From positions 1 to 36,127 of the IMG/VR virus record IMGVR_UViG_2627854066_000004: 36,127 nucleotides of DNA, one strand, 5' to 3'. Positions 1-36,127 of this stretch are shown piece after piece; within the stretch, counting starts at the first letter, position 1, and each line of letters starts with the position of its first letter. The notes under the pieces were generated by a model. It had not been told where the DNA came from. It saw nothing but the letters and a program-made list of their open reading frames with translations, and made no database searches. The position numbers were made by a program, and so were the translations under genes. The stretch comes from a virus. Lineage: Duplodnaviria > Heunggongvirae > Uroviricota > Caudoviricetes.

Positions 1-1023
1 TTATGTGGATGAAATGTGGATGCCTCCTTTTAACGGATTAAGTGAAATTGCATCCTGGAGGAAATCAGGAGCGAGGTGCGCATAGGTCATAGTTTGCTGG
101 ATCGTGGCGTGCCCCATAATTCGCTGGAGCGTAAGTATATTTCCTCCATTAATCATAAAGTGAGCAGCAAAGGTATGGCGTAGAACATGTACAGCCTGTC
201 CTTTTGGTAGGTCTGGCTTAACACTGCGAAGCACCTTGCGATATTCCTCATAATTGACGTCAAACAAAAGGCCGGATTTCTTTGTTTTGATCTCACTAAC
301 AACTTCATCAGAGACAGGAATAATTCGAACTTTTCCGTTTTTAGTTTTGTTAAACGTCACGCGATTATTGATGATGTGTTCCGCGCGCAGATTTTTCGCT
401 TCTCCCCATCTCGCACCAGTACTGAGACAAAGTAGCGTAATCCGCCGGGCATCACCGCTTACTGCATCCAGTAATTTGGCGATTTCTTCCGTGGTGAGAT
501 ACGTCATTTCGGGTGATTTTCGTTTCAAAGAGGGGAGGGCGCGGAGCGGATTTTCTCCGTGAAATTCCCCGGCATTTGCCAAGAGTGTAAACATTCCTCC
601 GAGATCCGACTCATCACGCCGAACAGTAGACTCTTTTACTCCCAAAGATAAACGGGAGCTTCGATAAGCAGCCATGAAACGAGCATTAATCTGGCTAACC
701 CTTGGATCATTCATTTCTTTGATGATTTTTTTCAACCTGGTTAGAACGCCGTTAGCATATGGCTTATTGCGTCCACCCAATTCCCACCATAACGGAAGCA
801 GATCTGAGAGATGACGTTGCTCTGTTGGCTTTTCAAGCCATTCCTTATCGTGCATGTGGCTGAGAACATAACGCTCAAAGGCCACTGCATCTGCCTTTTT
901 CTTAAAAATCCGCTGAATCCGACGTCCACTTCGGCCACGCGGTCTAACATCCACTTTATACCGTCCACCATCGAGTGCTTTAATTGCCATTGGCAAGCCC
1001 TCCGGTGAAACGAGGAAAGACAT
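1..1023 (-). CDS. int: phage integrase, tyrosine recombinase
   Basis: 340-aa ORF with C-terminal HVLRHTFAAHF and GHATIQQTMTYAHL motifs typical of tyrosine recombinases; sits next to the repressor as in P2. Stop codon at 1-3. Confidence 0.9.
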   Translation of the reverse strand: MSFLVSPEGLPMAIKALDGGRYKVDVRPRGRSGRRIQRIFKKKADAVAFERYVLSHMHDKEWLEKPTEQRHLSDLLPLWWELGGRNKPYANGVLTRLKKIIKEMNDPRVSQINARFMAAYRSSRLSLGVKESTVRRDESDLGGMFTLLANAGEFHGENPLRALPSLKRKSPEMTYLTTEEIAKLLDAVSGDARRITLLCLSTGARWGEAKNLRAEHIINNRVTFNKTKNGKVRIIPVSDEVVSEIKTKKSGLLFDVNYEEYRKVLRSVKPDLPKGQAVHVLRHTFAAHFMINGGNILTLQRIMGHATIQQTMTYAHLAPDFLQDAISLNPLKGGIHISST

Positions 1024-1056
1024 TTCCAGTTTGTAAAACGTAAGAATAATAAAGGG

Positions 1057-1359
1057 TTAACCAATTTTCCTTTCGGATGGGGGTAAATCCGTTGGCTCTT
1101 GCCCATAGTGTGCGAGAGCCGGAGCTATCTGCCCGGATTCAGGCGCAATTTTCCCAGTCATAAACCACAAGGCATATTTTTCGAACCGCGGGCAATTTAA
1201 GATTTTCATCATTACATCCCCTTTGGGTATGGATTCGCCAGTCTCATAACGCCATAGCGCGTTATGCGGAATACCTATTAACTCAGCAGCCTCATTGCGA
1301 CTTGTAATGCGCTCACTTTCACGCATTAGTTTTAGTTTTTCACCAATCTCCAAAATCAT
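1057..1359 (-). CDS. C: immunity repressor, P2 C-like
   Basis: About 100 aa from the internal Met (MILEIGEKLKLMRESE...), which has a GGAGA RBS; the segment VMMKIL...KYALWFMTGKIAPESGQIAPALAH resembles P2 repressor C as I recall it. An alternative upstream start at 1386 has no good RBS. Confidence 0.75.
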   Translation of the reverse strand: MILEIGEKLKLMRESERITSRNEAAELIGIPHNALWRYETGESIPKGDVMMKILNCPRFEKYALWFMTGKIAPESGQIAPALAHYGQEPTDLPPSERKIG

Positions 1360-1453
1360 ATTGCATTCTCCAAATATGTAGTGCATTATGCAAACAATGA
1401 GTTGAACTATGGGGTAAATATCTCACCTATACCCCAAACAGGGAGATTATCAC
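1360..1453. promoter_or_regulatory. immunity switch region between C and cox (expected Pe/Pc promoters and operators)
   Basis: 94-bp AT-rich gap between divergently oriented C and cox starts; contains TGCATT direct repeats and an imperfect palindrome TATGGGGTA...TACCCCA. Promoter elements were not mapped. Confidence 0.4.
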
Positions 1454-1780
1454 ATGAATGAAGAACTATTGAGGGCATTGTTTAAGATCCCAGACCCCAT
1501 CACCGTCGATGAATTTGCCCGCCGCACGGGCAAGACCGAATCAGCCGTAAGAAAGTTGGTGGAACGTCGGCTCATCCCTCTGGCCACTGAGCGTGAAGTT
1601 TTAGGCGAGGAAGGAAGTTCACGCCGCCTTCTCATCCTATGGAACGAGTGGCTCGAAATGGTCTATGACGCAACGAAACAGCTTCCTCCTGAGCGTAAAG
1701 ATTGGCGCAACCACTGGCTTAATAAAGCCAAGAAGCTGGCGGAAGATTTGGGATTAGGCTTCCTTAATTTTGCTGCATGA
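1454..1780 (+). CDS. cox: Cox-like excisionase / transcriptional regulator
   Basis: 108 aa, first gene of the rightward early operon opposite the repressor; HTH-like segment FARRTGKTESAVRKLVERRLIP resembles P2 Cox. Confidence 0.65.
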   Translation: MNEELLRALFKIPDPITVDEFARRTGKTESAVRKLVERRLIPLATEREVLGEEGSSRRLLILWNEWLEMVYDATKQLPPERKDWRNHWLNKAKKLAEDLGLGFLNFAA

Positions 1781-1798
1781 GATGCAGGGAGTTTTGAT

Positions 1799-2140
1799 AT
1801 GAAACAGCAACGTAATTCACGCTTTCGTAATGGTGCTGAACGCCACGCTAACCGTTTCGCTACCAGTGCATCACGCAGCAACATCCGCTACAGCCTGAGT
1901 GATACACACGCAACGCCGGATGGCTACCCAGTAAAACAAATCGGCGAGCATGCCTGGCTGATTGAGAAAGCTGGAATCGTGGTTCACAAATGCCCACGCA
2001 ATCCGTTTACCGGAAACCGCATTTTTGCATTGAGCTGCGGCGACAATCAGTTCGGGCAGGATTTCACATTATACGAAGCACTACGCACGGTTGATCGTCT
2101 GCTTCGCGGGCAAAGTTTTATTAAACAGGCTGATTTATAA
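1799..2140 (+). CDS. hypothetical early protein
   Basis: 113-aa ORF with an AGGGAG RBS 7 nt upstream; position corresponds to the P2 early region. Confidence 0.5.
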   Translation: MKQQRNSRFRNGAERHANRFATSASRSNIRYSLSDTHATPDGYPVKQIGEHAWLIEKAGIVVHKCPRNPFTGNRIFALSCGDNQFGQDFTLYEALRTVDRLLRGQSFIKQADL

Positions 2141-2150
2141 CAGGTGCTTT

Positions 2151-2429
2151 ATGACCAAAGAGCATGCACAAGGTGTATTTATCCGTTTTATTGATTTTCG
2201 CGGTGAACTGTTATTACGCGCATCGGCTATTGATGCTGTAGTCCCGGCAGCAAAAGATGTGGCTACTTACCTTTATCTGAACGGCACGCGATTGTTTGTG
2301 GAACTTCCGTACCAGACCGTGCGCGAAATTATTAGCGAAGCTGAAAAAGCACGTCAGGTTAATGGCGATGAACCCTATATCGAAATTATCTGCATGGATT
2401 CAGAAGCTGAAATTCAAAAGGCAGATTAA
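2151..2429 (+). CDS. hypothetical early protein
   Basis: 92 aa from the ATG at 2151; the longer six-frame ORF starting at 2091 overlaps the preceding gene. Confidence 0.5.
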   Translation: MTKEHAQGVFIRFIDFRGELLLRASAIDAVVPAAKDVATYLYLNGTRLFVELPYQTVREIISEAEKARQVNGDEPYIEIICMDSEAEIQKAD

Positions 2430-2440
2430 AGGGCGTTGCG

Positions 2441-2683
2441 ATGGATAAAGAATATAAAACTCTCGTCAATAAAGCACTTGAGCGCTTTCATTTTCGCATA
2501 AGCGCATCAGGCACTCATGCTGAACTCGCAGCCCGAGAGTCATTGACCAGGGCCATCAAGAGTATATACGACACAGCTTTTTACATTGACGACCCGGACG
2601 CGCTCGACGAGCTTTCCATACTCGTCTGCGCCGCAGAAAACGGGGACCATATTGAGCCATATAAACTGGGGAATATTGCATGA
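2441..2683 (+). CDS. hypothetical early protein
   Basis: 80-aa ORF in the same operon orientation. Confidence 0.5.
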   Translation: MDKEYKTLVNKALERFHFRISASGTHAELAARESLTRAIKSIYDTAFYIDDPDALDELSILVCAAENGDHIEPYKLGNIA

Positions 2684-2793
2684 GTATATTTATCTCATGG
2701 CTTGTTCTGATTATTTCGGTGGCCTGCGCCATTGGGATTATGCGAATTATTCATTCAGTAAAAAAGATTGAACGCTTTTTCACTGGCGAATAA
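2680..2793 (+). CDS. small hydrophobic peptide (37 aa, one predicted TM helix)
   Basis: ATG at 2680 overlaps the upstream stop (ATGA) and has a GGGGA RBS; product MSIFISWLVLIISVACAIGIMRIIHSVKKIERFFTGE. Below the 60-aa cut-off of the ORF track. Confidence 0.35.
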   Translation: MSIFISWLVLIISVACAIGIMRIIHSVKKIERFFTGE

Positions 2794-2879
2794 CAGAGCA
2801 AATAAAACCACTGGTTAAATAAGAAAATGTAAAAACAATCCGCATTCGCGGAGGTATTCGCACACGCCAAGGAGGCGTA

Positions 2880-3083
2880 ATGGCAATTAAGCGATTTACC
2901 GTCGTTCGTTTCACTTCCAGAGGACGTGAATACGAAGTTGACGAACGGCTGATTAAAACGCTCGACCGTCACCGTTCGCAACCTGACGCGCATCACATTT
3001 ATCTCACCGACGACACTTACTTCTGCGCCACCAACGTGGTGCAGGTGAACCTTATCCGACAGGTACAGGAGTCACGCAGATGA
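2880..3083 (+). CDS. hypothetical early protein
   Basis: 67 aa with a strong AGGAGG RBS. Confidence 0.55.
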   Translation: MAIKRFTVVRFTSRGREYEVDERLIKTLDRHRSQPDAHHIYLTDDTYFCATNVVQVNLIRQVQESRR

Positions 3084-3325
3084 CCATTCTGGACTACATC
3101 ACAGCCAATCCGGGCTGTAGCGGTGGAGAAATCGCCGCAGCACTGAATACCCCAACTACAGCCATTAATGCGGAGTTACGCCGACTCTGGCGCAGCGGTT
3201 CAGTCGTAAGAAAAGAGCGCAAAACAGGTGGTCGGTTCTCTTACCAGGTAAACCCGATGCCGTTCGGGTGTGGTAACCCACTAACCCACATGTTTAACCA
3301 GCTACTGAAGGAAGCCAGAGCATGA
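3080..3325 (+). CDS. hypothetical protein, possible winged-helix DNA-binding
   Basis: 81 aa, ATGA overlap with the upstream gene; helix-turn-helix-like segment GEIAAALNTPTTAINAELRRL. Confidence 0.5.
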   Translation: MTILDYITANPGCSGGEIAAALNTPTTAINAELRRLWRSGSVVRKERKTGGRFSYQVNPMPFGCGNPLTHMFNQLLKEARA

Positions 3326-3621
3326 GCACCATCAACCACCAGGAATTACGCGAACTGGCGACTGACCTGCAACGAATGGCAACACATCAAAAATTACTGG
3401 CGTTTCGCGCAATGCTCTCACCATCTGCTGTGCTGGCACTGCTGGATGAGCTGGAGCACGCCAGAACTACGGCGCCTGCCATTCGCCTGACGCTCCATCA
3501 TGAAATCACTGATTTCTGCGCAACACTGGGGGCACCTGGTGAACCGGAAACACCGGAAGCAATACAGCGCGAGCTATTACAACGCATCGACAACGTTTTC
3601 GATTTTTTCCTTAACCAGTAA
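3322..3621 (+). CDS. hypothetical early protein
   Basis: 99 aa, ATGA coupling to the upstream gene. Confidence 0.5.
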   Translation: MSTINHQELRELATDLQRMATHQKLLAFRAMLSPSAVLALLDELEHARTTAPAIRLTLHHEITDFCATLGAPGEPETPEAIQRELLQRIDNVFDFFLNQ

Positions 3622-3635
3622 GGGAGCAAATCACA

Positions 3636-4187
3636 ATGAAACTCAAACCCATGGGCATCCCCGGTCAGGCACCAAGACACGTTAAACAATGGACGAAACA
3701 GGAAGATGCGTTGCTGATAAGCATGTACCCGAAACACAGCATCAGGGAAATGACATCCAGACTTAATCGCTCATTTCATGCAACGGGGCAGCGCCTTATC
3801 ACCTTGCGCAAGCGAGGGCTGATTGGGCGGAAACGCCAGCGGCTGGATGAAAAGGCAATAGCAGAAATAATCAGCAACCGCCACCGAAAAAGTAAGAGGG
3901 ATATGGCGCGGGAAATGAAATGTAGCAAATGCACCATACAAAAAATACTCCGCGATCGTGGTTACAGCGCAATGAAGTGTGGAGGCATACATCATGCTGC
4001 TAAATACGACGATCATATTGTTCATCTGGTAACTGAATTGCGTGATGGGCACGGCATGCCATTCAGGGAAATAAGCAGACATATACACAAAATCACAGGG
4101 ATACAGGTGGCATACAGCACAGTATGGTGGCTTTACAACCGCCGAACCGCCGCCGACGCCGTGCTGTACGAGCTATTACCAAACTGA
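3636..4187 (+). CDS. hypothetical protein with basic HTH-like regions
   Basis: 183 aa, AGGGAG RBS; followed by a terminator at 4308-4328. Confidence 0.55.
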   Translation: MKLKPMGIPGQAPRHVKQWTKQEDALLISMYPKHSIREMTSRLNRSFHATGQRLITLRKRGLIGRKRQRLDEKAIAEIISNRHRKSKRDMAREMKCSKCTIQKILRDRGYSAMKCGGIHHAAKYDDHIVHLVTELRDGHGMPFREISRHIHKITGIQVAYSTVWWLYNRRTAADAVLYELLPN

Positions 4188-4307
4188 GTAATCATCATGC
4201 ACACACAAAAAAACCGCTTGCCATGCCGCAATCAGTCAGGTTACATTTCTGCTGCACCTCATAAAACGGGTGCCGGGATTCTCAACCTGCTGACAAACGA
4301 AGCGCAC

Positions 4308-4328
4308 AACCGCGCCAGCGGTTTTTTT
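4308..4328 (+). terminator. rho-independent terminator
   Basis: AACCGC-GCCA-GCGGTT stem-loop followed by TTTTTTT. Confidence 0.55.
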
Positions 4329-4340
4329 GTGCGTACTGTA

Positions 4341-4448
4341 TTGCCACGTCTTTTTCGCACACGAATTATGGTGGGGCGTACGGGGCCGACTTCGGTCGGG
4401 CCGGTTTCTTCGTTTGCCGGTGTTGAGAACCCCGTACGTCTCGCCACC
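4341..4448 (+). promoter_or_regulatory. promoter-like element plus structured leader or small RNA upstream of the 4511 ORF
   Basis: TTGCCA-N17-AATTAT at 4341-4369, then a long hairpin at 4371-4447: CGTACGGGG (4377-4385) pairs with CCCCGTACG (4430-4438) and encloses a UUCG-capped stem CCGAC-TTCG-GTCGG (4386-4399). Confidence 0.3.
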
Positions 4449-4510
4449 CCGAGATTCTCAACTCTGGTTGGTGAGTATCCAAAAACTCACAAACGAAGAG
4501 GCCAAACACC

Positions 4511-4741
4511 ATGGCAAACCGCAAACAGCACCGCGCTATCGCGGAGCGTCGTCACATCCAGACTGAAATCAACCGCAGACTTTCCCGCGCATTCCGCGTC
4601 GCTAAAATCATGCACATCAATATGCTGCATGAGCGTAGCTGCGAACTTTCAAACCTCTATTCATCCGCTGTTTTCAGCTATCTGGCGGATGATCTGCGCG
4701 AGCTTCAGCAGCTCATCCAGCAGCAAAACAAACTCCATTAA
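4511..4741 (+). CDS. hypothetical basic protein
   Basis: 76 aa, AAGAGG RBS 9 nt upstream. Confidence 0.45.
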   Translation: MANRKQHRAIAERRHIQTEINRRLSRAFRVAKIMHINMLHERSCELSNLYSSAVFSYLADDLRELQQLIQQQNKLH

Positions 4742-4813
4742 TTCCTGTTCCGGGCCTTTCCTGCACCTTGCGGCGGGAGGCCTTCGCACATCTGTAGTAA
4801 AGAGAATTGCAGC

Positions 4814-5203
4814 ATGATTGACGCTCATGACTTCACAGGATGGGTGCGCACACAGGACACCCGTCTGGCTCCCGTTCTTCAGGGATTATTTGATCTTTAC
4901 ATCCGTGGTCGTGACAACAGAGCACGCACCACAAAACCGGAGAACGCGGACACCCTTTATTTCACAGTAGACGACTGCTACCGCGTGGACTTCACACCAC
5001 ACGGGCTGGCGTTGCACTGCCTGACACCACACGGCGAATCACTGCTGGCGTATTACGACTCCCCGGCCTCCGCATTTGCGGCAATGCTGGCGCATCGCAC
5101 TGCTGGCGGGTGTGCCTCGCTGAGTGAATACACCGCTGAATTTAACCGCCTTTCCGCCATCTTTTCGCAGGAGTGGCAGCGCGTGACGGGATACCAGCCA
5201 TGA
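4814..5203 (+). CDS. hypothetical protein, coupled to A
   Basis: 129 aa; its stop overlaps the gene A start (ATGA at 5200-5203). Confidence 0.55.
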   Translation: MIDAHDFTGWVRTQDTRLAPVLQGLFDLYIRGRDNRARTTKPENADTLYFTVDDCYRVDFTPHGLALHCLTPHGESLLAYYDSPASAFAAMLAHRTAGGCASLSEYTAEFNRLSAIFSQEWQRVTGYQP

Positions 5204-8052
5204 GTGAGTTTGCATGGAGCTGGAATGAGCCACGGCCAGCCATTGATCCGGCCAGATTTACGGAGCACAGGCAGGAAACTGAAACCGACCTGCAACGCGC
5301 CATCCGTTACTACCTTGAGGCAGACAAAAAGGCTCTGGAAGAACAGGAAGCGAAGGAGGAAGCCTTTTTCGCACAATCCACCGTGGGTAAAAAACTCATG
5401 GCATCCCTTGAGGAAGCCGGACAGCGTGAAAAGCTGGCACAAAGCATCATCAGCAAGCGTCAGGCAACAGAACAAGACCCGGTGGCCCGTGCTTTTGCCA
5501 CACTGAAGGTGCTTCCCGTTTATCTGCGTGAACCTCTGAGCCGCCACCTCTCTTTCCTGCGCAAAAAACAGGAAGCCGATCGTCAGAAAGGCAAAAAGAG
5601 CTGGCAGGCGGAACGCTACGCGCGCGGAACCCTGCGCAAAATATTCGAACGTCTGGACCGCACCGACAGCCGCTGGCTGACACCGGGTTATCGCTCCATT
5701 GCCGGACGCGAACGCCTGGACGATTTGCTTTACCTGCCGCAGCTCAACAAACACCAGATACAGACGCTGGCCACCATGACGGCGGCGATGTTCAGCAGCA
5801 CCTTCGAAAAGCTCTGCGATGGCTTTGGTGCGACTGATGGCGAGCTGACCATGGATGTAACGCTGAAGGCGTATCAGATGCTGGCCCGCATGGCGTTACA
5901 CCTGCACGCCATGCCTCCGCATTATGACGCACTGACAACAGACAAAGACCGGAGGAACGAACCGGACACGGAGCTGCTGCCGGGCGCAATCCTTCGCCTG
6001 ACCTGTGCAGAATGGTGGAAACGCAAACTGTGGCTGTTACGTTGCGAGTGGAGAGAAGAACAACTCCGCGCCGCCTGTCTGGTTTCCAGAAAAACATCGC
6101 CCTATCTGAGCCAGGACGCGTTAAGCGAGTTTCGCGCACAGCGCGAGAAAACACGCGATTTCCTGAAAAGTTTCATGCTGGAAAATGAAGACGGGTTCAC
6201 GATTGATCTCGAGACGGTGTATTACGCGGGAGTAAGTAACCCGGTTCACCGTAAGGCAGAAATGATGGCCACCATGAAGGGGCTGGAACTTCTGGCCGAA
6301 GCCCGTGGCGACAAAGCGGTGTTTCTGACTGTCACCTGCCCGTCAAAATACCACGCCACAACAGAGAACGGTCATCCGAATCCCAAATGGAACGGGGCCA
6401 CCATGCGCGACTCCAGCGATTATCTGGTTAACACGTTTTTTGCGGCGGTCCGCAAAAAACTGAACCGCGACGGCCTGCGCTGGTATGGCATCCGCACGGT
6501 GGAGCCTCACCATGACGGCACCGTGCACTGGCATATGATGGTCTTTGCTCATCCGGAAGAAATCGACAGCATCGTGGCCATCACCCGCGATATTGCCATT
6601 CAGGAAGACCGCCACGAGCTGGGCAATGATATTACTCCGCGCTTTAAGGTGGAGTATGTCGACGGCTCCAAAGGCACGCCAACCAGCTACATCGCCACCT
6701 ACATCGGAAAAAATCTGGACAGCCGCGCCGTGGATGGAATCGACCCGAAAACGGGCAAACCACGCGTTGACCACGAAACCGGAAAATCAATGGCCGAGAG
6801 CGTGGAGCGCGCCATCGGCTGGGCGCGCCTTCACCGCGTCCGCCAGTTCCAGTTCTTTGGCATCCCCTCCCGTCAGGTGTGGCGTGAACTGCGCCGCCTC
6901 GCCAGCCAGATGGCACGCAACCCGGAAGGCCCGCAACGGCTGAAGGATGACGCAATGGATGCGGTTCTTGCTGCCGCTGATGCCGGGTGTTTTGCCTCCT
7001 ACATTGAAAAACAGGGTGGCGTACTTGTTCCACGCAAGGACTACCTGATTCGCACCGCCTACGACCTCGCAGATGAGCTGAACGATTACGGCGAGCAGGG
7101 CGTACAGATTTACGGGATCTGGTCACCACTCATCGGGGAATCCTCCCGTGTGTGCACGCATCCGGATAACTGGAAGCTGGTAAGACGCAAACCGGAAGCG
7201 GAAGACAGCGCCCGCGAAAATGGTTTTGACCTTCAGGGCGGCCCTGCCGCCCCTTGGACTCGTGGCAATAACTGTCCCCGTGTACAGGAAACGGACAACA
7301 ACGGGACAGAACAGCCGGAAGAACGGCCAGCACCGTGGCCGCAGATCCCTGACGGTGTTGAAGTGAACGAATGGCTGCACTCACTGAAACGGCACGAACG
7401 CCGGGCGCTGATGCGTTCGCTGCGTGACAAACAGGCAAAAAACAACAGTGATGAAATGCAGAGCTGGACACAGAGCCGCAAACAGCAGCGGCCTTTGCCT
7501 GATAACCACGAATTACTCGCTAAAGAATGGCGGGAGTCTGCTGAATCCCTTGGCCTGCATATCGGTGAACAACAGATGCAGCACCTGTTACGGGGCGGCA
7601 GTCTGTACGTTGACGGCAGCATCATTGCACCGCAGGGATTTGAAATTGTACGCAAACCGGATACCCGCCCGGACAGCCGAATCACGCAGCTCTGGCAGCG
7701 CCTGAGCCGTAATCACGATGTAAGCAGCACGGAGATCCGCCATAACCCGGTCGCCAGCTATCTGGCACAGCTGGGGGCATCAGACCCTGAAGCCGCCGCA
7801 CGCCTGGCATCCACACTTCAGCAGGACCAGAACACCATGAAAACACCCGTTACCGTGCTTTCTGACATGCTGCGCGCCATCCGCGACGCAGAGCACGCAC
7901 AGAGAATCAGTGAAACCACTGAACGCGCCCGCCGCAAAGCAGACCTGCTGCGGGGTGGCCTGACCAGTGGAAACAAAAAACAGACAGAAACGGGATTCAC
8001 AAATCCCATAAATGAGCAAAAAAACGCGCCGCGATATATGAAGCGCGCATAA
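5200..8052 (+). CDS. A: rolling-circle replication initiator, P2 gpA family
   Basis: Contains an HUH-type motif GTVHWHMMVF and paired tyrosines YIATYIGK as in the P2 A family. Start set at ATG 5200; the six-frame ORF begins at 5173. Confidence 0.85.
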   Translation: MSEFAWSWNEPRPAIDPARFTEHRQETETDLQRAIRYYLEADKKALEEQEAKEEAFFAQSTVGKKLMASLEEAGQREKLAQSIISKRQATEQDPVARAFATLKVLPVYLREPLSRHLSFLRKKQEADRQKGKKSWQAERYARGTLRKIFERLDRTDSRWLTPGYRSIAGRERLDDLLYLPQLNKHQIQTLATMTAAMFSSTFEKLCDGFGATDGELTMDVTLKAYQMLARMALHLHAMPPHYDALTTDKDRRNEPDTELLPGAILRLTCAEWWKRKLWLLRCEWREEQLRAACLVSRKTSPYLSQDALSEFRAQREKTRDFLKSFMLENEDGFTIDLETVYYAGVSNPVHRKAEMMATMKGLELLAEARGDKAVFLTVTCPSKYHATTENGHPNPKWNGATMRDSSDYLVNTFFAAVRKKLNRDGLRWYGIRTVEPHHDGTVHWHMMVFAHPEEIDSIVAITRDIAIQEDRHELGNDITPRFKVEYVDGSKGTPTSYIATYIGKNLDSRAVDGIDPKTGKPRVDHETGKSMAESVERAIGWARLHRVRQFQFFGIPSRQVWRELRRLASQMARNPEGPQRLKDDAMDAVLAAADAGCFASYIEKQGGVLVPRKDYLIRTAYDLADELNDYGEQGVQIYGIWSPLIGESSRVCTHPDNWKLVRRKPEAEDSARENGFDLQGGPAAPWTRGNNCPRVQETDNNGTEQPEERPAPWPQIPDGVEVNEWLHSLKRHERRALMRSLRDKQAKNNSDEMQSWTQSRKQQRPLPDNHELLAKEWRESAESLGLHIGEQQMQHLLRGGSLYVDGSIIAPQGFEIVRKPDTRPDSRITQLWQRLSRNHDVSSTEIRHNPVASYLAQLGASDPEAAARLASTLQQDQNTMKTPVTVLSDMLRAIRDAEHAQRISETTERARRKADLLRGGLTSGNKKQTETGFTNPINEQKNAPRYMKRA

Positions 8053-8089
8053 AACAGGCAAAAACGGGATTTCAGAATCCCGTAAACGA
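7977..8089. repeat. two 39-bp imperfect direct repeats, each with a GGGATT-N4-AATCCC palindrome
   Basis: Copies at 7977-8015 and 8051-8089 are 31/39 identical, straddle the gene A stop and lie just upstream of the StbA-like gene. Confidence 0.5.
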
Positions 8090-8117
8090 TTAATTAATCA
8101 ACATAAGGAAAAGCGAC

Positions 8118-9077
8118 ATGAAAATTTGTATCGACGACGGCTCCACCAACATCAAGCTGGCATGGACTGAGAACGGCGAACGCCGCAACGCCATCAGCCC
8201 GAACAGCTTCAAGTCGGAATGGTCTGCGCCGTTCGGTGGCTCGCAGCCTGCGAACTACATGCTTGATGGCGTGCGCTATGGTTTTGATCCGGTCAGCGAT
8301 CGCTTTGTCCAGACGACCGACACGCAATACCAGTACAGCGATGTGAATGTCATTGCCATTCATCACGCGCTGGTCAAATCAGGCATCACGCCACAGGAGG
8401 TGGATGTGGTTGTCACCCTGCCACTGAGCGAGTATTTCGACACAAACGCACAGCCGGACATGGCCAACATCAACCGCAAAAAAGCGAACGTTATGCGCCC
8501 GGTGGAGTACCAGAACGGCGAAGCATTCACTATCCGTAACGTGCGGGTTATGCCTGAATCCATTCCGGCTGGCTTTAAGGCACTGGCTGACATGAGTCCG
8601 TTTGAATCCCTGCTGATTGTAGATTTGGGCGGAACCACGCTGGATGTGGCAAAGGTTCAGGGGCAACTGGCAGGTATCAGCCAGGTGTTTTGCGATCCAC
8701 ACGTAGGCGTTTCTCTGATGGCCGATGCCGTACTGTCGGTGATGGCCACTAACGGTATGCGCACCAGTCACCACATCGCCAATACCATTATCGAACATCG
8801 CCATAATGAAGCCTGGCTGCGCCAGCACATCCACAATGACGCGCATTACGCCAGCCTGATGGAGGTTATTCGTGAAAAGGAAGAAACACTGAAACAACGC
8901 GTGATCCGCGCGCTGGCGGGTTTTTCGGGTTACGGGCGGGTGATGGTTGTCGGTGGAGGGGCGGAGATTGTGGCACCCGCTATCCGCGAAGCCTGCGGAG
9001 TTAATGCGACTTTCATCGCGGACGGGGTGCCACAGTTTGCTCTGGTTAATGGGCTGTACGCAATGGACAAGGAGTAA
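8118..9077 (+). CDS. actin-like segregation ATPase, StbA/ParM family
   Basis: 319 aa; N-terminus MKICIDDGSTNIKLAW and the LIVDLGGTTLDVA phosphate-binding motif match the StbA/ParM family of plasmid R100/R1. Confidence 0.8.
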   Translation: MKICIDDGSTNIKLAWTENGERRNAISPNSFKSEWSAPFGGSQPANYMLDGVRYGFDPVSDRFVQTTDTQYQYSDVNVIAIHHALVKSGITPQEVDVVVTLPLSEYFDTNAQPDMANINRKKANVMRPVEYQNGEAFTIRNVRVMPESIPAGFKALADMSPFESLLIVDLGGTTLDVAKVQGQLAGISQVFCDPHVGVSLMADAVLSVMATNGMRTSHHIANTIIEHRHNEAWLRQHIHNDAHYASLMEVIREKEETLKQRVIRALAGFSGYGRVMVVGGGAEIVAPAIREACGVNATFIADGVPQFALVNGLYAMDKE

Positions 9078-9081
9078 ACCA

Positions 9082-9393
9082 ATGACGACACCAACCAGAC
9101 GGATAAGTTTCTATCTGAAGCCCGCCGCCGTCAAGAACGAAGGCGAAGCATGCGCCTGGCTGGACAGCCTTACACCAGAAGCCCGCAAAAGCGGCCAACG
9201 CGTGGCTTTTCTGGCCGGGCTGGCACTTCTGAAAATGAATCCGGCAGAGGCTTACCGACTGGCTGCATGGGCTGACGATGAGGCGTTATCGGTGACACAA
9301 ACCAGGACAGAACGCCCCGCGTCACAGCCAGTATCAACCGCACAGATAACCAGTCAGATGGCCAGAAATATCCGGGCGTTATTTCCCGAATAA
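9082..9393 (+). CDS. StbB/ParR-like small DNA-binding partner (putative ribbon-helix-helix)
   Basis: 104 aa directly downstream of the StbA-like gene, AAGGAG RBS overlapping its 3' end; N-terminal beta-strand-like RRISFYLKP and C-terminal NIRALFPE resemble StbB as I recall it. Confidence 0.5.
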   Translation: MTTPTRRISFYLKPAAVKNEGEACAWLDSLTPEARKSGQRVAFLAGLALLKMNPAEAYRLAAWADDEALSVTQTRTERPASQPVSTAQITSQMARNIRALFPE

Positions 9394-9399
9394 CACAAC

Positions 9400-9421
9400 A
9401 TCAGGGCGCATCCGCCCTGAT
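9400..9421 (+). terminator. stem-loop after the stbAB-like unit
   Basis: ATCAGGGCG-CATC-CGCCCTGAT, a 9-bp perfect stem; the downstream T-tract is weak (GACTTT). Confidence 0.4.
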
Positions 9422-9456
9422 GACTTTAATCCGGGAACATAAACAAGGGGGACACA

Positions 9457-9792
9457 ATGCAACACATTGACAGAGAAAAAGAGCAGCGACTGATTGAGCG
9501 AATGGAAGCGCTGGCGAAAGAAGAAAATGTCAACATCCAAAAAATAGCTGAATGTGGCCAGATAGTTCTTCGTCGTGAAAAAGACATCAAGCAACTGATG
9601 TCTGGCGAAATCAGCAAAACATGGACTTCAGGCAAGAAGACGATTTATTGCAGCTTCTGCAATAAATCCCAGCACGAAGTCATAAAGGTGATTGCCGGAC
9701 CGTCTGTTTACATCTGCAATGAGTGCGTGGATTTGTGCAATGAAATTATCAGAGGAGAAGTGACAGACCATGAAGAAAAAACGCATGAATGA
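9457..9792 (+). CDS. small protein with C-terminal ClpX-type zinc-binding domain
   Basis: 111 aa; the C-terminal segment [38 protein letters not shown] is almost identical in pattern to the N-terminal C4 zinc-binding domain of ClpX (recalled as [38 protein letters not shown]). The N-terminal 60 aa are unrelated. Confidence 0.7.
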
Positions 9793-9857
9793 CGAATTTG
9801 ACGGCTTTTAATTTTATCGGGGCGCACTGTCTCCCCCCCCCGCACGAGGAAAACACG

Positions 9858-10382
9858 ATGAAAAAATACGAATACATGCTAATGAAAGAAGCACTGCGGG
9901 CTGGTCTGGCTCCCTGTCCTGTATCCGTAGAAGCTGTTGTTGGGAACACGATTTTCCGAACGCTGCGAAATCGCGTATCCGTGAAGATGATTCACCAACC
10001 ACCCAAATCTACCAGCATGATCTATCTGCCGCTGCCCGAGGCTATCAAACTTATGCGTTCGCTGAAATTTGCGATTTGGATGCAGACACAACTCAACAAA
10101 GCGGTGCAAAACACCTTCGTTAAGAAACTGATGCCGGAGCTTGCTGCCAGATGTGCAAAATGTACCAGACCCGCACTTCAATTTGATCTGTCATTGATTC
10201 AACAAGCTACGGAGGCAGAACTGTACCGCCTGTCACCTCTCCATGATGTTCACACGGAAGCCTCAGAAATGTTCCGGCTCATGTTTCAATTTAATTTTGC
10301 CGTTCGACGCACACGCGTTCAGGTCAATCGCATGATGCAGGCGCAGGAAGAGCTGACGCAACACAAAGGAGGCAACCAGTGA
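9858..10382 (+). CDS. hypothetical protein
   Basis: 174 aa from ATG 9858 with a GAGGA RBS; no domain recognised. Confidence 0.55.
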   Translation: MKKYEYMLMKEALRAGLAPCPVSVEAVVGNTIFRTLRNRVSVKMIHQPPKSTSMIYLPLPEAIKLMRSLKFAIWMQTQLNKAVQNTFVKKLMPELAARCAKCTRPALQFDLSLIQQATEAELYRLSPLHDVHTEASEMFRLMFQFNFAVRRTRVQVNRMMQAQEELTQHKGGNQ

Positions 10383-10903
10383 GCAAGATTGACTATCAGG
10401 CATTACGCGAACGCTATTCACCTGCGCCAGTACCGAAATGCCCTATTTGCGGCGAGGAAATGTCAATTCAGCGAATATCTGGAGCACAGGTTGTTTATGC
10501 CTGCTCCGGTTATGGTGATGATGGAGATTTCAAAATTGGTCGAACTCTTGCCGACGAACATTATGAAAAATCGCGCGTAACAGTGTTGGATGTCGGGGAT
10601 CCTGAAGTATTGGCGCTACTTGATTGGCTGGAAACTAAAGACAACCGAATCGCTGAACTGGAAAAAATCGCCACTGACTATGCACTTAAATTCCAGAAAG
10701 CACAGGACGCATTAAAGCATGCCGCTTTGCTGCATAGCCGGACGGCGCAACAAACAAATAATTTTGCAGTATCGCTTCCGGACATAAGCGAATATTTCAT
10801 TAATGACGTATTTCAGCCCTTGCGATACGAGCGGGATGTTGAAAGAGCCATCATAAAGGCTGGCGGAAAAGCATTGTGGCAGGAGAAACACGACGACAGA
10901 TAA
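10379..10903 (+). CDS. hypothetical protein with N-terminal zinc-ribbon-like motif
   Basis: 174 aa; GTG start overlaps the upstream stop (GTGA) with an AAAGGAGG RBS; CPICGEEM...YACSGYG. Confidence 0.55.
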   Translation: MSKIDYQALRERYSPAPVPKCPICGEEMSIQRISGAQVVYACSGYGDDGDFKIGRTLADEHYEKSRVTVLDVGDPEVLALLDWLETKDNRIAELEKIATDYALKFQKAQDALKHAALLHSRTAQQTNNFAVSLPDISEYFINDVFQPLRYERDVERAIIKAGGKALWQEKHDDR

Positions 10904-10928
10904 AAATAACACCTGATCTCCCTCAAAC

Positions 10929-10954
10929 CAGGGCGATAATCGCGCATCGCCCTG
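10929..10954 (+). terminator. stem-loop after the three-gene unit
   Basis: CAGGGCGAT-AATCGCGC-ATCGCCCTG, a 9-bp stem; no clean T-tract immediately after. Confidence 0.35.
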
Positions 10955-10955
10955 C

Positions 10956-10982
10956 TGCACAATAGTGCACAAATTTGCACAA
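10956..10982. repeat. three TGCACAA repeats with 10-bp phasing
   Basis: TGCACAA at 10956, 10966 and 10976, followed by a T7 run. Confidence 0.5.
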
Positions 10983-11406
10983 TTTTTTTGAACGACTTTT
11001 TGCCCTTCCGGCCCGCGTGGCGGCTGGATCCGTCAAGGATCCGTGCGTGCACAAAAAAACGCGTTTTTTCTGCGCGCAGGTGACGGGGGAACAGCCCGCG
11101 TTTCAGGGGGTAAATAGCATCCCCTGAACGATGTCGCAGCAACACAACAGAATGGCTGTATTTCTCACGCTGAGCGTGAAAAAGACGTGAGGGCTTTTGA
11201 TTTGATGGGGTGGCAGATAAGGCCGTCAAAATCGCACTGAGGCGGCGAGAACATGCAGTCAGCGCGATGGGATTGCGTAAGAGCCTGACCGTCGATGATG
11301 GCAATAAGCTGGAAGACGTCGTGAAATTATCTGATTGATACAGGAGCTGGAGAGTCGGGGCATAAATTTTTTATGCCCCGGCGAAGCAGCAGACAAGCGA
11401 AGCGCG

Positions 11407-12453
11407 TCAGGATGTGGGCTGGGTGTCCAGCAGTGCGTAAGGGTTAAAGCGGATCACCTCTTCGCCAAGCCAGTCATTGATGTGCTTCATAGCCTCCATG
11501 ACGGGCATCAGCTCGTTAATTGCGTAAACCCGCGCGGCCTTCTCCACATCACCAAACGCACTTTTTTCGCCCGGCATTGCCCCCATCAGTTGCGGCGGAA
11601 CGCGGTGCGCAGCCAGCACATCATCACGGGATGCCGCCTTAACATTCATGAACTCATCCTTTGCGGTGATCTGCTGGAACGGCAAAATTTGCACCCCCTC
11701 TTTGCCCCCGTTGGGCGCGTGGATGAGCACGTTTTTAAACGCACCACCACCACGCGCACCCTGTAACGTTTCTTTCAGGGAGTCCATGCTTTCGCGGTTT
11801 ACCTGCGCTGCACCGATGTAGATGATGCACCCGGCGTGGGATCCGTTGTCGTAATACAGTTTTCTGAACATGTCCGCCGAATGAGACAGGCTGGCCGAGA
11901 GTAATGCGCCAAGATATTCCGGCATGCCGTAAATTTCCTGGTTAATGTCCGGATTCATCAGGTGGCACACTTTGCCAGGGCAAAACTGAAACGCGTCCTT
12001 GCCATCCTGCACATACCACCATGATTCAAGATCGCTTCCGCGTCGCATGTATTTCGCCAGTGCGTGCCGTAATTTAAGTGGTTCGCCGAGCATATTGCTC
12101 CGAAGCTCAAGGAATGCGTTACCGAACACAAACCAGTCCAGCGCCAGCGCCGAGAAATCCTGCCGGGAAAGCAGCGGGTGCGGGATGTAGCAACCGAGCA
12201 ATACATTGCGCTTAAAGTAAAGCGCAGACTGATGCCAGGACGTTTGCCGGGCGGCTCTTGCCAGACCGTACCAGTCCACCGGGGTTTCATACCACCGCCC
12301 GTTATCAGCACAGTACATATTGTCCAGCAGGTCATGCCCGGTCAGGCGATAAGGACCATCAAATGTGAATGCACTGAGCGATGATTCTTTCCTGAGCGCA
12401 TCAGCGAGATCAATGCGTGAACTCATGCGCACTTTTTTATTTTTTCTGCTCAT
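11407..12453 (-). CDS. Q: portal vertex protein, P2 gpQ family
   Basis: 348 aa, size and position as P2 Q, leftward and adjacent to terminase P. Confidence 0.85.
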   Translation of the reverse strand: MSRKNKKVRMSSRIDLADALRKESSLSAFTFDGPYRLTGHDLLDNMYCADNGRWYETPVDWYGLARAARQTSWHQSALYFKRNVLLGCYIPHPLLSRQDFSALALDWFVFGNAFLELRSNMLGEPLKLRHALAKYMRRGSDLESWWYVQDGKDAFQFCPGKVCHLMNPDINQEIYGMPEYLGALLSASLSHSADMFRKLYYDNGSHAGCIIYIGAAQVNRESMDSLKETLQGARGGGAFKNVLIHAPNGGKEGVQILPFQQITAKDEFMNVKAASRDDVLAAHRVPPQLMGAMPGEKSAFGDVEKAARVYAINELMPVMEAMKHINDWLGEEVIRFNPYALLDTQPTS

Positions 12454-14203
12454 CAGAACTCCATAACCGTGAAACGCTCGTTTTCTCCTTCGCCGCCAAT
12501 TGGTTCGTTAATGACAGCAAGCATGGTTGCCCACGCAAGGTCGCCGTGGCTGATCCCCCTCGCGCGGTCCGTTTCGTAAGTGATAAAGCCGCCCGGTGTT
12601 TTCACCTTACGCACGGCGTTAAAGGCCGCGACCAGCTCGCGTTCGGCGCGATCGTATTCCCACCGTCCGGCACGCATTATTTGCAGCATTTTCAGTACCA
12701 GCGACCGTTTGGATGACAGCGTGAAGGTGTACGGAATAGCAGCAGGGAAAAACCGCTTCACTATCTGATAAACAGCCTCCCCGTTCCCGCCCGTCACATC
12801 AATGCCGATGTGTTCCACGTTGTAGCGACACGTGAACTCTTCAATGACTCTGGCCTGTTCTTCAAACTCCAGCCCCTGAACGCGTCGCGTCTCCACCGTT
12901 CGAAAACGGCCACCAGGAACAGCCGGAGGAACCACCACGGACACAGCGCCGCTGTCGCCGTTGCCACTGCTGCCGTTTGCGTCATACCCAATCCATACCG
13001 GACGATTCCCCATCGGGCGGGGAGCAAAAGGTTTCCAGTCTTTCCAGTCGTCGTATCCGTCAACACCGCAGCCAATCAGGATATTCAGGTTAAATGCCGA
13101 TTCCCCTTCGCGGACAAACTCACACATATAGAGATTGCGGAACTCGTCTTCGGTGTTTTCATCACGAATTTCGTCAATATCGGTGTGTTTCCAGCCGTGA
13201 TTAACCACATCTTCCAGCGTGACAATTTGCCGCCACGTCCGGTCAGGGCAGATAAGCCCGTTATGCAGCGTTTTCCAGTCCACAGAAAAACGCTGGCGTT
13301 TATGCGTGGCCTTTTTCTCGTTCCAGCGGTCGCCGTTCCAGTAGGCGTATGCCTCGTGCGTTTCGGTGGATGGCGTGGAGAAGTAGGTGCGCCGCAGTCC
13401 GCTGAGGGTTGCCATAGCGCCAGCCACCTTGCGCAGTTCAGCAAAGCGGCTGACCCAGAAAAATTCATCAAAATAAAAATTGCCCGTGTAGGACTGTGCC
13501 GTCGCAGCAGAAGTACCAAGAAAATGCAGCTCTGCACCGTTGGAGAGGATGATTTTATCGCCCCCTTTCAGCTCCACATCAACTTCAGATGCAGCCTTCT
13601 GAATAATGCTTTTAAACTGGAACGCCTGACGACGCGACGCAGACAAAAAAATCTGGTTACGCTGGTAAGGTTGTGCCACATCGTCACGCAGTGCCATCAG
13701 CAGTGCTTCCTGTGCAAAATACCAGGTCGCCCCAATCTGTCGGGATTTCAGGATCATCCTGTTACGTATCCCGGCTTCCCTGCAAAGGGTCAGAGAGTCA
13801 AACCAGCCCCGCTGATGCCACTCCAGCCTGCTGATGATTTTTTCCCGCAGTGCGGCAATCTGTTCCGGCGTGAAATGATTTTTGAGTTTTTCGCCCGGCT
13901 TTTCTTTCCTGTGGCCGTCGCATCCGGCTGGCCATCATGCAGTTTTTTAAGCTGCCGGGTCAGCAGGTCTATTTCCTTGAAGTCACCACCTGTTTTACTC
14001 TGTTTTTCAGTAAGCTGGATGAGGCGCGCATCGATGGACTGCGTGACACGCTGCACGGGTGGTGTTTCATCCCACTGGTCGCGTTTTTTCCACGCATAAA
14101 TCGTGTTCGGGTTTATTCCCATCAGACGTGATATTTCTGCGGGCGGATAACCCTGCCAGTAAAGTTGCCGCGCACGCTGGCGCACAAAAGCGTCCTGAAT
14201 CAT
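12453..14203 (-). pseudogene. P: terminase large subunit (P2 gpP family), interrupted by an apparent -1 frameshift
   Basis: The N-terminal piece (ORF 13790-14203) and the C-terminal piece (ORF 12453-13757, whose frame stays open upstream) are in different frames. The switch lies in a T-run at about 13899-13909: GGAAAG where GGAAAAG would give a continuous ...ATATGKEKPGEKLKNHF... Confidence 0.75.
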
Positions 14204-14357
14204 TGCTCCCCCTGAGTAATTACAGGAAGATTACCCGCGCGCGAAACCGTTCTCCTTAACCCCCTGTTCTGGCCGTTTTCTTACAACAAAAGCCCTTTGT
14301 ATCAGCCTGTTACGCTTTGCCATCATGACTGAAGAACCAGTCAGAGGGGCAAAAACT
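14204..14357. promoter_or_regulatory. divergent late-promoter region between P and O
   Basis: 154-bp gap between divergently transcribed packaging and head operons; promoter elements were not resolved. Confidence 0.35.
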
Positions 14358-15194
14358 ATGACTAATGAAAAAAAGACATCCCGCAAAAAGTTTCGCGTGG
14401 CTGTCTCCGGTGTGACGGCAGACGGGCGCGAAATCAACGGCGACATGCTGAAAGCTGCCGCCACCAGTTATAACCCGTCCGTTTATGGTGCACGTGTGAA
14501 TATTGAGCACATCCTGTCACCACTCCCCGGCAGCGAGTTTTCCGCTATGGGCGATGTTGTGGGGTTGAGCACCGAAGACATAACCGATGGCCCGCTGGCA
14601 GGCCGCACGGCACTGTATGCCGAAATTGAGCCGACCGCTCGCATGATGTCCCTGCTTAACGATGGTAAAAAAATTTACTCCAGTATTGAGCTGGAACCAC
14701 AGTCAACCATCACGGGAGGCCCTTACCTGCGCGGGCTGGCAATGACCGACACCCCCGCCAGCCTGGGCACGGAACGTCTGGCCTTTGCGGCACAACAACG
14801 TATGCAACTGATGACATTCAACTGTCAGCAGGGAGACGTGGCGATGTTTACCGCCGCTATGGAGTCAGAACTTATCGAACTCACCGAACAACGTCAGGAA
14901 GAAGGCACCCAGTGGTTTAACCGCGTTATGGGGATTATTGGCCGTGGCCGCAAAGCGGATGACGCCAGTTTCTCCCGTATTCAGGAAGCGGTGGAAGGTG
15001 TCGCAACATCACAGGCCGACATTATCGACCGTTTTAATGCACTGGAAACCCGCCATCAGCAGGACAGCCAGAAAATCACTTCGCTGACCACAGAGCTGAC
15101 AGCACTGAAGGAAAAACTGCGCACGCAGGACGGCGATCCGCAGAACCGGTTCACCGCAACGGGCGCAGCCTCCGACCAGCTGGCTGACTTCTGA
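14358..15194 (+). CDS. O: capsid scaffolding protein, P2 gpO family
   Basis: 278 aa from ATG 14358 with a GAGGGG RBS; first gene of the rightward head operon. Confidence 0.8.
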   Translation: MTNEKKTSRKKFRVAVSGVTADGREINGDMLKAAATSYNPSVYGARVNIEHILSPLPGSEFSAMGDVVGLSTEDITDGPLAGRTALYAEIEPTARMMSLLNDGKKIYSSIELEPQSTITGGPYLRGLAMTDTPASLGTERLAFAAQQRMQLMTFNCQQGDVAMFTAAMESELIELTEQRQEEGTQWFNRVMGIIGRGRKADDASFSRIQEAVEGVATSQADIIDRFNALETRHQQDSQKITSLTTELTALKEKLRTQDGDPQNRFTATGAASDQLADF

Positions 15195-15217
15195 TAAGAC
15201 AAAGGAGCAAATTTTTT

Positions 15218-16270
15218 ATGAATCTGGTGATGTCAGATAATGCCCGTAACAAGCTGGGCTGCTACATGACGCGACAGGCGTCGATTAACAATATCCCGGT
15301 TTCTGGACTGGTATCGCGATTTACCGTGGAACCCGCGGTGCAGCAGCGTTTTGAAAACGCCTCAAAGGATAGCACCGAACTTACAAAAAAAATTAACGTG
15401 ATCGGTGTGACCGACCAGAAAGGCGAAAAAGTCCTCATGGACACCACCGGGCCGATTGCGCGCACAAATACCAGTTATGACGGCACAGATCGCCGCAACC
15501 CGATTAACGCTGTCGACCTGAAGTCCCGTCAGTACCAGTGTGAGCAGGTGAACTACGACACGTTTATTTCGTATCCGCAGCTTGATGCCTGGGCGGCGCA
15601 CAATGACTTCCAGACCCGCATCAGCGCACAGATTGCCCGACAGGTGGCGCTTGACCGCATCATGATCGGCTTTAACGGCACGTCACACGCGGAAAAATCC
15701 AACTTCAGCACCAACAAGCTGCTTCAGGACGTTAACGTGGGGTGGCTGGAGCACATCAGAACCAATGCCAGCGCGCGCGTAATGAATGACGTGACGCTGA
15801 CCTCCCGCAACATGGACAACACCGTGGCGCACGCGGGTAAGTATGCGAATGCTGATGCACTGGTTCAGGACGCACGCTCATCCCTGCTGGATGAATGGCA
15901 CAAGGAAGCTGACGACCTCGTGGTGATTATGGGGCGCAACCTGTTTAACTCGCTGCGTCTGCCCGTGCTGAACAGCATCAGCGGCCAGAATCCCAATGCG
16001 GAATTACTCGCCGGGCAGCTCATCCTGTCATCGCGCACCATTGGCGGGCTGGGTGTGTTCCTTGCGCCGTTCTTCCCGGATGCAACGATGCTGATCACCT
16101 CGTTCAACAACCTGTCGATTTACTGGCAGAAAGGTTCAATGCGTCGCCTGATGAAAGACGAGCCGGAATACAACCGCATCGCCACCTACCAGTCCATCAA
16201 TGACGCTTATGTCGTTGAAGACTATGGCAAGTGCGCGATGGTCACTGGCCTGAAGTTCGCCGACAGCTAA
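15218..16270 (+). CDS. N: major capsid protein, P2 gpN family
   Basis: 350 aa with an AAGGAG RBS, between the scaffold and small terminase genes. Confidence 0.85.
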   Translation: MNLVMSDNARNKLGCYMTRQASINNIPVSGLVSRFTVEPAVQQRFENASKDSTELTKKINVIGVTDQKGEKVLMDTTGPIARTNTSYDGTDRRNPINAVDLKSRQYQCEQVNYDTFISYPQLDAWAAHNDFQTRISAQIARQVALDRIMIGFNGTSHAEKSNFSTNKLLQDVNVGWLEHIRTNASARVMNDVTLTSRNMDNTVAHAGKYANADALVQDARSSLLDEWHKEADDLVVIMGRNLFNSLRLPVLNSISGQNPNAELLAGQLILSSRTIGGLGVFLAPFFPDATMLITSFNNLSIYWQKGSMRRLMKDEPEYNRIATYQSINDAYVVEDYGKCAMVTGLKFADS

Positions 16271-16315
16271 TCAACTCACGGCGGGCATCATGCCCGCCTG
16301 TAACGGAGAGAAACA

Positions 16316-17116
16316 ATGATTACTCCTGCACAGCAACACTGGCAGAACGTGATGGCACAGCGCGCAGGCCGGGCGAATGAAGGCGTGGACCACGCCGCGC
16401 GTACCGCGCATGAAGAGGTGCTGTATCGTCTGCGTCTGGCACAGGCCCGGCTTAAGGGCGTACAGGCCAGAAGCGCGAAAGCCGCCATCAAAAAAGAGTT
16501 GTTGCCGGATTTTTCCGGCTGGATTGAGGGAACGCTGGAGGCTGACGGCGGGCAGCAGGATGAAGTGATTGCCACGCTGATGGTGTGGGCGATTGACTGC
16601 GGCGATCTTCCGCTGGCGTTGCGTATTGGTGCGTATGTGGTCCGTCATAACCTCATTATGCCGGATAACTTTGGCCGTACTGCTGCCACAGTGCTGACCG
16701 AAGAAATCTGCAACCCGGTACTGACGCAGGCCGGGACGGATGCCGACGCGGATTTGTCCGCCTTTATCGAACCACTGGATACCCTCCGGGAGATTGTCAC
16801 CGACCAGGACATGCCGGACGAAGTGCGCGCCAAATTATGCAAGGCGTGCGCCTTTGCCCGCCGTGGCCTGAGCGATGCGGACAGCATGGCACTGTCACTG
16901 AAGCTGCTGCGCGAAGCAATGCACCTGAACCCGAACGCAGGTGTGAAACGCGAGATTGCAACCCTTTCCCGCGCCCTGAAAAAAGCCGATTCCGCAGCCG
17001 CACCAGAAGACGCCAGCGCACAGCAGGCGCAGGACGAAAGCAGCAAAAGTAAAAAGACAACGCGGAAGCCTGCAACACGAAAAACCACCGCGACGCAGAA
17101 GGCGAAGCGCGGTTAA
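16316..17116 (+). CDS. M: terminase small (endonuclease) subunit, P2 gpM family
   Basis: 266 aa with a lysine/arginine-rich C-terminal tail. Confidence 0.8.
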   Translation: MITPAQQHWQNVMAQRAGRANEGVDHAARTAHEEVLYRLRLAQARLKGVQARSAKAAIKKELLPDFSGWIEGTLEADGGQQDEVIATLMVWAIDCGDLPLALRIGAYVVRHNLIMPDNFGRTAATVLTEEICNPVLTQAGTDADADLSAFIEPLDTLREIVTDQDMPDEVRAKLCKACAFARRGLSDADSMALSLKLLREAMHLNPNAGVKREIATLSRALKKADSAAAPEDASAQQAQDESSKSKKTTRKPATRKTTATQKAKRG

Positions 17117-17217
17117 CGACTGACCCCGTCAGCGGGCGGCGTGCGCGGTGTTCCGGTCTGACTCCGTGACCGTTTACACCGCGCACCCACCGCCCGATTT
17201 TTTCAGGAGTGAACCCC

Positions 17218-17712
17218 ATGAGTATGGTTGCCAGAACCAACCCCGGACCCGCAGAGGACGACATCACCGATACCGATGATGGTGATACCCGTATTTCAGC
17301 AGGTGCATTCTGGCCGGATATTGTGCTGCGTGAGCTGCGTCTGGCGGTACGACTGCCGGGGCGCGTGACCACCTCCCGCCTGCTGCATACCGCCACCGGG
17401 GCCGTGGCACACGTTACCCGCGAGCTGGAAGCGTGGCAGCAGGAACAGCAGGCGGCTGGCCATCAGACGCTGGCCGATGTTCCGGCACCCGTAATTAACG
17501 GAGAAAGCGTCAATCTCTGGCACTGGCGCAATGCGGTTTACACCGCCACACGCGCCCTGATTCTGGAGCGTTACCGCGATGCGGACACAACGGACAAGGG
17601 CGACCGCCGGGCGGACGCACTGGATATACAGACATCGGATTTGTGGCGCGATGTGAGCTGGGCCATCTCTGACATTCTGTGCCGCCCGCGAATCTTTGCG
17701 GAGTTGTGCTGA
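17218..17712 (+). CDS. L: head completion/stabilisation protein, P2 gpL family
   Basis: 164 aa from ATG 17218 with a CAGGAG RBS. Confidence 0.8.
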   Translation: MSMVARTNPGPAEDDITDTDDGDTRISAGAFWPDIVLRELRLAVRLPGRVTTSRLLHTATGAVAHVTRELEAWQQEQQAAGHQTLADVPAPVINGESVNLWHWRNAVYTATRALILERYRDADTTDKGDRRADALDIQTSDLWRDVSWAISDILCRPRIFAELC

Positions 17713-17912
17713 TGAAAGTGAAGGCACTGGAAGGCGACACCGTGGATTCGCTCTGTTTCCGGTACTACGGCACGACGCAGGGCGTCACCGAAAAGGTGCT
17801 GGATGCCAACCCCGGACTCTGTCAGCAGGTATTTCTGGACGCCGGGCAGGAGGTGGAGATGCCGGAGCCGGAGAAGAAGAAACGAGAAATGATTCAGTTG
17901 TGGGGGGAGTAG
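17712..17912 (+). CDS. X: tail protein X
   Basis: 66 aa; start overlaps the L stop (TGATG). Confidence 0.7.
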   Translation: MKVKALEGDTVDSLCFRYYGTTQGVTEKVLDANPGLCQQVFLDAGQEVEMPEPEKKKREMIQLWGE

Positions 17913-17914
17913 CA

Positions 17915-18238
17915 GTGAGCACCATTCAAACAGGGATCACAGAGCAGGTTATTGCGTGGCTCTTTGACCACCTGCCAACGGTGTATGCAGTAGGCGCGGC
18001 GGTCAGCATTTCCGCGCTGATGAGTCTTTATGACGGACGAACACTGGTTCAGACCGTAACGGGATCGCTGGCGTGCGGCGTTCTTGCCATGGCCGTGGCC
18101 GGGTCGTTGCGCTTCTTCGGGTTTCCTGAAGATGCCGTGACGTTTATCGGCGCATCAATCGGTTTTATGGGTGCAGAGAAAGCACGCGACAAGGTTATTG
18201 CGGCCTTTAATCGCAGGGTGAAGGAGAAGGACGAATGA
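17915..18238 (+). CDS. holin
   Basis: 107 aa from a GTG start with a GGGGGGAG RBS; hydrophobic segments; located immediately upstream of the endolysin. Confidence 0.6.
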   Translation: MSTIQTGITEQVIAWLFDHLPTVYAVGAAVSISALMSLYDGRTLVQTVTGSLACGVLAMAVAGSLRFFGFPEDAVTFIGASIGFMGAEKARDKVIAAFNRRVKEKDE

Positions 18239-18627
18239 GCAACACATTTAAATTCAGCAGCCGGAGCGAAAAGAATTTGCAGGGCGTAAATCCTGATCTG
18301 GTGAAAGTGACCCGACGGGCACTGGAAATCTCGGAAGTGGATTTTGGTATCACCGAAGGGTTGCGCAGCCGTTACCGCCAGAAGCAACTGGTGGCCACGG
18401 GTAAGAGCCAGACCATGAACAGCCGCCACCTTACGGGACATGCCGTGGATGTTGTGGCTTATATCGGCAGCCAGGTGTCATGGGAATGGCCGCTGTACGA
18501 AAAAATCGCAGCAGCATTCAGACAGGCCAGCCGGCAACTGAATATTCCGGTGGAATGGGGCGGCGACTGGAAGACCCTGAAAGACGGACCGCATTTTCAG
18601 TTACCACACGGAGCCTATCCGGCATGA
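18235..18627 (+). CDS. endolysin, peptidase M15-type (L-alanyl-D-glutamate peptidase)
   Basis: 130 aa with the zinc-ligand motif SRHLTGHAVD and a downstream His; ATGA coupling with the holin. Confidence 0.7.
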   Translation: MSNTFKFSSRSEKNLQGVNPDLVKVTRRALEISEVDFGITEGLRSRYRQKQLVATGKSQTMNSRHLTGHAVDVVAYIGSQVSWEWPLYEKIAAAFRQASRQLNIPVEWGGDWKTLKDGPHFQLPHGAYPA

Positions 18628-19031
18628 AGCTCTGGCCCACGCTGGGCGTCGCTTTCCTTCTGATTGCCGCATGGGGAACATCCATGCGTCTGTCGTGGTC
18701 GCTGGGCCGGGAGAACGCCAGAAACGAAGCGCAGGCCAGCGCCCTGAAAAGTACCGTCGACACCCTGAATATCATCAGCACCGGGGTACAGGATATGCAG
18801 CAGGTGCTGGCGCAACTCCGCGTGGAAAATCAACAGCGAAATCAGGACGGAGAGGCCAGACGTGAACAGCTACGCAACGATATTGCAAAAGATGAATGCG
18901 CCCACGCTTTGCCTGACGCTCGTTTTACTGACAGGTTGCGCAGGCACGCAGAACGCGCCACGGCCAGCGCCGTCAGTCCGGCTTATACCGCAGACGCTGA
19001 CCATACCAGTAATGCCTCCCCCCTTCCCTGA
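18624..19031 (+). CDS. i-spanin (Rz/LysB-like)
   Basis: 136 aa; N-terminal TM segment LWPTLGVAFLLIAAWG followed by a charged coiled region. Confidence 0.6.
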   Translation: MKLWPTLGVAFLLIAAWGTSMRLSWSLGRENARNEAQASALKSTVDTLNIISTGVQDMQQVLAQLRVENQQRNQDGEARREQLRNDIAKDECAHALPDARFTDRLRRHAERATASAVSPAYTADADHTSNASPLP

Positions 19032-19182
19032 TACTCCCACATGGGGAAATCTCGGTATATGGGGCGACCGCCTTCTGGATGCACTGGAAACCTGTAACGC
19101 GGATAAACGGGCCATTGAATTACTGGAACAGCGCAGACTGCAACGACTGAACAACGAGGACAACAACCATGCTGAAAACTGA
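18892..19182 (+). CDS. o-spanin lipoprotein (Rz1/LysC-like), starting in the +1 frame inside the i-spanin gene
   Basis: Signal peptide with lipobox LLTGC (MNAPTLCLTLVLLTGCAG); proline-rich mature part. An alternative GTG start lies at 18862. Confidence 0.6.
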   Translation: MNAPTLCLTLVLLTGCAGTQNAPRPAPSVRLIPQTLTIPVMPPPFPDTPTWGNLGIWGDRLLDALETCNADKRAIELLEQRRLQRLNNEDNNHAEN

Positions 19183-19636
19183 TTCCCTGCGTGAAGCCAT
19201 GACCCGTTCATGCCGATGGTGTCAGGCCAACCCGGAAAAATTCACCATTTTCGTGGAGAGCGGCAACATTGAAACGACCGGAGAAACGCCCTCGTTTGTT
19301 TACCACTATCAGATGGTGATGTTTGTCATGGATTACGCCGGGGAGCTGGACGACCTCACGCTGCCGCTGCTGGCGTGGTTATCCGAAAATCAGCCACAGT
19401 TGTTGCTCAACCCTGAGCGTAATCAGGACATCAAATTCTCCGCCGTTATCAATGACGATGACAGCGCCGATCTCCTGTTTACGCTCCCCCTGCGGGAACG
19501 CGTTCGCATCACGCGCAGCAGTCAGGGCACACCGCAGGCAGAACACCTGCCGGAGCCAAAACCCCGCCTGCCATCTTCCGAAGGCGACTGGTCGCATGTA
19601 TTCCAGGATGTGACGTGGGGTGAAAGCGATGGATAA
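19169..19636 (+). CDS. R: tail completion protein, P2 gpR family
   Basis: 155 aa, the same length as P2 R. Confidence 0.8.
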   Translation: MLKTDSLREAMTRSCRWCQANPEKFTIFVESGNIETTGETPSFVYHYQMVMFVMDYAGELDDLTLPLLAWLSENQPQLLLNPERNQDIKFSAVINDDDSADLLFTLPLRERVRITRSSQGTPQAEHLPEPKPRLPSSEGDWSHVFQDVTWGESDG

Positions 19637-20264
19637 GGCATTCACCCGCGTGGATGAAACCTTTGAGGCCATCCGCGACAGCCTGAATCAGCAGGCCATC
19701 AATAACATCGCCAGAAAGCTGGCACAGGATTTACGCCGCGCCCAGCAGGCGCGTATCCGGTCACAGAAAGCGCCGGACGGGACCGCGTGGACACCACGCA
19801 GACGCCGCGTAACCCGGATACAGGAGCGCATTCGCTTTATCTGGAATAACGAAGCACGCACGCTGAAAAACTGGCATCACGACACGGGGAAATACGGGCG
19901 AACCATTACCGGGTGGGATGAGGATAAAAATAATATCCGCACGTTTTACCGGGATGACATCGACCGTTTTCTGGAAATACGCACCCGGCGCATCAACCAG
20001 GACAGCACAAAGCGCGTCCCCATGTTCGTAAAACTGCGCACCGCCCGCTACCTGAAAGCCCGTGCAGATGCTTCCGGTGTGACGGTGGGTTACAGCGGCG
20101 TGGCCGCACGTATTGCCCGCGTTCATCAGTTCGGTGAGCGCGATCAGGTTGCGCCGGGCATTTTCACCGATTACCCGGTACGTGAGCTGTTGGGTATCAG
20201 CCAGGCAGATGAGCGCCTGATTTATAACACGGTGCTGGGCCGGATTGCGGAGGCTGTACGGTGA
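19629..20264 (+). CDS. S: tail completion / virion morphogenesis protein, P2 gpS family
   Basis: About 211 aa; start may be the GTG at 19620 or the ATG at 19629. Confidence 0.7.
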   Translation: MDKAFTRVDETFEAIRDSLNQQAINNIARKLAQDLRRAQQARIRSQKAPDGTAWTPRRRRVTRIQERIRFIWNNEARTLKNWHHDTGKYGRTITGWDEDKNNIRTFYRDDIDRFLEIRTRRINQDSTKRVPMFVKLRTARYLKARADASGVTVGYSGVAARIARVHQFGERDQVAPGIFTDYPVRELLGISQADERLIYNTVLGRIAEAVR

Positions 20265-20842
20265 GCGCAGAACTCATGCGACTGCTGAGCAATATCATCC
20301 GCACCGGGATCATCTCTGAAGTTGATGAGAAGTCCTGGCGCGTGCGCGTTCGCAGCGGCGAACTGGAAACAGGCTGGCTGCGCTGGAACACCACGCGCGC
20401 GGGAGCCTTCAATGTGTGGCTGCCGCCATCACCAGGCGAACAGGTGGTAATTGCCTGCATTGGCGGCAACCCGGAAACCGCCATGATAATTGGCAGCCTG
20501 TGGAGTGATGCCAATCCGGCACCCGGCAAAAGCCTGAAAGAAATCGTGATCAGCGCGCCGGACGGCGCGGTGTTCCGCTACGACGCGGACGCTGGCGCAC
20601 TGAGCGCCAGCGGCATGAAAACGGCCACTTTACAGGCATCCGTCAGCGTGAAACTGGATACGCCCGTCGTGGAATGCACAAACCTTCTGAGAACGGCGAC
20701 GCTTGACGTCACAAAAGGAGGAAAGATGAGCGGCAATATCACGCACAGCGGCGGCAACTTCACCTCAAACGGCATTACCGTGCATACGCATAAACACGGT
20801 GGCGTGAAAGGCGGCAGCGATTCGACAGGAGGCCCGCAGTGA
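20261..20842 (+). CDS. V: baseplate spike/assembly protein, P2 gpV family
   Basis: 193 aa from a GTG start with stop/start overlap. Confidence 0.8.
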   Translation: MSAELMRLLSNIIRTGIISEVDEKSWRVRVRSGELETGWLRWNTTRAGAFNVWLPPSPGEQVVIACIGGNPETAMIIGSLWSDANPAPGKSLKEIVISAPDGAVFRYDADAGALSASGMKTATLQASVSVKLDTPVVECTNLLRTATLDVTKGGKMSGNITHSGGNFTSNGITVHTHKHGGVKGGSDSTGGPQ

Positions 20843-21189
20843 CAACCCGCTACACAGGAATGAATCCGGACGGGACGGGAAACCTGAACGATATGGAGCA
20901 CCTGAAACAGTCAGTCAGGGATATCCTGACCACCCCGCTGGCAAGCCGGGTTATGCGACGGGAATATGGCAGCCTTGTGCCTGATTTGATTGACGAACCC
21001 ATGAATAACACCACGCGTCTGCAATGCATGAGTGCTGCCGTGATTGCGCTGACACGATGGGAACCCCGCATTGCCCTGGATGCCATCGACGTTGTCTGGA
21101 AAGCGGGAGGCCGCGCCGGGGTGACGCTGTCGGGCACTGTCATGCAGACCATGCAAAATGTTGAATTAACCATCACGCTGAGGGAGTAA
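20839..21189 (+). CDS. W: baseplate wedge protein, P2 gpW family
   Basis: 116 aa between V and J. Confidence 0.8.
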   Translation: MTTRYTGMNPDGTGNLNDMEHLKQSVRDILTTPLASRVMRREYGSLVPDLIDEPMNNTTRLQCMSAAVIALTRWEPRIALDAIDVVWKAGGRAGVTLSGTVMQTMQNVELTITLRE

Positions 21190-21192
21190 ATC

Positions 21193-22088
21193 ATGCCTGC
21201 CGTTGACCTTTCCCAGTTACCGGAACCCGCCATCATCGCGGAGCCTGACTTTGAGGCAATTCTGGCTGACACAAAGGCCATGATGATTGCGGCTTATCCC
21301 GCCGAACAGCGTGAAGCCGTCTCCGCCGCGCTGGAGCTGGAATCGGAACCCCTGAACGTTATCGCCCAGACAACAGCGTTTCGTGAAATGCTGTTACGCC
21401 AGCGGGTCAATGAGGGGGCACGCGCCTGCATGTTAAGCCACAGCGCCGGGACAGACCTGGACAACCTCGCGGGCAATATGAACACAAAGCGCCTGACCAT
21501 CACTCCGGCAACGGATACCACCGACGCGGTGATGGAGAGCGACACCTCGCTGAGACTGCGGGCGCAGCGGGCGTACGACGGCCTGAGTGTTGCTGGCCCG
21601 TCAGGTGCATACGAGTATTTTGCCCGCAGCGCCAGCGGTCTGGTGCGTGATGCGCGGGCTATCAGCCCGTCTCCGGCAAATGTGACGGTTTCCATCCTGT
21701 CCACTGAGGGCGACGGCACAGCAACGGAGGCGTTGCTTAATACCGTTCGCGCCGTTCTGAATGCAGAGGATACCCGCCCGGTGGCCGACCGCCTGACCGT
21801 ACAGAGCGCCAGAATCGTGACATGGCGGCTGAATGCAAAACTGTACTTTTACCCGGCCCGGAATCCGAACCTATTCTGGCCGCGGCTGAATCGTCGTTCA
21901 GGAAGTGGCTGGCTGAGCAGGGGCTTATCGGTCAGGACGTGGCGTTGTCCGCCATTGCTGCCGCACTGCATGTGCACGGTGTGCAACGCGTGGAGATAAT
22001 CGAACCCACACAGAATATGACCATCAGCGACATACAGGCGGCGCGCTGTGAGTCATTCACCATCAGCGAAGGTGGACGCAATGAGTAA
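21193..22088 (+). pseudogene. J: baseplate protein (P2 gpJ family), interrupted by an apparent 1-nt deletion
   Basis: ORF 21193-21999 loses its protein-like character after ...LYFYP, while the frame of ORF 21822-22088 continues with GPESEPILAAAE... The sequence reads CCCGGCCCGG at 21852-21861 where CCCGGGCCCGG would restore the frame. Confidence 0.75.
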
Positions 22089-22689
22089 TTCACTGTTACC
22101 ACCATCAGCCAGCAATTTCATGCGTTGTGCCGAAGCCGTCGGAACACGCATTACAGACATTCCGGTAGACCTCAACACGCTGTGGTCGCCGGACACCTGC
22201 CCGGTGCATCTGCTGCCTTATCTCGCCTGGGCGTTTTCCGTTGACCGCTGGGATCGCAACTGGCCGGAAGAGACAAAGCGACAGGTAATTCGTGATGCAT
22301 GGCTGATACACCGACACAAAGGGACCATCAGCGCACTGCGAAGAGCCGTGGAGCCTCTCGGCTACCTGATTGAAGTAAAGGAGTGGTGGCAACTCAACGA
22401 GGAGCCAGGAACATTTCGCATTGTTGTCGGAGTACTTGATCAGGGCATCACCGATGAAATGTATCAGGAACTTGAGCGCCTTATTGCGGATGCAAAACCA
22501 GTAAGTCGCCATCTGACGGGGCTGGCGATCAGCCTGAGTGTGAACGGAAAGATTTTCGTTGGTACGGGATGCTATCACGGCGATGCCCTGACGGTTTATC
22601 CCTACACCCCGGAGTCCATTATTGTCGAAGGGGATTATTTCCCTGCCCCGGCCATTCATTTAATTGATAATCTGAGAGTAAACGCATGA
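22081..22689 (+). CDS. I: baseplate protein, P2 gpI family
   Basis: 202 aa from ATG 22081, overlapping the J stop. Confidence 0.8.
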   Translation: MSNSLLPPSASNFMRCAEAVGTRITDIPVDLNTLWSPDTCPVHLLPYLAWAFSVDRWDRNWPEETKRQVIRDAWLIHRHKGTISALRRAVEPLGYLIEVKEWWQLNEEPGTFRIVVGVLDQGITDEMYQELERLIADAKPVSRHLTGLAISLSVNGKIFVGTGCYHGDALTVYPYTPESIIVEGDYFPAPAIHLIDNLRVNA

Positions 22690-24299
22690 CAGTGAAATAC
22701 TACGCCATTCTGACTAATCAGGGCGCAGCACGACTGGCTAACGCGACGATGCTCGGCAGTAAGCTGAATCTGACGCAAATGGCCGTTGGTGATGCAAATG
22801 GTGTGTTACCAACACCAGACCCTGCACAAACAAAACTGATTAACCAGAAACGCATTGCACCGCTGAATCTTCTGAGTGTTGACCCTAACAATCAGAGCCA
22901 GATTATTGCGGAGCAAATCATCCCTGAAAACGAGGGAGGATTCTGGATCCGTGAGATTGGTCTTTATGATGATGAAGGTGTACTCATTGCGGTGGCAAAC
23001 TGCCCGGAAACGTACAAACCGCAGTTGCAGGAAGGCAGTGGACGCACCCAGACTATCCGCATGATTCTGGTTGTCACGAACACCGAAGCCATCACGCTGA
23101 AAATCGACCCGTCTGTGGTTCTGGCAACCCGCAAATATGTGGATGATAAAATCTCAGAGCACGAACAGTCACGACGTCACCCAGACGCCTCGCTGACCGT
23201 AAAAGGTTTTACTCAGTTAAGCAGTGCAATTAACAGTGAATCAGAAACACTGGCCGCAACACCGAAAGCGGTTAAGGCTGCATATGACCTGGCTAACGAG
23301 AAATATACCGCCCAGAACGCCACCACTACACAAAAAGGGATTGTTCAGCTCAGTAGCGCCACGAACAGCACGTCTGAAACACTGGCAGCGACACCAAAAG
23401 CTGTTAAGGCGGTAATGGATGAAACGAACAAGAAAGCACCATTAAACAGCCCGGCACTGACCGGAACGCCAACAACACCAACAGCGGCACAGGGGACTAA
23501 TAGTACCCAGATCGCAAGCACGGCTTTCGTTATGGCCGCGATTGCCGCACTTGTAGACTCGTCACCTGATGCACTGAACACGCTGAACGAACTGGCTGCG
23601 GCGCTGGGCAATGACCCGAATTTTGCGACCACCATGACTAACGCGCTTGCGGGTAAGCAACCGAAGGATGCCACCCTGACGGCGCTGGCGGAGCTTGCTA
23701 CATCAGCAGATAAACTCCCATATTTTACAGGGGCAGATCGTGCCGCGTTAACCGCGTTGACAAGTGTTGGACGTGCCATTCTTGGCAAAACCAGCACTCA
23801 GGGAGTTCTTGATTACCTTGGTTTAGGAGAAGGCTCTGCACTGCCCGTTGGTGTGCCCGTTCCGTGGCCCTTAGCAACACCACCAACGGGCTGGCTGAAA
23901 TGTAACGGTGCAGCATTTTCTTCTGAAATGTACCCCAATCTGGCAAAAGCCTACCCCACCAATAAATTACCGGATTTACGGGGCGAATTTATTCGTGGCT
24001 GGGATGATGGGCGAGGAATTGATGCAGCACGCGCTTTATTGAGCATTCAAACCGGGATGTTGGAAAAACACCGCCATATTGTTGTAGCTAACGATGGATA
24101 TGACACAAAGGATGAATGGGAGTTGGCCACGATTTTCAAAAAAACATATACACAAGGCAGGGGGCTTGATGCCACAAATACAGGAGGGAGTTTGATTCCA
24201 TCACCAACGCTTCATTCACGAGGAAGTATTGGTAACACAGGTGGTAGTGAAACCCGCCCCCGCAATATTGCATTTAACTATATCGTGAGGGCGGCTTAG
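22686..24299 (+). CDS. H: tail fibre protein, P2 gpH / Mu S family, with a constant N-terminal part and an exchangeable C-terminal segment
   Basis: 537 aa; the C-terminal part from ...LGLGEGSALPVGVPVPWP... onward is shared at its start with three inverted downstream cassettes; conserved C-terminus RPRNIAFNYIVRAA. Confidence 0.85.
   Translation: MTVKYYAILTNQGAARLANATMLGSKLNLTQMAVGDANGVLPTPDPAQTKLINQKRIAPLNLLSVDPNNQSQIIAEQIIPENEGGFWIREIGLYDDEGVLIAVANCPETYKPQLQEGSGRTQTIRMILVVTNTEAITLKIDPSVVLATRKYVDDKISEHEQSRRHPDASLTVKGFTQLSSAINSESETLAATPKAVKAAYDLANEKYTAQNATTTQKGIVQLSSATNSTSETLAATPKAVKAVMDETNKKAPLNSPALTGTPTTPTAAQGTNSTQIASTAFVMAAIAALVDSSPDALNTLNELAAALGNDPNFATTMTNALAGKQPKDATLTALAELATSADKLPYFTGADRAALTALTSVGRAILGKTSTQGVLDYLGLGEGSALPVGVPVPWPLATPPTGWLKCNGAAFSSEMYPNLAKAYPTNKLPDLRGEFIRGWDDGRGIDAARALLSIQTGMLEKHRHIVVANDGYDTKDEWELATIFKKTYTQGRGLDATNTGGSLIPSPTLHSRGSIGNTGGSETRPRNIAFNYIVRAA
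23806..23831 (+). repeat. recombination site for the DNA invertase (gix/hix-like) inside H
   Basis: TTCTTGATTACC-TT-GGTTTAGGAGAA, 26 bp with a central TT dinucleotide and half-sites resembling Hin/Gin sites; the inner arm and about 200 bp downstream are repeated in inverted orientation at 25367-25392, 25884-25909 and 26362-26387. Confidence 0.6.
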
Positions 24300-24305
24300 T
24301 TATAT

Positions 24306-24917
24306 TCAACTGGCTGCTGCCAGTGGTATTTCCGGCAAGTTGATATCTGGTGCCATGTTTATATCCATTGCGTTCAGCGCGTCTATATAATCCAGCACGG
24401 CGTTAAGCCGGGTGGTTTCTGCCTGCGTCAACTTCCGCCCGGCCTGCAACTTCAACTGAATCAGACTTATGGAAGCCATTGCCGCATCAGCCAGTGACTG
24501 GCGCTTGGTTTCTGCCGCTTCTACTGCGGCACTATGTTGTGCCTCAGTATCTGTCACCCATTTTTCACCATCCCATTTATCGTATGGTGTTGACGGGGAG
24601 ATAGTGGTTGTATTTTTCGGGTAGTCACCTAGCGTCGTGATTTCTTCGGTGTTTCCCGTGTCAGTGTTATAGACGGTTTCACCACGATGATCTGGCGTAT
24701 ACTCCCATGAATTTAAATTCTCCGAACGGCGGATAGCATAGCCCGCTTTATGTGCGCCCGGGGCATCTAAACAGGAATTTGCCGGAATACCGACACCCGC
24801 AGCAAGATATTCAGTTGATTCGGAAATATATTCCCGTGTCTCACCATCATAGTTATAAACGACGATGTTTCCTGCCTGTACGGCAATAAGGTCATCATTT
24901 AATATCGCGTTATTCAT
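24306..24917 (-). CDS. tail fibre assembly protein (P2 gpG / Mu U family)
   Basis: 203 aa on the minus strand, translationally coupled to cassette 1 and convergent with the current H C-terminus. Confidence 0.8.
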   Translation of the reverse strand: MNNAILNDDLIAVQAGNIVVYNYDGETREYISESTEYLAAGVGIPANSCLDAPGAHKAGYAIRRSENLNSWEYTPDHRGETVYNTDTGNTEEITTLGDYPKNTTTISPSTPYDKWDGEKWVTDTEAQHSAAVEAAETKRQSLADAAMASISLIQLKLQAGRKLTQAETTRLNAVLDYIDALNAMDINMAPDINLPEIPLAAAS

Positions 24918-25392
24918 TATGCGGTTCTCACAATATAATTGAAGGCAATATTGCGTGGGCGGGTTTCATTCCCCTCTGAGGATTCCGTTCTGTATTGACT
25001 GGTAAATCTACCGTTAATTGCACCTTGCCGGACGGCGTTATCTGTCGACAACAGACTATCCCCGCCTTTGTCATTTGGCACCAGTACCGTGTTATCCCAC
25101 GCATCCCATGACCGAATATTATGATAATGACTTCCTGTTAACCACCCCTGCATGCTTAAGATGACCCTTCCGGCATCCACCCCGCGCCCATCATCCCAGC
25201 CACGGATAAATTCACCGCGTAAGTCTGGTAATTTATTGGTGGGGTAAGCCATTGCCAGTCTGGGATACATTTCAGAAGAAAATGCTGCGCCGTTACATTT
25301 CAGCCACCCCGTTGGCGGCGTGGCTGAGGGCCATGGAACAGGTACACCAACGGGCAGTGCAGAGCCTTCCCCCAAACCAACGTTTTCATGCT
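24917..25392 (-). other. promoterless alternative tail-fibre C-terminal cassette 1 with its crossover site
   Basis: Minus-strand reading frame starting in the crossover sequence (GEGSALPVGVPVPWPSATPPTGWLKCNGAAFSSEMYP...) and ending ...NIAFNYIVRTA; no start codon or RBS of its own. Confidence 0.7.
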
Positions 25393-25909
25393 GCTCTTAC
25401 GATGTAATTAAACGCAATGTTGCGTGGGCGGTTTTCGTTTGCAGTTGGAACAATTCTTGAAGCATCAAGGCCAATCACTTTTGGGTAAACAGTGCCATCT
25501 GTTCTTTCAGTCACCATACTTCTGATTAAGGAGAAATAACTATTGTTCGTTGAGGGACTCAAAGGCACCACTGCCCCCTTAAATGAGCCTACTGATTCCC
25601 ATATTGAATAATTTTCGGTGTTTACAGTCTTGAACTCACCATAGATATTACGTATGGCATCACCTTGAGCGGATAATATTGTTCTCCCCGCATCCACACC
25701 ACGTCCGTCATCCCAACCACGGATAAATTCACCGCGTAAATCCGGTAATTTATTGGTGGGATAAGCCTTTGCCAGTTTTGGGTACTTTTCAGAAGAAAAT
25801 GCTGCTCCGTTGCATTTCAGCCATCCCGTTGGCGGTGTTTCTAAGGGCCACGGAACGGGTACACCAACGGGCAGTGCAGAGCCTTCCCCCAAACCAACGT
25901 TTTCATGCT
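25386..25909 (-). other. promoterless alternative tail-fibre C-terminal cassette 2 with its crossover site
   Basis: Same conserved 5' block and 3' end (...NIAFNYIVRAA) with a different middle; its stop codon lies inside the crossover site of cassette 1. Confidence 0.7.
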
Positions 25910-26387
25910 GCCCTTACGATGTAATTAAACGCAATGTTATGGGGGCGTGTTTCAGATGCTGTGCGAACTGAGCGAGAGGCGTCGAATGTCCATACAGAAG
26001 CACCATATCCTTCAATGATCTCAGTTGGTTGTAAGCCTACTGATAATATAGAGTCAGTTTGACTAAATGGTCCTGAATTAAGCGCATCTTTAAAAAGCTG
26101 AGTACGCCCAAAAGTGCCAACTATATTCTGAATAGCGTCAGACTGTGCAGACAGTAGGTTGCGCCCATTATCAACGCCCCGTCCGTCATCCCAGCCGCGA
26201 ATAAATTCGCCCCGTAAATCCGGTAATTTATTGGTGGGGTAGGCCTTTGCCAGATTGGGGTACATTTCAGAAGAAAATGCTGCGCCGTTACATTTCAGCC
26301 ACCCCGTTGGCAGCGTGGCTGAGGGCCATGGAACGGGCACACCAACGGGCAGCGCAGAGCCTTCCCCCAAACCAACGTTTTCGTCTT
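25903..26387 (-). other. promoterless alternative tail-fibre C-terminal cassette 3 with its crossover site
   Basis: Same conserved ends with a third variable middle; its crossover site 26362-26387 is next to the invertase gene. Confidence 0.7.
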
Positions 26388-26441
26388 TATCCCTACCTAT
26401 ACCAACTATGTATTTTTCACGAAACAAAAAGGATGTTTTTT

Positions 26442-27041
26442 ATGCAAATTGGCTATATTCGTGTGTCAACAAATGACCAGAACACGGATTTACAACGCAA
26501 TGCACTGAACTGCGCAGGATGTGAACTGATTTTTGAAGATAAAATCAGCGGAACGAAATCAGCCAGACCGGGATTGAAAAAACTGCTCAGAACGCTATCA
26601 GAAGGAGATACGCTGGTTGTCTGGAAGCTGGACAGACTGGGCAGAAGTATGAAACACCTGATCACGTTTATTGAGGAATTGCGGAAAAAAGGTGTTAATT
26701 TCCGTAGTCTGACGGACAGCATTGACACATCAACACCCATGGGGCGTTTCTTTTTTCACGTCATGGGGGCTTTAGCCGAAATGGAACGTGAATTAATTGT
26801 AGAGCGTACACTGGCCGGGCTGGCAGCAGCACGCGCACAAGGACGCATTGGCGGACGTCGCCCGAAGTTGACAAAAGAACAACACGAGCAAATAGCGAGG
26901 CTGATTAAAAACGGTCATGACAGGAAACAACTGGCGATCATTTACGACATCGGCATATCGACGATTTATCGTTATCACCCTGTAGGCGATATACAGGCTG
27001 AAGAAACAACCAGGCAGACTCAGGAAAATGAAAACCGCTAA
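26442..27041 (+). CDS. site-specific DNA invertase, serine recombinase of the Hin/Gin/Cin/Pin family
   Basis: 199 aa; N-terminus MQIGYIRVSTNDQNTDLQ with the catalytic Ser, and a C-terminal HTH (GISTIYRY); AAGGA RBS. Confidence 0.9.
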   Translation: MQIGYIRVSTNDQNTDLQRNALNCAGCELIFEDKISGTKSARPGLKKLLRTLSEGDTLVVWKLDRLGRSMKHLITFIEELRKKGVNFRSLTDSIDTSTPMGRFFFHVMGALAEMERELIVERTLAGLAAARAQGRIGGRRPKLTKEQHEQIARLIKNGHDRKQLAIIYDIGISTIYRYHPVGDIQAEETTRQTQENENR

Positions 27042-27059
27042 TCTGACCATTAGCGGTTT
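27032..27059. terminator. bidirectional stem-loop between the convergent invertase and U genes
   Basis: AAACCGCTA-N10-TAGCGGTTT with T-runs on both strands. Confidence 0.5.
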
Positions 27060-27067
27060 TGCGTTAA

Positions 27068-27562
27068 TCAAAACAGCCCTTTAACGGAGCTGGCCGCGCT
27101 GTTAAGGGATGATGTGACCTTATCTTTGAAGCCGGACAGCATATCACTGAACGATGAGGATTGCAGGCGCTCCCGCAAATCCTCATCACAGCGTTCAAGA
27201 GTCAGTGAAAATTCTATCTTTTTCGCCTTACCGTAGCGATCAAACTCGGAGCGGGTCGTATTCGTTTCAGTCAGTACATACATGCCGTAAATCTGCCCGA
27301 CACCATCAATCAGAGGCCAGGGGCGTCCTGTATATGCCTGCGTGGTCAGCAGCGAAAGCGACACTTCGCCACCTGTAATTTCAGGATAAAGCACGCCAGA
27401 AAGCACGATGCGATCATCACCTGCACCGATATACTGCCAGCTTGCTGAGCGGTTTACGCGCTCATTTTTCACATGCCGCCAGCTTTTGTTTTGCTGTAAC
27501 TGCTGATGCGGCAGTGTGCGCAGCTCAAAAACAAACATGCCGTAGATCATCATCATGGCCAT
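27068..27562 (-). CDS. U: tail protein, P2 gpU family
   Basis: 164 aa, last gene of the minus-strand tail block. Confidence 0.75.
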   Translation of the reverse strand: MAMMMIYGMFVFELRTLPHQQLQQNKSWRHVKNERVNRSASWQYIGAGDDRIVLSGVLYPEITGGEVSLSLLTTQAYTGRPWPLIDGVGQIYGMYVLTETNTTRSEFDRYGKAKKIEFSLTLERCDEDLRERLQSSSFSDMLSGFKDKVTSSLNSAASSVKGLF

Positions 27563-27568
27563 GACTCC

Positions 27569-30412
27569 TCAATCTTTATCGTAAAAACTGCCACGCCCGG
27601 CACGGGCGCGCCGTTCCGTTTCTGCCCTGACCATTTCACCGACCAGTTTCGCCAGTTCGCGGGGATTCTGCGTAACAACGTTATGCAGATGAACATGAAT
27701 TTCACCACCAAATCCGGAGGCAACAGGCTCCCGGTTACGGGAAGTTACAGGAACTGATGCCACTGGAGATCGTATGGCCTCCGCCACCGGGCGGGAGCTG
27801 GCCGCAACAACAGGGACCAGCGCCGGAGGCAGCGGAGCCGGGACCACGGGGGTGATATTAATTGCGGGGGCAGGCTTACCGACCTGCGCAATCTTCCGCT
27901 CCTGCCACTCCCCACGAACAGCAAGTGCGCGGGGCAGGTTCTTAAAGACAATATCGCCGGGGCCAATGCGTTTTTTCGTCTCATCAACCAGCTTACCTGT
28001 GTTATCAGCAATTTTGCTGAGTCTGCGTAGTGTACCGGTATTGCTGTCTGTGAGCGGTTTGTTGTCTTTGGGTTTATCACCTCCGGTGCCATTGCCATTT
28101 TCCACAGGCTTCGGCGGATTGATTTTCGCCAGGTCCCCCTGAAGCAAGGCAACCTTGTCCTGAAGAATGGCCGCACGCTGTGCGTCTTCGATTTTCTTTC
28201 TCGCCCTTTCCGCTTCATCCGGAAGCACACCGAGTTTTTCAAGTATCCACGCCAGCGTATCCAGCAACATTTTTGCGGGCGTCAGAACAAGCTGTAACGC
28301 ACCGCCAAGAACGTTACCGAATATCTCGCCAGCACTGGTACATTTATCCAGCGTTTCCTTGCTGGACTCCATCGGTGACAGCAGCGATTTAAACCAGTTA
28401 AACACCTGACTTATCCCGCTTCCGATTGCGTCAAAAACAGGACCAAACCGTTCAAAGGTTTCGCGCAACGGAGCCAGCCGTTCCATAATCCCACTGAACA
28501 CCCCGGCATAAAACGCCTTGATGGGTTCCCAGTATTTCCAGATGAGAACCGCCGCAGCCACAAACGCGGCAACAATCAATCCGACCGGACTGAACAGCGC
28601 CCCGATAGCGCCACCCAGCAACGAGATGGAACCTGTTACCATTCCCCATAGTGCTGGCAGCACCCTGACGACATTCATTGATCCTGTCAGGAGGGAAAAA
28701 CCAAGACGCAGTTTTGCCAGCGGACCAGCAAGCACACCAATAGCCAGCGACAACGAGCCAATCGTTGCAGTCATTGCCAGCAACGCACCGCCTGCAATCA
28801 GTAGCTGGCGCGTCAGTGCAGGATGCGCCTGCGCCAGCGCCGTCACCTTTGAGACCACCTTCGTCAGCCACTGCGTGACAGAACGCAGCGGACCGTCAAT
28901 CAGATCGGCAATGCGGATACGCAGCCCTTCCCATGCACTGCCGAGTGATTTCAGATCGCCGTCAAGGTTGTTGGCCATAACCTTTGCCGTGCGTTCAGCC
29001 TCACCGCGCGCGCCTTCAAGTTCTTTTCTCAGTTTAGGTAAGGAGCCGTCACCTGCCGCATCAACGAGGGCCATAAATGATGTGAAAGCCTCTTCTCCGG
29101 CAATGTCCTTAAAGAACGATACCCGGTCAACTTCCCCGTATTTGCGGGTGGCTTTATAAAGGTCGGCCAGCAAATCCTCCATCGGGCGCATTTTGCCGTT
29201 CGCATCAGAGACGGACACGCCCAGCTCTTTCAGAGCTTCTGCCGCCGCCTTTGGCGGTGATGCCAGACGAGCCAGGCTGGCACGCATTGCCGTCCCGGCA
29301 TCACTCCCTCTGATACCCATATTCGCCAACACGCCAGCCATCGCTGCGGCCTGCTCCAGCGATATTCCCAGCTTACCCGCTACCGGACCTGCATATTTCA
29401 TGGTTTCGCCCAGTGCGCGAAGGTCAGTGTTGGTACGGGTAAACGCTGCGGTGAGTGTGTCACCGACCCGGTCCATCTGGTCAGCAGAAAGGCCGAACTG
29501 CGTCAGGATGTTTGAGCCAATATCCGCCGTCTCGCCGAGATCCATACCGCCAGCCGTTGCCATGCTCAGCACACCGGGAAGCGCAGCCTGAATGGCCTGT
29601 GGTGTGAAGCCAGCCATTGCAAGAAATGCCTGTCCACTGGCGGCATCTCCAGCGGTGAACTGCGTTTCAGAGCCAAGTTTTAACGCCTGCTCACGCAGCG
29701 CCTTAAACTGCGGGCTGTTCTGGTCGATTCGCGTCAGCGCCTGAACGCGGGACATCTCTTTCCCGAACCCGATCGCAGGCTGCAAAAAACGCCCGGCAGC
29801 ATAGCCGCCCGCCGCTACCGCACCAATTGCCAGCGCACCACCTGTTTTCAGTTTTTCCGCTGTTTCCTGCGCGCGCGAATACCGCTCACGCGCCCGCGTT
29901 ACACGCGCAAGCGCCTGCCGTTCGCGTTCAAGCTGGTTGTTGTATTGTTCGGTGCGTCTGATGGCCTGCTGGATGGTGTTATCGCTGCCTGTCAGGGAAA
30001 TGCCGTGGCGTTTCAGCTCTCCGCCAAGCTCCCGCATTTTCTGAATTTCCCGTGTGCGCGATTCATTCAGGCGTTCAAGCCGGGTGCTTAACTGCTGCAT
30101 CAGCTTTTGTTGTTTTTCGCTGAGCACTGTCCCCGTGCGTTGTAACTGATTAAGGGCGTTAAGCTGGCGTCGTGCTTTCACGATGCCCGCATCCGCTTTA
30201 CTGACAGCGTCACGGGCGCGCTCAAATGAACGCGCCTGACGCTCGAGATTTTTGATCGCCCCCTGCGTTCGCTGGATGGAGTCACCAAACTGCCCCATCA
30301 GGCGGCGGGCGTTTTCGGCAGGCCGGGTCAGCCTGTCAACGGCGCTGAAAGCGACCCGGATATCAAGAGTCTTCATTGTCTGCATTCCCGCTGCGAAGTG
30401 CCGCCCGCTCAC
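27569..30412 (-). CDS. T: tail tape measure protein, P2 gpT family
   Basis: 947 aa, Ala/Gly-rich with coiled regions and hydrophobic segments; start uncertain (GTG at 30412 or internal ATGs at 30385 or 30376). Confidence 0.85.
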   Translation of the reverse strand: MSGRHFAAGMQTMKTLDIRVAFSAVDRLTRPAENARRLMGQFGDSIQRTQGAIKNLERQARSFERARDAVSKADAGIVKARRQLNALNQLQRTGTVLSEKQQKLMQQLSTRLERLNESRTREIQKMRELGGELKRHGISLTGSDNTIQQAIRRTEQYNNQLERERQALARVTRARERYSRAQETAEKLKTGGALAIGAVAAGGYAAGRFLQPAIGFGKEMSRVQALTRIDQNSPQFKALREQALKLGSETQFTAGDAASGQAFLAMAGFTPQAIQAALPGVLSMATAGGMDLGETADIGSNILTQFGLSADQMDRVGDTLTAAFTRTNTDLRALGETMKYAGPVAGKLGISLEQAAAMAGVLANMGIRGSDAGTAMRASLARLASPPKAAAEALKELGVSVSDANGKMRPMEDLLADLYKATRKYGEVDRVSFFKDIAGEEAFTSFMALVDAAGDGSLPKLRKELEGARGEAERTAKVMANNLDGDLKSLGSAWEGLRIRIADLIDGPLRSVTQWLTKVVSKVTALAQAHPALTRQLLIAGGALLAMTATIGSLSLAIGVLAGPLAKLRLGFSLLTGSMNVVRVLPALWGMVTGSISLLGGAIGALFSPVGLIVAAFVAAAVLIWKYWEPIKAFYAGVFSGIMERLAPLRETFERFGPVFDAIGSGISQVFNWFKSLLSPMESSKETLDKCTSAGEIFGNVLGGALQLVLTPAKMLLDTLAWILEKLGVLPDEAERARKKIEDAQRAAILQDKVALLQGDLAKINPPKPVENGNGTGGDKPKDNKPLTDSNTGTLRRLSKIADNTGKLVDETKKRIGPGDIVFKNLPRALAVRGEWQERKIAQVGKPAPAINITPVVPAPLPPALVPVVAASSRPVAEAIRSPVASVPVTSRNREPVASGFGGEIHVHLHNVVTQNPRELAKLVGEMVRAETERRARAGRGSFYDKD

Positions 30413-30901
30413 GCCAGCTAACCACTTCGCCGGGCGTCATCATGAAGATTTCGGCGGGCGACCAGTTAAAAATGGCGGCGATATCTGCCACCAGATCTTC
30501 GATGTGCTCAAAGCACACCAGGGTGATTACGCTGCCGTCTCCTGCACGCTCTTCGCGCCAGAGTCTGGCTCGCTCATAAAATTTACAGCCACAGCGCACA
30601 ACTGAATAAAATCGCGTGACGACATTTTTTTAATCATCACTTCATCCAGTCGCGGTGATGTCACGCGTGACAGCAGCGTAAACATGGATTCCGCTTTCAG
30701 ATTCAGCACATCAGACAGCGACAGACCACGCAGGGATCCAGCCTGTTCAATAGCCCCGGTGATCTCCACATACGTGATTTTTTCGCCACCACGCTCAATT
30801 GGTCGGGTCAGTTTTACGCCACGTTCGACAGCCATATCCTCACCTGCCGTCACATCATCCACCACGGTGTTATTCCGGGTTTCAGTATCGATGTCTTTCA
30901 T
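30363..30901 (-). CDS. tail assembly chaperone E+E' fusion made by programmed -1 frameshift
   Basis: Seven-A run on the coding strand (plus-strand T-run 30625-30631); the -1 frame continues open to 30363 and overlaps the T start, as for P2 E/E' and lambda G/GT. Confidence 0.6.
30527..30901 (-). CDS. E: tail assembly chaperone, P2 gpE family
   Basis: 124 aa with an AAGGAG RBS; contains the A7 slippery run near its 3' end. Confidence 0.7.
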   Translation of the reverse strand: MKDIDTETRNNTVVDDVTAGEDMAVERGVKLTRPIERGGEKITYVEITGAIEQAGSLRGLSLSDVLNLKAESMFTLLSRVTSPRLDEVMIKKMSSRDFIQLCAVAVNFMSEPDSGAKSVQETAA

Positions 30902-30956
30902 CAGTTTTCTCCTTTTCAGTCAGAGGCGACGCACTGCGCCGCCTGCATATTACTTA

Positions 30957-31469
30957 TCAGCCAAGCCCGAGCGCGGAACGGATACGGTCAGGCACAATGT
31001 CCTTGCCGTCCTTCCGGTAGATGTGGTTCAACAGGTCGATTTCCCACAGCGGGCGATCGTTAACGCTCAGCTTGTAGTAGGTGTTTTTGACAGCGTAAGT
31101 GTGTGATGTGGCTTCGCCCTGTTTGGCTTCCCCCATATCAATTTCCGTCACACGTCCGCGCATCTCGATTTCATACAGATCGCTTTCTGCATCGGTGTAG
31201 TATTCACCCGCAAAACGCAGCAGCGTGCCGTCAATCGTGCCGCCATATTTAAGGAACAGCGCACGAACAGCTCCCCCCATGACAAAACTCGCATCAAGCG
31301 CGGAGTCGTCCAGACCGAGATCAATACTTACCGCCCCCATCATGCCACCACCACGATAGCTGTCGGTTTTGCGCGTCAGTTTGGGCGGCGTGACGGATGT
31401 CACTTTACCCACTTCGTTTTCACCATCCACAAACAACGTAAAAAAGCGAAGATGTTTTGGTACAGCCAT
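30957..31469 (-). CDS. FII: tail tube protein, P2 gpFII family
   Basis: 170 aa immediately downstream of the sheath gene, with ATGA coupling. Confidence 0.85.
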   Translation of the reverse strand: MAVPKHLRFFTLFVDGENEVGKVTSVTPPKLTRKTDSYRGGGMMGAVSIDLGLDDSALDASFVMGGAVRALFLKYGGTIDGTLLRFAGEYYTDAESDLYEIEMRGRVTEIDMGEAKQGEATSHTYAVKNTYYKLSVNDRPLWEIDLLNHIYRKDGKDIVPDRIRSALGLG

Positions 31470-32653
31470 CAGGCACCTCCCAGCACCGCAAATGCGGGAC
31501 CAAAGAATTCATCAGTAAACGTCTGGTAAAGCTCCATGTCTTCCAGCGGGGGAACAGGCGTATATTTGTAGCGAATACGCACACGTCCCTGACGTAAATT
31601 CGTGGTGCCGTTATCCACCACGTCATACCAGCACTCCGCACCAATCAGTTTCCCGGCAGTAACCAGCGAATCCAGTTTTGCCCTGATGGCGCTGATAACA
31701 TCCTTCACGTTCGCAGGTGTCAGTGGACTGTCGATGGTTTCAAACTGCGCTTCCGCAATTGAATCAGCCAGCACCTGTGCGGTTCGGGTATACACCTCAA
31801 AGATGTAGGCGTTCGTTTCCGGTGTGCGGTTGCCCCAGAAGCGGAACCCGTTGCGACGAATAATGGTCGTGATTTCTTTGTTGTTGAGACTGTTGGCATC
31901 GCTGTCTTCGGCCTGCAACGACCAGAACACATGCCTGGACATCCCCAGCACATTTTTAACCGGAACGTTGGACAGCGATTTGTGCCAGCCCTGTTCATGG
32001 TCAATGTACGCACGAAGGCCGCACGCATAGGCAGGCGCGGGGAACGTTTCGTTTTCGCCACTTTTCGGGTTGTAGGCGATGAAGTCCGGCCATAAGAGCA
32101 TCACTTCACGTTCGTTGAATTTCTGGCGGTAGGTAATCGCTTCAGCCATCGTGTTACAGCCGTGACATGAGGCATACACAAATGCGCGCAGTTTACCCGC
32201 AATCACGCACAGGGATTTTGTCACCGCCTCCGTGTCCAGCTCCGGCGCGGCCAGAATACGCGGACGGTATCCGATGCTTTCATCCTGCTCTGCAACAAGC
32301 AGCGCATACATCCCCGTATAGCTGCCGTCATCCTCAGAACCACCGATAACCAGTTGATCCTGCGTCTTTTCGTCTTCTTCTTTGTGTTCAGCCACGCGAA
32401 CGACGATCACCTTTGTGCTCACCTGGTCTGCGATGGCCTTAAGCGCACGATAAAGCGTCCCCGTTGTTCCGCATTTTCCCAGCACGTCATTGACGCGGGT
32501 CAGCAGTGTGGGCTTGTTCAGCGGGAACAGCTTCGCGTCCGCATCATCCGCCGTTGCCACGATACCGATAACGCTGGAATCAACATCGTTAATCGCTGTT
32601 ACCAGGTCGGTATTTTCCGTAACACGGGCACCATGAAAACGAGTTTCACTCAT
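31469..32653 (-). CDS. FI: tail sheath protein, P2 gpFI family
   Basis: 394 aa, first gene of the minus-strand tail block. Confidence 0.9.
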   Translation of the reverse strand: MSETRFHGARVTENTDLVTAINDVDSSVIGIVATADDADAKLFPLNKPTLLTRVNDVLGKCGTTGTLYRALKAIADQVSTKVIVVRVAEHKEEDEKTQDQLVIGGSEDDGSYTGMYALLVAEQDESIGYRPRILAAPELDTEAVTKSLCVIAGKLRAFVYASCHGCNTMAEAITYRQKFNEREVMLLWPDFIAYNPKSGENETFPAPAYACGLRAYIDHEQGWHKSLSNVPVKNVLGMSRHVFWSLQAEDSDANSLNNKEITTIIRRNGFRFWGNRTPETNAYIFEVYTRTAQVLADSIAEAQFETIDSPLTPANVKDVISAIRAKLDSLVTAGKLIGAECWYDVVDNGTTNLRQGRVRIRYKYTPVPPLEDMELYQTFTDEFFGPAFAVLGGA

Positions 32654-32810
32654 AGCTTCAGCCCCTTGTATCCGTTAAATGATTCGGCAACAATCATCAC
32701 CCACCACGCGCGTAATCTCACCCCTGCGCCGTTCTCCCGCCACGGCGACAACAAAAAGCAGTAACCCCCTCCGCACGCACATGCGACCATGCCACACAGG
32801 GAGGGAGCAG

Positions 32811-33920
32811 ATGACCGACACCACCATGCAATTGCTCAGTCAAGGCACAGACCCTGTAAAAATGCCGGATTTTGATATTCTCGCGGAGGGTAAAACGCTG
32901 TCCGGCGTGGCAGAGCGCCTGATGAGCCTGTCGCTGACCGACAACCGGGGATTTGAGGCAGACCAGCTCACCATCACGCTGGATGATGCGGATGGTCAGT
33001 TGCAGCTACCGCCACGGGGCGCGCGCCTGAAGGTTCTCATTGGCTGGAAAGGCGAACCGCTGACAGAAAAAGGCACTTACATTGTTGATGAAATCGCTCA
33101 CGAAGGACCGCCGGACAGGCTGACTGTTTCGGCCAGAAGCGCAGATTTTCGGGATGAATTTAACGTTAAACGTGAGGTGTCCTGGCATGATGTGACCGTT
33201 GAGCGTGTGGTATCCGCCATCGCTCATCGGTATGGTCTGAAACCGCAAATCAGCGAAATGCTGATGGATATCGAAATCGACCACGCCGACCAGACCGAAG
33301 AAAGCGACATGTCCTTCCTTACGCGCATGGCGGAAATGCTGGGCGCAATCACCACGGTAAAAAGCGGCAATCTGTTATTCATCATGCCAGGTGGTGGCGT
33401 GAACGCACAGGGCCAGCCGTTGCCCTCGTTCGCCATTACACGCAGCAGCGGCGATCGCCATCAGTTCCGTATTGCTGACCGCGAGGCTTATACGGGGGTA
33501 CGCGCCTACTGGCTTGATCTTAATTACGGGAAAAAGAAAAAAGTCAGCGTAAAACGCCGTAAACCGCCAAAACCCAAAAAGGAGAAAAGCAGCAGCCGTG
33601 AAGGTGATTATATGGAAGGCGCGGAAGGCAATGTGTTTGTGTTACGCAAGACTTATCAGAACGAGCAGGCAGCAAGACGCGCAGCGGCGGCAAAGTGGCA
33701 GCAGCTACAACGCGGAGCCGCAGCGTTCTCCATCACGCTGGCGCGTGGACGTGCAGAACTCTACCCCGAAATGCATGGCACGGTAACAGGATTTAAAAGC
33801 GAGATTGATAATCAGGACTGGATTATTGCAAAAGCGGAGCACTCTATTGATAACAGTGGCTTTACCACGCAGCTTGAGCTTGAAGCAAAAATCCCGGAAT
33901 GGATAGCAGAAACAGAGTGA
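32811..33920 (+). CDS. D: tail protein D (P2 gpD family)
   Basis: 369 aa from ATG 32811 with a GGGAGGGAG RBS; followed by ogr as in P2. Confidence 0.8.
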   Translation: MTDTTMQLLSQGTDPVKMPDFDILAEGKTLSGVAERLMSLSLTDNRGFEADQLTITLDDADGQLQLPPRGARLKVLIGWKGEPLTEKGTYIVDEIAHEGPPDRLTVSARSADFRDEFNVKREVSWHDVTVERVVSAIAHRYGLKPQISEMLMDIEIDHADQTEESDMSFLTRMAEMLGAITTVKSGNLLFIMPGGGVNAQGQPLPSFAITRSSGDRHQFRIADREAYTGVRAYWLDLNYGKKKKVSVKRRKPPKPKKEKSSSREGDYMEGAEGNVFVLRKTYQNEQAARRAAAAKWQQLQRGAAAFSITLARGRAELYPEMHGTVTGFKSEIDNQDWIIAKAEHSIDNSGFTTQLELEAKIPEWIAETE

Positions 33921-33962
33921 GCAACTTAGAATAGCGGCAGCACCACGTTAAGGGAGGTCGCT

Positions 33963-34223
33963 ATGTTCCGTTGTCCGCTTTGTGGCGCATCTGCCCGTAT
34001 CCGCACCAGTCGTCCGGAAAATGATTCAAACACCGTGCGGCAAAAGTATTACCAGTGTAACAATCTGGAATGCGGCGTATGCTTCTCAACACTGGAAGCT
34101 TTCCATAAATTCACATCGAAACATGCCTCCGGCGTTCACTCTTCAGAAGGTATCCCGTGGCATGAGCTGCCAGCTTCACACAGGGGAAACAATCAGATGA
34201 GCTTGCCTTTATCTCAGAATTAA
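33963..34223 (+). CDS. ogr: late-gene transcription activator, Ogr/Delta zinc-finger family
   Basis: N-terminus MFRCPLCGASARIRTSR...YYQCNNLECGVCF with four Cys in the Ogr arrangement. Confidence 0.8.
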   Translation: MFRCPLCGASARIRTSRPENDSNTVRQKYYQCNNLECGVCFSTLEAFHKFTSKHASGVHSSEGIPWHELPASHRGNNQMSLPLSQN

Positions 34224-34413
34224 CAGGCAGAATTGCCGGAGTAACAAAAAAGCGATAGATTACGCGCGGGTGCCTTTCGGCTGATGGTCGGAGGGAATAC
34301 CCGAAGGCCGGATGTGGAAAGGCCCCGGAAAACATTTCTGTTTAACCGAGGCCCTAACCGCATTACCTTGACAAGTGAAAGGTTAGCGCCTCTCCGGAAA
34401 AGGAGCAAGTGCT

Positions 34414-34554
34414 ATGTCGCAAAAATCGCTTACGGCCATCACGTTCTGCGTGACGGCAATCCTCATCATCTGGATGCTGCATGGTTCGCTGTGCGAAATA
34501 CGGATGAGCTTCTGGGGAGCGGAGTTTGCGGCGTTCTTACAGTGTAAGCAGTAA
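34414..34554 (+). CDS. Hok/Gef-family type I toxin-like small membrane protein
   Basis: 46 aa (MSQKSLTAITFCVTAILIIWMLHGSLCEIRMSFWGAEFAAFLQCKQ): N-terminal TM helix, then the SLCEIR and AAF motifs seen in Hok/Gef; AAAGGAG RBS. A longer out-of-frame ORF (34284-34547) overlaps it in a mok-like manner. Confidence 0.55.
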   Translation: MSQKSLTAITFCVTAILIIWMLHGSLCEIRMSFWGAEFAAFLQCKQ

Positions 34555-34689
34555 GGAAACCGCGACGGGGGAGCAATCCCCCGTCAATCGGTTGCCAGGG
34601 TATGGTCGAAGTGGCACCCAAATTTAAATTGAGGCCCACCAGTAAGAGTGGTGGGTTTAACGCTTATTTAAATTTGAAAGGAACTCTTT

Positions 34690-34986
34690 ATGAGTGAAAT
34701 GGTATTTTGTCGCGGATGCGGCAAGGAAATACATAAAGATGCCACATCCTGCCCCAATTGTGGAGCACCTCAAAGAACAGCAAGTTCAAAAAGCAGAATG
34801 ACAGCCGCACTACTGGCTTTCTTTTTAGGTGGTCTTGGTGCACACAAATTTTATTTAGGTAAAGTGGGGCAAGGATTCCTTTACCTTATTTTTTGCTGGA
34901 CATTCATTCCGGCAATCGTGGCATTTATTGAGTTTTTTATCTATCTATGCACCTCTGATGAAGACTTTGCCCGCAAATATGGCTAA
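34690..34986 (+). CDS. zinc-ribbon plus TM2-domain membrane protein
   Basis: 98 aa; CRGCG...CPNCG zinc ribbon followed by two hydrophobic helices (AALLAFFLGGLGAHKFYLG...). Confidence 0.6.
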   Translation: MSEMVFCRGCGKEIHKDATSCPNCGAPQRTASSKSRMTAALLAFFLGGLGAHKFYLGKVGQGFLYLIFCWTFIPAIVAFIEFFIYLCTSDEDFARKYG

Positions 34987-35012
34987 TGCCTAGTGGGCGA
35001 ATCAGAATGACA

Positions 35013-35047
35013 AACCCGCAGCGTAAAAACTGCGGGTTTTCTTTTTG
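35013..35047 (+). terminator. rho-independent terminator
   Basis: ACCCGCAG-CGTAAAAA-CTGCGGGT followed by TTTTCTTTTTG. Confidence 0.65.
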
Positions 35048-35096
35048 TCACCCTCACAAATGAGGGTAACACCACTCATAAGTAATAGGCATAACA

Positions 35097-35131
35097 GATC
35101 GATGCAATAAATCCGATCGATAAAAACGATC
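35097..35131. promoter_or_regulatory. cluster of three GATC (Dam) sites within GATCGAT repeats upstream of the com-like gene
   Basis: GATC at 35097, 35115 and 35128, each in the context CGATCGAT, 50-80 bp upstream of the com-like start. Confidence 0.45.
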
Positions 35132-35178
35132 GATTTGTTATCATATCGGCAGCAGTAACCACACAAGAGGTGCCGCAA

Positions 35179-35376
35179 ATGACGCAAAATGTACGATGCA
35201 AAAATTGCAACAAACTACTTGCCCGCGCCTCATTTCACTACATTGAAATAAAATGTCCGCGCTGCAAAACACTTAACCAGATAACGAGAGCCATCGAGCA
35301 CCCCACACACATGAGGAGTTATGACCGTGGGGATCGCAATCCAGCACCAACCAGCACATACACCGGAACACACTAA
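35179..35376 (+). CDS. com: Com-like zinc-finger protein (phage Mu Com family translational regulator)
   Basis: 65 aa; RCKNCNKLL...IEIKCPRCK matches the Mu Com zinc finger nearly residue for residue as recalled; AGAGG RBS; the 3' end overlaps the downstream methyltransferase start. Confidence 0.7.
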   Translation: MTQNVRCKNCNKLLARASFHYIEIKCPRCKTLNQITRAIEHPTHMRSYDRGDRNPAPTSTYTGTH

Positions 35377-36127
35377 GGTTTATCAGACTGACAATGCCAC
35401 GCTCTGTCGTGGGAATGCGCTGGAAATATTGCCGCTGATTGAGCCAGAAAGCATTGATGCCTTAATCACTGACCCGCCTTACAGTTCGGGTGCGACACAC
35501 AAGGCCGGACGCACCAACCAAGGCAGCCATGCAAAATATCTGAACGGCGAGAACCTTCACCGCTTTGATGGGTTCGCGGGTGAAAACATGGACGCCCGTT
35601 CGTGGGCTTACTGGACACAATTATGGATGGCACAGGCACACCGCGCAGTCAGGCCGGGCGGTTATGCCCTGGTATTTACTGACTGGCGACAACTACCAGC
35701 TTTAACCGATGCGTTTCAGGCCAGCGGCTTTACATGGCGCGGCATCATTGCGTGGAACAAGGGGAGGGGGTCACGAACACCCCATACGGGGTATTTCAGG
35801 CATCAGTGCGAATACATCGTCTGGGGCAGCAAAGGCCATTTAGATAAATCGCCTTCGGGGCCGTTCGACGGCTGCATGACGTACCCGGTTATCCCGTCAA
35901 AGAAAATGCACCCGACCGGAAAACCAGAAGAACTAATGGCGGAACTGGTCAGGACTGTGAATAGTGGCGGAACAGTCCTTGATCCTTTTATGGGGTCAGG
36001 GACAACGGGTGTGGCTGCACTGAAAGCAGGGCGAAAATTTATTGGTATAGAAACCAGTGATCATTATTTTGAGGTAGCAGCGCAGCGGCTTCGGGGGACT
36101 ATTACCACAACCATTTCGGCTACATAA
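35321..36127 (+). CDS. DNA methyltransferase, beta-class amino-MTase (N6-adenine or N4-cytosine)
   Basis: 268 aa; catalytic motif ITDPPYS near the N-terminus and the AdoMet-binding motif DPFMGSGTTGVAA near the C-terminus (motif IV before motif I). Stop codon is the last three bases of the window. Confidence 0.85.
   Translation: MTVGIAIQHQPAHTPEHTKVYQTDNATLCRGNALEILPLIEPESIDALITDPPYSSGATHKAGRTNQGSHAKYLNGENLHRFDGFAGENMDARSWAYWTQLWMAQAHRAVRPGGYALVFTDWRQLPALTDAFQASGFTWRGIIAWNKGRGSRTPHTGYFRHQCEYIVWGSKGHLDKSPSGPFDGCMTYPVIPSKKMHPTGKPEELMAELVRTVNSGGTVLDPFMGSGTTGVAALKAGRKFIGIETSDHYFEVAAQRLRGTITTTISAT

Follow-up and report, generated by a model that had tools for sequence, protein, structure and literature searches.

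A conserved 37-residue predicted membrane peptide encoded in the early region of a P88-type prophage of the P2 family

In phage 186, fil and dhr are small overlapping cistrons positioned immediately behind the switch genes in the early operon and followed by a hairpin (tR1), an arrangement shared by the peptide gene described here. The fil gene encodes a cell division inhibitor and dhr an inhibitor of host replication, and both are non-essential take-over genes. The closest entries by sequence are the P88 product AIZ95115.1 and the RefSeq proteins WP_000021656.1 and WP_000021655.1, which represent the same gene, located at the same position after a DUF4754 gene and with the same ATGA overlap, and whose records carry no function. 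The first-pass annotation of this DNA had called the peptide gene unannotated, which is incorrect, as RefSeq lists its product as 'hypothetical protein' in strain EC556 (WP_000021656.1) and in an O157:H7 genome (WP_000021655.1), while the GenBank record of P88 names it 'membrane protein' and UniRef names include 'Prophage membrane protein'. In some phage records, for example NC_049344 and NC_049341, the gene is uncalled. The peptide family is already present in databases, uncharacterised and without a curated family model, and its kind, a small phage membrane peptide in an early region, is already well known.

The window, meaning the whole stretch of 36,127 nucleotides that was analysed, corresponds to a complete P2-family prophage of the P88 type, with P88 (Peduoviridae, Xuanwuvirus) as the closest named phage, and the region is 100% identical to E. 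coli EC556, where the prophage adjoins pheA/pheL. Its first 8 kb contain the integrase and C-type repressor genes on the minus strand, followed by cox, a DUF4761 gene, a 92-aa gene, the DUF4754 gene, the 37-aa gene, a 67-aa gene, a MarR-like winged-helix gene, Ead/Ea22, an HTH protein, a gene labelled 'derepression protein' and finally the gpA replication endonuclease (Table 1). This order of int, C, cox, ..., A matches that of P2 and 186, and by analogy with these phages the peptide gene can be assigned to the rightward early lytic operon. Elsewhere in the prophage, two RNA families score above the Rfam gathering threshold, namely the isrK Hfq-binding RNA (4254-4328, plus strand, 62 bits) and the C4 antisense RNA (4364-4451, plus strand, 79 bits), both immediately preceding the 'derepression protein' gene (4511-4741), and this region looks like a P1/P7-style C4-controlled antirepressor module in a P2-like prophage. 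Right after gene A lies a full-length ParM/StbA actin-like segregation ATPase (8118-9077, plus strand, E 2e-82), which is an unusual cargo for an integrating P2-like prophage, and downstream of it a ClpX-type C4 zinc-finger protein (9457-9792, plus strand). Past the tail gene D are encoded a TM2-domain protein with a zinc ribbon (34690-34986, plus strand) and a type II-like DNA methyltransferase (35321-36127, plus strand) that is cut by the end of the window.

Table 1. Coordinates of the peptide gene, its signals and the neighbouring genes that frame it, numbered by position in the window
Feature	Position	Strand	Details
cox-like gene, first of the early operon	1454..1780	+	Pfam Phage_Cox; RefSeq 'Cox family DNA-binding protein'
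DUF4754 gene, 80 aa	2441..2683	+	Pfam PF15946, E 5e-54; PHROG 2549 (unknown function)
Shine-Dalgarno-like GGGGA	2668..2672	+	7 nt 5' of the ATG, within the last DUF4754 codons
Small membrane peptide gene	2680..2793	+	37 codons and stop; ATG at 2680, TAA at 2791-2793
ATGA start/stop overlap, 4 nt	2680..2683	+	Signature of translational coupling
Predicted transmembrane helix IFISWLVLIISVACAIGIM, codons 3-21	2686..2742	+	Hydropathy; AlphaFold2 helix pLDDT 93-96
Predicted cytoplasmic tail RIIHSVKKIERFFTGE, codons 22-37	2743..2790	+	Amphipathic, net +2
5-bp hairpin TCCGC-ATTC-GCGGA	2839..2852		45 nt past the peptide stop; an A-run precedes (2829-2852 overall)
Replication gene A (P2 gpA-type), last of the early operon	5173..8052	+	RefSeq 'replication endonuclease'

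The ORF specifies a product of 37 aa, MSIFISWLVLIISVACAIGIMRIIHSVKKIERFFTGE. Its size alone is weak evidence for a gene, with 87 ORFs of at least 25 aa present in the first 6 kb, and the frame is regarded as more than a chance occurrence because of its conservation. The start codon overlaps the TGA (2681-2683) that terminates the DUF4754 gene, and this overlap and the GGGGA motif are present as the initial description had them, in support of a peptide gene coupled to an early gene of a temperate phage. From 53 loci, 36 distinct DNA versions with 83-100% identity were obtained, and all 36 keep the ATGA overlap (one of them with a GTG start). At the Shine-Dalgarno position of the close relatives a purine-rich motif (GGGA or GGAG) persists, even where the DUF4754 residues change. 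The complete 37-codon frame is intact in 33 of the 36 versions; the exceptions are two versions that stop at codon 31 and a frameshifted one from phage 503458, in which the DUF4754 gene is frameshifted as well. Nucleotide diversity at the three codon positions amounts to 0.050, 0.034 and 0.124, respectively, with the peak at the third position. In the peptide frame dN/dS is 0.24 (Nei-Gojobori; bootstrap CI 0.11-0.46) with zero in-frame stops, as compared to values of 0.9-1.8 and 63-66 stops each in three other frames, two of them shifted sense frames and one antisense. The neighbouring DUF4754 gene has a dN/dS of 0.22, and the DNA diversity of the peptide region (pi ~0.04-0.11) lies below that of the flanks (0.14-0.23).

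Conservation of the frame extends to relatives that are beyond the reach of blastn. When 1.84 billion representative proteins were scanned exhaustively with a HMMER profile, 18 matches were obtained, all of them members of the peptide family or fragments, with no remote relatives and no host mimicry. Three of these matches are 54-68% identical 41-aa classes, two of which were traced to contigs (L055-L059) of more distant P2-like prophages, where the gene occupies the same position and PF05840 (Phage_GPA) is matched on the orthologous gpA. There, an 80-aa gene (3762-4004) overlaps the peptide gene (4001-4126) by the same 4 nt (ATGA), and the Shine-Dalgarno-like motifs in L055 and L059 are GAGGAG and AAGGGGA, despite different DUF4754 residues. 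The peptide DNA of L055 and L059 is only 60-63% identical to that of the window, blastn gives no alignment and synonymous sites are saturated (pS 0.73-0.77 with pN 0.26-0.29), with the encoded peptides sharing 54-57% amino-acid identity with the window peptide, as compared to 25-38% for the DUF4754 proteins and ~40% for gpA. The deep 41-aa classes also retain the pattern ...K.IE.(F/L)FTG(E/D), to which a basic KRHK or ERRK end is added. The proposal of a real coding gene was borne out, with an intact frame in nearly all close versions and in the deep orthologues, a low dN/dS, a third-position diversity peak and translation signals that persist as far as L055 and L059, and it is very probable that this is a genuine membrane-peptide gene, under selection and belonging to the early operon.

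The stem of the hairpin located 3' of the stop codon is kept in L055 and L059, and two independent compensatory pair changes (TCTGC/GCAGA and TCCGT/ACGGA) were found at other loci. When read as an intrinsic terminator, this hairpin is terminator-like on the minus strand, and no annotated minus-strand gene is present to the right of it within the window. The conserved module ends at this hairpin, and the variable-insert junction of the early operon is located just 3' of it.

The product has a GRAVY of 1.25, and its most hydrophobic 19-residue window (residues 3-21) averages 2.68 on the Kyte-Doolittle scale, with a Hessa sum (position-independent) of -2.9 kcal/mol. The N-terminus is uncharged, with no K/R in residues 1-7, while residues 22-37 contain four K/R, two E and one H. 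This tail has a hydrophobic moment of 1.64, as compared to 0.19 for the transmembrane segment. AlphaFold2, supplied with a 35-sequence alignment, models the peptide as one helix spanning residues 2-34 (pLDDT 87). The original suggestion of a single-pass membrane peptide with a basic tail agrees with the hydropathy, with the net positive charge of residues 22-37 and with this predicted helix. Across the family, with the 54-68% identical members included in the alignment, S6, W7 and L10 are invariant, A17, G19, M21 and K28 are at least 90% conserved and I23, I24 and I30 are nearly invariant, with K28, I30, E31 and F34 as the conserved residues of the tail. This pattern of conservation indicates that specific residues matter, beyond bulk hydrophobicity. 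A bias of conservation towards one face of the helix stayed below significance (p 0.06-0.11). The extreme end of the tail appears dispensable, since 30-aa truncated forms and a common 45-aa variant, in which a frameshift swaps out the last four to five residues, are in circulation.

Searches for a known identity gave nothing credible in Pfam, PHROGs, NCBIfam or PADLOC (the last at E <= 0.1), and the family profile matched no sequence in the PDB. Text searches of the literature turned up no publication that mentions the peptide sequence or DUF4754, and the peptide is absent from the Sakai Ribo-seq and the Enterobacteriaceae smORF supplements. The roles offered in the initial description, namely toxin, superinfection-exclusion factor or modulator of host membrane proteins, are generic ones, and none of the matches in the libraries or the literature bears on them. 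By full-length similarity and by the position of its gene, which follows a DUF4754-type gene and overlaps it by 4 nt in the cox-to-A operon, the product belongs to the P88-type 37/41-aa 'membrane protein' family, and several other identities were considered and rejected. A relationship to TatA/TatE (PF02416, NF003393) was suggested by one divergent member only, with an NCBIfam score of 16.9 bits against a cut-off of 104, while PF02416 is absent from the Pfam results of 20 members at E <= 10 and hhalign gives a probability of 4.3%. The segment 'SVAC' (residues 13-16) resembles a lipobox, but family members have F, M, I, Y or S in place of Cys16, V, L or F is frequent at position -1 and the basic n-region of a lipoprotein is missing. 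Homology to Fil of phage 186 was also dismissed, with no BLASTP alignment and a 10-residue match (IMRIIHSVKK / IIRIVHFVIK) at chance level, whose score is reached by 4-5% of shuffles (p ~0.04-0.05) and is weaker in other family members. A type I toxin locus was rejected for a coupled cistron that is not a separate unit and for which simple scans detected no antisense promoter or sRNA, a holin was rejected for a gene located between cox and A in the early operon and outside the lysis cassette, and a known anti-phage defence protein was rejected with no PADLOC match at E <= 0.1.

The family is widespread. The 801-nt region around the peptide gene occurs in 1367 of 5426 complete E. coli genomes, about a quarter, the exact peptide sequence is present on at least 1000 contigs of the sequence collection and 83 database clusters match it at E <= 1 in a search of 5.8 billion proteins. 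The peptide is 100% identical to the products of P88 and of the Citrobacter phage Shae_phiSM, and other annotated P88-type relatives are 84-97% identical. Among the species-representative genomes, the sole match was a 226-kb contig labelled 'Vagococcus sp. WN89Y' (NZ_JBQPOM010000071.1, locus L054) with a 100% identical peptide gene, which probably reflects contamination by E. coli or mislabelling of the assembly. As this sole locus is suspect, the host range was taken from protein records, which include E. albertii, Shigella flexneri, Salmonella enterica and a Citrobacter rodentium phage besides E. coli.

In the reading that we prefer, the peptide is a stand-alone modulator, made early in lytic growth, that acts on a membrane protein. 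The gene would be transcribed within the rightward early operon from cox to A, which, judging from P2 and 186, would be silenced by the C repressor in the lysogen and switched on by infection or induction. Ribosomes that finish the DUF4754 gene would restart at the overlapping AUGA, aided by the GGGGA Shine-Dalgarno motif, and the 37-aa product would insert in the inner membrane as a single helix, residues ~3-21. The positive-inside rule predicts a periplasmic location for the uncharged N-terminus and a cytoplasmic one for the tail (R22 ... K28 K29 ... R32). During lytic growth the peptide may then contact a membrane protein helix-to-helix and in this way modulate an inner-membrane machine of the host, a form of take-over also exerted by early phage genes whose products block division or transport, with gross membrane damage as the less likely outcome. 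This full reading, with the mode of action included, is put forward tentatively and at somewhat below even probability. A more specific version, according to which the peptide, alone or docked to the DUF4754 protein, would be a dedicated inhibitor of one conserved E. coli inner-membrane machine, is possible but rather doubtful. Such a machine could be, for example, the divisome, a membrane protease or a transporter that serves phage DNA entry. If this version were true, the peptide would represent a new family of microproteins that act in host take-over or exclusion, one carried by about a quarter of sequenced E. coli genomes and predating the split of phage lineages whose replication proteins are ~40% identical.

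The main rival to the preferred stand-alone modulator assigns the activity to the pair of coupled genes. The DUF4754 protein is modelled by AlphaFold2 as a three-helix bundle (pLDDT 90), for which a Foldseek search of the PDB found nothing at E <= 0.001 and only generic helical bundles at E > 1. Its gene in the P88 record (L003, KP063541.1, 2692-2934) is labelled 'DNA modification methyltransferase', a label that looks wrong for a modelled three-helix bundle with no methyltransferase domain. The DUF4754 and peptide genes always co-occur in the loci examined, and translational coupling is typical of subunits produced in a fixed ratio. The peptide could accordingly be pictured as a membrane anchor, with the three-helix bundle tethered via the cytoplasmic tail and the pair acting jointly. 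Strict co-occurrence with the 4-nt overlap in every locus, the deepest relatives included, the conserved tail motif K..IE..FTG(E/D) and the small helical-bundle model of the partner, which does not look catalytic, are all in line with such an anchor. However, at one locus (L052, 3001-3424) identity falls to 44% in the middle of DUF4754 but amounts to 87% in the DNA on either side, the peptide gene included, and a divergent DUF4754 is paired there with a near-identical peptide. This speaks against tight co-adaptation, as do the peptides P0067 and P0077, in which a window-type helix is joined to the tail of a 41-aa class. An anchor role is judged unlikely, if still worth weighing. On their own, these mosaics suggest recombination break-points within and between the two small genes.

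A membrane-damaging toxin, of a type I toxin-like or holin-like kind that would oligomerise and depolarise the inner membrane, is improbable. In size, short transmembrane helix, charged tail and high GRAVY (1.25) the peptide does resemble toxins of the TisB, Ldr, Hok and Fst type, but it is encoded by a coupled cistron inside a long early operon and outside the lysis cassette, with no overlapping antisense promoter or known sRNA. A simple scan found no minus-strand promoter-like sites near the ORF, the only minus-strand site being 2357-2328, and no Rfam sRNA was found at 2400-3000. Toxin matches were likewise missing from PADLOC, Pfam and NCBIfam, specific polar or small residues (S6, W7, A17, G19) are conserved rather than hydrophobicity alone, and an early depolarisation would be harmful to a phage that has yet to replicate.

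Decidedly improbable is also a superinfection-exclusion factor that would block the entry of incoming phage DNA in the lysogen or in early infection. Presence of the module in ~25% of complete E. coli genomes would fit such a role, and small inner-membrane phage proteins of this kind exist, such as T4 Imm and HK97 gp15, with DicB acting on ManYZ. However, the gene is located within a repressed early lytic operon, PADLOC gives no matches and the lysogenic-conversion genes of P2-type phages are located elsewhere. No own promoter was found for the gene, with no sigma-70-like promoter on the plus strand in a simple scan of 1050-4218, in which the early promoter itself was also not located. The position between cox and A, together with this absence of an own promoter, argues against expression in the lysogen, and hence against classical prophage exclusion. 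Because of the operon position and the lack of own signals, both a depolarising toxin and an exclusion factor expressed in the lysogen are less likely than the preferred modulator of a membrane protein. A regulatory DNA or RNA site, or a spacer ORF against Rho polarity, in place of a functional protein is highly improbable and such a non-coding explanation is essentially excluded, as the reduced DNA diversity relative to the flanks and the conserved hairpin that follows are outweighed by codon periodicity and a dN/dS of 0.24 that, among the frames computed, appear only in that of the peptide, and by a protein identity of 54-57% that is maintained despite saturated synonymous sites and no blastn alignment.

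Small membrane proteins are under-studied, and the peptide module is very common and under clear purifying selection. If a host membrane machine is targeted, the peptide would provide a natural probe of that machine and new early biology of the P2 family; otherwise, it would be one more hypothetical prophage microprotein, and the evidence points to no new principle. The gene as such is a sound, common microprotein gene with nothing anomalous. Among E. coli proteins of 30-50 aa, AcrZ, MgtS, MgrB, CydX and KdpF have one transmembrane helix and bind a larger membrane protein helix-to-helix; unlike the phage peptide, these regulators are chromosomal, and no similarity of the peptide to them was found among 5.8 billion and 1.84 billion proteins. 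Type I toxins such as TisB, Hok, Ldr and Fst are comparable in length and likewise combine one hydrophobic helix with a charged C-terminal tail, but are accompanied by an antisense RNA and form a separate transcription unit, whereas the peptide gene is coupled within an operon. Small single-pass membrane inhibitors of division are represented by gp56, the product of an early gene of the B. subtilis phage SPO1, and by the 29-aa SidA of Caulobacter. Both are, as is predicted for the peptide, tiny bitopic inner-membrane proteins, and they bind a membrane machine, the mechanism proposed for the peptide, although they differ from it in host and target and share no homology with it. Fil and Dhr of 186 have no sequence relationship to the peptide and neither sequence shows a comparable N-terminal transmembrane helix; by analogy of gene position and arrangement, the peptide may nevertheless belong to the same functional class as these two early take-over proteins.

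Follow-up and report, generated by a model that had tools for sequence, protein, structure and literature searches.

Phage immunity based on antisense RNA is a mechanism class that has been familiar since the work on P1/P7 and P4 in the 1990s. The P4 immunity region is ordered PLE, seqA, t1, cI/CI RNA (seqB), seqC, kil/eta, epsilon and, farther on, alpha, and the immunity-dependent terminators t4 and the Rho-dependent timm lie downstream of seqC. Mature RNAs of the C4 family are about 77 nt long and are freed from a longer transcript by RNase P. For P1/P7, Citron and Schuster reportedly described in 1990 one target pair upstream of the RNA and another that covers the region where ribosomes bind the first ORF downstream. 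The c4 RNA of P1/P7 acts on the ant mRNA by blocking its ribosome-binding region (PMC12197685). In Gifsy-1, the pairing partner of IsrK is the processed STnc1160 RNA, and IsrK controls the downstream antirepressor (PMC4825925), and IsrK and C4, which are the seqA and CI RNA of P4, have been named the 'IsrK-C4 immunity system' (PMC3632133). According to PMC10111431, which cites Forti 1999, P4 eta has an internal promoter, and its translation prevents termination. By comparative genomics, Weinberg et al. 2010 catalogued the 'c4 antisense RNA' motif and the 'c4-a1b1' motif, its partner on the upstream side, in gamma-proteobacterial prophages (PMC2864571).

The window analysed here, the whole stretch of 36,127 nt, is a P88-like (P2-family) E. 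coli prophage. Just 5' of its derepression gene and replication gene A lies the 320-bp island, a two-RNA phage immunity switch of a known kind, composed of an IsrK/seqA-type leader, a C4/CI-type antisense RNA and the target sites of the latter. With a probability of roughly 80%, the best explanation is a P4/P1-type RNA immunity cassette placed in the early operon of the prophage. By analogy with those phages, the likely role of the cassette is to gate an epsilon-like gene and gene A. The terminator, the promoter-like site, the hairpin and the short repeats that the first-pass annotation had reported from the letters alone were all found at the coordinates it gave. A tRNA/tmRNA scan of the whole window found none.

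An Rfam search, which the first-pass annotation had proposed, returned isrK (RF01394) and C4 (RF01695), both above their cut-offs. The leader RNA of the IsrK/P4 seqA type (4254..4328, on the + strand like all features below) consists of two hairpins, a linker and a Rho-independent terminator; it matches the full isrK model (1-77 of 77) with 62.0 bits against a cut-off of 50, and the P4 seqA leader scores 60.8 bits with the same model. The terminator (4308..4328; AACCGCGCCAGCGG followed by a U-run) is the 3' hairpin of the isrK model, and we take it to correspond to P4 t1 and to the terminator of IsrK. The first-pass annotation had overlooked that a second structured RNA, at 4254-4328, ends in this terminator. 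The C4/P4 CI-type antisense RNA (4364..4451) matches RF01695 over positions 1-87 of 87 with 79.2 bits against a cut-off of 45; its stem spans about 4370-4448 and its UUCG tetraloop lies at 4391-4394. As in the Rfam consensus, the hairpin at 4371-4447 has a long stem that encloses a UUCG-capped hairpin and a second hairpin. It has a minimum free energy of -48.5 kcal/mol (z = -4.84), and none of 200 shuffled sequences was as stable. Compensatory, double-sided changes occur in 16 of the 28 C4 pairs among 66 distinct sequences, a set of homologues that share ancestry and were gathered with a pattern fixing part of C4. The columns so fixed (the hairpin-2 stem and the GGGG run) carry no weight because the search pattern set them. 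The C4 junctions show a conserved U|GG at the 5' side and a CCACC(C) 3' tail that resembles the ACCA of tRNA.

Two segments of C4 are complementary to sites on both of its flanks. Loop a' (4405..4416; UUUCUUCGUUUG) contains the anti-Shine-Dalgarno motif UUCU and is complementary to a1 and a2, and segment b' (4421..4430; UGUUGAGAAC), which lies in the internal loop that separates hairpin 2 from the closing stem, is complementary to both b1 and b2. Upstream, b1 (4277..4286; GATTCTCAAC) lies in the loop of IsrK hairpin 2, and a1 (4293..4302; ACAAACGAAG) lies directly 5' of the terminator. Downstream, b2 (4453..4462; GATTCTCAAC) adjoins the 3' end of C4, and a2 (4489..4503; ACAAACGAAGAGGCC) overlaps the Shine-Dalgarno sequence AAGAGG (4496-4501) of the gene that starts at 4511. 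GATTCTCAAC occurs only at 4277 and 4453 (0.07 expected per window), CAAACGAAG occurs at 4294 and 4490 with its reverse complement at 4408 (0.43 expected), and GTTGAGAAC is present at 4422. The exact loop-target complements are restricted to the cassette locus, and from these matches we read the short repeats that flank C4 as its antisense target sites. Also missed in the first-pass annotation was CTTCGTTTG at 4408, the complement of the second repeat, which lies within the hairpin.

The complementarity is kept among relatives while the sequences themselves change. In 105 unique loci, the target sites lie at fixed positions; the loops of a locus match its own flanks over 7-9 nt, compared with about 5 nt in loci that carry other loops. 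In nearly all loci, the last letters of a2 are ...GGA or ...AGA, which is the Shine-Dalgarno sequence of the ORF that comes first downstream. Across 28 P88-like loci, 95.8% of the cells of the upstream interaction are paired; 11 of its 17 pairs have changed on both sides, and its covariation score is 0.585, where shuffling gives 0.115 and sliding gives no more than 0.143. The corresponding values for the downstream interaction are 94.4%, 10 of 18 pairs and 0.543 (0.125 shuffled, at most 0.177 slid). Double-sided changes were found in seven of the nine a1:a' pairs in alignment A1, where 100% of the cells are paired, and b1 covaries with b' in the same alignment. Loops and sites thus change as triplets, and the scaffold is almost invariant. 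The a':a2 duplex has 14 bp and an energy of -21.9 kcal/mol. Duplex energy compared with mononucleotide-shuffled loops (b':b1, 6/500; a':a2, 2/500) is a weak test, in which a':a1 and b':b2 do not stand out, and we therefore relied on covariation. The P88-like lineage holds at least nine a' types and at least five b' types in 12 combinations, and the variable loop/target triplets would be what sets immunity specificity. The covariance check across relatives that had been suggested for the island is answered at the C4 stem, at the loops and at both site pairs. The Rfam matches, the structural covariation and the loop-target covariation together support the earlier proposals that the region encodes small RNA and that it serves the genes downstream, A among them, as a riboregulatory leader.

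The first of these genes (4511..4741), nested out of frame in a long ORF, encodes a 76-aa epsilon-like 'derepression' protein, which matches Pfam PF25738 Derepression with 29.5 bits against a cut-off of 27 and PHROG 3688 with E = 3.5e-45. Its likeness to P4 epsilon itself, as judged from the sequence, is weak (29% identity, E = 1e-8). The Shine-Dalgarno sequence at 4496-4501 lies 9 nt before the ATG at 4511 and is covered by a2; from this arrangement, the 76-aa gene would be the one that C4 gates first. Downstream of it lies a 129-aa gene (4814..5203; PHROG 3237), which has ATGA overlaps with the long ORF upstream and with gene A downstream. Gene A (5200..8052) encodes a P2-type replication initiator (Pfam PF05840 Phage_GPA, E = 7e-131), is labelled 'replication endonuclease' in RefSeq and is presumably the final target of the gate. 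A scan for intrinsic terminators found none on the + strand of 4451-5200, no counterpart of P4 t4 or timm was identified past a2, and the long ORF has no in-frame start after a2.

The transcription of the two RNAs bears on two other readings of the locus. A second promoter-like site that the first-pass annotation had overlooked, TTGCCA-N18-TACATT at 4218..4247, was found in the promoter scan and is a putative internal promoter similar to P4 PLE. Its predicted transcription start at about 4254 is the 5' end of the isrK match, and 21 distinct P88-like sequences all share its hexamers and 18-nt spacing; in L020 and L043 the spacer has diverged, yet hexamers and spacing are kept. We consider it a better promoter candidate than the site noted earlier, TTGCCA-N17-AATTAT at 4341..4369, from which an independent small RNA starting near 4376 had been proposed. 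The latter site has 9/12 matches, and both of its hexamers are largely kept in P88-like loci, where the spacer varies (of 39 -35 hexamers, 27 read TTGCCA and 10 read TCGCCA). Its context, AAUUAUG|G, is immediately 5' of the start of the C4 stem, and without such a promoter the supply of C4 would be limited by the strong terminator at 4308-4328. An element so kept in the P88-like group could drive C4 or the downstream genes independently. However, a match of 9/12 proves nothing alone, because shuffled sequence yields a similar number of sites (2 found over 3 kb, 1.9 expected). In P4-like loci the -35 element is missing, and a -10-like xxTAAT/ATTAT hexamer is common. In Gifsy-1, the C4-like RNA is lost on deletion of the upstream isrK promoter (PMC4825925). 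The start near 4376 is itself doubtful, because a primary transcript from there would lack GGUGGGG, the outer 5' arm of C4, whose pairs (columns 6-11 with 79-84 of alignment A2) compensate by G-C, G-U and A-U changes, also within the P88-like group. We regard an independent small RNA from this site as improbable. Less easily set aside, although we still hold it to be rather unlikely, is an activator logic in the style of Gifsy-1, which is compatible with the identity of the cassette and departs from our reading only in the RNA that acts as the physiological effector. The short IsrK-like RNA would then be the main regulator: read-through RNA would fold b1/a1 in cis to a'/b' and be translationally silent, and an excess of the short RNA under stress would compete for or titrate the C4 segment, turn on the epsilon-like antirepressor and induce the prophage. 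The minimum free energy fold of 4254-4520 does pair the IsrK sites in cis with the C4 loops, like 'structure A' of Gifsy-1, where IsrK supplied in trans raised antirepressor translation more than 100-fold and was needed for induction (PMC4825925), and in P4-like prophages of S. Typhi, TraDIS showed the IsrK-like element to be required (PMC3632133). Against this, the b2/a2 pair on the Shine-Dalgarno sequence covaries as tightly as the upstream pair, and a pure IsrK activator needs no such pair. In P4 and P1, genetics identifies the C4/CI RNA as the repressor.

The remaining alternatives explain the conservation of the island by something other than RNA. The eta-like long ORF (4197..4817, 206 codons) spans the whole RNA cassette; its ATG, 10 nt past the stop codon that closes the 183-aa gene, marks the module boundary and precedes the -35 element of the 4218-4247 site, and it ends in the ATGA overlap with the 129-aa gene (ATG 4814, TGA 4815-4817). 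On the reading that it is conserved as a protein, an Eta/Ash-type 'transcriptional regulator', the RNA folds would be incidental. Its translation matches Pfam Phage_ASH and PHROG 'repressor'/regulator families, as does the old 'cI' CDS of P4. The frame is open in 37/38 P88-like and 48/52 P4-like loci (other frames, 0-9/38), and the ATGA coupling is kept in 28 of 33 P88-like loci. When the codons of the nested 76-aa gene are shuffled, the long frame stays open in 2.8% of cases, compared with 26/26 observed variants. Nevertheless, the long ORF shows no codon periodicity and no purifying selection on its amino-acid sequence. The entropies of the C4 segment at its three codon positions (0.72/0.79/0.80) give no third-position excess, the second codon position is the most variable where it overlaps the epsilon-like gene, and 64 distinct C4 DNA sequences yield 60 distinct peptides. 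In the same way, the nucleotide sequence of orf45 is conserved and its amino-acid sequence is not (PMC12197685). Because codon periodicity is missing and the variation is compensatory at the RNA level, we rejected protein alone as the explanation of 4197-4817 and consider it highly improbable. The first-pass annotation had called this ORF probably not coding and had looked to synonymous-biased substitution as the sign of a protein; no such bias was found. The call is nevertheless too simple, as the frame is kept open and coupled downstream in the manner of P4 eta. The suggestion of a replication- or packaging-related site found no supporting feature and was rejected. The only point in favour of a replication origin or a packaging (cos/pac) site is the position upstream of gene A; the island has no iterons, AT-rich tracts or cos-like features, its repeats are all accounted for as antisense targets, and the module also lies upstream of unrelated cargo (primases and KilA-N, Rha and ORF6N genes), which leaves this idea a nearly negligible probability.

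For the RNA immunity cassette that we favour, homology with P4, P1/P7 and Gifsy-1 suggests the following for the promoter, the ends of the RNAs, processing by RNase P, dependence on Rho and the repression of epsilon and A. In the lysogen, the conserved internal promoter at 4218-4247 would produce the short leader RNA and some read-through transcript, from which RNase P and 3' trimming would excise C4. Pairing of C4 with b2/a2 would block translation of the epsilon-like gene and so leave the transcript open to premature (Rho-type) termination, and the epsilon-like antirepressor and A would stay off. Pairing with b1/a1 beside the terminator would limit the synthesis of C4 itself. In lytic growth, transcripts would be supplied by the upstream early promoter, and ribosomes entering the long ORF at 4197 would translate through the leader, the terminator, C4 and the targets. 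This translation would render the early transcripts insensitive to C4, and the ATGA overlaps would pass it to the 129-aa gene and then to A.

The cassette region is carried by 1184 of 5426 complete E. coli genomes. The RefSeq record examined leaves the interval blank, and other records place 'hypothetical protein', 'ash family', 'transcriptional regulator' or 'antirepressor' over it; these protein calls are spurious or misleading. The main value of the present analysis is thus a point of annotation, namely a conserved, functional-looking regulatory module that is missing from it. Beyond annotation, P88-like P2-family phages probably hold a second, RNA-based immunity layer that gates an antirepressor homologue and the replication initiator. 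Such a layer, with its hypervariable modular specificity, bears on prophage stability, superinfection exclusion and the interplay of helper and satellite. More tentatively, and with the odds somewhat against it, the P88-like helper lineage may have taken up and rewired the immunity/derepression cassette of satellite P4, with the epsilon-type gene nested, the RNA gate set on A and the triplets forming a second heteroimmunity layer atop the C/Cox switch. If this is true, the RNA layer might mediate helper-satellite cross-talk or defence. Single loops are common or nearly common to the P88-like and P4-like groups. An exact-pattern scan of IMG/VR for the loop pair of the window found eight loci; because all eight are on the P88-type scaffold, IMG/VR gives no evidence of identical helper and satellite specificity.

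Among the described systems, the work of Weinberg et al. 2010 is a catalogue only, in which neither P2-like phages nor the regulated genes are analysed (PMC2864571). The locus shares with immI of P1/P7 (c4 - icd - ant) the RNA family RF01695, the two specificity segments, the layout of the two target pairs and the gating of an antirepressor-type function, and by the published description loop differences give heteroimmunity there; the cargo is icd/ant in P1/P7 and epsilon-like/A here. Stx and other lambdoid phages give blastn matches to the isrK-C4 interval of the window. In the Gifsy-1 arrangement isrK - orf45/STnc1160 - anrP, the IsrK RNA is made from a promoter of its own and ends at its own terminator, read-through gives rise to a C4-like RNA that is processed to about 80 nt, an ORF starts at the AUG at the C4 5' end, the antirepressor lies downstream, and the pairing of IsrK with the C4 region was demonstrated by experiment (PMC4825925). 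Gifsy-1 differs in being a lambdoid prophage whose cargo is AnrP, leading on to AntQ, with no replication gene downstream, and its published model is activation by short IsrK that turns translation on, not simple repression.

The likeness to P4 includes the same two Rfam matches in the same order and spacing class, over the seqA leader and CI RNA, an internal promoter, putative here, within a long ORF that starts upstream of the promoter, a terminator that separates the seqA-type sites from the RNA gene, targets that flank the RNA on both sides, and an epsilon homologue followed by a replication gene. The host element here is a complete P2-like helper-type phage, whereas P4 is a satellite. The first gated gene is epsilon-like and out of frame here, and is kil, the in-frame C-terminal part of eta, in P4; the replication gene encodes the rolling-circle initiator A (PF05840) here and the alpha primase-helicase in P4. 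The leader is also shorter, with sites at -103/-88 compared with -133/-117 or -178/-162. With these differences, the cassette is an ordinary member of the described family, and its listed features are parts of one known module.

We searched the whole window against Rfam at the gathering threshold, as the first-pass annotation had proposed, and found exactly two matches, both within the cassette interval of about 320 bp (4190-4510). These are isrK (RF01394) at 4254-4328, with 62 bits against a cut-off of 50, and C4 antisense RNA (RF01695) at 4364-4451, with 79.2 bits against a cut-off of 45. From these positions, the terminator recognized earlier at 4308-4328 forms the 3'-terminal hairpin of an RNA of the IsrK type, and the hairpin at 4371-4447, long and with a UUCG-capped inner stem, is a C4-type RNA. 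The hairpin folds with a minimum free energy of -48.5 kcal/mol (z = -4.84; 0 of 200 shuffles fold equally well), and 16 of the 28 pairs of the C4 fold show compensatory changes among 66 distinct sequences, so that structure prediction and covariance both support the fold. The same two matches lie in satellite phage P4 over the seqA leader and the CI RNA gene, followed by epsilon, orf151, orf106 and alpha. These elements have been equated under the name "IsrK-C4 immunity system", which P1, P7 and N15 carry as well (Barquist et al.; PMC3632133), and both "c4 antisense RNA" and the "c4-a1b1" motif have been catalogued (Weinberg et al., 2010; PMC2864571). Of the features that define the C4 and IsrK families, all those open to computational testing are found in the cassette, the leader's own promoter as a candidate; it is a further member of described RNA families, which merits annotation and holds no surprise for the specialist.

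Two pairs of 10-nt repeats noticed earlier, at 4277/4453 and 4293/4489, are present and lie far above chance, with 0.07 and 0.43 matches expected per window, respectively. GTTGAGAAC at 4422 is the complement of the first repeat; the second repeat has its reverse complement, overlooked before, in CTTCGTTTG at 4408, which lies in the second inner hairpin's loop. For comparison, 120 C4-containing loci were collected from IMG/VR by a degenerate pattern, yielding 105 unique loci; the GGGG run and the stem of hairpin 2 were preset by that pattern, and invariance of those parts therefore carries no meaning. The 105 loci hold 33 distinct hairpin-2 loops (a', 4405-4416 in the window) and 25 distinct versions of the next internal-loop segment (b', 4421-4430). 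In each locus, an exact 8-10-nt complement to a' occurs on both sides of the RNA gene, and a 7-8-nt complement to b' on either side; these target sites (a1 and b1 upstream, a2 and b2 downstream) occupy fixed positions and match loci with different loops over only about 5 nt. Across 28 aligned P88-like loci (mean identity 90%), the scaffold is nearly invariant and the variation centres on six sites that change jointly. For the upstream interaction (b1:b', a1:a'), 95.8% of cells are paired, 11 of 17 pairs show double-sided changes, and the covariation score is 0.585, compared with 0.115 after shuffling and at most 0.143 in slid controls. The downstream interaction (a':a2, b':b2) gives 94.4%, 10 of 18 pairs and 0.543, compared with 0.125 and at most 0.177. 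Three-way complementarity and covariation demonstrate that the repeats are antisense targets of the C4 loops. The a2 site overlaps the Shine-Dalgarno sequence (AAGAGG, 4496-4501) of the 76-aa gene (4511-4741), the a':a2 duplex is extendable to 14 bp (-21.9 kcal/mol), and a2 pairing masks this ribosome-binding sequence. The two RNA families, the supported folds and the covarying targets support the first-pass proposal of a small RNA or riboregulatory leader controlling the downstream genes.

The window is a P88-like P2-family prophage of the genus Xuanwuvirus, with the gene order int, C, cox, small accessory genes, a 183-aa HTH protein, the cassette, the 76-aa gene, a 129-aa gene (4814-5203), A (PF05840; 5200-8052) and ParM. 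The 76-aa protein matches Pfam Derepression with 29.5 bits against a cut-off of 27, and its identity to P4 epsilon is 29% (E = 1e-8). The cassette interval shares 87-89% identity with E. coli phage P88 and Citrobacter phage Shae_phiSM, and E. coli chromosomes carry prophages that match it at 100%; in strain EC556, the one examined, the prophage adjoins pheL. The one RefSeq record examined (NZ_AP027440) has no annotation, RNA included, within the interval. Right after gene A lie genes for ParM (8118-9077), a small partition-type product and a protein with a zinc finger of the ClpX type (9457-9792); in an integrated P2-like prophage, this set of genes (8118-9792) hints at a possible plasmid-like phase or segregation function. 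Elsewhere, the plus strand encodes a tail fibre at 22686-24299; beyond it, the minus strand carries a tail-fibre assembly gene (24306-24917) and, in tandem, three cassettes with Collar domains (24917-26427). Every cassette has a 209-240-nt inverted repeat (84-91%) in common with 23810-24049, and the interval 26247-27041 contains a serine invertase (Resolvase + HTH_7). Region 22686-27041 looks like a multi-cassette invertible tail-fibre locus, a host-range switch of the Gin/Cin/Min type that offers several alternative tips for the fibre. At the right end, an ORF (35321-36127) with an N6/N4 DNA methylase domain (PF01555) occupies the P2-like variable-cargo position.

The P88-like lineage contains at least nine a' types and at least five b' types in 12 combinations, and an exact-pattern search of IMG/VR for the window's own loop pair found it on P88-type scaffolds only. 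Interval 4190-4520 occurs in 1184 of 5426 complete E. coli genomes, with up to four copies per genome, mostly at 80-95% identity; therefore, many strains must carry several cassettes of different specificity. We suggest, tentatively and as somewhat less probable than its converse, that P88-like phages use the cassette as a second, combinatorial layer of RNA heteroimmunity, possibly interacting with P4-like satellites. In one collected locus (L010, 5186-5455), the upstream b1 site (ATTCTCACC) mismatches its own b', which needs TTTCCAC, while the downstream b2 matches; this hybrid cassette may be a recombinant of two specificity types.

A promoter-like TTGCCA-N18-TACATT at 4218-4247 predicts a start at about 4254, exactly where the isrK match begins. 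Among 21 distinct P88-like sequences, two of them with a diverged spacer, neither the hexamers nor the distance between them varies, and the element corresponds to P4 PLE. The TTGCCA-N17-AATTAT element described earlier at 4341-4369 is indeed present and is kept in the P88-like group, while P4-like loci have no -35 there. A transcript start near 4376, as had been suggested, fits poorly: it would cut away the outer 5' arm from the C4 stem, and the pairs of that arm switch among G-C, G-U and A-U, also within P88-like sequences. We regard C4 as probably processed out of longer transcripts, because these stem-arm pairs covary, P4-like loci have no -35, and in Gifsy-1 the isrK promoter further upstream is needed for the C4-like RNA (PMC4825925). 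The 4341-4369 element might still act as an auxiliary promoter.

The long ORF (4197-4817) had been judged probably non-coding; the frame is in fact kept open across relatives, but without sign of amino-acid-level selection. It is open in 37 of 38 P88-like and 48 of 52 P4-like loci (other frames, 0-9 of 38). The 5' edge of the conserved module falls at its ATG, which lies before the internal promoter and 10 nt past the stop of the variable gene that precedes it; the stop of the long ORF overlaps the next gene's ATG (ATGA, 4814-4817) in 28 of 33 P88-like loci. The epsilon-like gene (4511-4741) lies wholly inside it in another frame; codon shuffles of that gene leave the long frame open in just 2.8%, and it is open in 26 of 26 distinct variants of the overlap, at identities down to 71%. 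In the C4 segment, the three codon positions have entropies of 0.72/0.79/0.80 and 64 distinct DNA sequences give 60 distinct peptides, and the second codon position is the most variable in the overlap with the epsilon-like gene. This agrees with published work on P4 eta, which contains the constitutive promoter, seqA and CI, and is translated only from an upstream promoter (PMC10111431). Pfam Phage_ASH (PF10554) and PHROGs 6928, 995, 821 and 29966 ("transcriptional repressor/regulator") match the long ORF and the legacy P4 "cI" CDS, that is, translated isrK-C4 DNA (4197-4500 in the window; 8168-8584 in the P4 locus). These families overlay RNA genes, and the C4 segment has no codon periodicity; other database labels over this stretch are "ash family", "antirepressor", "Rha protein" and "transcriptional regulator". 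The 129-aa gene's stop likewise overlaps the ATG of A (5200-5203). Gene arrangement points to two distinct routes by which translation could enter the replication gene, because the ATGA chain runs from the long ORF through the 129-aa gene to A, while the epsilon-like gene stops 72 nt before the next start.

By extension from P4, P1 and Gifsy-1, C would shut the early promoter in the lysogen, and the internal promoter would yield a 75-nt leader and some read-through, from which C4 would be freed. C4 on b2/a2 would then stop translation of the epsilon-like gene and, by polarity, expression of the 129-aa gene and A, and its pairing with b1/a1 beside the terminator would autoregulate C4 supply, an autoregulation reportedly traced by Briani and colleagues in 2000. 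In the lytic state, ribosomes on the long ORF of early-promoter transcripts would override the RNA structures and pass to the 129-aa gene and A. By analogy with P4 epsilon, which is said to bind the P2 C repressor (work of Liu and colleagues in 1998), the epsilon-like protein would be an antirepressor. A competing emphasis comes from Gifsy-1, where IsrK pairs with a processed downstream RNA, STnc1160, and controls an antirepressor (Hershko-Shalev et al., 2016; PMC4825925): the short leader would be an activator relieving a cis-inhibited fold. The minimum-free-energy fold of 4254-4520 indeed pairs leader sites with C4 loops in cis, and C4 repression and leader activation are both compatible with our results.

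The same RNA module elsewhere gates kil/alpha (P4-like), KilA-N (L005), ORF6N (L015), Rha (L120), Derepression (L047) and even Tad2-like genes. In two IMG/VR contigs (L030, about 5994-6250, and L062), the first ORF past the C4 target specifies a protein of 85 aa whose domain is Tad2-like (Thoeris anti-defence 2; PF11195, E = 2.4e-7), which seems to place an RNA-immunity gate over an anti-defence gene. The cassette is homologous to the P4 immunity region but differs from it in three respects. P4 is a satellite, whereas the cassette here sits in a full phage of the helper type; P4 gates kil first, in frame, and the window an epsilon homologue, nested out of frame; and the downstream replication gene is the alpha primase in P4 and the rolling-circle initiator A in the window.

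Follow-up and report, generated by a model that had tools for sequence, protein, structure and literature searches.

The window analysed here is the whole 36,127-nucleotide stretch of viral DNA designated IMGVR_UViG_2627854066_000004:1-36127. It is collinear with an entire P88-like genome, shows the P2-type gene order (int, C/cox, gpA, portal Q, terminase, capsid, tail, D, ogr), and yields Pfam matches for integrase, GPA and GPD. The host element belongs to the Peduoviridae (P2-like phages), genus Xuanwuvirus (P88-like), and over the region of interest it shares 98% identity with both P88 and Xuanwuvirus records. Directly 3′ of the replication gene gpA, and on the same strand, lies a partition cassette. 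As a first-pass annotation of this DNA had proposed, its genes come first after gpA in the variable region between gpA and portal, in an integrase-bearing P2-like prophage. Its features and the adjoining gene are as follows.

5173..8052, plus strand: gpA, rolling-circle replication initiator (Pfam Phage_GPA, 7e-131).
7945..9425, plus strand: whole par cassette (parC boxes, parM, parR and terminal hairpin), edges approximate, by about +/-10 nt on the left.
7974..8015, plus strand: direct repeat 1, holding box 1 (7991-8008, CGGGATTCACAAATCCCA), within the gpA 3′ end and encoding ...ETGFTNP...
8048..8089, plus strand: direct repeat 2, holding box 2 (8065-8082, CGGGATTTCAGAATCCCG), overlapping the gpA stop region just upstream of parM.
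8071..8098, plus strand: candidate weak sigma-70 promoter of parMR, which we infer from TTCAGA (8071-8076, in box 2), 16 nt and ATTAAT (8093-8098).
8118-9077, plus strand: parM (stbA), actin-like ATPase, 319 aa (Pfam, phmmer against PDB, PHROG).
9082-9393, plus strand: parR (stbB), putative centromere-binding adaptor, 103 aa (Pfam, PHROG).
9399..9422, no strand assigned: GC-rich 10-bp hairpin closing the cassette on the right, with a terminator-like score on the minus strand.

The description of the 319-aa parM product as a clear StbA/ParM-family ATPase is well founded, given its significant similarity to actin-like ATPases. Pfam recognises a StbA_N domain (2.1e-82) and a ParM C-terminal domain (3.7e-68), and a phmmer search against PDB matches ParM of plasmid R1 (1mwk) at 5.9e-93 over residues 2-316. 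In the full-length alignment with R1 ParM, 147 of 315 aligned residues (46.7%) are identical, and the nucleotide-binding motifs IDDGST, MPESIPAG, DLGGTTLD and GGGAE are visibly kept. The coupled small StbB-like protein expected after parM is also present. The parR gene starts 4 nt beyond the parM stop, and its product matches Pfam Plasmid_stab_B (PF10784, 1.6e-24) and phrog_2515 (2e-58). Both products fall in PHROG families named 'partition protein'.

The invariant parts of the ParR protein are an N-terminal RRISFYLKP, after which come helices, and a C-terminal NIxxLFP, with a variable linker at approximately residues 66-93 between them. The ParR of an IncL/M plasmid (...KNVQHLFPDDD) and those of distant P2-like prophages have the same C-terminal motif. 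This architecture of invariant ends, variable linker and shared C-terminal motif fits an adaptor function. The AF2 model of the monomer, which is of low quality (pLDDT 58), lacks the N-terminal strand and does not recover a ribbon-helix-helix fold; in it a disordered linker leads to a lone C-terminal helix (86-100). A PDB sequence search with ParR gave no match. Among 77 loci there are 46 ParR protein variants beside a nearly invariant ParM, and the dN/dS of the ParR N-domain is 0.14.

Upstream of parM, the two direct repeats are each 42 nt long (close to the 39 bp first reported), 79% identical and 74 nt apart. As previously noted, each carries one palindrome, which spans 18 bp with the form CGGGATT-N4-AATCCCG and in box 2 is a perfect 7+7 palindrome. 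With at most one mismatch, this motif occurs at only these two places in 36 kb, versus 0.02 expected. The term iterons does not describe what is found, which is two palindromic boxes and no iteron array, and the repeats are not simply intergenic, since repeat 1 lies within the 3′ end of gpA. We surveyed 78 IMG/VR loci with complete upstream sequence, in 76 of which both boxes could be scored. Box 1 reads GGGA(T/C)(T/C)CAC(A/G)AATCCC in 73 of these 76, and the outer GGGA...TCCC half-sites are kept across the set while the central bases vary. Box-to-box spacing is likewise 73 nt in 73/76 loci; in the window an additional A in the run of As at 8020-8026 makes it 74 nt. The pattern GGG[AT]-N8-[AT]CCC occurs twice at -126/-52 in E. 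coli, at -128/-55 in Hafnia and at -131/-59 in Plesiomonas, so the two-box layout is kept even though the ParMs of the latter two are just ~62% identical.

The candidate parMR promoter, as read from the sequence, fits 8 of 12 consensus positions. This is below the threshold of our promoter scan, which found none at 8071..8098. Its ATTAATCAA element is kept at the equivalent place in the Hafnia and Plesiomonas loci. Being unique in the window, co-inherited with parMR and conserved in their half-sites, the boxes are, as far as sequence can tell, real cis elements. As repeated candidate ParR sites upstream of parM, at the putative promoter, they would also qualify as a parC.

The limits of the cassette come from comparison with related elements. 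Two P88-like prophages without parMR (L006 and L007) are alignable with the window until ~7941-7955 and diverge beyond, which sets the left edge. The same comparison indicates that both boxes are inherited together with parMR as a single cassette. The final ~33 codons of gpA come from the cassette, and the C-terminus of gpA is not the same in prophages that have the cassette as in those that lack it. On the right, matches in other phages and genomes stop at window positions 9393-9396, 9419 or 9460, and the plus strand has no T-run after the stem of the terminal hairpin. The first-pass identification of a type II partition cassette, made up of ParM/StbA, ParR/StbB and upstream repeats, was therefore correct, with all three elements where it had put them. 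From its sequence, 7945..9425 (plus strand) is a complete, predicted functional type II (ParMRC) DNA-partition cassette of a P2-family-specific clade. It is a genuine actin-type ParM/ParR/parC segregation system beside gpA in a P88/P2-like prophage of E. coli.

Such a cassette is not new. Of 5426 complete E. coli genomes, 1308 (24%) carry it, as do 88% of those with this gpA type, and phage P88, further Xuanwuvirus phages and Citrobacter ΦSM have the same cassette. RefSeq and PHROGs already annotate it as ParM plus partition protein, and it is explicitly mentioned by Rousset et al. 2022 (PMC9122126). For these reasons, the surprise expressed at finding a type II cassette in a P2-like prophage was overstated. 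It is also not essential, because ~5% of related prophages do without it and carry other cargo in its place. What we contribute is the limits of the cassette, the boxes that travel with parMR, the cross-genus relatives, a ceiling on identity to plasmid copies, the selection acting on the genes and their chromosomal location. Our search of the literature found no experiment on this cassette.

The nearest relatives of the cassette are all prophage-borne. In Hafnia, Plesiomonas, Serratia and Enterobacter, ParMs at 54-62% identity occupy the gpA-portal slot of P2-like prophages, and the ParMR proteins of P2-like prophages in these four other genera form one clade that excludes plasmid and ICE copies. 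The best plasmid ParM is 52% identical, with none at 60% to 95%, and tblastn of ParR against plasmids gave no match except prophage copies. The earlier suggestion of cargo captured from a plasmid is thus disfavoured as a recent event, since plasmid ParMs reach at most 52%, no plasmid ParR matches and the nearest relatives are all in P2-like prophages. Within IMG/VR, parM is uninterrupted in 80/80 loci with at least 97.5% amino acid identity among them, and its dN/dS of 0.077 reveals strong purifying selection. Together with the occupation of the same slot in four other genera, these values point to a retained function in phages.

We consider the most likely role to be that of transiently partitioning or positioning the circular phage genome, excised or infecting, that gpA replicates, a reading to which we give roughly even credence by analogy with known systems. 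Among the meanings first suggested for the locus, "positioning phage DNA" is therefore the one that analogy with tested systems, srpMRC of SXT/R391 ICEs and AlpAC of prophage CGP3, would favour. ParR dimers would bind the two palindromic boxes (parC), whose separation of ~73 bp corresponds to about seven helical turns. ParR might also repress its own operon, because the likely parMR promoter and box 2 overlap. Through its conserved NIxxLFP tail at the C-terminus, ParR would capture the ends of ParM-ATP filaments, and filament growth between two ParR/parC complexes would push sister DNA circles apart. The substrate would be the extrachromosomal circular phage genome, after infection or excision, during gpA rolling-circle synthesis. 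Expression timing we infer from gene order: parMR would be on whenever the early (replication) operon is on, because it follows gpA immediately and in the same orientation and no plus-strand terminator-like site was found in 7700-8118, from gpA to parM. The payoff might be that replicating phage circles are distributed or positioned in a still-growing cell. Perhaps both daughters would be likelier to keep a copy until integration, with less abortive lysogeny and less curing, and/or efficient replication would be supported.

Stable plasmid maintenance is less likely than such transient partition or positioning. Rousset et al. 2022 (PMC9122126) proposed a facultative plasmid prophage, in which the cassette provides long-term persistence as a low-copy plasmid instead of integration, and the presence of a complete plasmid-type partition cassette is consistent with this. 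The phage-plasmid D6 uses an StbA-type ParM that is 47.5% identical, and the phage records CP025923 and CP025874 have accessions resembling those of bacterial genome-project replicons. Moreover, the PLSDB record NZ_CP148288.1 is a 34.5-kb circular 'plasmid' holding a whole P88-like phage genome. However, this is the sole phage-sized circle found, and the nearest match to it among the genomes of the collection, at 99.9% identity, sits integrated in a sister isolate. The other small 'plasmid' match is a linear, IS-ridden contig, and the remaining ones are records of 228 kb to 1.4 Mb with an integrated copy. Phage-plasmids of the P1, N15, SSU5 and D6 type have an autonomous replicon with a plasmid replication module and usually no integrase. 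This element keeps its integrase, and the rolling-circle initiator gpA is the sole replication gene recognised, with no plasmid-type replicon seen. The possibility that the element can be maintained as a plasmid, also raised in the first-pass annotation, has weak support, given a single phage-sized circular record, and is opposed by the chromosomal location of 1454 of the 1456 copies in complete E. coli genomes. We regard it as unlikely.

Even less probable is lysogenic conversion, by which ParR/ParM and a chromosomal parC would block incoming DNA, whether through incompatibility with or exclusion of P2-like phages and plasmids or as anti-phage defence. The gpA-portal hotspot houses many defence systems (PMC9122126), other cargo sometimes replaces the cassette there, and a polymorphic ParR beside a nearly invariant ParM is a pattern that can reflect conflict. 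However, diversity among ParR alleles is not matched by diversity in the presumed DNA-reading strand of ParR or in the boxes, which is the opposite of what escape from incompatibility predicts, and neither a close ParR nor these boxes occur on any plasmid. The defence role floated earlier also gains nothing from PADLOC-DB v2 (E<=0.1), where ParM, ParR and the three downstream hotspot proteins have no match, and Rousset et al. group the cassette with genes likely serving non-defence functions (PMC9122126).

An action on the integrated prophage or host chromosome, separating sister chromosomal loci, is highly improbable. Almost every copy is chromosomal, and some prophages with a frameshifted or deleted gpA (L018, L021 and L008) have an undamaged parMR, which is compatible with a role independent of phage replication or simply with recent decay. 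In contrast, the deletion variant L008 keeps parMR but has lost both boxes, and therefore retention there is independent of parC. Furthermore, conservation follows the phage lineage across genera rather than host lineages, and we know of no precedent for a ParMRC system segregating a chromosome arm. That the cassette is a selfish or neutral passenger with no present function for phage or host, as its dispensability might suggest, is just as hard to credit in view of the selection on parM, its intactness at every locus, and the genes, position and box layout conserved among P2-like phages of several genera whose ParMs are 54-62% identical.

Returning to the transient partition or positioning of phage circles, it is reasonable to speculate that P2-family phages own a dedicated, lineage-specific ParMRC that segregates or positions monomeric gpA-made circles during lysogenisation, after excision or in the lytic cycle, a broader proposal that we hold tentatively and at somewhat short of an even chance. 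If true, a quarter of E. coli P2-like prophages would traverse an actively partitioned, plasmid-like phase, and a minimal two-box centromere, partly written inside a replication gene, would represent a new parC design.

Among known systems, the ParMRC (parA/stb) locus of plasmids R1/NR1 (ParM=StbA, ParR=StbB) has the same parC, parM, parR order. Its ParM shares 46.7% identity over the full length, its ParR belongs to the same Pfam family, and both systems have repeats before parM that are located at the likely promoter or overlap it. The R1/NR1 locus is on a plasmid, whereas the cassette here is in an integrated phage. At 103 aa the ParR here is the shorter one, and it has diverged so far that neither tblastn nor PDB sequence searches link it with plasmid ParRs. 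The parC of R1 has ten iterons, as two blocks of five 11-bp iterons, whereas the candidate here consists of two 18-bp palindromes ~73 bp apart, with box 1 embedded in replication-gene coding sequence. Having just two candidate ParR boxes against ten iterons counts against the proposed mechanism. The closest plasmid ParM found, at 52% identity, is that of IncL/M-type conjugative plasmids (e.g., p24A17014B_A_KPC), whose ParR ends in the same ...KN(V/I)xxLFP motif. That ParR is 147 aa long, however, with a different upstream repeat region, and its setting is a plasmid replicon with conjugation genes.

Three other systems resemble the cassette in their setting. The srpMRC locus of SXT/R391 ICEs is likewise a type II partition system on a normally integrated element. 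R391 replicates from a relaxase-type initiator when excised, srpMRC reduces element loss, and its authors call it only distantly related to R1 ParMRC (PMC4489591). Its host is an ICE and not a phage, and srpMRC has been experimentally tested whereas the cassette here is known from sequence. The AlpA/AlpC/alpS system of the Corynebacterium prophage CGP3 similarly pairs a prophage actin-like ATPase with a DNA-binding adaptor. Binding sites for this adaptor lie in its own promoter region, and it tethers circular phage DNA to filaments; AlpA/AlpC is induced early and required for efficient CGP3 replication (PMC4446434, PMC5539076). As the CGP3 authors note, the AlpAC gene organisation is unlike that of ParM-ParR loci (PMC4446434, PMC5539076); the system is of a different actin-like subfamily in a Gram-positive host, and the likeness considered here is that of the shared superfamily. 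Finally, the phage-plasmid D6 carries a phage-borne StbA-type ParM followed by a small partition protein, and its record itself points to the resemblance to StbA of P88. As a P1-like plasmid prophage, D6 truly lives as a plasmid, and its ParR C-terminus and upstream repeats differ from those described here.

The window corresponds essentially to a single P2-family prophage that is collinear with a complete P88-like genome. The cassette studied here occupies the beginning of the gpA-Q interval, which in P2-like phages is the variable 'hotspot', and the main features are as follows.

1-1023, minus strand: integrase, whose stop codon is the left limit of the prophage
5173-8052: gpA, rolling-circle replication initiator (Pfam Phage_GPA, 7e-131)
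7974-8015: direct repeat 1, 42 nt, with a palindrome at 7991-8008
8048-8089: direct repeat 2, 42 nt, with a palindrome at 8065-8082
8118-9077: parM, 319 aa, with StbA_N (2.1e-82) and ParM C-terminal (3.7e-68) domains
9082-9393: parR, 103 aa, beginning 4 nt past the parM stop, with a Plasmid_stab_B domain (1.6e-24)
11407-12453, minus strand: portal gene Q
35321-36127, plus strand: N6/N4 DNA methylase, at the right end of the prophage

The cassette very likely constitutes a working ParMRC machine. ParM aligns end to end with ParM of plasmid R1 (1mwk; 5.9e-93), with 147 of 315 residues identical and the nucleotide-binding motifs visibly retained, which bears out the similarity to actin-like ATPases proposed for the 319-aa protein in the first-pass annotation. 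Together with the ParM domains, the Plasmid_stab_B assignment of ParR and the two upstream palindromic repeats, this alignment confirms that the segregation module is real. Both proteins are classed as 'partition protein' in PHROGs, and no NCBIfam model reached its cut-off. Across 11 E. coli and phage copies, the mean dN/dS of parM is 0.077, and that of parR is 0.14 for the first 65 codons and 0.44 for the rest. Among the IMG/VR matches listed, which are E. coli-type loci 98-100% identical and suited to population counts rather than distant comparison, parM is intact in 80/80 loci with a protein identity of at least 97.5%, and ParR is represented by 46 distinct proteins from 77 loci, with two main allele types. 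In the compared loci L026-L105, identity of the ParR N-domain falls to 61% while the adjacent ParM stays at or above 97.5%, with the boxes and the RRISFYLKP strand constant. Many genome matches also break off within parR, at about window position 9136.

Despite this allele variation, the N-terminal region of ParR retains an invariant RRISFYLKP. After a hypervariable linker (approximately residues 66-93), the C-terminus carries an invariant N-I-x-x-x-F-P, mostly NIxxLFP, and the same motif ends the ParR of IncL/M plasmids and the ParRs of distant P2-like prophages. Because R1 ParR reportedly binds ParM through its C-terminal tail (Gayathri et al. 2012), it is plausible that this motif is likewise a ParM-binding tail. 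An AF2 monomer model, whose confidence (pLDDT 58) was too low to confirm a ribbon-helix-helix fold, has no N-terminal strand; it places helices at 20-61 and a C-terminal helix at 86-100, separated by a disordered linker. A PDB sequence search with ParR was empty.

The two direct repeats are 79% identical, and each contains a CGGGATT-N4-AATCCCG palindrome that, with up to one mismatch allowed, is confined to these two boxes in 36 kb (0.02 expected). Thus, the palindromic direct repeats reported initially are present, but they make up two boxes instead of an array of iterons, and the first repeat falls within the gpA 3' end. A looser pattern, GGG[AT]-N8-[AT]CCC, for which about 1.6 chance occurrences per 36 kb are expected, is found at -126/-52 relative to the parM ATG in the window, at -128/-55 in Hafnia and at -131/-59 in Plesiomonas, with box spacings of 74, 73 and 72 nt, respectively. 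At the Serratia and Enterobacter loci, by contrast, GGGAAC and GTTCCC are found in a long-range inverted repeat. In 76 E. coli-type viral contigs among the matches listed, the outer GGGA...TCCC is nearly fixed and the central four to six bases vary; in 73 of the 76, the boxes are spaced by 73 nt. The window has 74 nt because of an extra A in the run at 8020-8026 (seven As, versus six in ten related loci). This extra A also shifts the frame of the last gpA codons, which end in NEQKNAPRYMKRA and a stop rather than in NEQKTRSDI and a stop. Box variants do not follow the ParR allele types. By this architecture, the cassette is a compact ParMRC variant with a candidate two-site centromere.

In the E. 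coli window, Hafnia and Plesiomonas, box 2 is followed by a conserved ATTAATCAA element ahead of the ribosome-binding site. Perhaps this element and TTCAGA within box 2 form a weak sigma-70-like promoter at 8071-8098, which would match 8 of 12 consensus positions; a consensus scan of 7700-11500 called no sigma-70 promoter, the proposed one being under the scan threshold. An inverted repeat between the boxes (8027-8050), ACGCGC...GCGCGC, surrounds the usual gpA stop codon, and its counterpart in phage 520873 reads ACGTGC...GCACGC, which resembles a compensatory double change. An RNA or hairpin structure between the boxes was considered and set aside, as the support from RNAalifold was unconvincing (a single compensatory pair; covariation term, -0.76 kcal/mol). 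A search for the P2/186 origin, with an approximate version of its nick-site sequence as the query, gave no match at three or fewer mismatches.

About one in four complete E. coli genomes (1308/5426, including O157:H7, O104:H4, ST131 and UTI89) has this actin-type segregation cassette in its chromosome, and 1454 of the 1456 cassette positions are chromosomal. The 1.56-kb region shares 94-98% identity with P88, Xuanwuvirus P884B11, Citrobacter phage ΦSM and others, and most of these phage records annotate ParM and a partition protein. P88 and ΦSM each form plaques on E. coli K-12 and lysogenise it (PMC5285337, PMC6456863). When the gpA 3' half plus parMR was used as the query, at least 80% was covered in 1265 of 1444 E. 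coli genomes with any match. In roughly 5% of hits (about 3 of the 60 rows sampled at even spacing), the same gpA is followed by other cargo, examples being a Dam methylase with an AAA ATPase and a set of three unknown genes. In prophages with other cargo, similarity to the window is lost near 7941-7955, some 20-30 nt short of repeat 1, and consequently the last ~33 gpA codons differ. On the right, matches stop at the parR stop or just past a GC-rich hairpin at 9399-9422, and the genes 3' of parR vary among phages. As delimited by these comparisons, the mobile unit is about 7945-9425. That it includes both boxes is comparative evidence that they belong to parMR. By the same comparisons, the cassette is the usual yet dispensable first occupant of the hotspot. 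In record L008 (NZ_CP085183.1), gpA, most early genes and both boxes are deleted (the sequence is kept from window position 8083 on) and parM and parR are intact; in loci L018 and L021, parMR is intact although gpA is frameshifted.

With respect to origin, a tblastn search of 72,556 plasmids with ParM found nothing in the 60-95% identity range; the top genuine plasmid ParM, from IncL/M-type plasmids, is 52% identical. The equivalent ParR search returned prophage copies only. These results reject a recent capture of the cassette from a plasmid; plasmid capture, without a date, had been among the initial proposals. The next ParM relatives in a large protein collection, at 54-62% identity, belong to Hafnia, Plesiomonas, Serratia and Enterobacter. 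All four inspected loci are flanked by gpA on one side and portal/terminase genes on the other within a P2-like prophage, and a Plasmid_stab_B gene follows each ParM gene. Three relatives with at most 50% identity have Rep3/umuDC or Tra genes as neighbors and thus a plasmid or ICE context. In a midpoint-rooted neighbor-joining tree of 105 full-length ParMs, built without bootstrap, the phage-context proteins form a single 16-member clade that excludes these three. The ParM of the cassette is, on this tree, a member of a phage-specific clade.

Other cargo in this prophage was also noted. Directly 3' of the cassette, a plus-strand gene (9457-9792) encodes 111 aa ending in a ClpX-type C4 zinc-finger domain (Pfam, 1.5e-17) that stands alone, without an ATPase domain. 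The P88 homologue is annotated as 'carboxylate-amine ligase', and the protein could be a mimic or a competitor of the substrate- or adaptor-binding domain of ClpX. The hotspot further includes plus-strand genes for a 174-aa protein without a Pfam, PHROG or PADLOC match (9858-10382) and an Ead/Ea22-like protein (10379-10903; 1e-32); a weak second Ead/Ea22-like ORF lies in the early region (3322-3621). The terminase large-subunit gene (12456-14203, minus strand) is split between two frames, with residues 1-94 at 14203-13922 and 109-583 at 13880-12456, as judged against a related phage in which the protein is intact at 583 aa. DNA packaging by this prophage may have been lost, or the assembly may contain an indel error. 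At the prophage end opposite the cassette, a plus-strand gene for a zinc-ribbon and TM2-domain membrane protein (34690-34986) lies near the methylase. Because a Com-family regulator and a Hok/Gef toxin gene precede the methylase in the related record L001, 34690-36127 resembles a further cargo region close to the attachment site.

P2-type replication gives monomeric circles, which are plasmid-like substrates. The cassette directly follows gpA in the same orientation, and no plus-strand terminator separates the two, so that expression with the replication gene is expected. For the copy in O157 prophage CP-933T, the proteome and transcriptome papers examined provided no usable expression evidence. 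The phage circles made by gpA replication are the proposed substrate. With middling confidence, we favor a role in which the cassette transiently partitions or positions the replicating phage circle after excision or infection, because of the chromosomal location, the adjacency to gpA, the monomeric circles, and the precedents of srpMRC and AlpA/AlpC.

A stable plasmid life of the prophage seems unlikely given the near-exclusive chromosomal location of the cassette, the presence of an integrase, and the lack of a replicon besides gpA. Record L001 (NZ_CP148288.1; 34,461 bp, circular), deposited as a plasmid from a cat E. coli isolate, is a complete P88-like phage genome with integrase. A 99.9% identical copy is chromosomally integrated in a human isolate belonging to the same project, and the host chromosome of the L001 strain was not found in the genome collection; the circle is ambiguous among an episome, an induced phage and an assembly product. 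A 26.7-kb Shigella 'plasmid' record was discarded as evidence of an episome, since it is a linear contig full of IS elements. Less probable still is an exclusion or defence role. Defence had also been suggested at first, but neither ParM, ParR nor any of the three downstream gene products matched a PADLOC model. Action on the chromosome and a neutral passenger status are both highly improbable.

The first-pass annotation had regarded a partition cassette as out of place in such a prophage. Its identification of the cassette holds and its interpretation is supported in part, but in this phage group the cassette is commonplace and has been described before. The genes are annotated and the idea was published as a passing remark (Rousset et al. 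2022; PMC9122126), and as a discovery the finding is therefore modest; the searchable literature contained no experimental or functional test of the cassette. The remaining interest is in the biology of the cassette and in its putative minimal two-box centromere, which would be a convenient model for the minimum number of ParR sites needed to cap a ParM filament.

If partition or positioning of phage circles is indeed the role, it would explain how rolling-circle integrative elements escape loss while extrachromosomal, and the ICE and CGP3 precedents would then apply to temperate coliphages of a large, well-studied group as well. Both precedents have been tested and fit this reading. The srpMRC system reduces the loss of SXT/R391 ICEs, which replicate from their relaxase once excised (PMC4489591), and AlpA/AlpC, which are required for efficient replication of the CGP3 prophage, link its circular DNA to actin-like filaments (PMC4446434).

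Follow-up and report, generated by a model that had tools for sequence, protein, structure and literature searches.

[quoted passage not shown] This raises the question of whether the three genes form a single system and what a prophage might do with a ClpX-type domain. ClpX is central to temperate phages through lambda O turnover, Mu transpososome remodelling, Phd, repressor fragments and sigma-S degradation, and the cargo of the gpA-gpQ hotspot in P2-like phages includes tin/old. The interval is an established defence hotspot of P2-like phages (PMC9122126), a context that had been rightly recognised in an earlier reading of the DNA from its sequence alone (the sequence-only reading). The three ORFs, the GTGA overlap (the start of the third gene over the stop of the second) and the two flanking hairpins described in that reading are all present. 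The genes, here called g1, g2 and g3, and the surrounding features are as follows.

8118-9393, + strand: ParM/ParR, prophage backbone partition genes between A and g1, outside both cassettes
9387..9785, + strand: g1 cassette, a 399-bp single-gene module (hairpin, Shine-Dalgarno sequence and ORF) delimited by alignment with RM11911 and P88
9399-9422, + strand: stem-loop 1, 10-bp stem and 4-nt loop, part of the g1 cassette
9457-9792, + strand: g1, 111 aa, two-domain protein; phrog_6797; PGAP name "ClpX C4-type zinc finger protein"
9472..9600, + strand: helical hairpin in the N-terminal part of g1 (residues 6-48; Cys33 invariant, Glu23 near-invariant)
9646..9756, + strand: g1 ClpX-type C4 zinc-binding domain, residues 64-100
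9858-10382, + strand: g2, 174 aa; ATG at 9858, within a longer mechanical ORF starting at 9789
10379-10903, + strand: g3, 174 aa, GTG start, Ead/Ea22-like
10929-10954, + strand: stem-loop 2, 9-bp stem, 3' of g3
10965-10987: small hairpin followed by a run of seven T, a better terminator candidate than the stem-loop at 10929-10954

Shine-Dalgarno-like sequences (GGGGGA, GAGGAA and AGGAGG) precede g1, g2 and g3, respectively. The ParM and ParR genes between A and g1 were recognised by a domain search.

The interval is composed of two independent accessory cassettes, one consisting of g1 and the other of g2 with the Ead/Ea22-like gene, rather than one three-gene system. The g1 gene is present or absent as an exact 399-bp indel between the last parR codons and TGAATGACGAATTT. 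In strain RM11911, which lacks g1, the junction reads TTATTTCC followed directly by TGAATGA, and the ParR C-terminus (LFPE and stop) is retained; the homology of phage P88 to the window stops at the g1 stop. Among 5426 E. coli genomes, g1 was found in 112, g2 in 29 and all three genes in seven, so that the co-inheritance of a defence system is not seen for g1, g2 and g3. In the 112 genomes g1 is always the first gene after the backbone, and what lies downstream is variable: at least 11 different cargos come after it, 25 viral contigs showed 11 distinct arrangements, and the partners differ among UTI89, C7 and P88. The g2 gene is followed by an ead/Ea22-like gene in 29 of its 29 E. coli occurrences, and g1 is absent in 19 of these. 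The three-gene unit proposed in the sequence-only reading fails on these genome counts, on the exact indel and on the diversity of downstream cargos. A g1-type gene does precede g2 immediately in three combinations of divergent alleles, those of the window, UMNF18 (g1 45% and g2 78% identical to the window) and L009 (52% and 94%), which leaves room for a looser functional link between the two genes. An obligate linkage between g1 and ParMR was rejected on the basis of homologues without ParMR, those of Salmonella, L042-L066 and phage D6.

Transcription of both cassettes is probably by read-through from the early A-parMR operon. The hairpin at 9399-9422 is stable (−18.4 kcal/mol, z = −5.2, with none of 200 shuffles folding equally well) and is missing from prophages without g1. 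A T-tract is absent on its + strand, so that its role is at most that of a leaky terminator or of an element for RNA stability. No sigma-70 promoter-like site was found in 8000-11500 and no Rfam match in 8900-11500, by which a promoter of their own or a known RNA element was rejected for the cassettes. With no such promoter site and no T-tract at the first hairpin, the separate transcription unit bracketed by stem-loops that had been suggested is unsupported.

The second cassette is made of a gene with few relatives and a member of a well-known family. With a dN/dS of about 0.21 relative to the UMNF18 copy, g2 is a real gene under purifying selection. A word-indexed search for remote homology returned eight clusters, with relatives only within its own narrow family, and a complete scan with an HMMER profile, over 1.84 billion representatives, gave three matches, all from the same narrow family; the AF2 model of g2 has a pLDDT of 48, too low to be informative. 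The g3 protein had been left unrecognised in the sequence-only reading. It belongs to the Ead/Ea22-like family (Pfam PF13935, 114 bits against a cut-off of 27, residues 2-140 aligned to profile positions 1-134 of 139) and also matches phrog_368. It combines a conserved N-terminal MSKIDYQALRE with a Cys-rich insertion, a coiled coil and a C-terminal domain that varies, and the MSKIDYQALRE segment together with a 48-bp 5' junction is common to Stx and P22-like phages. The Cys-rich insert, at residues about 18-50, is absent in the UMNF18 Ead homologue. The zinc-ribbon-like N-terminus once ascribed to g3 was not confirmed; the segment has three Cys only and gives sub-threshold Pfam matches (E 0.01-0.2). 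Proteins of the Ea22/Ead family share an N-terminal segment, a central coiled coil and a variable C-terminal domain, and pro-lysogenic activity is known from the Ea22 of lambda and Stx phages only (PMC10834534). The g2 and Ead/Ea22-like genes may represent an early accessory pair as in lambdoid phages, acting independently of g1.

The g1 protein carries a genuine ClpX zinc-binding domain. Residues 64-99 match positions 2-38 of the 39-position Pfam profile zf-C4_ClpX (PF06689) with 63.6 bits against a cut-off of 27, and the PDB entries 1OVX/2DS5 were matched with E values of about 1e-19 to 5e-20 at about 80% identity. The core of the domain agrees with E. coli ClpX at 31 of 36 residues, among them those of the hydrophobic core and the helix. 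The four zinc ligands (C65, C68, C87 and C90) align with C14, C17, C36 and C39 of ClpX and are family-invariant. The AF2 model of g1 has the treble-clef ZBD fold and superposes on 2DS5/2DS7/2DS8 with an rmsd of 0.6-0.9 Å and a TM-score (target) of 0.85-0.91. The resemblance is firmer than the by-eye match on which it was initially proposed. Also kept are F67 and I97, the equivalents of F16 and I46 of ClpX, which form a hydrophobic client-binding patch that binds lambda O, TF, SspB and RssB (PMC7804408). The ClpX unfoldase models (TIGR00382 / PRK05342), with cut-offs of 359-371 bits, gave 49 bits over their first ~50 profile positions only. The g1 protein ends 11 residues past the ZBD without an AAA+ module, and is thus not a ClpX.

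At the DNA level, g1 and clpX are about 62% identical. The same codon is used at 12 of 33 identical residues of the ZBD, with pS = 0.99 and pN = 0.14. Recent capture of clpX as the origin of g1 is ruled out by this nucleotide identity and by the saturated synonymous sites. Since synonymous sites are saturated and the protein is kept, the g1 ZBD is an old capture maintained near the ClpX sequence by long-term purifying selection. Close g1 alleles, which differ by few substitutions, show fairly high dN/dS values of about 0.4-0.9. Where the N-terminal halves of family members are only 13-40% identical, the ZBD is still identical to ClpX at 20-31 of 36 positions. The D6-type ZBD is identical at 25 of 36 positions, with changes at ClpX positions 41-42 (DL to KD) and Y34 (to F); this divergence indicates that strict mimicry is not universal in the g1 family.

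The N-terminal part of g1 is a helical hairpin. In the AF2 model its helices have a pLDDT of 80-88, and residues 49-62 form a disordered linker between the hairpin and the ZBD, with values <50 at residues 53-59. Cys33 is invariant and Glu23 near-invariant in an alignment spanning 27-93% identity. A profile search of 5.8 billion proteins met the hairpin solely in ZBD fusions; a Pfam search with the hairpin found no relative, and a PDB profile search gave chance matches only (E >= 0.6, RPAP2 among them). By these searches, the N-terminal helical domain appears to be novel and family-specific.

Homologues of g1 at 27-93% identity occur in other P2-like phages and in the P1-like phage D6, and the two-domain architecture is full-length throughout. 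Direct members of the same family include phrog_6797 (E 9e-56), a phage P88 gene product named "carboxylate-amine ligase" and orf93 of phage D6; the name of the P88 member found no support in any domain search run. Homologues in Salmonella and other P2-like phages occur without ParMR, g2 or g3, and in Salmonella P2-like prophages g1 stands alone between A and Q. In D6, where g2 is absent, the homologue immediately follows an Ead/Ea22 gene and belongs to a run made up of DUF4406, Ead/Ea22 and DUF4752 genes, and Ead-type genes adjoin g1 in several backbones. Toxin-antitoxin (TA) modules are often its neighbours. The presence of the family in three phage backbones makes a host target the simplest reading. 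Databases also contain truncated or frameshifted g1 copies (P0010-P0018), and many kinds of small ZBD-only proteins with other extensions are found on unrelated viral contigs.

We favour, with a probability of about 0.45, the reading that the two cassettes are independent and that g1 is a mimic of the ClpX N-domain which competes for N-domain-dependent clients. The protein is built of a family-specific hairpin with an invariant Cys33, a flexible linker and a faithful copy of the ClpX N-terminal ZBD. The ZBD would fold and dimerise as in ClpX and expose the same hydrophobic docking patch. Lacking an AAA+ motor, g1 would act as a competitor of ClpX for clients that depend on its N-domain, both adaptors such as RssB and SspB and substrates of the lambda-O, MuA or FtsZ type. 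The ClpX N-domain dimerises independently and is required for MuA, FtsZ and adaptors, not for ssrA substrates (PMC5415555); g1 would selectively damp the N-domain branch of ClpX(P) and leave ssrA-type degradation untouched. That a free ZBD could act on substrate or adaptor recognition by ClpX had already been suggested for this locus and has an in-vitro precedent, as the isolated ClpX ZBD in trans inhibits RssB-mediated sigma-S degradation (PMC7226468). For this inhibition the ZBD had to be present at roughly 10 to 30 times the molar amount of ClpXP (PMC7226468), so that a decoy would need high abundance or increased avidity. The hairpin may add such avidity or bind a second partner; in a pure decoy model, nothing is left for this conserved element and its invariant Cys to do. 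The prophage might benefit through longer-lived sigma-S, antitoxins or phage proteins in its host, or by hindering competitors that depend on ClpX, for instance Mu or lambdoid phages. A ClpX C-terminal degron on replication protein A, which ends in RYMKRA in the window, was considered and rejected, as the C-termini of A are not conserved in g1-carrying phages. For the family as a whole, we would suggest more tentatively a phage-encoded docking-domain mimic that re-programs ClpXP degradation as an anti-adaptor or decoy, in which the hairpin might raise avidity, bind a second target or confer redox control.

An unlikely alternative with several features in its favour is that g1 works on ClpX itself. 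The phage ZBD would heterodimerise with the ClpX ZBD and replace one partner in the trimer of ZBD dimers, so that the hairpin, hung on the ClpX ring, recruits a specific protein or blocks the pore or N-domain movement. The near-identity of the ZBD core, which extends to the hydrophobic core and helix residues, would suit such an exchange, as would the independent dimerisation of the domain and the high stability of ZBD dimers (PMC5415555; PMC7226468). The layout, in which a flexible linker connects a domain to a docking module, is adaptor-like, and a specific function is suggested for the hairpin, which is conserved, bears an invariant Cys and was met solely in ZBD fusions. However, invasion by a free ZBD is disfavoured because the ClpX ZBD dimers form in the hexamer at very high effective concentration. 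The D6-type substitutions at ClpX positions 41-42 and 34 also speak against it, and among the neighbourhoods examined no conserved phage neighbour stands out as a delivered substrate.

It is similarly improbable that the ZBD fold has been re-purposed, the treble-clef and hairpin binding a phage or host protein or nucleic acid. In that case g1 might be a small early regulator, like other exo-xis/ea-region proteins that sway the lysis-lysogeny choice. Its movement in the lambdoid early accessory gene pool, as seen in the D6 run and the Ead-type neighbours, is consistent with such a role; the many small ZBD-only proteins of unrelated viral contigs and the noticeable divergence of the D6-type ZBD are as well. 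Under this explanation, however, the surface should have drifted, yet 31 of 36 residues including the F16/I46 patch are kept despite saturated synonymous sites, and nucleic-acid-binding families gave no match in Pfam or NCBIfam.

A three-component anti-phage or TA-like system in which the ZBD protein would be a sensor or regulator is now very improbable. Its appeal lies in the established defence hotspot (PMC9122126), the tight packing of the genes on one strand with translational coupling of g2 and g3, the recurrence of the g1-g2-Ead order with divergent alleles and the frequent TA modules beside g1. The reading is largely refuted by the co-occurrence data, the combination being present in 7 of 112 g1 genomes and about 10 of 29 g2 genomes, with g1 an exact independent indel that stands alone in Salmonella P2-like prophages and is without g2 in D6. 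Moreover, the g3 family is tied to lysogeny control, not defence. The PADLOC check proposed in the sequence-only reading gave no match for any of the three proteins, nor for ParM and ParR (PADLOC-DB v2, E <= 1), and no toxin or antitoxin domain was found in g1-g3 by Pfam, NCBIfam or PADLOC, so that g2 and g3 do not qualify as a type II TA pair. A defence or TA assignment was accordingly rejected, the searches giving only the ZBD and Ead/Ea22 for g1-g3. In the sequence-only reading the combination was not recognised as any named defence or TA system; of the three proteins, g3 is of a known family. The g1-g2-g3 arrangement is already catalogued, as Table S5A of Rousset et al. 2022 lists the same proteins in the same order by domain name (PMC9122126). 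"ClpX" occurs in that paper in Table S5A only and is not mentioned in the main text; the paper thus gives no sign that this arrangement belonged to the set of systems it cloned and tested. The idea that g1 is a decaying fragment of a captured clpX 5' end next to spurious functionless ORFs, to which the truncated or frameshifted database copies and the dN/dS of close alleles might be appealed, is hardly credible against the two-domain architecture kept at 27-93% identity across P2-like and P1-like phages, the protein conservation at saturated synonymous sites, the Shine-Dalgarno sequences on all three genes, the dN/dS of g2 and the strong Pfam membership of g3.

The picture of the locus is thus corrected to a mosaic of independent cassettes. 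In the library that was searched, neither a functional study of phage ZBD-only proteins or PF06689 members nor a paper describing the mechanism proposed for g1 turned up. If the favoured reading of g1 as a ClpX N-domain mimic is true, this would be the first virus with a captured protease recognition domain serving as an anti-adaptor or decoy. A copy of the docking domain only would be a simple and selective off-switch for the adaptor- or N-domain-dependent branch of ClpXP, by which targets such as sigma-S, Phd-type antitoxins or phage replication or repressor proteins might be stabilised, or ClpX-dependent rivals like Mu blocked. If confirmed, recognition-domain mimicry would be a new mechanism among the few by which phages modulate host AAA+ proteases, and g1 would offer a natural tool to dissect N-domain-dependent proteolysis.

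Compared with known systems, the genes of the window share their locus with the gpA-gpQ cargo exemplified by tin/old and by the systems of Rousset et al. 2022, but match no defence model. Like lambda Ea22 and P22 Ead (PF13935), g3 has the N-terminal segment, the coiled-coil signature and C-terminal mosaicism; it differs in its location in a P2-type hotspot instead of the exo-xis region and in its extra Cys-rich insert. The g1 protein has the C4 treble-clef fold, zinc ligands and F16/I46 docking patch of ClpX, but its ZBD is C-terminal, after the family-specific helical hairpin and linker, and it is encoded by temperate phages. The small proteins IraD, IraM and IraP stabilise sigma-S by blocking the RssB-ClpX hand-off, and the ZBD and IraD sites on RssB overlap (PMC7226468). 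These anti-adaptors are unrelated to g1 in sequence and fold, chromosomal and stress-induced. Their target is RssB alone; competition by a ZBD mimic would extend to all clients of the N-domain. The closest functional analogue of the role proposed for g1 is the prophage-encoded lambda RexB, which inhibits the ClpX/ClpA-dependent degradation of lambda O, Phd and MazE (PMC11077077). Both would be prophage accessory products that damp host Clp proteolysis, RexB as an unrelated membrane protein and g1, putatively, by domain mimicry.

The window is a prophage from E. coli with P2-type morphogenesis genes and belongs to the P88-like genus Xuanwuvirus (Peduoviridae); its integration site in a near-identical genome is nfrA. 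Because the replication gene A lies upstream and the portal gene downstream, the cargo genes g1, g2 and g3 are placed in the gpA-gpQ interval, and the gene order (A, ParM, ParR, cargo, portal) bears out the location proposed by the sequence-only reading. This interval is a diversity and defence hotspot in P2-like phages (Rousset et al., PMC9122126).

5173-8052, GPA-type replication endonuclease (A), 959 aa, 5' of the cargo
8118-9077, ParM, 5' of g1
9082-9393, ParR, 5' of g1
9399-9422, stem-loop 1, -18.4 kcal/mol, z = -5.2
9457-9792, plus strand, g1, Shine-Dalgarno-like sequence upstream
9858-10382, plus strand, g2, Shine-Dalgarno-like sequence upstream
10379-10903, plus strand, g3, GTG start, Shine-Dalgarno-like sequence upstream
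10929-10954, stem-loop 2, a real hairpin on folding
11407-12453, opposite strand, portal gene, 3' of the cargo

All three predicted ORFs were present, the second with its start corrected to 9858. The GTGA overlap between the g2 stop and the g3 start was seen in the sequence, and both flanking hairpins were real on folding. A separate transcription unit between these hairpins, however, found no support: no sigma-70-like promoter was found in 8000-11500, and stem-loop 1 has no T-tract on the plus strand. No Rfam match was found at the locus. The simplest assumption is that g1-g3 are transcribed by read-through from the early operon. The g1-g2 spacer (9793-9857) contains a run of nine C at 9845-9853, 5' of the g2 Shine-Dalgarno sequence, which is shorter and interrupted in the g1-less E. 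coli strain RM11911 and is possibly a slippage-prone tract.

The proposal that the three genes form one unit was not upheld by co-occurrence. Among 5426 complete E. coli genomes, g1 was found in 112 and g2 in 29, while all three occurred together in only 7. Cassette limits were obtained by aligning the window with the RM11911 prophage and phage P88. This comparison delimits g1 precisely as a cassette of 399 bp (9387-9785), stem-loop 1 included. In RM11911, parR reads ...TTATTTCC and, directly after the junction, TGAATGA; the ParR C-terminus (LFPE, then stop) is intact and runs straight into the g2 leader. P88 carries the g1 cassette and is homologous to the window only as far as the g1 stop codon. 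The cargo 3' of g1 is a hypothetical protein and an XF1762-family protein in UTI89, doc/phd in strain C7, and other small ORFs in P88. Indeed, 25 g1-bearing P88-like viral contigs showed 11 distinct arrangements 3' of g1, only one of them with g2. An Ead/Ea22-like gene followed g2 in all 29 g2-bearing genomes, and g1 was absent from about 19 of them. A g1-type gene lies directly 5' of g2 in three allele combinations: the window, UMNF18 (45% identity to the window in g1, 78% in g2 and 57% in Ead) and the comparison locus L009 (52% in g1, 94% in g2). From gene order, we read this recurrent adjacency as ordered hotspot slots in which g1 always comes first after the backbone; there may also be a loose functional link between g1 and g2.

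The relatives of g2 were confined to its own family, with eight clusters in an indexed search and three representatives among 1.84 billion proteins. Its dN/dS of 0.21 against the 82%-identical UMNF18 copy indicates that g2 is a real gene despite this narrow family; its AF2 model was too poor for use. The sequence-only reading had recognised no named system in the trio, and no PADLOC model matched any protein at the locus; g3, however, belongs to the Ead/Ea22 family (114 bits). Its supposed zinc ribbon did not hold up, being an insert poor in Cys (three in all) that gave sub-threshold matches only and is missing from the UMNF18 homologue. The 48 bp at 10364-10411 take in the g2 stop, the Shine-Dalgarno sequence and codons 1 to 11 of g3; many Stx-converting and P22-like phages have an ead/ea22 5' junction with about 94% identity to them. 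This junction probably serves as a linker for recombination through which phage families exchange Ead modules. It agrees with the mosaic structure known for Ea22 genes, which share an N-terminus and coiled coil and vary in the C-terminal domain (PMC10834534). Lambda and Stx Ea22 promote lysogeny via a host partner.

The flanks of the cargo showed further features. A full ParM/ParR (StbA/StbB-type) partition module (8118-9393) lies inside this integrated P2-type prophage. About one quarter of P2-like phages have a partition system in this interval, and plasmid maintenance has been suggested as possible for such prophages (PMC9122126). The ParR-type gene (at least 80% coverage) was found in 660 of 5426 complete E. 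coli genomes, nearly all chromosomal. A has 959 aa in the window versus 763-838 aa beside g1 in Salmonella P2-like prophages, and its C-terminal tail differs among P88-like phages (...RYMKRA versus ...TRRDI). In the near-identical prophage of strain Br_167_kylling (L001), the segment from g3 to the portal gene is about 460 bp longer than in the window, and PGAP annotates a 167-aa hypothetical ORF in it (13900-14403 of L001); the right edge of the hotspot is therefore also variable. Three copies of TGCACAA, phased at exactly 10 bp (10956-10982), lie in the stretch of backbone that separates the cargo from the portal/cos side, and a fourth copy follows 66 bp on (11048-11054). The TGCACAA count in the whole window is at chance (8 versus 9.8 expected), with half of the copies within 100 bp. 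Similar repeats are suggested 3' of g1 in two other loci (L042 and L057, from translations). The array is a candidate for protein binding, e.g. at terminase/cos or a late promoter.

The g1 protein (phrog_6797 in PHROGs; PGAP name "ClpX C4-type zinc finger protein") carries the ClpX zinc-binding domain (ZBD) that had been noticed by eye. Residues 64-99 matched Pfam zf-C4_ClpX at 63.6 bits (cut-off 27), solved E. coli ZBD structures were matched at E about 1e-19 to 5e-20, and a codon-by-codon comparison with MG1655 clpX gave identity at 31 of 36 core residues. All four zinc ligands are among the identical residues, as are the counterparts of F16 and I46, which mark the hydrophobic ClpX surface binding lambda O, trigger factor, SspB and RssB (PMC7804408). 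The codon too is shared at only 12 of the 33 identical residues (pS 0.99, pN 0.14), a pattern indicating that the ZBD was captured long ago and has since been kept near the protein sequence of ClpX. The AF2 model (pLDDT 77) predicts a helical hairpin (residues 6-48) joined by a disordered linker to the ZBD, which in the model superposes on 2DS5/2DS7/2DS8 at 0.6-0.9 Å. There is no AAA+ module, and g1 is thus not a ClpX. The older family name "carboxylate-amine ligase" was unsupported by any domain search run.

Full-length relatives (27-93% identity) keep the two-domain layout, a nearly invariant E23 and an invariant extra cysteine, C33 (helix 2 of the hairpin; 9553-9555), which comes in addition to the four zinc ligands and may function as a redox switch, serve as an extra metal ligand or form a disulfide. 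Neither PDB nor Pfam contains a relative of the hairpin. A hairpin-only profile against 5.8 billion proteins found it only fused to the ZBD, other matches being truncated fragments.

In Salmonella prophages and other divergent ones of P2-like type (A 31-51%, portal 31-72% identical to the window), g1 homologues likewise lie between A and Q, with no ParMR, g2 or g3 present. A group with 50-54% identity is found in P1-like phage-plasmids, e.g. D6 (orf93), within a run of lambdoid-type early accessory genes. ZBD identity to ClpX is 29-31/36 in the P88 type, 24-26/36 in the D6 type and 20-28/36 in the most divergent P2-like type. In D6-type phage-plasmids, an Ead/Ea22-like gene directly precedes the g1 homologue, which abuts or overlaps its stop, the reverse of the window order (D6, L092, 5023-6011; L048, L052-L054 and L068, about 5280-6300). 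A second backbone thus also shows g1 associated with an Ead gene. Small ZBD-only proteins that carry other extensions are encoded by unrelated phages. As g1 works alone in three phage backbones, its target is most simply something in the host. Toxin-antitoxin (TA) modules often adjoin g1: doc/phd twice, HicAB-like twice, and a YafO_toxin protein in a further arrangement of the hotspot that has the same g1 allele (Rousset et al. 2022, Table S5A).

4503-5254 of L003 (strain C7), doc/phd, annotated
4825-5630 of L058, doc/phd-like, read from translation alone
6405-7042 of L059, HicAB-like, read from translation alone
5942-6576 of L066, HicAB-like, read from translation alone

Since TA modules are common hotspot cargo, we give this adjacency little weight. 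P1 Phd is a ClpXP substrate, so the adjacency could be meaningful, or a coincidence of the hotspot.

The best-supported reading is that g1 would act as a mimic of the ClpX N-domain. This domain dimerises on its own; MuA, FtsZ and adaptor-delivered substrates depend on it, whereas ssrA tags do not (PMC5415555). Purified ZBD added in trans inhibits RssB-mediated ClpXP degradation of sigma-S (PMC7226468). Lambda RexB is a precedent for a prophage product that damps Clp proteolysis, as it shields lambda O, Phd and MazE (PMC11077077). A ZBD that lacks the motor would thus be predicted to compete for ClpX N-domain clients, which would selectively weaken the N-domain-dependent branch of ClpXP. In S. 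aureus prophage induction, ClpX is needed for clearing repressor fragments. The main rival is that the g1 ZBD heterodimerises with ClpX, so that the hairpin would be tethered to the unfoldase and act there as an adaptor or inhibitor. It is also possible that g1 is a re-purposed zinc finger with no relation to ClpX.

Table S5A of Rousset et al. 2022 (PMC9122126) gives these proteins in the same order under their domain names; "ClpX" appears in that table only and is absent from the main text. As the family is present in PHROGs and RefSeq, the sequence objects were already known; no description of a phage ZBD-only protein was found in the literature searched. What remains is a well-defined, selectively maintained and easily testable putative ClpX-domain mimic; the three-gene system is absent. 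Known modulators of AAA+ protease specificity include RexB and the Ira anti-adaptors, and T4 PinA and T7 Gp4.5 are phage modulators of Lon. The g1 protein would join this class by recognition-domain capture: if the decoy model holds, AAA+ protease specificity would be altered via the captured recognition domain itself.

What the first reader, a model, noticed from the sequence alone, without database searches (positions are those of the whole stretch)
10904..11406. Palindrome-rich non-coding region between hotspot and portal: phased TGCACAA triplet and candidate cos/packaging site
This 500-bp non-coding stretch contains three TGCACAA repeats at exactly 10-bp spacing (10956-10982), a perfect AAAAAACGCGTTTTTT palindrome (11054-11069), a GGATCCGT direct repeat, a TCAGGGG...CCCCTGA hairpin (11102-11128) and a strong hairpin next to the portal stop (11356-11380). 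In P2 the cohesive end site lies between the accessory genes and Q, so the prophage cos should be here, but I could not match the P2 19-nt cos sequence from memory. The phased repeats look like a binding array for a regulator or packaging protein.
Basis: seen in the sequence. Interest (0 to 1): 0.45.

Follow-up and report, generated by a model that had tools for sequence, protein, structure and literature searches.

The report
Packaging (cos) site of P88-like prophage
This non-coding stretch is the DNA-packaging (cos) site of a P2-family prophage, and its three phased TGCACAA repeats belong to a four-box array kept at fixed spacing across P2-family phages and their satellites, so it is a real feature of a known kind.

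Summary
The window is a P88-like (Xuanwuvirus, P2-family) prophage of E. coli.

The region between the cargo hotspot and the portal gene is homologous to the mapped cos regions of P2, 186, P4 and phiCTX.

- **Repeat array:** the three TGCACAA boxes (10956, 10966, 10976) plus a fourth (11048) form an array. Its spacing to the fourth box (-92, -82, -72, 0) is kept in 35-40 of 42 distinct relatives.
- **Left boundary:** box 1 is the exact left edge of the conserved block. Everything left of it is swappable cargo.
- **P2 19-mer homologue:** It is GGTGACGGGGGAACAGCCC at 11079-11097, 13 of 19 identical to P2, 31 nt after box 4, and linked to P2 through intermediate forms.
- **AT palindrome:** it sits in the linker between box 4 and the 19-mer. 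Only the linker length is conserved.
- **Satellites:** capsid-encoding satellites share only this roughly 165-bp block with P88-like prophages, at identical spacing.

Not shown here: the physical DNA ends, or which terminase subunit binds the boxes.

Verdict: a new member of a known kind, a sequence variant of the P2 cos. Interest is moderate.

The parts
10956..10982 (+). Boxes R1, R2 and R3: TGCACAA x3 at 10-bp spacing. They start 92, 82 and 72 bp upstream of box R4, and 123, 113 and 103 bp upstream of the predicted cohesive-end 19-mer. R1 is the left edge of the conserved block.
   Evidence: Searches show the boxes. GCA cores sit at -92, -82 and -72 in 35, 36 and 40 of 42 distinct relatives, including P2, 186 and P4; conservation jumps from about 40% to at least 90% at the first base of R1, with 34 unrelated left-flank families against one family from R1 onward; the two satellites have identical spacing, and 0 of 20,000 shuffles gave a phased triplet.
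10983..10989 (+). T7 run directly after R3 (TTTTTTTGA). It may be an intrinsic bend.
   Evidence: Present in most P88-type relatives, but not in P2, 186 or P4. Any role is inferred.
10990..11047 (+). Spacer between R3 and R4. Its length is fixed and its sequence is lineage-specific. It holds GCCCTTCCGGCCC, a weak dyad CCGC-GTG-GCGG (11013-11023) and the GGATCCGT direct repeat (11026 and 11037).
   Evidence: the R3-to-R4 start-to-start distance is 72 bp in 40 of 42 sequences, although the P2 spacer shares no sequence with it; a dyad centred about 31 bp before R4 is common (strong in P4 and the Brenneria type), but it is weak here and absent in P2; the GGATCCGT repeat is absent from satellite L265.
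11048..11054 (+). Box R4 (TGCACAA, followed by an A-run). It is the counterpart of the TGCATTAAAA that opens the published 55-bp P2/P4 cos core.
   Evidence: 40 of 42 sequences. The 55-bp core is cited in PMC9594776, PMC5694545 and PMC3931495.
11054..11069 (.). AAAAAACGCGTTTTTT palindrome inside the 31-nt linker that runs from R4 to the 19-mer. It is not predicted to be the cut site.
   Evidence: 45 different linkers occur among 152 distinct P88-type sequences, nearly all 31 nt long, and the perfect palindrome is in only 52 of 152. P2-type relatives have a 29-nt linker of unrelated sequence.
11070..11079 (.). CTGCGCGCAG palindrome, the GCGCGCA box immediately left of the 19-mer.
   Evidence: this box precedes the 19-mer in both P88-type relatives and P2-type intermediates (AGCGCGCA|GGCGAGGCGGGGGAGCAAG|CGCGCGC).
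11079..11097 (+). Predicted cohesive-end sequence (cosN): GGTGACGGGGGAACAGCCC, the positional and sequence homologue of the P2 19-nt cohesive end GGCGAGGCGGGGAAAGCAC. The exact nick positions are uncertain by a few nucleotides.
   Evidence: It is 13 of 19 identical to P2 without gaps. It occupies the same slot as the P2-type 19-mer in intermediates from Brenneria, Kosakonia, Klebsiella, Yokenella, Morganella and Pantoea. The P2 and 186 records annotate the mapped cos at that slot. This exact 19-mer was the commonest variant, in 118 of 152 distinct P88-type sequences, but the set was selected on its first 11 nt, so only positions 12-19 are informative. Satellite L265 has GGTGACGGGGGAACAGCAC.
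11098..11128 (+). Right flank of the cut site, including the hairpin TTCAGGGG...CCCCTGAA (11102-11128). The block shared by helper and satellite ends inside it, at about 11115-11120.
   Evidence: Searches show the hairpin; the satellite match ends after GGGGGTAAAT and lacks the right arm, so the hairpin as such is probably dispensable for packaging.
11129..11355 (.). Non-coding DNA between cos and the portal terminator. It is conserved only among close P88-like relatives. The ORF at 11210-11338 is probably not a gene.
   Evidence: no codon-position bias; some relatives carry 600-960 nt here instead of 340, so this is a second insertion site.
11356..11380 (-). Strong hairpin 26 nt past the portal stop codon. 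It is the positional counterpart of the P2 tQ and 186 tW terminators of the terminase-portal operon.
   Evidence: -24 kcal/mol on the minus strand. P2 and 186 annotate terminators at the same place. No U-run follows the stem, so terminator function is inferred.
11407..12453 (-). Portal gene (homologue of P2 gpQ), which bounds the region on the right.
   Evidence: Pfam Phage_portal. RefSeq annotation.
12453..14203 (-). Large terminase (homologue of P2 gpP), with an N-terminal helix-turn-helix domain. It is the presumed nicking enzyme and one candidate reader of the boxes. It is split by a 1-nt deletion in this window.
   Evidence: Pfam Terminase_5 (HTH), Terminase_6N and Terminase_6C fall on two separate ORFs. 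There is a T5 run here against T6 in strain ES4 at about 13886.
16316..17116 (+). Small terminase (homologue of P2 gpM), the other candidate reader of the boxes.
   Evidence: Pfam Phage_term_smal, E = 5.6e-37.

Best explanation
Window 10956 to about 11120 is the cos (cohesive-end packaging) site of a P88-like, P2-family prophage.

**Proposed mechanism.** The phage terminase is the small subunit gpM plus the large subunit gpP, which carries an N-terminal helix-turn-helix domain. It is proposed to load on four TGCACAA boxes that lie on one face of the helix:
- R1-R3 are 10 bp apart.
- R4 starts 72 bp after R3.

The terminase would then nick both strands about three helical turns further on, at GGTGACGGGGGAACAGCCC (11079-11097). 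This would give roughly 19-nt 5' cohesive ends, as in P2.

**Surrounding elements.** The cargo hotspot ends exactly at R1, because everything from R1 rightward is needed in cis. The hairpin at 11356-11380 ends the terminase-portal operon.

**Shown here:**
- the features themselves;
- their exact conservation of spacing;
- homology to mapped cos sites;
- sharing with satellites.

**Inferred:**
- which protein binds the boxes;
- the exact nick positions;
- the overhang length and polarity.
For: 1. **Identity of the element.** The region matches Escherichia phage P88 and other Xuanwuvirus phages at 93-96% identity. It lies between cargo genes and the portal gene, with P2-type terminase genes alongside.
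2. **Same architecture in phages with mapped cos** (P2, 186, P4; records start at an annotated cos). They have three TGCAT boxes, then a fourth TGCAT 72 bp after the third, then 29 nt, then the 19-nt cohesive end.
3. **Unbiased portal-anchored set.** These 39 loci come from many genera. Stacked without gaps, GCA cores fall at -92, -82, -72 and 0 in 35, 36, 40 and 40 of 42 distinct sequences. The only other offset reaching 50% is +27 (21 of 42), which is the GCGCGCA box.
4. **Intermediates.** They read TGCACAAAAAGAGGCATGTTTAGCGCGCA|GGCGAGGCGGGGGAGCAAG|CGCGCGC. This places the P2-type 19-mer in the slot that holds GGTGACGGGGGAACAGCCC in the window. The linker is 29 nt in all P2-type sequences scored and 31 nt in all P88-type sequences where box 4 could be scored.
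5. **phiCTX.** This Pseudomonas phage has a mapped 21-nt cos, the same 29-nt linker, and boxes at -81 and -71.
6. **Boundary at R1.** There are 34 unrelated left flanks against one conserved family from R1 onward. Nearly all listed matches, from 1149 of 5426 E. coli genomes, start at R1.
7. **Satellites.** They lack terminase and portal genes yet carry R1-R4, the 31-nt linker and the 19-mer at identical spacing. They share only about 165 bp with P88-like prophages. This parallels P2 and P4, whose only shared DNA is cos (PMC9122126).
Against: - **No physical ends were mapped.** Scans of IMG/VR and metagenome contigs gave no pile-up of contig ends.
- **Conflicting record start.** The one linear record that breaks inside this region (LR595891, P88_4B11) starts at window 11001, not 11079. 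Its authors say they set nt 1 'relative to reference genomes' after trimming end repeats (PMC6969025). Their P2-type records start at P2 nt 1, nt 20 or 21 nt before nt 1. This start is therefore weak evidence.
- **Modest identity.** The 19-mer is only 13 of 19 identical to P2.
- **Overhang length unsettled.** A 2-nt shift relative to P2-type sequences leaves it at 17-19 nt.
- **Cut geometry can vary.** A Serratia P2-like phage was reported with a 12-nt overhang, GCATTGCGCGCC (PMC7556043).
- **No protein-DNA data.** I found none for P2-family terminase on these boxes.
- **Clade confound.** The P88-type cos marks a single clade in the TerL, TerS and portal trees. Terminase-cos co-evolution therefore cannot be separated from common descent.
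- **Possibly defective prophage.** This copy has a frameshifted large terminase gene, so it may not package at all.
Confidence: 0.72

Rival explanations
1. cos is in this region, but the cut site is elsewhere. It could be at the AT palindrome or the CTGCGCGCAG palindrome (11054-11079), or near 11001 where the P88_4B11 record begins.
For: The LR595891 record starts at window 11001. The AT palindrome and CTGCGCGCAG have the two-fold symmetry typical of nicking sites such as lambda cosN. A Serratia P2-like phage was reported to have an overhang containing TGCGCGC.
Against: The AT palindrome is perfect in only 52 of 152 relatives and is replaced by unrelated sequence in other genera. In P4, 186 and the intermediates, the segment homologous to 11001-11047 lies well upstream of the mapped or P2-type 19-mer. 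The record start was chosen by the authors rather than mapped.
Confidence: 0.12
2. The TGCACAA boxes are not terminase sites. Instead they bind a host or phage regulator, or act as a terminator or insulator that stops transcription from the cargo genes running across cos.
For: R2-R3 plus the T7 run scores as terminator-like. In P4 the first two boxes form the arms of a good hairpin followed by Ts. In P2 the boxes overlap the old promoter region.
Against: The R2-R3 hairpin is weak (-6.1 kcal/mol, z -0.7). Each cargo brings its own hairpin just left of R1. A terminator does not explain the exactly conserved 72-bp distance to R4 or the 29/31-nt distance to the 19-mer across P2, 186, P4 and P88-type phages, with phiCTX off by 1 bp. 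It also does not explain retention of the boxes in satellites with different neighbouring genes.
Confidence: 0.12
3. The phased repeats are the parC-type centromere for the ParM/ParR partition genes encoded 1.6-2.8 kb upstream (8118-9393).
For: ParM and a ParR-like Plasmid_stab_B protein are encoded in the window. Centromeres of this type are arrays of phased direct repeats (textbook knowledge of plasmid R1 parC).
Against: The same array, at the same spacing, occurs where no parM is annotated or seen in the stretches examined: the cos-flanking regions of P2 and 186, a Novemvirus locus and the satellites. By general knowledge, P2, 186, P4 and phiCTX encode no ParMR. The array is locked in register with the cos core, not with parM.
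Confidence: 0.02
4. The repeats and palindromes are chance features of an AT/GC-patchy intergenic region.
For: The window-wide count of TGCACAA is not above expectation.
Against: 0 of 20,000 shuffles reproduced a phased triplet. The spacing is conserved in 35-40 of 42 distinct relatives.
Confidence: 0.01

Closest known systems
cos site of phages P2 and 186 and satellite P4 (19-nt 5' cohesive ends; 55-bp core of Ziermann & Calendar 1990, as cited in PMC9594776, PMC5694545 and PMC3931495)
   Same: - It has the same genomic position, between the accessory-gene hotspot and the portal stop, and the same orientation.
- Three boxes sit 92, 82 and 72 bp before a fourth box, followed by a fixed linker and a G-rich 19-mer.
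- It is linked to gpP- and gpM-type terminase genes.
- It is shared with satellites.
   Different: - The boxes read TGCACAA, not TGCAT.
- The linker is 31 nt, not 29.
- The 19-mer is GGTGACGGGGGAACAGCCC, 13 of 19 identical to P2.
- The GCGCGC box lies to the left of the 19-mer, and only GCG remains to the right.
- The linker carries an AT palindrome where P2 has a GC hairpin.
- About 310 nt, rather than about 170, separate the 19-mer from the portal stop.
cos region of Pseudomonas phage phiCTX (21-nt cohesive end; the GenBank record notes R3-R6 repeats around cos)
   Same: It has a box with an A-run 29 nt before GGCGTGGCGGGG, and two further boxes 81 and 71 bp upstream of it. Repeats around cos were already noted by the annotators.
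   Different: The boxes read YGCAGGG or YGCAGAA. The spacing is off by 1 bp. The cohesive end is P2-type. I did not read the original paper, so I do not know how far its R repeats coincide with these boxes.
Phage lambda cos (cosQ, cosN and cosB with R3-R2-R1 sites for the small terminase, plus an IHF bend)
   Same: This is a functional analogy only. Both have a nicking site flanked by an array of short repeats for terminase, with bent or spacer DNA between them.
   Different: There is no sequence homology. The P2-family array lies on the side of cosN away from the terminase and portal genes. P2 is reported to package from monomeric circles (textbook knowledge, not tested here). Binding by the small terminase is shown for lambda but not for this family.

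Membership tests
P2-family (Peduoviridae) cos site | Lies between the variable accessory-gene region and the 3' end of the portal gene, next to gpP- and gpM-type terminase genes. | tested here: met
   The layout matches P2 and 186.
P2-family (Peduoviridae) cos site | G-rich 19-nt sequence related to GGCG(A/T)GGCGGGGAAAGCA(C/T) at the cut site. | tested here: met
   GGTGACGGGGGAACAGCCC at 11079-11097 is 13 of 19 identical to P2. It occupies the slot of GGCGAGGCGGGGGAGCAAG in the intermediates. It is a divergent variant.
P2-family (Peduoviridae) cos site | 55-bp core: a TGCAT box with an A-run, a 24-nt linker, the 19-mer, then YGCGCGC. | tested here: inconclusive
   The box, A-run, linker and 19-mer are present. 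However, the distance from the start of the box to the 19-mer is 31 nt instead of 29. The right-hand GCGCGC is reduced to GCG, and a GCGCGCA box lies on the left. The core is recognisable but altered.
P2-family (Peduoviridae) cos site | Virion DNA ends with 5'-protruding complementary single strands at this sequence. | not testable with these tools
   No read data were available. Contig-end surveys gave nothing. The start of record LR595891 is not a mapped end.
P2-family (Peduoviridae) cos site | The same cis element is carried by satellites that depend on the helper's terminase. | tested here: met
   Satellites L265 and L266 carry R1-R4, the linker and the 19-mer at identical spacing. The shared block is about 165 bp, and the satellite locus is in 56 of 5426 E. 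coli genomes. Mobilisation itself was not tested.
ParMRC parC centromere | An iteron array that co-occurs with parM/parR, usually just upstream of parM. | tested here: not met
   The array occurs where no parM is annotated or seen in the stretches examined: the cos-flanking regions of P2 and 186, a Novemvirus locus and the satellites. That P2, 186, P4 and phiCTX lack ParMR altogether is general knowledge. Here it lies 1.6 kb downstream of parR.
Rho-independent terminator (for boxes R2-R3 plus the T-run) | A stable GC-rich stem followed by a U-run. | tested here: not met
   The stem has 5 bp, at -6.1 kcal/mol and z -0.73, and 41 of 200 shuffles fold as well. Only the loose consensus scan flags it.

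The most novel reading that the evidence does not exclude
The four phased TGCAY boxes, with their invariant spacing, may be the so far uncharacterised terminase-loading array (a cosB equivalent) of the whole P2 family and its satellites. The spacing is 10 + 10 + 72 bp between boxes, then 29 or 31 nt to the cut site. The P88 clade may have evolved a new cohesive-end and linker specificity. That would define a separate helper-satellite packaging compatibility group, which includes a capsid-encoding satellite family sharing only this 165-bp block with its helpers.
Probability: 0.4. Interest if true: 0.55.

Novelty: new member of a known kind. Interest (0 to 1): 0.35.

Why it matters
P88-like prophages sit in about a fifth of complete E. 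coli genomes (1149 of 5426). I found no description of their packaging site in the papers I could read.

**Practical uses of fixing the cos**
- It gives a start point for genome records.
- It allows cosmid and transducing-particle design.
- It explains why the anti-phage cargo hotspot ends exactly at box R1.

**Testable model.** The exactly conserved box spacing from P2 to P88-type phages (phiCTX off by 1 bp) gives a concrete model for how P2-family terminase recognises DNA. To my knowledge this has not been worked out biochemically.

**Helper-satellite matching.** Satellites share the same 165 bp. This suggests that cos type decides which helper can mobilise which satellite.

Tried and rejected
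1. **Wrong first alignment.** I first aligned the TGCGCGC that follows the P2 cohesive end with TGCGCGC at window 11071. That made the AT palindrome the cos. I rejected this when the portal-anchored loci showed two GCGCGC boxes flanking a P2-type 19-mer.
2. **LR595891 start as a mapped end.** I rejected this after reading the authors' methods and seeing that their P2-type records start at nt 1, nt 20 or 21 nt before nt 1.
3. **Contig-end pile-ups.** I looked for them in IMG/VR and in metagenomes and found none. Phage records of the Klebsiella and Enterobacter relatives are in prophage order.
4. **RNA or protein-coding explanations.** There is no Rfam hit in the region, no promoter-like site, and no codon bias in ORF 11210-11338.
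5. **Terminase-cos co-variation.** The P88-type cos is a single clade in the TerL, TerS and portal trees alike, so this says nothing beyond common descent.
6. **Conserved dyad in the R3-R4 spacer.** Dyad centres cluster about 31 bp before R4. However, the stems are short, only 13% are individually above shuffles, the dyad is weak in the window and it is absent in P2. I report it only as a tendency.
7. **Literature.** I could not obtain Ziermann & Calendar 1990 or the phiCTX genome paper. Whether they already describe the upstream boxes is therefore unknown to me.

Full report
**What is in the sequence**

Window 10904-11406 lies between an Ead/Ea22-like cargo gene (10379-10903, + strand) and the portal gene (11407-12453, - strand). 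The prophage is inserted next to pheA. The 901 bp around the finding are 100% identical to E. coli ES4.
- TGCACAA at 10956, 10966 and 10976;
- the perfect palindrome AAAAAACGCGTTTTTT (11054-11069);
- GGATCCGT at 11026 and 11037;
- the hairpins at 11102-11128 and 11356-11380.

A fourth TGCACAA sits at 11048. The 7-mer is not enriched in the window as a whole (8 copies against 9.8 expected). Even so, no phased exact triplet arose in 20,000 dinucleotide-preserving shuffles of the region. The stretch has no annotated gene in ES4. The small ORF at 11210-11338 shows no codon-position bias in 99 distinct relatives. There is no Rfam match and no promoter-like site.

**What the element is**

The region matches Escherichia phage P88 and other Xuanwuvirus phages (P2 family, Peduoviridae) at 93-96% identity. 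In nearly every hit the similarity begins at window 10955/10956, the first base of the first repeat. The flanking genes are P2-type:
- the portal;
- a large terminase with the gpP-type N-terminal helix-turn-helix domain;
- a gpM-type small terminase.

The block is present in 1149 of 5426 complete E. coli genomes.

**Comparison with mapped cos sites**

The P2, 186 and P4 records start at their annotated 19-nt cohesive ends. When these records are joined end to end, all three show the same order:
1. three TGCAT boxes (spaced 12-13 and then 10 bp);
2. a fourth TGCAT followed by an A-run, starting exactly 72 bp after the third;
3. 29 nt from the start of that box to the cut site;
4. the cohesive end GGCG(A/T)GGCGGGGAAAGCA(C/T);
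5. YGCGCGC.

The stretch from the fourth box to GCGCGC is 55 bp. This corresponds to the published 55-bp P2/P4 core (PMC9594776, PMC5694545 and PMC3931495).

**An unbiased family sample**

My first collection of relatives was found with the 19-mer TGCGCGCAGGTGACGGGGG, so it was biased toward that motif. I therefore retrieved 39 usable loci through the portal protein alone, from GTDB genomes of many Enterobacterales genera. I stacked their cos regions without gaps on box 4, together with the window, P2, 186 and P4.

GCA cores occupy offsets -92, -82, -72 and 0 in 35, 36, 40 and 40 of 42 distinct sequences. The only other offset reaching 50% is +27 (21 of 42), which is the GCGCGCA box. The spacer between boxes 3 and 4 shares no sequence between P2 and the P88 type, yet its length is the same.

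Two cos types appear:

| Type | Linker from box 4 to the 19-mer | 19-mer | Followed by |
|---|---|---|---|
| P2-type | 29 nt (all scored) | GGCGAGGCGGGG... | CGCGCGC |
| P88-type | 31 nt (all where box 4 could be scored) | GGTGACGGGGG... | variable |

The P2-type group includes P2, 186, P4 and prophages of Brenneria, Kosakonia, Klebsiella, Yokenella, Morganella and Pantoea.

The intermediates read TGCACAAAAAGAGGCATGTTTAGCGCGCA|GGCGAGGCGGGGGAGCAAG|CGCGCGC. They have P88-type boxes and a left-hand GCGCGCA box, but a P2-type 19-mer. This places the P2 19-mer in the slot that holds GGTGACGGGGGAACAGCCC (11079-11097) in the window, which is 13 of 19 identical to P2.

Phage phiCTX of Pseudomonas has a mapped 21-nt cos. 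It shows the same 29-nt linker and two boxes 81 and 71 bp upstream of the fourth. Its GenBank record already notes repeats around cos.

- **AT palindrome:** it lies in the linker between box 4 and the 19-mer. Among 152 distinct P88-type sequences there are 45 different linkers, nearly all 31 nt long, and the perfect palindrome occurs in only 52. The length is constrained, not the palindrome.
- **GGATCCGT repeat:** it is specific to P88 proper.
- **CTGCGCGCAG (11070-11079):** this is the conserved box immediately left of the predicted cut.
- **Hairpin 11356-11380:** it is strong and sits where P2 and 186 annotate the terminator of the terminase-portal operon.

**Boundary with the cargo hotspot**

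Among 171 loci carrying the array, the 40 nt left of box 1 fall into 34 unrelated families. From box 1 onward there is a single family, and per-column conservation jumps from about 40% to at least 90% at the first base of box 1. This fits the report that P2-family and P4-family hotspots abut cos (PMC9122126). It also indicates that box 1 is the first base that cannot be replaced.

**Satellites**

Two weak E. coli matches turned out to be satellites. Their gene content is as follows:
- an integrase;
- a primase;
- an Icd-like gene;
- an Ogr/Delta zinc-finger gene;
- a P2-family major capsid gene;
- no terminase, portal or tail genes.

One of them lies between gcd and hpt. Both carry boxes 1-3, box 4, a 31-nt linker and a P88-type or related 19-mer (GGTGACGGGGGAACAGCAC; GGCGACGAGGGGAGGGCGC). 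The offsets are identical to the window: 123, 113, 103 and 31 nt before the 19-mer.

The satellite locus is in 56 of 5426 E. coli genomes. The only part it shares with the roughly 420 other matching genomes, which match at the identity seen for P88-like prophages, is about 165 bp. That block corresponds to window 10955 to about 11120. This mirrors P2 and P4. It is the best available evidence that the whole block, boxes included, is the packaging signal. The shared block ends inside the 11102-11128 hairpin, so that hairpin is probably not required.

**Mechanism**

The boxes are phased at whole helical turns: 10, 10 and 72 bp between them, then 29 or 31 bp to the cut. They would therefore lie on one face of the DNA. 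This arrangement is typical of small-terminase recognition arrays.

I therefore propose that terminase assembles on R1-R4, with the spacer looped or wrapped, and nicks at the 19-mer. This would give roughly 19-nt 5' cohesive ends. The candidate readers are gpM and the helix-turn-helix domain of gpP.

None of the following is shown here:
- binding of either protein to the boxes;
- the exact nick positions;
- the overhang length, which is 17-19 nt given a 2-nt shift relative to the P2 type.

**Evidence against, and limits**

- **No physical ends could be mapped**.
- **Record LR595891 starts at window 11001**. Its authors set nt 1 by reference after trimming. Their P2-type records start at P2 nt 1, nt 20 or 21 nt before nt 1.
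- **A Serratia P2-like phage was reported with a different, 12-nt overhang**.
- **The P88-type cos is one clade** in the TerL, TerS and portal trees, so co-evolution cannot be separated from descent.
- **This prophage has a 1-nt deletion in a T-run** that splits its large terminase gene.

**Rivals**

- **parC centromere for the ParM/ParR genes in the window:** excluded, because the array occurs where no parM is annotated or seen (the cos-flanking regions of P2 and 186, a Novemvirus locus and the satellites). By general knowledge, P2, 186, P4 and phiCTX encode no ParMR.
- **Terminator role for R2-R3:** not supported by stability (-6.1 kcal/mol, z -0.7).
- **Chance:** excluded.

**Verdict**

This is a member of the known P2-family cos class with a divergent cohesive-end sequence and linker. 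The conserved phased box array and the satellites that share it are the parts a specialist might find worth following up.

Noticed in passing
window 13880-13890, within 12453-14203 (- strand): The large terminase gene is split into two ORFs, 13790-14203 and 12453-13757. The cause is a 1-nt difference in a homopolymer (T5 here, T6 in strain ES4, which has one 583-aa gene). This is either a real inactivating frameshift or a sequencing error. If real, this prophage cannot package its own DNA.
   Followed up: partly
L265 1-8700 and L267 (E. coli mip270_22, between gcd and hpt); L266 (E. coli 2013C-3033): These are satellite-like islands. They carry integrase(s), a toprim primase, an Icd-like gene, an Ogr/Delta zinc-finger gene and a P2-family major capsid gene (423 aa, with an extra N-terminal part of about 130 aa). 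They have no terminase, portal or tail genes. They hold a full P88-type cos block. The locus is in 56 of 5426 complete E. coli genomes. I did not check whether this satellite type has been described.
   Followed up: partly
L108 and L059 (IMG/VR), around the TGCGCGCAGGTGACGGGGG motif: This variant cos has a deletion fusing box 2 to box 4, which removes box 3 and the whole spacer. It sits next to a portal gene only 30% identical to the window's. It may be a recombinant or a defective element.
   Followed up: no
window 4254-4328 and 4364-4451 (+): Rfam matches above gathering score to the isrK Hfq-binding RNA (62 bits) and to the C4 antisense RNA (79 bits). They lie in the early region of the prophage.
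   Followed up: no
window 8053-8117 and 8118-9393: The prophage encodes ParM and a ParR-like Plasmid_stab_B protein. The 65-bp gap before parM holds a perfect inverted repeat, ACGGGATT-TCAG-AATCCCGT, but no obvious iteron array. I did not locate the centromere of this partition system.
   Followed up: no
relatives L040, L121, L095, L110, L049, L112 and others, between the cos 19-mer and the portal stop: Some P88-like relatives have 600-960 nt between cos and the portal gene instead of about 340 nt. This marks a second insertion site on the portal side of cos.
   Followed up: no
L236 (NZ_JBQPOM010000071.1, labelled Vagococcus sp. WN89Y): A genome labelled as a Firmicute carries a P88-like portal (99% identical) and cos region on a 226-kb contig. 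This looks like enterobacterial contamination or mislabelling of that assembly.
   Followed up: no
window 10929-10954: A 9-bp perfect hairpin (CAGGGCGAT...ATCGCCCTG, -15.6 kcal/mol, z -4.0) ends one base before box R1. It belongs to the variable cargo. Other cargo families bring their own, different hairpins to the same spot.
   Followed up: partly

Follow-up and report, generated by a model that had tools for sequence, protein, structure and literature searches.

The large terminase gene, of the P2 gpP type, occupies positions 12453-14203 on the minus strand of the window (the whole 36,127-nt stretch of DNA that was analyzed) and belongs to a P2-like phage head-gene block extending from 11407 to 17116. 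Downstream on the same strand lies the portal gene gpQ (11407-12453), which is intact and shares one base with the terminase stop codon, an overlap also present in P88, and on the plus strand the divergent head genes gpO (scaffold), gpN (capsid) and gpM (small terminase) are all intact (14358-17116). The phage collection contained 16 full-length matches to the terminase gene at 97.5-98.5% nucleotide identity, among them P88 (Xuanwuvirus, Peduoviridae) and PhiR44_2, in which the counterpart is a single 1752-nt CDS annotated as terminase large subunit or ATPase subunit GpP. The same length is found in hundreds of E. coli prophages. With 1751 nt, as opposed to 1752 nt in these homologues, the gene in the window carries a -1 frameshift, and a sequence-only reading that it is split by a one-base homopolymer deletion was thus confirmed.

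The length of 1751 nt is not divisible by three, and two ORFs result. The upstream ORF (13790-14203, minus strand; 137 aa) consists of 105 native residues, covering the gpP-like HTH domain and part of a linker, followed by 32 out-of-frame residues, after which the other frame runs open to the usual stop at 12453. The downstream ORF (12453-13757, minus strand; 434 aa) begins at an internal methionine, Met150, in a poor Shine-Dalgarno context (AACAGGATG), and includes complete ATPase and nuclease domains; its frame is open upstream as far as 13934. A one-base repair yields a protein of 583 aa, in which Pfam recognized Terminase_5 (PF06056, residues 6-63, E = 1e-27; gpP-like HTH), Terminase_6N (PF03237, residues 150-374, E = 4e-51; ATPase) and Terminase_6C (PF17289, residues 405-566, E = 7e-31; RNaseH-like nuclease), placing the frameshift in the linker between the HTH and ATPase domains.

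The gene encodes an ordinary large terminase of the P2/P88 type (Xuanwuvirus-like) and conforms to the gpP-family standard in its domains, its synteny and its sequence. Along its full length it is 97.7-98.5% identical at the nucleotide level to the P88 and PhiR44_2 genes. It shares with P88, PhiR44_2 and the P2 gpP family the HTH, the T4-type ATPase followed by the RNaseH-like nuclease, and the divergent Q-P/O-N-M layout, with portal gene Q downstream on the same strand. The family feature that it lacks is an uninterrupted ORF of ~583-590 aa, which is regained when one A is added to a run of five: the gene differs from gpP of P88 and PhiR44_2 in that it lacks one base, having A5 rather than A6 following codon 105, hence the two ORFs. 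Next to the head-gene block, an intergenic T-run between gpM and gpL (17198-17203) has six T in the window and in some relatives and at least seven in others, and appears to be a natural length polymorphism of no coding consequence.

The prophage and its source

The window corresponds to an entire prophage, from the integrase stop codon to the end of a methyltransferase gene, located between pheA and raiA. The sole exact match to the 137-aa terminase fragment was contig JXMX01000001.1 (2.27 Mb) of assembly GCA_000831715.2, which derives from E. coli 53C, an ST117 isolate from chicken meat in the Netherlands. The element is mosaic, and a full-length near-identical prophage was not found among complete RefSeq E. 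coli genomes.

Several regions of the element vary among relatives or carry accessory genes. Near the 3' end of replication gene A, a run of seven A (8018-8024) is A6 in one relative (L004), with C-termini giving proteins of 950 and 941 aa, respectively; because the 950-aa form occurs exactly on at least 24 other contigs, the A7 variant is real rather than an error. The prophage, which is integrated in the chromosome, also encodes a ParM/StbA-like actin ATPase and a StbB-like partition protein (8118-9393), and both genes are kept across the P88-like relatives examined. Between these genes and the portal gene, the segment 9457-10903 carries three genes with no match in PADLOC, whose products are a ClpX-type zinc-finger protein of 111 aa, an Ead/Ea22-like protein of 174 aa and another protein of 174 aa. 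This slot behaves as a variable hotspot, since its gene content differs among relatives, where it holds DUF3800, DUF4760, an S8 peptidase with an AAA ATPase, or Rrf2 genes. A C9 tract at 9825-9833 lies just upstream of the called start (9858) of a 174-aa gene, within a longer ORF that opens at an ATG at 9789, and is C8 in a near-identical relative (L028); it may be phase-variable, or else a further homopolymer miscall.

Farther along, positions 23810-27041 form a multi-cassette invertible tail-fibre region, in which the 3' end of fibre gene H (23810-24049) shares inverted repeats of 209-240 nt (84-91% complementary) with three downstream cassettes encoding 'Collar' domains (~24917-26446). These are followed by a gene for a Hin/Cin-type recombinase (26442-27041), and relatives carry from one to five Collar cassettes in varying order and orientation. 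The right end (34300-36127) encodes a hok/gef-type toxin, a 98-aa TM2-domain protein and a Com-like zinc-ribbon protein whose gene overlaps that of an N6/N4 DNA methyltransferase, a layout resembling Mom/Com regulation; the methyltransferase had a strong match to Type II methyltransferases in PADLOC. Beyond the right end of the window, by ~0.7-2.2 kb, an IS4 copy is present between raiA and bamD (positions 2084-3510 of flank sequence L057). The gene caller of the collection split its transposase into two genes (101 and 336 aa) despite a canonical sequence, and a third assembly error was suspected here; this was rejected, as many complete E. coli genomes contain the IS together with its flanks at 100% identity, which also identifies the element as an old, shared insertion.

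Location of the lost base in the terminase gene

Insertion of one base at any point between 13792 and 13935 gives back a single ORF, and the site of the lesion therefore cannot be fixed from the window alone. To place it, three homologues and a 99.9% identical E. coli chromosomal copy were aligned with the window. The missing base belongs to the coding-strand run GCG-AAAAAA-CTC, which is A6 in the homologues and A5 in the window, corresponding to five T on the plus strand at 13887-13891 where all relatives have six bases. The loss had been assigned previously to GGAAAG at 13904-13909 (within about 13899-13909), and this assignment did not hold: the coding-strand sequence GGAAAGAAA that encompasses it (13901-13909) is conserved among the homologues, and the base was lost from the next run, 13-22 nt downstream in the coding direction. 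The two repairs predict different products, TGKEKPGEKLKNHF if GGAAAG is extended to GGAAAAG and TGKKSRAKKLKNHF if the A-run is restored as guided by the homologues. The 583-aa protein containing TGKKSRAKKLKNHF was found, residue for residue, on 31 other contigs. The k-mers GCCGGGCGAAAAACTCAAAAATC and GCCGGGCGAAAAAACTCAAAAATC are diagnostic for the A5 and A6 states, respectively.

A companion lesion in the baseplate gene J

A similar lesion had also been proposed for the baseplate assembly gene J (21193-22088, plus strand), and the comparison upheld it. A run of three C at 21852-21854 is C4 in all relatives, and J encodes 268 aa as written instead of the 298 aa that are obtained after a one-base repair (diagnostic k-mers CTTTTACCCGGCCCGG for C3 and CTTTTACCCCGGCCCGG for C4). 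The repaired protein occurs exactly on 794 other contigs. Alignment of the window with its best chromosomal relative revealed exactly two indels in 12.2 kb at 99.7% identity, namely the terminase base and the change from C4 to C3 in J.

Distribution of the lesions among relatives

Neither lesion was found in any other genome. By exact protein look-up, the truncated terminase fragment and the truncated J were each present on one contig, that of the source. Among the 119 IMG/VR contigs that carry the 35-mer adjoining the A-run, 118 have A6 and the remaining contig has AAAAAG, A5 being absent from all of them, and a 32-mer bearing A5 had no match in the viral, species-representative genome and metagenome collections. 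Likewise, complete RefSeq E. coli genomes lacked the window's version of either site, with exact matches to the terminase 61-mer in 0 of 831 matching genomes and to the J 61-mer in 0 of 1007. Relatives that were fetched through exact matches to gpA, tail fibre H, the tape measure or gpR all have T6 and C4. The gpR gene proved to be common (1194 blocks) rather than rare, and it yielded the best twin, L189, described below.

Two near-identical copies allowed the comparison to be extended beyond the lesions themselves. A 44.6-kb Logan contig from a public sequencing run (L026), which sits at the same pheA locus, is equal to positions 1-15051 of the window apart from the T-run base and a single SNP at 535. 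The SNP is synonymous, as it leaves the very common integrase protein unaltered. The second twin, CM142776.1 (L189), has no substitutions relative to positions 9171-23824 and differs from the window at both window lesions and at one private single-base indel of its own in gpO (L189 position 5975, window position 15144), a position at which no other relative has an indel and at which CM142776.1 loses gpO. Over the ~24 kb covered by the twins combined, the 53C copy therefore differs by one synonymous substitution and two homopolymer deletions, and in twins with 0-1 substitutions over 15 kb the terminase and J are both intact.

These counts bear directly on the possibility that the two ORFs constitute a functional arrangement, either as separate HTH and ATPase-nuclease proteins or through ribosomal -1 slippage on GCG-AAA-AAC. 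The break does fall in the linker between Terminase_5 and the ATPase, the downstream ATG is exactly Met150, and a -1 slip at AAA-AAC would, as read from the sequence, give a near-native protein again. Nevertheless, the sequence-only reading had named conservation of the two-ORF arrangement in homologues as an outcome that would count against it, and no such conservation was found: A5 is present in 0 of 119 IMG/VR copies, and a single ORF is found in 118 of these and in all fetched relatives. This lack of conservation leaves a programmed or functional split without support. In addition, G-AAA-AAC is not a canonical X-XXY-YYZ slippery heptamer, separate translation would start from the poor Shine-Dalgarno context of Met150 and lose residues 106-149, and the unrelated lesion of the same type in J points to a common, trivial cause. 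We therefore regard a functional split as highly improbable.

The 434-aa ORF was also found on 23 contigs, which raised the prospect of a shared frameshift; among the places listed this was rejected, as most of them were contig ends 306 nt upstream of the ATG. Three further records that carry this ORF (L007-L009) have lesions that differ from those of the window.

Origin of the frameshifts

The strain 53C was sequenced with PacBio RS II (P4-C2 chemistry) and assembled with HGAP3 at 66.7x into 11 contigs, with correction by PacBio reads mapped back to the assembly; the paper mentions no short-read polishing (PMC4270446). A separate Illumina data set exists for 53C (PRJNA224234). Residual errors of such RS II-only (HGAP/Quiver) assemblies have been described in the ARAMIS study, in which a benchmark E. 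coli assembly contained 37 indel errors, 29 of them deletions and 86% in homopolymers, affecting 16 genes, and other genomes had far more indel errors than E. coli (PMC8574707). The window resembles these cases in its short-homopolymer deletions, truncated predicted proteins and single platform, and in a lesion that is absent from all short-read relatives. The features of a consensus error that the analysis covered are all present: a long-read assembly without described short-read polishing, private one-base homopolymer indels, and repairs that recreate sequences found elsewhere. Two private one-base homopolymer deletions in an RS II assembly built from one platform, within a prophage that in all other respects is identical to intact copies, constitute the signature of such errors.

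The terminase split and the loss in J are therefore most likely homopolymer under-calls in the PacBio RS II-only consensus rather than biological changes. An under-call would have dropped one A/T from the A6 run of the terminase gene, and the loss of one C from the C4 run in J would be an error of the same kind; judged by comparison of consensus sequences, the base is probably absent from the consensus but present in the DNA itself. The 53C prophage would then encode the full 583-aa terminase and the 298-aa J, and the element would be presumptively functional.

Some observations count against an error. G/C runs accounted for most of the benchmark deletions, but the base lost from the terminase gene belongs to an A/T run, and the two lesions within the ~40 kb examined are denser than the 37 errors per 4.6 Mb of the E. 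coli benchmark (PMC8574707). Moreover, a private indel was not found in the 4.2 kb of chromosomal flank that could be reached on the source contig. The same density and the same clean flank favor the view that slipped-strand mutation genuinely, and very recently, produced both frameshifts in the 53C prophage; homopolymer runs are where replication slippage naturally occurs. Other assemblies do contain frameshift products of this A-rich stretch, including a related 137-aa product (P0002; E. coli E128010) that was found on eight contigs from several sources, and A-run frameshift alleles of the terminase gene may exist in nature.

Nevertheless, genuine mutation would require two inactivating indels to have arisen independently while the ~24 kb compared with intact twins gained no more than one substitution. 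In mutation-accumulation work, substitutions usually outnumber indels in mismatch-repair-proficient E. coli. The ratio in the window reverses this usual excess and so disfavors a genuine origin. Neither lesion is common to any other genome, and selection for them is not obvious, since loss of the terminase or of J would not be expected to spare the host from lysis. Finally, the assembly platform is known for exactly this artefact (PMC8574707). Genuine mutation is accordingly an unlikely, although not negligible, source of the two frameshifts.

The sequence-only reading had offered a decaying prophage and homopolymer errors in the assembly as the two explanations for the lesions. Of these, error is favored by the RS II-only source, the private nature of the lesions and the intact twins, and decay, if taken to mean that lesions accumulated or were inherited, is not supported. 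As in cryptic or decaying P2-like prophages of E. coli, two structural genes cannot be read as written; unlike in those elements, the window contains no further damaged gene, IS element, deletion or nonsense mutation, the lesions are not shared, and the rest of the 36-kb element is complete.

Frameshifts in other public records of this phage group present a similar picture. The RefSeq phage 500465-2 (NC_049343, L003) has its terminase in three pieces, with the portal and scaffold genes also split into two to three pieces each, JAVRGL010000001.1 (L184) has frameshifts in most head genes, and L007 carries an additional base in the very A-run that is affected in the terminase gene of the window. 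The private indels in CM142776.1, 500465-2 and JAVRGL010000001.1 look like uncorrected long-read errors in reference data, and indels in long-read or 454-era and other early-platform records of this gene are comparable to the private lesions of the window.

Implications

If the lesions were real, the prophage would have been disabled twice, in packaging and in baseplate assembly, only a few generations ago, with the genes for lysis, regulation and cargo still intact, a course of events that we consider rather improbable. The result would be a freshly inactivated element that lyses its host but neither packages DNA nor builds a baseplate, with its cargo locked in the chromosome. Such an element would show prophage domestication at its initial step, perhaps in a strain made prone to slippage by defective mismatch repair, and would represent routine early prophage inactivation.

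With consensus error as the favored explanation, the window contains nothing new in kind, combining a standard gpP terminase with a known class of long-read homopolymer error, and the distinction matters mainly for annotation hygiene. Taken at face value, the split would cause the prophage to be scored as defective or domesticated together with its cargo, namely the genes flanked by the partition and portal genes, along with the right-end hok/TM2/Com-methyltransferase module. Other public long-read records of this phage group call for the same caution where they carry obvious frameshifts. For the 53C element, the evidence favors treating it as a presumptively intact, mobile P88-like prophage rather than a domesticated one.

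Follow-up and report, generated by a model that had tools for sequence, protein, structure and literature searches.

The DNA analysed in this study, a stretch of 36,127 nt (hereafter, the window), is a P2-like prophage of E. coli 53C, and it corresponds to positions 1,583,306-1,619,432 of record JXMX01000001.1 (2.27 Mb; GCA_000831715.2). The left prophage end is marked by the integrase gene (window positions 1-990, minus strand) and the right end by a Com/DNA-methyltransferase pair (35321-36127). In 53C the prophage is placed between pheL and raiA, and related E. coli carry the same element between pheA/pheL and raiA. In strain 104, a chicken E. coli (NZ_CP029164.1, L060 41137-41629) whose raiA-IS4-bamD-rluD flank is identical to that of the source strain, pheL directly adjoins raiA. 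Because the attachment site is empty there, the prophage is a variable insertion in this chromosomal background. Two features near the right end are recorded here in their own right. An accessory module at 34000-36127, which to our knowledge is absent from the canonical P2 genome, recurs at 100% identity in several unrelated E. coli genomes; its genes code for Ogr, a Hok/Gef toxin, a TM2-domain protein, a Com-type zinc-ribbon regulator, and an N6/N4 DNA methyltransferase. For tail gene D (32811-33920), the source record and several relatives have a call of 369 aa, and the RefSeq entries of T28R, EC556, and CM151354 have one of only 266 aa ('VgrG/Pvc8 family'; L001 32284-33137, L016 39679-40532), with a small partial pseudogene on the opposite strand just upstream of it. 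The difference in length may stem from inconsistent annotation or choice of start codon, or it may reflect a true 5' difference.

The baseplate genes follow the order V-W-J-I-H, as in P2, in the gene tables of both the source record and its relatives. Gene V (20261-20842, plus strand; 193 aa) and an intact gene W (20839-21189, plus strand; GPW/gp25 baseplate wedge, 116 aa) lie upstream of J, and gene I (22081-22689, plus strand; 202 aa, 'phage tail protein I' in the relatives) and gene H (22686-24299; 537 aa) lie downstream. The start of I overlaps the natural stop of J by 8 nt, so I is the neighbour normally coupled to J. Gene J itself, a member of the P2 gpJ/Baseplate_J family, extends over 21193-22088 on the plus strand. 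It measures 896 nt here versus 897 nt in intact relatives such as T28R, EC556, and CM151354, in which it is annotated as 'baseplate assembly protein' or 'baseplate J/gp47 family protein'.

A tail-fibre region with several invertible cassettes occupies 22686-27047. Three silent 'Collar'-domain cassettes (25149-25388, 25690-25905, and 26170-26378) are inverted repeats of the 3' part of H (23810-24049), with 84-91% complementarity; a fourth inverted repeat, which is short, is formed by 24238-24298 and 24918-24978, and a Hin/Cin-type resolvase gene is found at about 26448-27047 (plus strand). The order and number of cassettes vary among near-identical relatives, e.g., the 155- and 168-aa cassettes are swapped between L022 and L023, and four to five cassettes are present in L027, L057, and L058. 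Judged from sequence, this variable arrangement suggests that inversion may be active and may serve host-range switching.

In the deposited sequence, J opens with an ORF of 268 aa (21193-21999, plus strand), whose translation consists of 221 native residues and 47 out-of-frame residues: it follows J up to ...RLNAKLYFYP (P221), after which the frame is lost. The native C-terminus (GPESEPILAAAE...GGRNE*) runs on in the +2/-1 frame to position 22088. This 3' part (native residues 222-298; 21855-22088, plus strand) lies inside the mechanically called ORF 21822-22088, and its translation, ...LLPGPESEPILAAAESSFRKW...GGRNE, equals the C-terminus of intact J. The initial annotation had attributed the split to a one-base deletion in a G/C-rich run after ...LYFYP, with CCCGGCCCGG at 21852-21861, and both points are confirmed. 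The lesion is a CCC at 21852-21854 on the plus strand (JXMX01000001.1:1,605,157-1,605,159), window positions 21850-21856 reading TAC-CCG-G, and the frame is shifted after Pro221. In the alignments, the relatives read TTTTA-CCCC-GGCCCGG where the window reads TTTTA-CCC-GGCCCGG. Since the relatives have CCCC at this position, the run has shrunk from C4 to C3 (at the CCC codon of Pro221), and the missing base is a C and not the G that had been assumed. The restored protein is the same either way, as insertion of a C or of a G gives back the same Y-P-G-P-E.

In the closest complete genomes, one extra base in the relative is the sole difference over a 1,101-base alignment, and putting one C back into the window yields a 298-aa J identical to that of E. 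coli T28R (annotated baseplate assembly protein). The 268-aa fragment matches the Pfam Baseplate_J profile (PF04865) with an E-value of 1.6e-13 over profile positions 112-217 of 255, and the restored 298-aa J matches it with an E-value of 2.6e-19 and reaches the profile end (255 of 255). As deposited, J thus lacks the single continuous frame of approximately 298-302 aa of the Baseplate_J family, and its last 77 residues, which contain the C-terminal domain (PF26079 according to precomputed tables), are detached from the rest in this record.

A second homopolymer lesion of the same type had been reported for the terminase, and it is indeed present. The gene for the terminase large subunit P (12453-14203, minus strand) is split into parts of 137 aa (13790-14203) and 434 aa (12453-13757), and P measures 583 aa in intact relatives. 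The lesion is a TTTTT at 13887-13891 (JXMX01000001.1:1,597,192-1,597,196), i.e., a shortening of T6 to T5, or of A6 to A5 on the coding strand. Putting one T back gives a 583-aa P that is identical to the P of L017, a Logan assembly (run SRR14865337). P is intact in both L017 and L019, which are near-identical to the window over its left 18 kb. The 434-aa ORF of P is called on 23 contigs; that these contigs share the lesion of the window was considered and rejected, as they represent contig-end truncations or different splits (77 + 434 aa; L062, L063). Separately, the cluster of the 137-aa P fragment at 90% identity contains ten other sequences from other assemblies, nine of which are exactly 137 aa long, with E. 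coli E128010, an NCTC strain, and several Logan runs among the sources. By its lengths, this cluster would imply that other records, too, carry -1 frameshifts ahead of this stop codon.

To establish how rare the two lesions are, both sites were censused by regular expressions in the fetched loci. The J site has four bases in 24 out of 24 fetched relatives (CCCC in 22 and TCCC in two), and the P site has six bases in 28 out of 28 (TTTTTT in 25 and CTTTTT in three); the short forms of both are carried, among the fetched loci, only by three loci cut from the record of the window itself. Among 5,426 complete E. coli genomes, a 61-nt probe across the J lesion matched 1,009 records, none of them exactly and the best at 98.4% (one gap), and a 63-nt probe across the P lesion matched 831 records in the same set, again without an exact match. 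The J lesion was matched neither in the species-representative genomes (as a 48-mer) nor in IMG/VR or the metagenome contigs (as a 30-mer), and the 30-mer of the P lesion found no match in IMG/VR; a 31-mer of intact J occurs on at least 120 IMG/VR contigs. Only one contig in the protein index, JXMX01000001.1, has the exact 268-aa J product. Given that none of about 1,000 related E. coli copies carries either lesion, the two are not chance variation.

These counts bear directly on the idea that the split is functional, namely, that J and P are expressed by programmed -1 ribosomal frameshifting or transcriptional slippage, or are subject to a phase-variable switch for virion production. The sole point that speaks for this is the location of both lesions in homopolymer runs. 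One programmed frameshift is in use in P2-like phages, but at another place, in the tail chaperone genes E/E+E'. The frame structure seen here was found in none of the 24 fetched relatives, in none of about 1,000 complete-genome copies, and in neither IMG/VR nor the metagenomes, and homologues with the same frame structure, which had been named as the finding that would overturn the deletion, do not exist among the sequences searched. Moreover, UUU-UAC-CCG-GCC is not an X-XXY-YYZ slippery heptamer, and runs of three to five bases are far shorter than any slippage or contingency tract known to us. Programmed frameshifting and phase variation are effectively refuted by this lack of conservation, and next to no probability is assigned to a functional split.

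The full set of changes private to the window was then assessed with an alignment-free k-mer test, in which the 21-mers of the window were compared with those of 56 related loci pooled, leaving out the three loci from its own record. Out of approximately 36,100 21-mers, 32 were absent from the 56 loci, and all 32 span the two deletions, in clusters at G-TTTTT-C (13886-13892) and A-CCC-G (21851-21855). Since every missing 21-mer spans a deletion, the window carries no substitution or insertion of its own, its only private changes being the two one-base homopolymer deletions; the rest of the prophage is made up of sequence present in intact relatives. Pairwise comparisons are consistent with this picture. 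L017 differs from window positions 1-18051 by the P deletion and by one substitution, at position 535, where EC556 has the same allele; L016 differs over 10956-23147 (12.2 kb) by 34 substitutions and exactly the J and P indels; and L057 differs over 18589-25430 by eight substitutions and one gap.

Such a pattern invites two explanations, an error in the deposited consensus or genuine mutation, and the remaining homopolymers of the window do little to separate them. Thirteen runs of seven bases or more, among them a C9, show no private length change versus the 56 loci. These unchanged long runs are neutral, because in vivo slippage and under-calling both favour long runs. The C9, the longest homopolymer in the window, is an intergenic tract at 9833-9841, upstream of a 174-aa ORF (9858-10382); L017 also has C9 here, and L019, otherwise identical over the left 18 kb, has C8, so the tract is naturally or technically variable. 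At the 3' end of gpA (8018-8024), the window has A7 and T28R and CM151354 have A6, with the products ending in ...QKNAPRYMKRA* and ...QKTRRDI*, respectively. This A7 was considered as a third homopolymer error and rejected: the exact 950-aa product occurs in 42 collection blocks from several separate assemblies, and because of this recurrence the A7 is regarded as a natural allele.

If both deletions were real mutations private to strain 53C, slippage in C4 and A6 would have knocked out J and the large terminase, leaving a very recently defective prophage that can neither package DNA nor make tails but keeps integration, immunity, lysis, and accessory genes. This reading draws support from the deposited consensus itself, in which the lesions stand with approximately 67x support, and from the occurrence of P2-like prophages that are defective and have P, J, and the capsid genes broken, e.g., in CP027363.1 (L039). 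The mutational spectrum speaks against it. In mutation accumulation experiments with E. coli, substitutions arise spontaneously about ten times as often as one-base indels, so two private indels with zero private substitutions in 36 kb fit the spontaneous spectrum poorly. The intact P of the near-identical L017 and L019, and the lack of either lesion in any other of about 1,000 copies, likewise argue against mutation. Taken as a whole, real mutation is considered unlikely.

The state of the remaining virion genes points the same way. According to the gene tables of the source record, all virion genes except J and P have the same lengths as in intact relatives, and this holds for the portal gene, O, N, M, L, X, holin, lysin, LysB/C, R, S, V, W, and I, as well as for H, G, U, T, E/E', FII, FI, D, and Ogr. 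Beyond the J and P lesions, no IS insertion, deletion, truncated neighbour, or excess of substitutions was found in the prophage, and neither a lesion shared by descent nor further decay, by which a true pseudogene would be recognised, was seen among the relatives compared. The initial annotation had left the choice between systematic sequencing error and a coordinated inactivation of virion genes. The latter is not supported, given the other virion genes at full length and the intact P of L017 and L019; it would also lack a selective logic, because breaking P and J would presumably not protect the host from lysis, and with the lysis genes intact, the loss of P and J would bring no obvious benefit to the host. 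A related view is that real frameshifts arose together in strain 53C as the very first step of prophage domestication; packaging and tail assembly would have been lost before any other decay, and the integration, immunity, lysis, and accessory genes (Hok/Gef, the TM2 protein, and the Com-methyltransferase pair) would have been retained. This view is quite improbable.

The alternative that had been named, systematic sequencing error, is in line with how the source genome was obtained. Strain 53C is an ST117 isolate from chicken meat (Utrecht, 2010), sequenced on the PacBio RS II with P4-C2 chemistry on five SMRT cells, which gave 95,263 reads and 471.5 Mbp (PMC4270446). The reads were assembled with HGAP v3 into 11 contigs at a mean depth of 66.7x, and correction is described as re-mapping of the same reads with SMRT software (SMRT Analysis) only, short-read polishing being undescribed (PMC4270446). 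Illumina data exist for 53C (PRJNA224234), and their use for polishing the PacBio contigs is unmentioned in the same paper (PMC4270446). In long-read-only bacterial assemblies, residual errors are mostly errors of homopolymer length, and these split genes (PMC8812927, PMC12007338). The window shows what is expected of such errors: it stems from a long-read-only assembly, its changes are one-base changes in run length (C4 to C3 and T6 to T5), and these are private and unaccompanied by substitutions. Two private homopolymer deletions with zero substitutions in a PacBio-only record therefore fit the error spectrum of a long-read consensus.

Evidence on the quality of this assembly tempers the above, and it counts in favour of real mutations. 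A published comparison of the IncK plasmid contig of 53C with a plasmid sequenced independently gave '100%' identity outside the shufflon (PMC5350095), a result that speaks for a good consensus, on plasmids at least. The accessible chromosomal right flank of the same record (4.2 kb; raiA-IS4-bamD-rluD) is error-free as well, being 100% identical to other genomes; fewer than 0.3 errors would be expected over this length at the rate of the window. An HGAP/Quiver consensus typically reaches QV 45-50, and two errors in 36 kb are on the high side at 67x. The flank also contains an IS4 between raiA and bamD (L056 2168-3497, approximately 0.75-2.1 kb past the right end of the window), whose transposase is split into 101 + 336 aa. 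This was examined as a third assembly frameshift and rejected, since many E. coli genomes contain the element at 100% identity and its annotation in strain 104 reads 'frameshifted'; given this recurrence, the split is an inherited pseudogene state.

Considering all of this, the split of J is probably a consensus error of a PacBio-only assembly and not a property of the phage, a conclusion held with good, though not full, confidence. In J, the consensus would have under-called a short C run by one base, reading C4 as C3, and in P, an A6 would have been read as A5, a second error of the same kind. We infer that strain 53C itself has both bases in its DNA and that only the consensus lacks them. 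With the two bases restored, the P2-type virion module of the prophage would be complete and to all appearances functional.

The finding is of little importance for biology. If the lesions are errors, its practical side is one of data hygiene: for want of polishing of an early PacBio-only assembly, the prophage would be misclassified as defective or cryptic, and fragments or pseudogenes would be annotated in place of two essential virion genes. Before split virion genes are taken as a sign of domestication, long-read-only records should first be checked for private homopolymer indels. If the lesions are real, the element would be an ordinary, very young defective prophage.

Compared with P2, J of the window shares with gpJ, the baseplate wedge protein of that phage, its position in the V-W-J-I-H operon and the match to the Baseplate_J profile, and differs in that its frame is broken after residue 221. 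Cryptic P2-like prophages of E. coli resemble the window in having split terminase and baseplate genes, as in CP027363.1, but their lesions comprise IS insertions, several further broken genes, and divergence, whereas the window has two one-base deletions only, all its other sequence occurring in intact relatives. In CP027363.1 (L039) and UASE01000009.1 (L063), many virion genes are split, including those for the capsid (172 + 177 aa), J (163 + 135 aa), and P (77 + 434 aa). The splitting in CP027363.1, where IS insertions accompany it, looks like real decay, and the density of fragmented genes in UASE01000009.1 may reflect assembly quality. The false pseudogenes of long-read-only assemblies offer another comparison: like them, the window has private single-base deletions in runs, each splitting an otherwise perfectly conserved gene, and it departs from them in that the affected runs are short (four and six bases) and the 4.2-kb flank of the record is clean.

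What the first reader, a model, noticed from the sequence alone, without database searches (positions are those of the whole stretch)
23806..27041. Shufflon-like multi-cassette tail-fibre inversion system with four crossover sites
The C-terminal part of tail fibre H begins at a 26-bp gix/hix-like site (TTCTTGATTACC-TT-GGTTTAGGAGAA). Three inverted, promoterless cassettes downstream each start with the same site and the same conserved approx. 200-bp block (GEGSALPVGVPVPWP...GWLKCNGAAFSSE.YP.LAKAYPTNKLPDLRGEFIRGWDDGRG) and end with the same approx. 45-bp block (RPRNIAFNYIVRAA), with different variable middles. Each cassette stop codon is embedded in the outer arm of the next crossover site. A Hin/Gin-family invertase gene is adjacent. 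This is more elaborate than the two-state G/C segments of Mu/P1 and resembles multiple-inversion systems, and it is not a feature of phage P2 itself. Only one tail fibre assembly gene is present, co-oriented with cassette 1, so three of the four possible fibre C-termini (including the one currently fused to H) lack a co-transcribed chaperone.
Basis: partly seen in the sequence, partly recalled or inferred. Interest (0 to 1): 0.7.

Follow-up and report, generated by a model that had tools for sequence, protein, structure and literature searches.

The report
Four-site invertible tail-fibre tip switch
A P2/P88-like E. coli prophage carries a real DNA-flipping switch that can join any of four alternative receptor-binding tips to its tail-fibre gene, but the same locus type has already been shown experimentally to do this in other E. 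coli strains, so it is a good example of a known system, not a new one.

Summary
Tail-fibre gene H (22686-24299) is interrupted by a 26-bp gix/hix-type site at 23806-23831. Three inverted sites (25367-25392, 25884-25909, 26362-26387) each head a promoterless 3' cassette. A Gin-family serine invertase gene lies next to them (26442-27041).

All cassettes share a ~205-nt 5' block and a ~50-nt 3' block around different middles. The outer half-sites differ, and only two of the four stop codons lie inside a site.

Other E. coli genomes carry the predicted isomers. Strain CH4793 has the whole 23818-26378 segment at 99.8% identity, inverted, with breakpoints at the TT cores. Two assemblies of strain E2348/69 hold different isomers.

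Goldberg et al. 2014 showed by sequencing and PCR that the three-site E2348/69 allele, the same locus at about 97% identity, flips in culture as a "shufflon". Forde et al. 2014 documented the same site type in EC958. Min of plasmid p15B is the classic multi-site precedent, so the system is already known.

The single tfa gene flips with the cassettes: it is co-oriented with H in 6 of the 12 reachable isomers, and only the currently fused cassette can never have it downstream. How tfa is expressed when antisense remains open.

The parts
22686..23819 (+). Constant 5' part of tail-fibre gene H, up to the core of s1. It encodes the N-terminal tail-collar fibre domain and the fibre repeats.
   Evidence: Pfam Phage_tail_fib 1.5e-62 and Phage_fiber_2 2.2e-42. 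It is 98-99% identical in loci that carry different fused cassettes.
23806..23831 (+). Crossover site s1: TTCTTGATTACC-TT-GGTTTAGGAGAA, core TT at 23818-23819.
   Evidence: The inverted segment in CH4793 begins at 23818. The site matches the published EC958 Phi2 site TCCTCAATTACC-TT-GGTTTAGGAGAA (PMC4134206, Table 3).
23820..24299 (+). Cassette B (159 aa), currently fused in frame to H. It has a collar domain, an HRH motif and a variable tip.
   Evidence: Pfam Collar 4e-14; match to the T4 gp37 tip structure 2xgf at 1e-16; cassette typing.
24306..24917 (-). The only tail-fibre assembly (chaperone) gene, tfa (203 aa). It is convergent with B and overlaps the stop of C (TAATG).
   Evidence: Pfam Caudo_TAP 3.4e-32. 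It is 77.5% identical to e14 TfaE, and no second tfa exists in the window.
24917..25378 (-). Cassette C (153 aa), promoterless, with no start codon of its own.
   Evidence: H-C fusions are found as single aligned pieces in 30 E. coli genomes.
25367..25392 (-). Crossover site s2: AGCATGAAAACG-TT-GGTTTGGGGGAA. Its outer arm holds the TGA stop of cassette E.
25386..25895 (-). Cassette E (169 aa), promoterless.
   Evidence: A single-piece H-E fusion is present in NZ_CM142797.1.
25884..25909 (-). Crossover site s3: AGCATGAAAACG-TT-GGTTTGGGGGAA. Its outer arm holds the TGA stop of cassette D.
25903..26373 (-). Cassette D (156 aa), promoterless.
   Evidence: H-D fusions are present in CH4793 and HCM-28C-2.
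26362..26387 (-). Crossover site s4: AAGACGAAAACG-TT-GGTTTGGGGGAA. Its outer arm is the constant DNA next to the invertase gene.
   Evidence: In CH4793 this outer arm is joined to the inner arm of cassette B.
26442..27041 (+). Gin/Min-family serine DNA invertase (199 aa), outside the invertible DNA.
   Evidence: Pfam Resolvase 3.3e-51 and HTH_7 1.7e-12. Match to Gin structures 4m6f/3uj3 at 4e-90, with S9 and wild-type M114. It carries the residues conserved in Fis/enhancer-dependent invertases: K46, K47, R50, Q150, R153, L154 (sequence read against PMC3798978).
26487..26549 (+). Candidate recombinational enhancer inside the 5' end of the invertase gene. Its position is inferred by homology with gin.
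   Evidence: The 5' coding region aligns without gaps to Mu gin and e14 pinE. A Fis-consensus 15-mer, GAAGATAAAATCAGC, at gene nt 94-108 is shared with gin; the partner site 48 bp upstream is weak (G...T). Not proven.
27031..27060 (.). Perfect 12-bp hairpin between the invertase stop and the gpU stop; probably a two-way terminator.

Best explanation
This is a Gin/Min-type multiple DNA-inversion switch for the receptor-binding tip of the tail fibre, carried by a P88/P2-like E. coli prophage.

Mechanism (inferred from the family, except where marked shown). The serine invertase encoded at 26442-27041 binds as dimers to 26-bp sites and pairs s1 with any site in the opposite orientation, probably in a Fis/enhancer invertasome. 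It cuts at the shared TT core, rotates the subunits and religates. This inverts the DNA in between.

Consequence (shown from the sequence). Each site sits in the codons Leu/Val-Gly-Leu-Gly-Glu-Gly, so the constant 5' part of H becomes joined in frame to cassette B, C, E or D. Each cassette is a complete tip module: a conserved collar domain, a variable receptor-binding middle and a conserved C-terminal strand.

Successive inversions also permute the silent cassettes. From the arrangement in the window ([H] B> <tfa <C <E <D [inv]), 12 isomers and 4 fibre variants are reachable.

The one TfaE-type chaperone gene rides inside the invertible DNA, between B and C. It probably serves all cassettes through their shared terminal blocks (inferred). 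The expected outcome is a lysogen population that releases phage with four different host ranges.
For: Anatomy:
- Four sites share the core TT and the inner arm, and the fusions are in frame.
- The cassettes have conserved ends and variable middles.
- Every cassette has a Collar domain, and tfa is a Caudo_TAP protein.
- The cassette 5' block is homologous to the collar of T4 gp37 and gp12.

Enzyme:
- The invertase is intact, matches Gin structures at 4e-90, and has S9, M114 and the Fis-contact signature residues (PMC3798978, PMC3575834).

Natural isomers:
- CH4793 carries window 23818-26378 at 99.8% identity but inverted relative to H and the invertase. This gives [H] D> E> C> tfa> <B [inv], with the half-sites swapped exactly at the core.
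- E2348/69 assembly NC_011601.1 is [H] A> B> <tfa <C [inv], while assembly NZ_CP059840.2 of the same strain is [H] C> tfa> <B <A [inv].
- H-C fusions occur in 30 genomes and an H-E fusion in GPEC1031.
- Related loci hold 2 to 6 cassettes drawn from a pool of at least 8 types, always with one tfa.

Direct experiment on the same locus elsewhere:
- Goldberg 2014, Table S1, reports inversions at NC_011601.1 1891695-1893703 and 1892127-1893703. These coincide with the sites I located in that record at about 1891683, 1892122 and 1893708 (site starts at L002 positions 2007, 2446 and 4032, converted from locus to record coordinates).
- Four variants coexisted in single-colony cultures and were validated by PCR.
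- In EC958 Phi2, PacBio reads showed both orientations at sites of the same sequence type.
Against: - No reads from the source strain are available, so flipping in this particular genome is inferred, not observed.
- The enhancer is only partly recognisable: one good Fis-like 15-mer and one weak one.
- In 6 of the 12 isomers, including the present one, tfa is antisense to the H operon. I found no promoter that would express it there, and a hairpin at 27031-27060 probably blocks read-through from the convergent tail operon.
- The prophage may be defective. There are 1-nt deletions in gpJ and in the large terminase gene, unless these are sequencing errors. If they are real, the switch might no longer yield phage.
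Confidence: 0.9

Rival explanations
1. Frozen relic: the cassettes and sites record past inversions, but in this genome the switch no longer operates, for example because the invertase is not expressed, the enhancer is defective or the prophage is decaying.
For: - Two 1-nt deletions in essential genes (gpJ and the large terminase) hint at decay.
- No clear promoter for the invertase was found.
- The second Fis site is weak.
Against: - The invertase ORF is intact and 99.2-99.5% identical at nucleotide level to those of the three related loci compared, one of them E2348/69, where flipping was measured.
- All four sites keep the same core and inner arm.
- Related invertases can act in trans (PMC4134206, PMC12529663).
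Confidence: 0.06
2. The isomers arise by general (RecA-dependent) homologous recombination between the 209-240-nt inverted repeats, and the adjacent invertase is incidental.
For: The repeats are long enough and 84-91% identical. In locus L001 the A/G polymorphism of the inner arm is not linked to cassette B, which suggests that some gene conversion occurs inside the blocks.
Against: - In CH4793 both breakpoints fall within 3 nt of the TT cores, and the outer and inner half-sites are cleanly exchanged.
- Variants coexist at 10-50% within single-colony cultures of E2348/69, far too frequent for RecA acting on diverged 200-nt repeats.
- The sites match the family consensus.
Confidence: 0.03
3. 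Same inversion chemistry but a different beneficiary: in a decaying prophage the switch is kept by the host, because the alternative fibre tips it produces mask cell-surface receptors against other phages. This is what has been reported for the e14 StfE2 protein made after PinQ-driven inversion.
For: - The cassettes are of the e14 StfE type (56-60% identical, with shared terminal blocks), and the Tfa is 77.5% identical to TfaE.
- StfE2 was reported to block T2 adsorption (PMC12529663).
- The window may carry frameshifts in gpJ and the terminase gene.
Against: - Here H is a full-length late gene in an otherwise complete P88-like prophage that is 95% identical to an inducible phage.
- No evidence exists for expression in the lysogen.
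- The frameshifts may be sequencing errors.
Confidence: 0.08

Closest known systems
Tail-fibre 'shufflon' of the P2-like prophage of EPEC E2348/69 (Goldberg et al. 2014, Genome Med, PMC4272514)
   Same: It is the same locus in a related prophage. About 97% nucleotide identity over 85% of the 3.8-kb query; the invertase is 99.5% identical; H, tfa and cassettes B and C are the same; the site sequences are the same. It was shown experimentally to hold several coexisting inversion variants.
   Different: E2348/69 has three sites and cassettes A, B and C (4 variants, 3 C-termini). The window has four sites and cassettes B, C, E and D (12 isomers, 4 C-termini).
Min multiple-inversion system of plasmid p15B (Sandmeier, Iida, Arber 1990-1992), and its relatives on P1-like phage-plasmids
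   Same: One Din-family serine invertase acts on more than two 26-bp crossover sites, giving overlapping invertible segments that carry 3' tail-fibre gene segments fused to a constant 5' part. The closest phage-borne invertase (93.7% aa) and many cassette matches are on P1-like plasmids.
   Different: Min sits on a P1-type plasmid prophage and has six sites (from the literature and my own knowledge; the p15B sequence itself could not be fetched here). The window has four sites in a chromosomal P88/P2-like prophage.
EC958 prophage Phi2 invertible tail-fibre segment (Forde et al. 2014, PMC4134206)
   Same: Same site type (…ATTACC-TT-GGTTTAGGAGAA and …AAACG-TT-GGTTTGGGGGAA), Collar-domain cassettes, a single tfa and an adjacent invertase. 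Both orientations were seen in PacBio reads.
   Different: It was reported as a two-site, 2067-bp switch. I find a third internal site there. The cassette types differ.
Two-state switches: Mu G segment/Gin, P1 C segment/Cin, e14 P segment/Pin, phage P88
   Same: Same enzyme family (about 75% aa identity to Gin), the same 26-bp site design, the invertase gene just outside one site, and in-frame exchange of fibre 3' ends. P88 has the same genome backbone as the window (95%).
   Different: These have two sites and a mirror-image Sv-U / U'-Sv' pair, with one chaperone per tip. The window has four sites, four tips of one structural family and a single chaperone.
R64 shufflon (Rci / sfx / pilV)
   Same: Functional logic only: several inversely oriented sites shuffle 3' cassettes onto a constant 5' gene part.
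   Different: R64 uses a tyrosine recombinase (Rci), 19-bp sfx sites and pilus tip adhesin genes. Here the enzyme is a serine invertase with 26-bp gix-type sites.

Membership tests
Din-family (Gin/Cin/Hin/Pin/Min) serine DNA-invertase systems | Small serine recombinase with an N-terminal catalytic domain carrying the active-site Ser, and a C-terminal helix-turn-helix | tested here: met
   Pfam Resolvase 3.3e-51 and HTH_7 1.7e-12. Match to Gin structures at 4e-90 over residues 1-185, with S9 in the VSTNDQ motif.
Din-family (Gin/Cin/Hin/Pin/Min) serine DNA-invertase systems | 26-bp crossover sites made of two imperfect 12-bp inverted half-sites around a 2-bp core, with the core identical in all partner sites | tested here: met
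   All four sites have a TT core. The inner arms read GGTTT[AG]GG[AG]GAA and the outer arms read ..[AT][AT]AC[CG]. They agree with the published Phi2 sites and the Sandmeier consensus quoted in PMC4134206.
Din-family (Gin/Cin/Hin/Pin/Min) serine DNA-invertase systems | Recombining sites in inverted orientation, with the invertase gene adjacent to and outside the invertible DNA | tested here: met
   s1 is on the + strand and s2-s4 on the - strand. The invertase gene starts 55 nt beyond s4.
Din-family (Gin/Cin/Hin/Pin/Min) serine DNA-invertase systems | Fis-dependent recombinational enhancer (two Fis sites 48 bp apart) in the 5' part of the invertase gene | tested here: inconclusive
   The 5' coding region aligns with gin and pinE. 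One Fis-like 15-mer is shared with gin, but its partner 48 bp upstream is weak. The protein does have the residues conserved only in Fis/enhancer-dependent invertases (K46, K47, R50, Q150, R153, L154 against Hin K47, K/R48, K/R51, Q151, R154, L155; PMC3798978) and a wild-type M114.
Din-family (Gin/Cin/Hin/Pin/Min) serine DNA-invertase systems | Inversion actually occurs, with exchange at the core dinucleotide | tested here: met
   Comparative evidence: the CH4793 isomer has breakpoints at the cores, and two E2348/69 assemblies differ. Experimental evidence for the same locus elsewhere: PMC4272514. Not tested in the source strain itself.
Multiple-inversion (Min-type) tail-fibre systems | More than two crossover sites served by one invertase, giving overlapping invertible segments and permuted cassette orders | tested here: met
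   There are four sites in the window. Permuted orders of the same cassettes occur in other genomes, for example D>E>C>tfa><B and A>B><tfa<C<D. 12 isomers are reachable.
Multiple-inversion (Min-type) tail-fibre systems | Silent 3' gene segments that lack a start codon and promoter and become fused in frame to one constant 5' gene part | tested here: met
   The site lies in the codons L/V-G-L-G-E-G, and every fusion is in frame. Natural H-B, H-C, H-D and H-E fusions exist.
Mu G / P1 C type two-state segment | Exactly two sites flanking mirror-image tip-plus-chaperone pairs (Sv-U / U'-Sv') | tested here: not met
   The window has four sites, four tips and one tfa. Compare Mu and P88.
R64-type shufflon | Tyrosine recombinase Rci acting on 19-bp sfx repeats | tested here: not met
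   The recombinase here is a serine resolvase/invertase-family protein, and the sites are of the 26-bp gix type.

The most novel reading that the evidence does not exclude
The single chaperone gene inside the invertible DNA may make this a two-layer switch. In half of the 12 isomers, and always when tip B is fused as it is now, tfa is antisense to the fibre operon.

Three readings are open. (a) These are deliberate 'fibre-off' or chaperone-independent states. (b) An unrecognised, orientation-independent route expresses tfa. (c) In a decaying prophage the switch has been taken over by the host, to display alternative fibre tips that mask receptors against other phages, as reported for e14 StfE2.

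None of these has been described for this locus type. One tfa per array is conserved in all nine loci of this family examined.
Probability: 0.15. Interest if true: 0.5.

Novelty: already known. Interest (0 to 1): 0.22.

Why it matters
This switch lets one prophage hedge its bets over four host receptors without carrying four fibre genes. The cassette pool is shared among P2/P88-like prophages, P1-like plasmids and e14.

For annotation, it explains why such loci are labelled as strings of short 'phage tail protein' genes and pseudogenes, and why assemblies of one strain disagree in this region.

As a discovery it adds little. The same locus type has been measured flipping in E2348/69 and EC958, and multi-site Min has been known since 1990.

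The one point worth an experiment is how a single chaperone gene that itself flips can serve all the tips.

Tried and rejected
1. P2-type late promoter (TGT-N12-ACA) reading into the invertible DNA from the invertase side. A perfect dyad exists at 26409-26426, but the window has only 4 such dyads against 9 expected by chance. No -10 element sits at the right distance, and the known late-operon starts in the window lack perfect dyads. Rejected as evidence.

2. Sigma-70-like promoters that could drive tfa when it is antisense. None was found in the constant DNA next to s4 or upstream of tfa; overall there were 3 hits against 5.7 expected.

3. Read-through from the convergent FI-FII-E-T-U operon as a source of tfa transcripts. 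This is made unlikely by the perfect 12-bp two-way hairpin at 27031-27060.

4. Simple Fis-motif scan for two sites 48 bp apart. Only one convincing site was found.

5. NCBIfam gave no specific family for H, the cassettes or tfa, and gave only sub-threshold hits for the invertase.

6. The large protein search returned thousands of 'recombinase family protein' entries. None was named Min, so identity to Min itself could not be measured. The Min paper PMC53420 is not held in the library.

7. The P1-like phage vB_EcoM-673R5 was fetched as a stand-in for Min. Its record has frameshifted genes (a split invertase and truncated cassettes), so it was not used for cassette typing.

8. A search for extra gix-like sites that might explain the inverted FI-U block relative to P2 found none.

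Full report
WHAT IS THERE

The window is a P2-family prophage.
- Left to right it holds an integrase at its left end, the replication endonuclease, portal, terminase, capsid, baseplate and tail genes.
- Its first 22.6 kb are about 95% identical to the inducible coliphage P88 (Xuanwuvirus, Peduoviridae) and 96-97% identical to prophages in hundreds of E. coli chromosomes.
- The tail-fibre gene H (22686-24299, +) has the P2-type N-terminal domain and fibre repeats, followed by a Phage Tail Collar domain.

The crossover sites.
- At 23806-23831 the H reading frame crosses the sequence TTCTTGATTACC-TT-GGTTTAGGAGAA.
- Three further copies lie downstream on the opposite strand: 25367-25392 and 25884-25909 (both AGCATGAAAACG-TT-GGTTTGGGGGAA) and 26362-26387 (AAGACGAAAACG-TT-GGTTTGGGGGAA).
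- A relaxed pattern search finds these four sites and no other convincing one in the 36 kb.

The cassettes.
- Each inverted site heads an open frame with no start codon of its own: C (153 aa), E (169 aa) and D (156 aa). The part of H after s1 is the fourth such cassette, B (159 aa).
- The four share a nearly invariant first 68 residues (about 205 nt) and the last 14-16 residues (about 50 nt). Their middles cannot be aligned with one another.
- The repeats are far beyond chance: inverted repeats of 209-240 nt at 84-91% identity.
- The conserved 5' block is homologous to the collar domain of the T4 gp37 fibre tip (2xgf, 1e-16) and of gp12. Each cassette is therefore a whole receptor-binding tip module.

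The other genes.
- One chaperone gene, tfa (24306-24917, -; Caudo_TAP), lies between B and C. It is convergent with B and overlaps the stop of C. It is the only tfa in the window.
- A 199-aa serine recombinase gene starts at 26442, 55 nt beyond the last site.
- That protein matches the crystal structures of Mu Gin at 4e-90. It has the catalytic S9, the wild-type M114 of Fis-dependent Gin (PMC3575834), and the basic helix-B and DBD helix-1 residues that McLean et al. found conserved only in Fis/enhancer-dependent invertases (PMC3798978).

CORRECTIONS TO THE OBSERVATION

- The sites are not identical. Only the TT core and the inner arm are shared. The outer arms are whatever lies upstream: H, the 3' end of the next cassette, or the DNA next to the invertase gene.
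- 'Each cassette stop codon is embedded in the next site' holds for E and D only.
- The invertase ORF is 26442-27041, not the longer ORF that overlaps cassette D.

DOES IT FLIP?

I could not see reads from the source strain, but the predicted products exist in nature.

- In E. coli CH4793 the stretch 23818-26378 of the window is present at 99.8% identity as one block, inverted relative to H and the invertase gene.
- The CH4793 arrangement is [H] D> E> C> tfa> <B [inv]. This is exactly the product of an s1 x s4 exchange on the window's [H] B> <tfa <C <E <D [inv].
- At the CH4793 joints, the H-side outer arm is now joined to the inner arm of D, and the invertase-side outer arm to the distinctive inner arm of B (GGTTTAGGAGAA). 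The exchange point is therefore within a few bases of the TT core.
- Two assemblies of the same strain, E2348/69, differ by such an inversion: A> B> <tfa <C versus C> tfa> <B <A.
- Synthetic H-C and H-E junction queries find single-piece matches: H-C in 30 genomes and H-E in one chromosome.
- Among nine loci of this family, the arrays hold two to six cassettes drawn from at least eight tip types, always with one tfa.

THE LITERATURE SETTLES IT FOR THE LOCUS TYPE

- Goldberg et al. 2014 found by paired-end sequencing, and confirmed by PCR, that single-colony cultures of E2348/69 contain four coexisting variants of a 'shufflon' in a P2-like prophage, with three inverted repeats and three alternative C-termini.
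- Their coordinates (NC_011601.1 1891695-1893703 and 1892127-1893703) are the three sites of my locus L002. That locus is about 97% identical to the window, and its invertase gene is 99.5% identical.
- Forde et al. 2014 saw both orientations of EC958 prophage Phi2 in PacBio reads. They list crossover sites of the same sequence type and relate them to Sandmeier's consensus for Mu, P1, e14, p15B and Shigella boydii.
- Multi-site inversion of tail-fibre 3' segments by one Din-family invertase is the defining property of Min of plasmid p15B (cited; details from my own knowledge). The nearest phage-borne invertase to ours (93.7% aa) sits on a P1-like phage-plasmid.

HOW IT MOST LIKELY WORKS

Shown:
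- the anatomy;
- the in-frame geometry;
- an intact Gin-family enzyme;
- natural isomers with breakpoints at the cores;
- measured flipping of the same locus in another strain.

Inferred from the family:
- invertase dimers on two inverted sites are activated by Fis on an enhancer in the 5' end of the invertase gene;
- they cut at the core, rotate and religate.

The enhancer is only partly recognisable. One Fis-like 15-mer is shared with gin, and its partner 48 bp upstream is weak.

THE CHAPERONE QUESTION

This overlooks that tfa flips too.
- Enumerating all inversions between oppositely oriented sites gives 12 isomers. tfa is co-oriented with H in six of them: always when C is fused, never when B is fused, and in half of the states with D or E fused.
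- All four tips are of the e14 StfE type, and the Tfa is 77.5% identical to e14 TfaE. One chaperone acting through the shared terminal blocks is therefore plausible, but this is inference.
- What stays unexplained is how tfa is expressed when antisense, as in the window's present state. I found no promoter for it, and a perfect two-way hairpin at 27031-27060 probably stops read-through from the convergent tail operon.
- The design is conserved in all nine loci of this family, so it is tolerated or useful. This is the only part of the finding that might repay an experiment.

COMPARISON AND NOVELTY

- The system works like Min of p15B and meets each tested membership criterion of the Din-family invertase systems. 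The exception is the enhancer, which is inconclusive.
- It is not a Mu/P1-type two-state segment: it has four sites and one chaperone.
- It is not an R64 shufflon in the strict sense, because the recombinase is a serine and not a tyrosine enzyme.
- Phage P88 has the same backbone and carries a Mu-like two-state module with its own invertase at the same position. The window's array therefore looks like a module replacement within a conserved slot.
- The same locus has been characterised experimentally with three sites, and multi-site arrays with up to six cassettes sit in many RefSeq genomes. The four-site allele is thus another allele of a known system.

VERDICT

The chaperone inference is wrong in its geometry, and the system is already known. 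Interest is low (0.22). The residual novelty lies only in the expression and role of the single, flipping tfa.

Noticed in passing
window 21845-21855 (gpJ, 21193-22089): There is a 1-nt deletion (GGG to GG in TACCCGGGCCCGG) relative to E2348/69 and phage P88. It shifts the frame of baseplate gene J after residue about 219. It is either a sequencing error in a homopolymer or a real inactivating mutation.
   Followed up: partly
window 12453-14225 (large terminase subunit, - strand): The gene is split into two ORFs in different frames (12453-13757 and 13790-14203). The window is 1 nt shorter than phage PhiR44_2 over this stretch (1931 versus 1932 nt at 98.4% identity). This is a second possible frameshift in an essential gene.
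   Followed up: partly
window 27068-33920: The tail operon FI-FII-E-T-U lies on the - strand, convergent with V-W-J-I-H, while gpD (32679-33920) is on the + strand. In P2 all of these read the same way. P88 and all related E. coli loci share the window's order, so it is a property of the P88-like group.
   Followed up: partly
window 27031-27060: A perfect 12-bp hairpin (AAAACCGCTAAT...ATTAGCGGTTTT) overlaps the invertase stop codon and lies 8 nt from the gpU stop. It is likely a two-way terminator separating the two convergent late operons.
   Followed up: no
window 26409-26426: A perfect TGT-N12-ACA dyad (the P2 Ogr-box pattern) sits in the 55-nt constant spacer between s4 and the invertase start. 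It is also kept in a P1-like phage-plasmid. It is not statistically unusual (4 in the window against 9 expected), and no matching -10 element is present.
   Followed up: partly
L013 (phage P88, NC_026014.1 22562-27564): P88 has the same backbone as the window. At the same position it carries a Mu-type two-state module (fibre-U / U'-fibre') plus an invertase. The invertible tip region therefore behaves as an exchangeable module within a fixed slot.
   Followed up: partly
window 24060-24075 (B) and 25115-25130 (C); cassettes D and E: Cassettes B and C (and types F and G in other loci) have an H-x-H motif just after the conserved block, like the metal-binding needle of T4 gp37 and gp12. D and E have Q/R-N-I at that position. 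This suggests at least two structural subtypes of tip in one array.
   Followed up: no
L012 (EC958 Phi2, NZ_HG941718.1 about 1005540-1007607): This switch was published as a two-site switch, but a third internal site of the same type (GGCATAGAAACG-TT-GGTTTGGGGGAA) lies between its two silent cassettes. Phi2 may therefore also be a multi-inversion locus.
   Followed up: partly
E. coli genome search results: A third or more of all matches to the cassette queries are on plasmids (722-932 places). In three P1-like plasmids the match to the H-E query runs from query nt 33, so it includes the last ~170 nt of the H constant part (about 90% identical). This points to exchange of the whole fibre-tip module between P1-like phage-plasmids and P2/P88-like prophages.
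   Followed up: no
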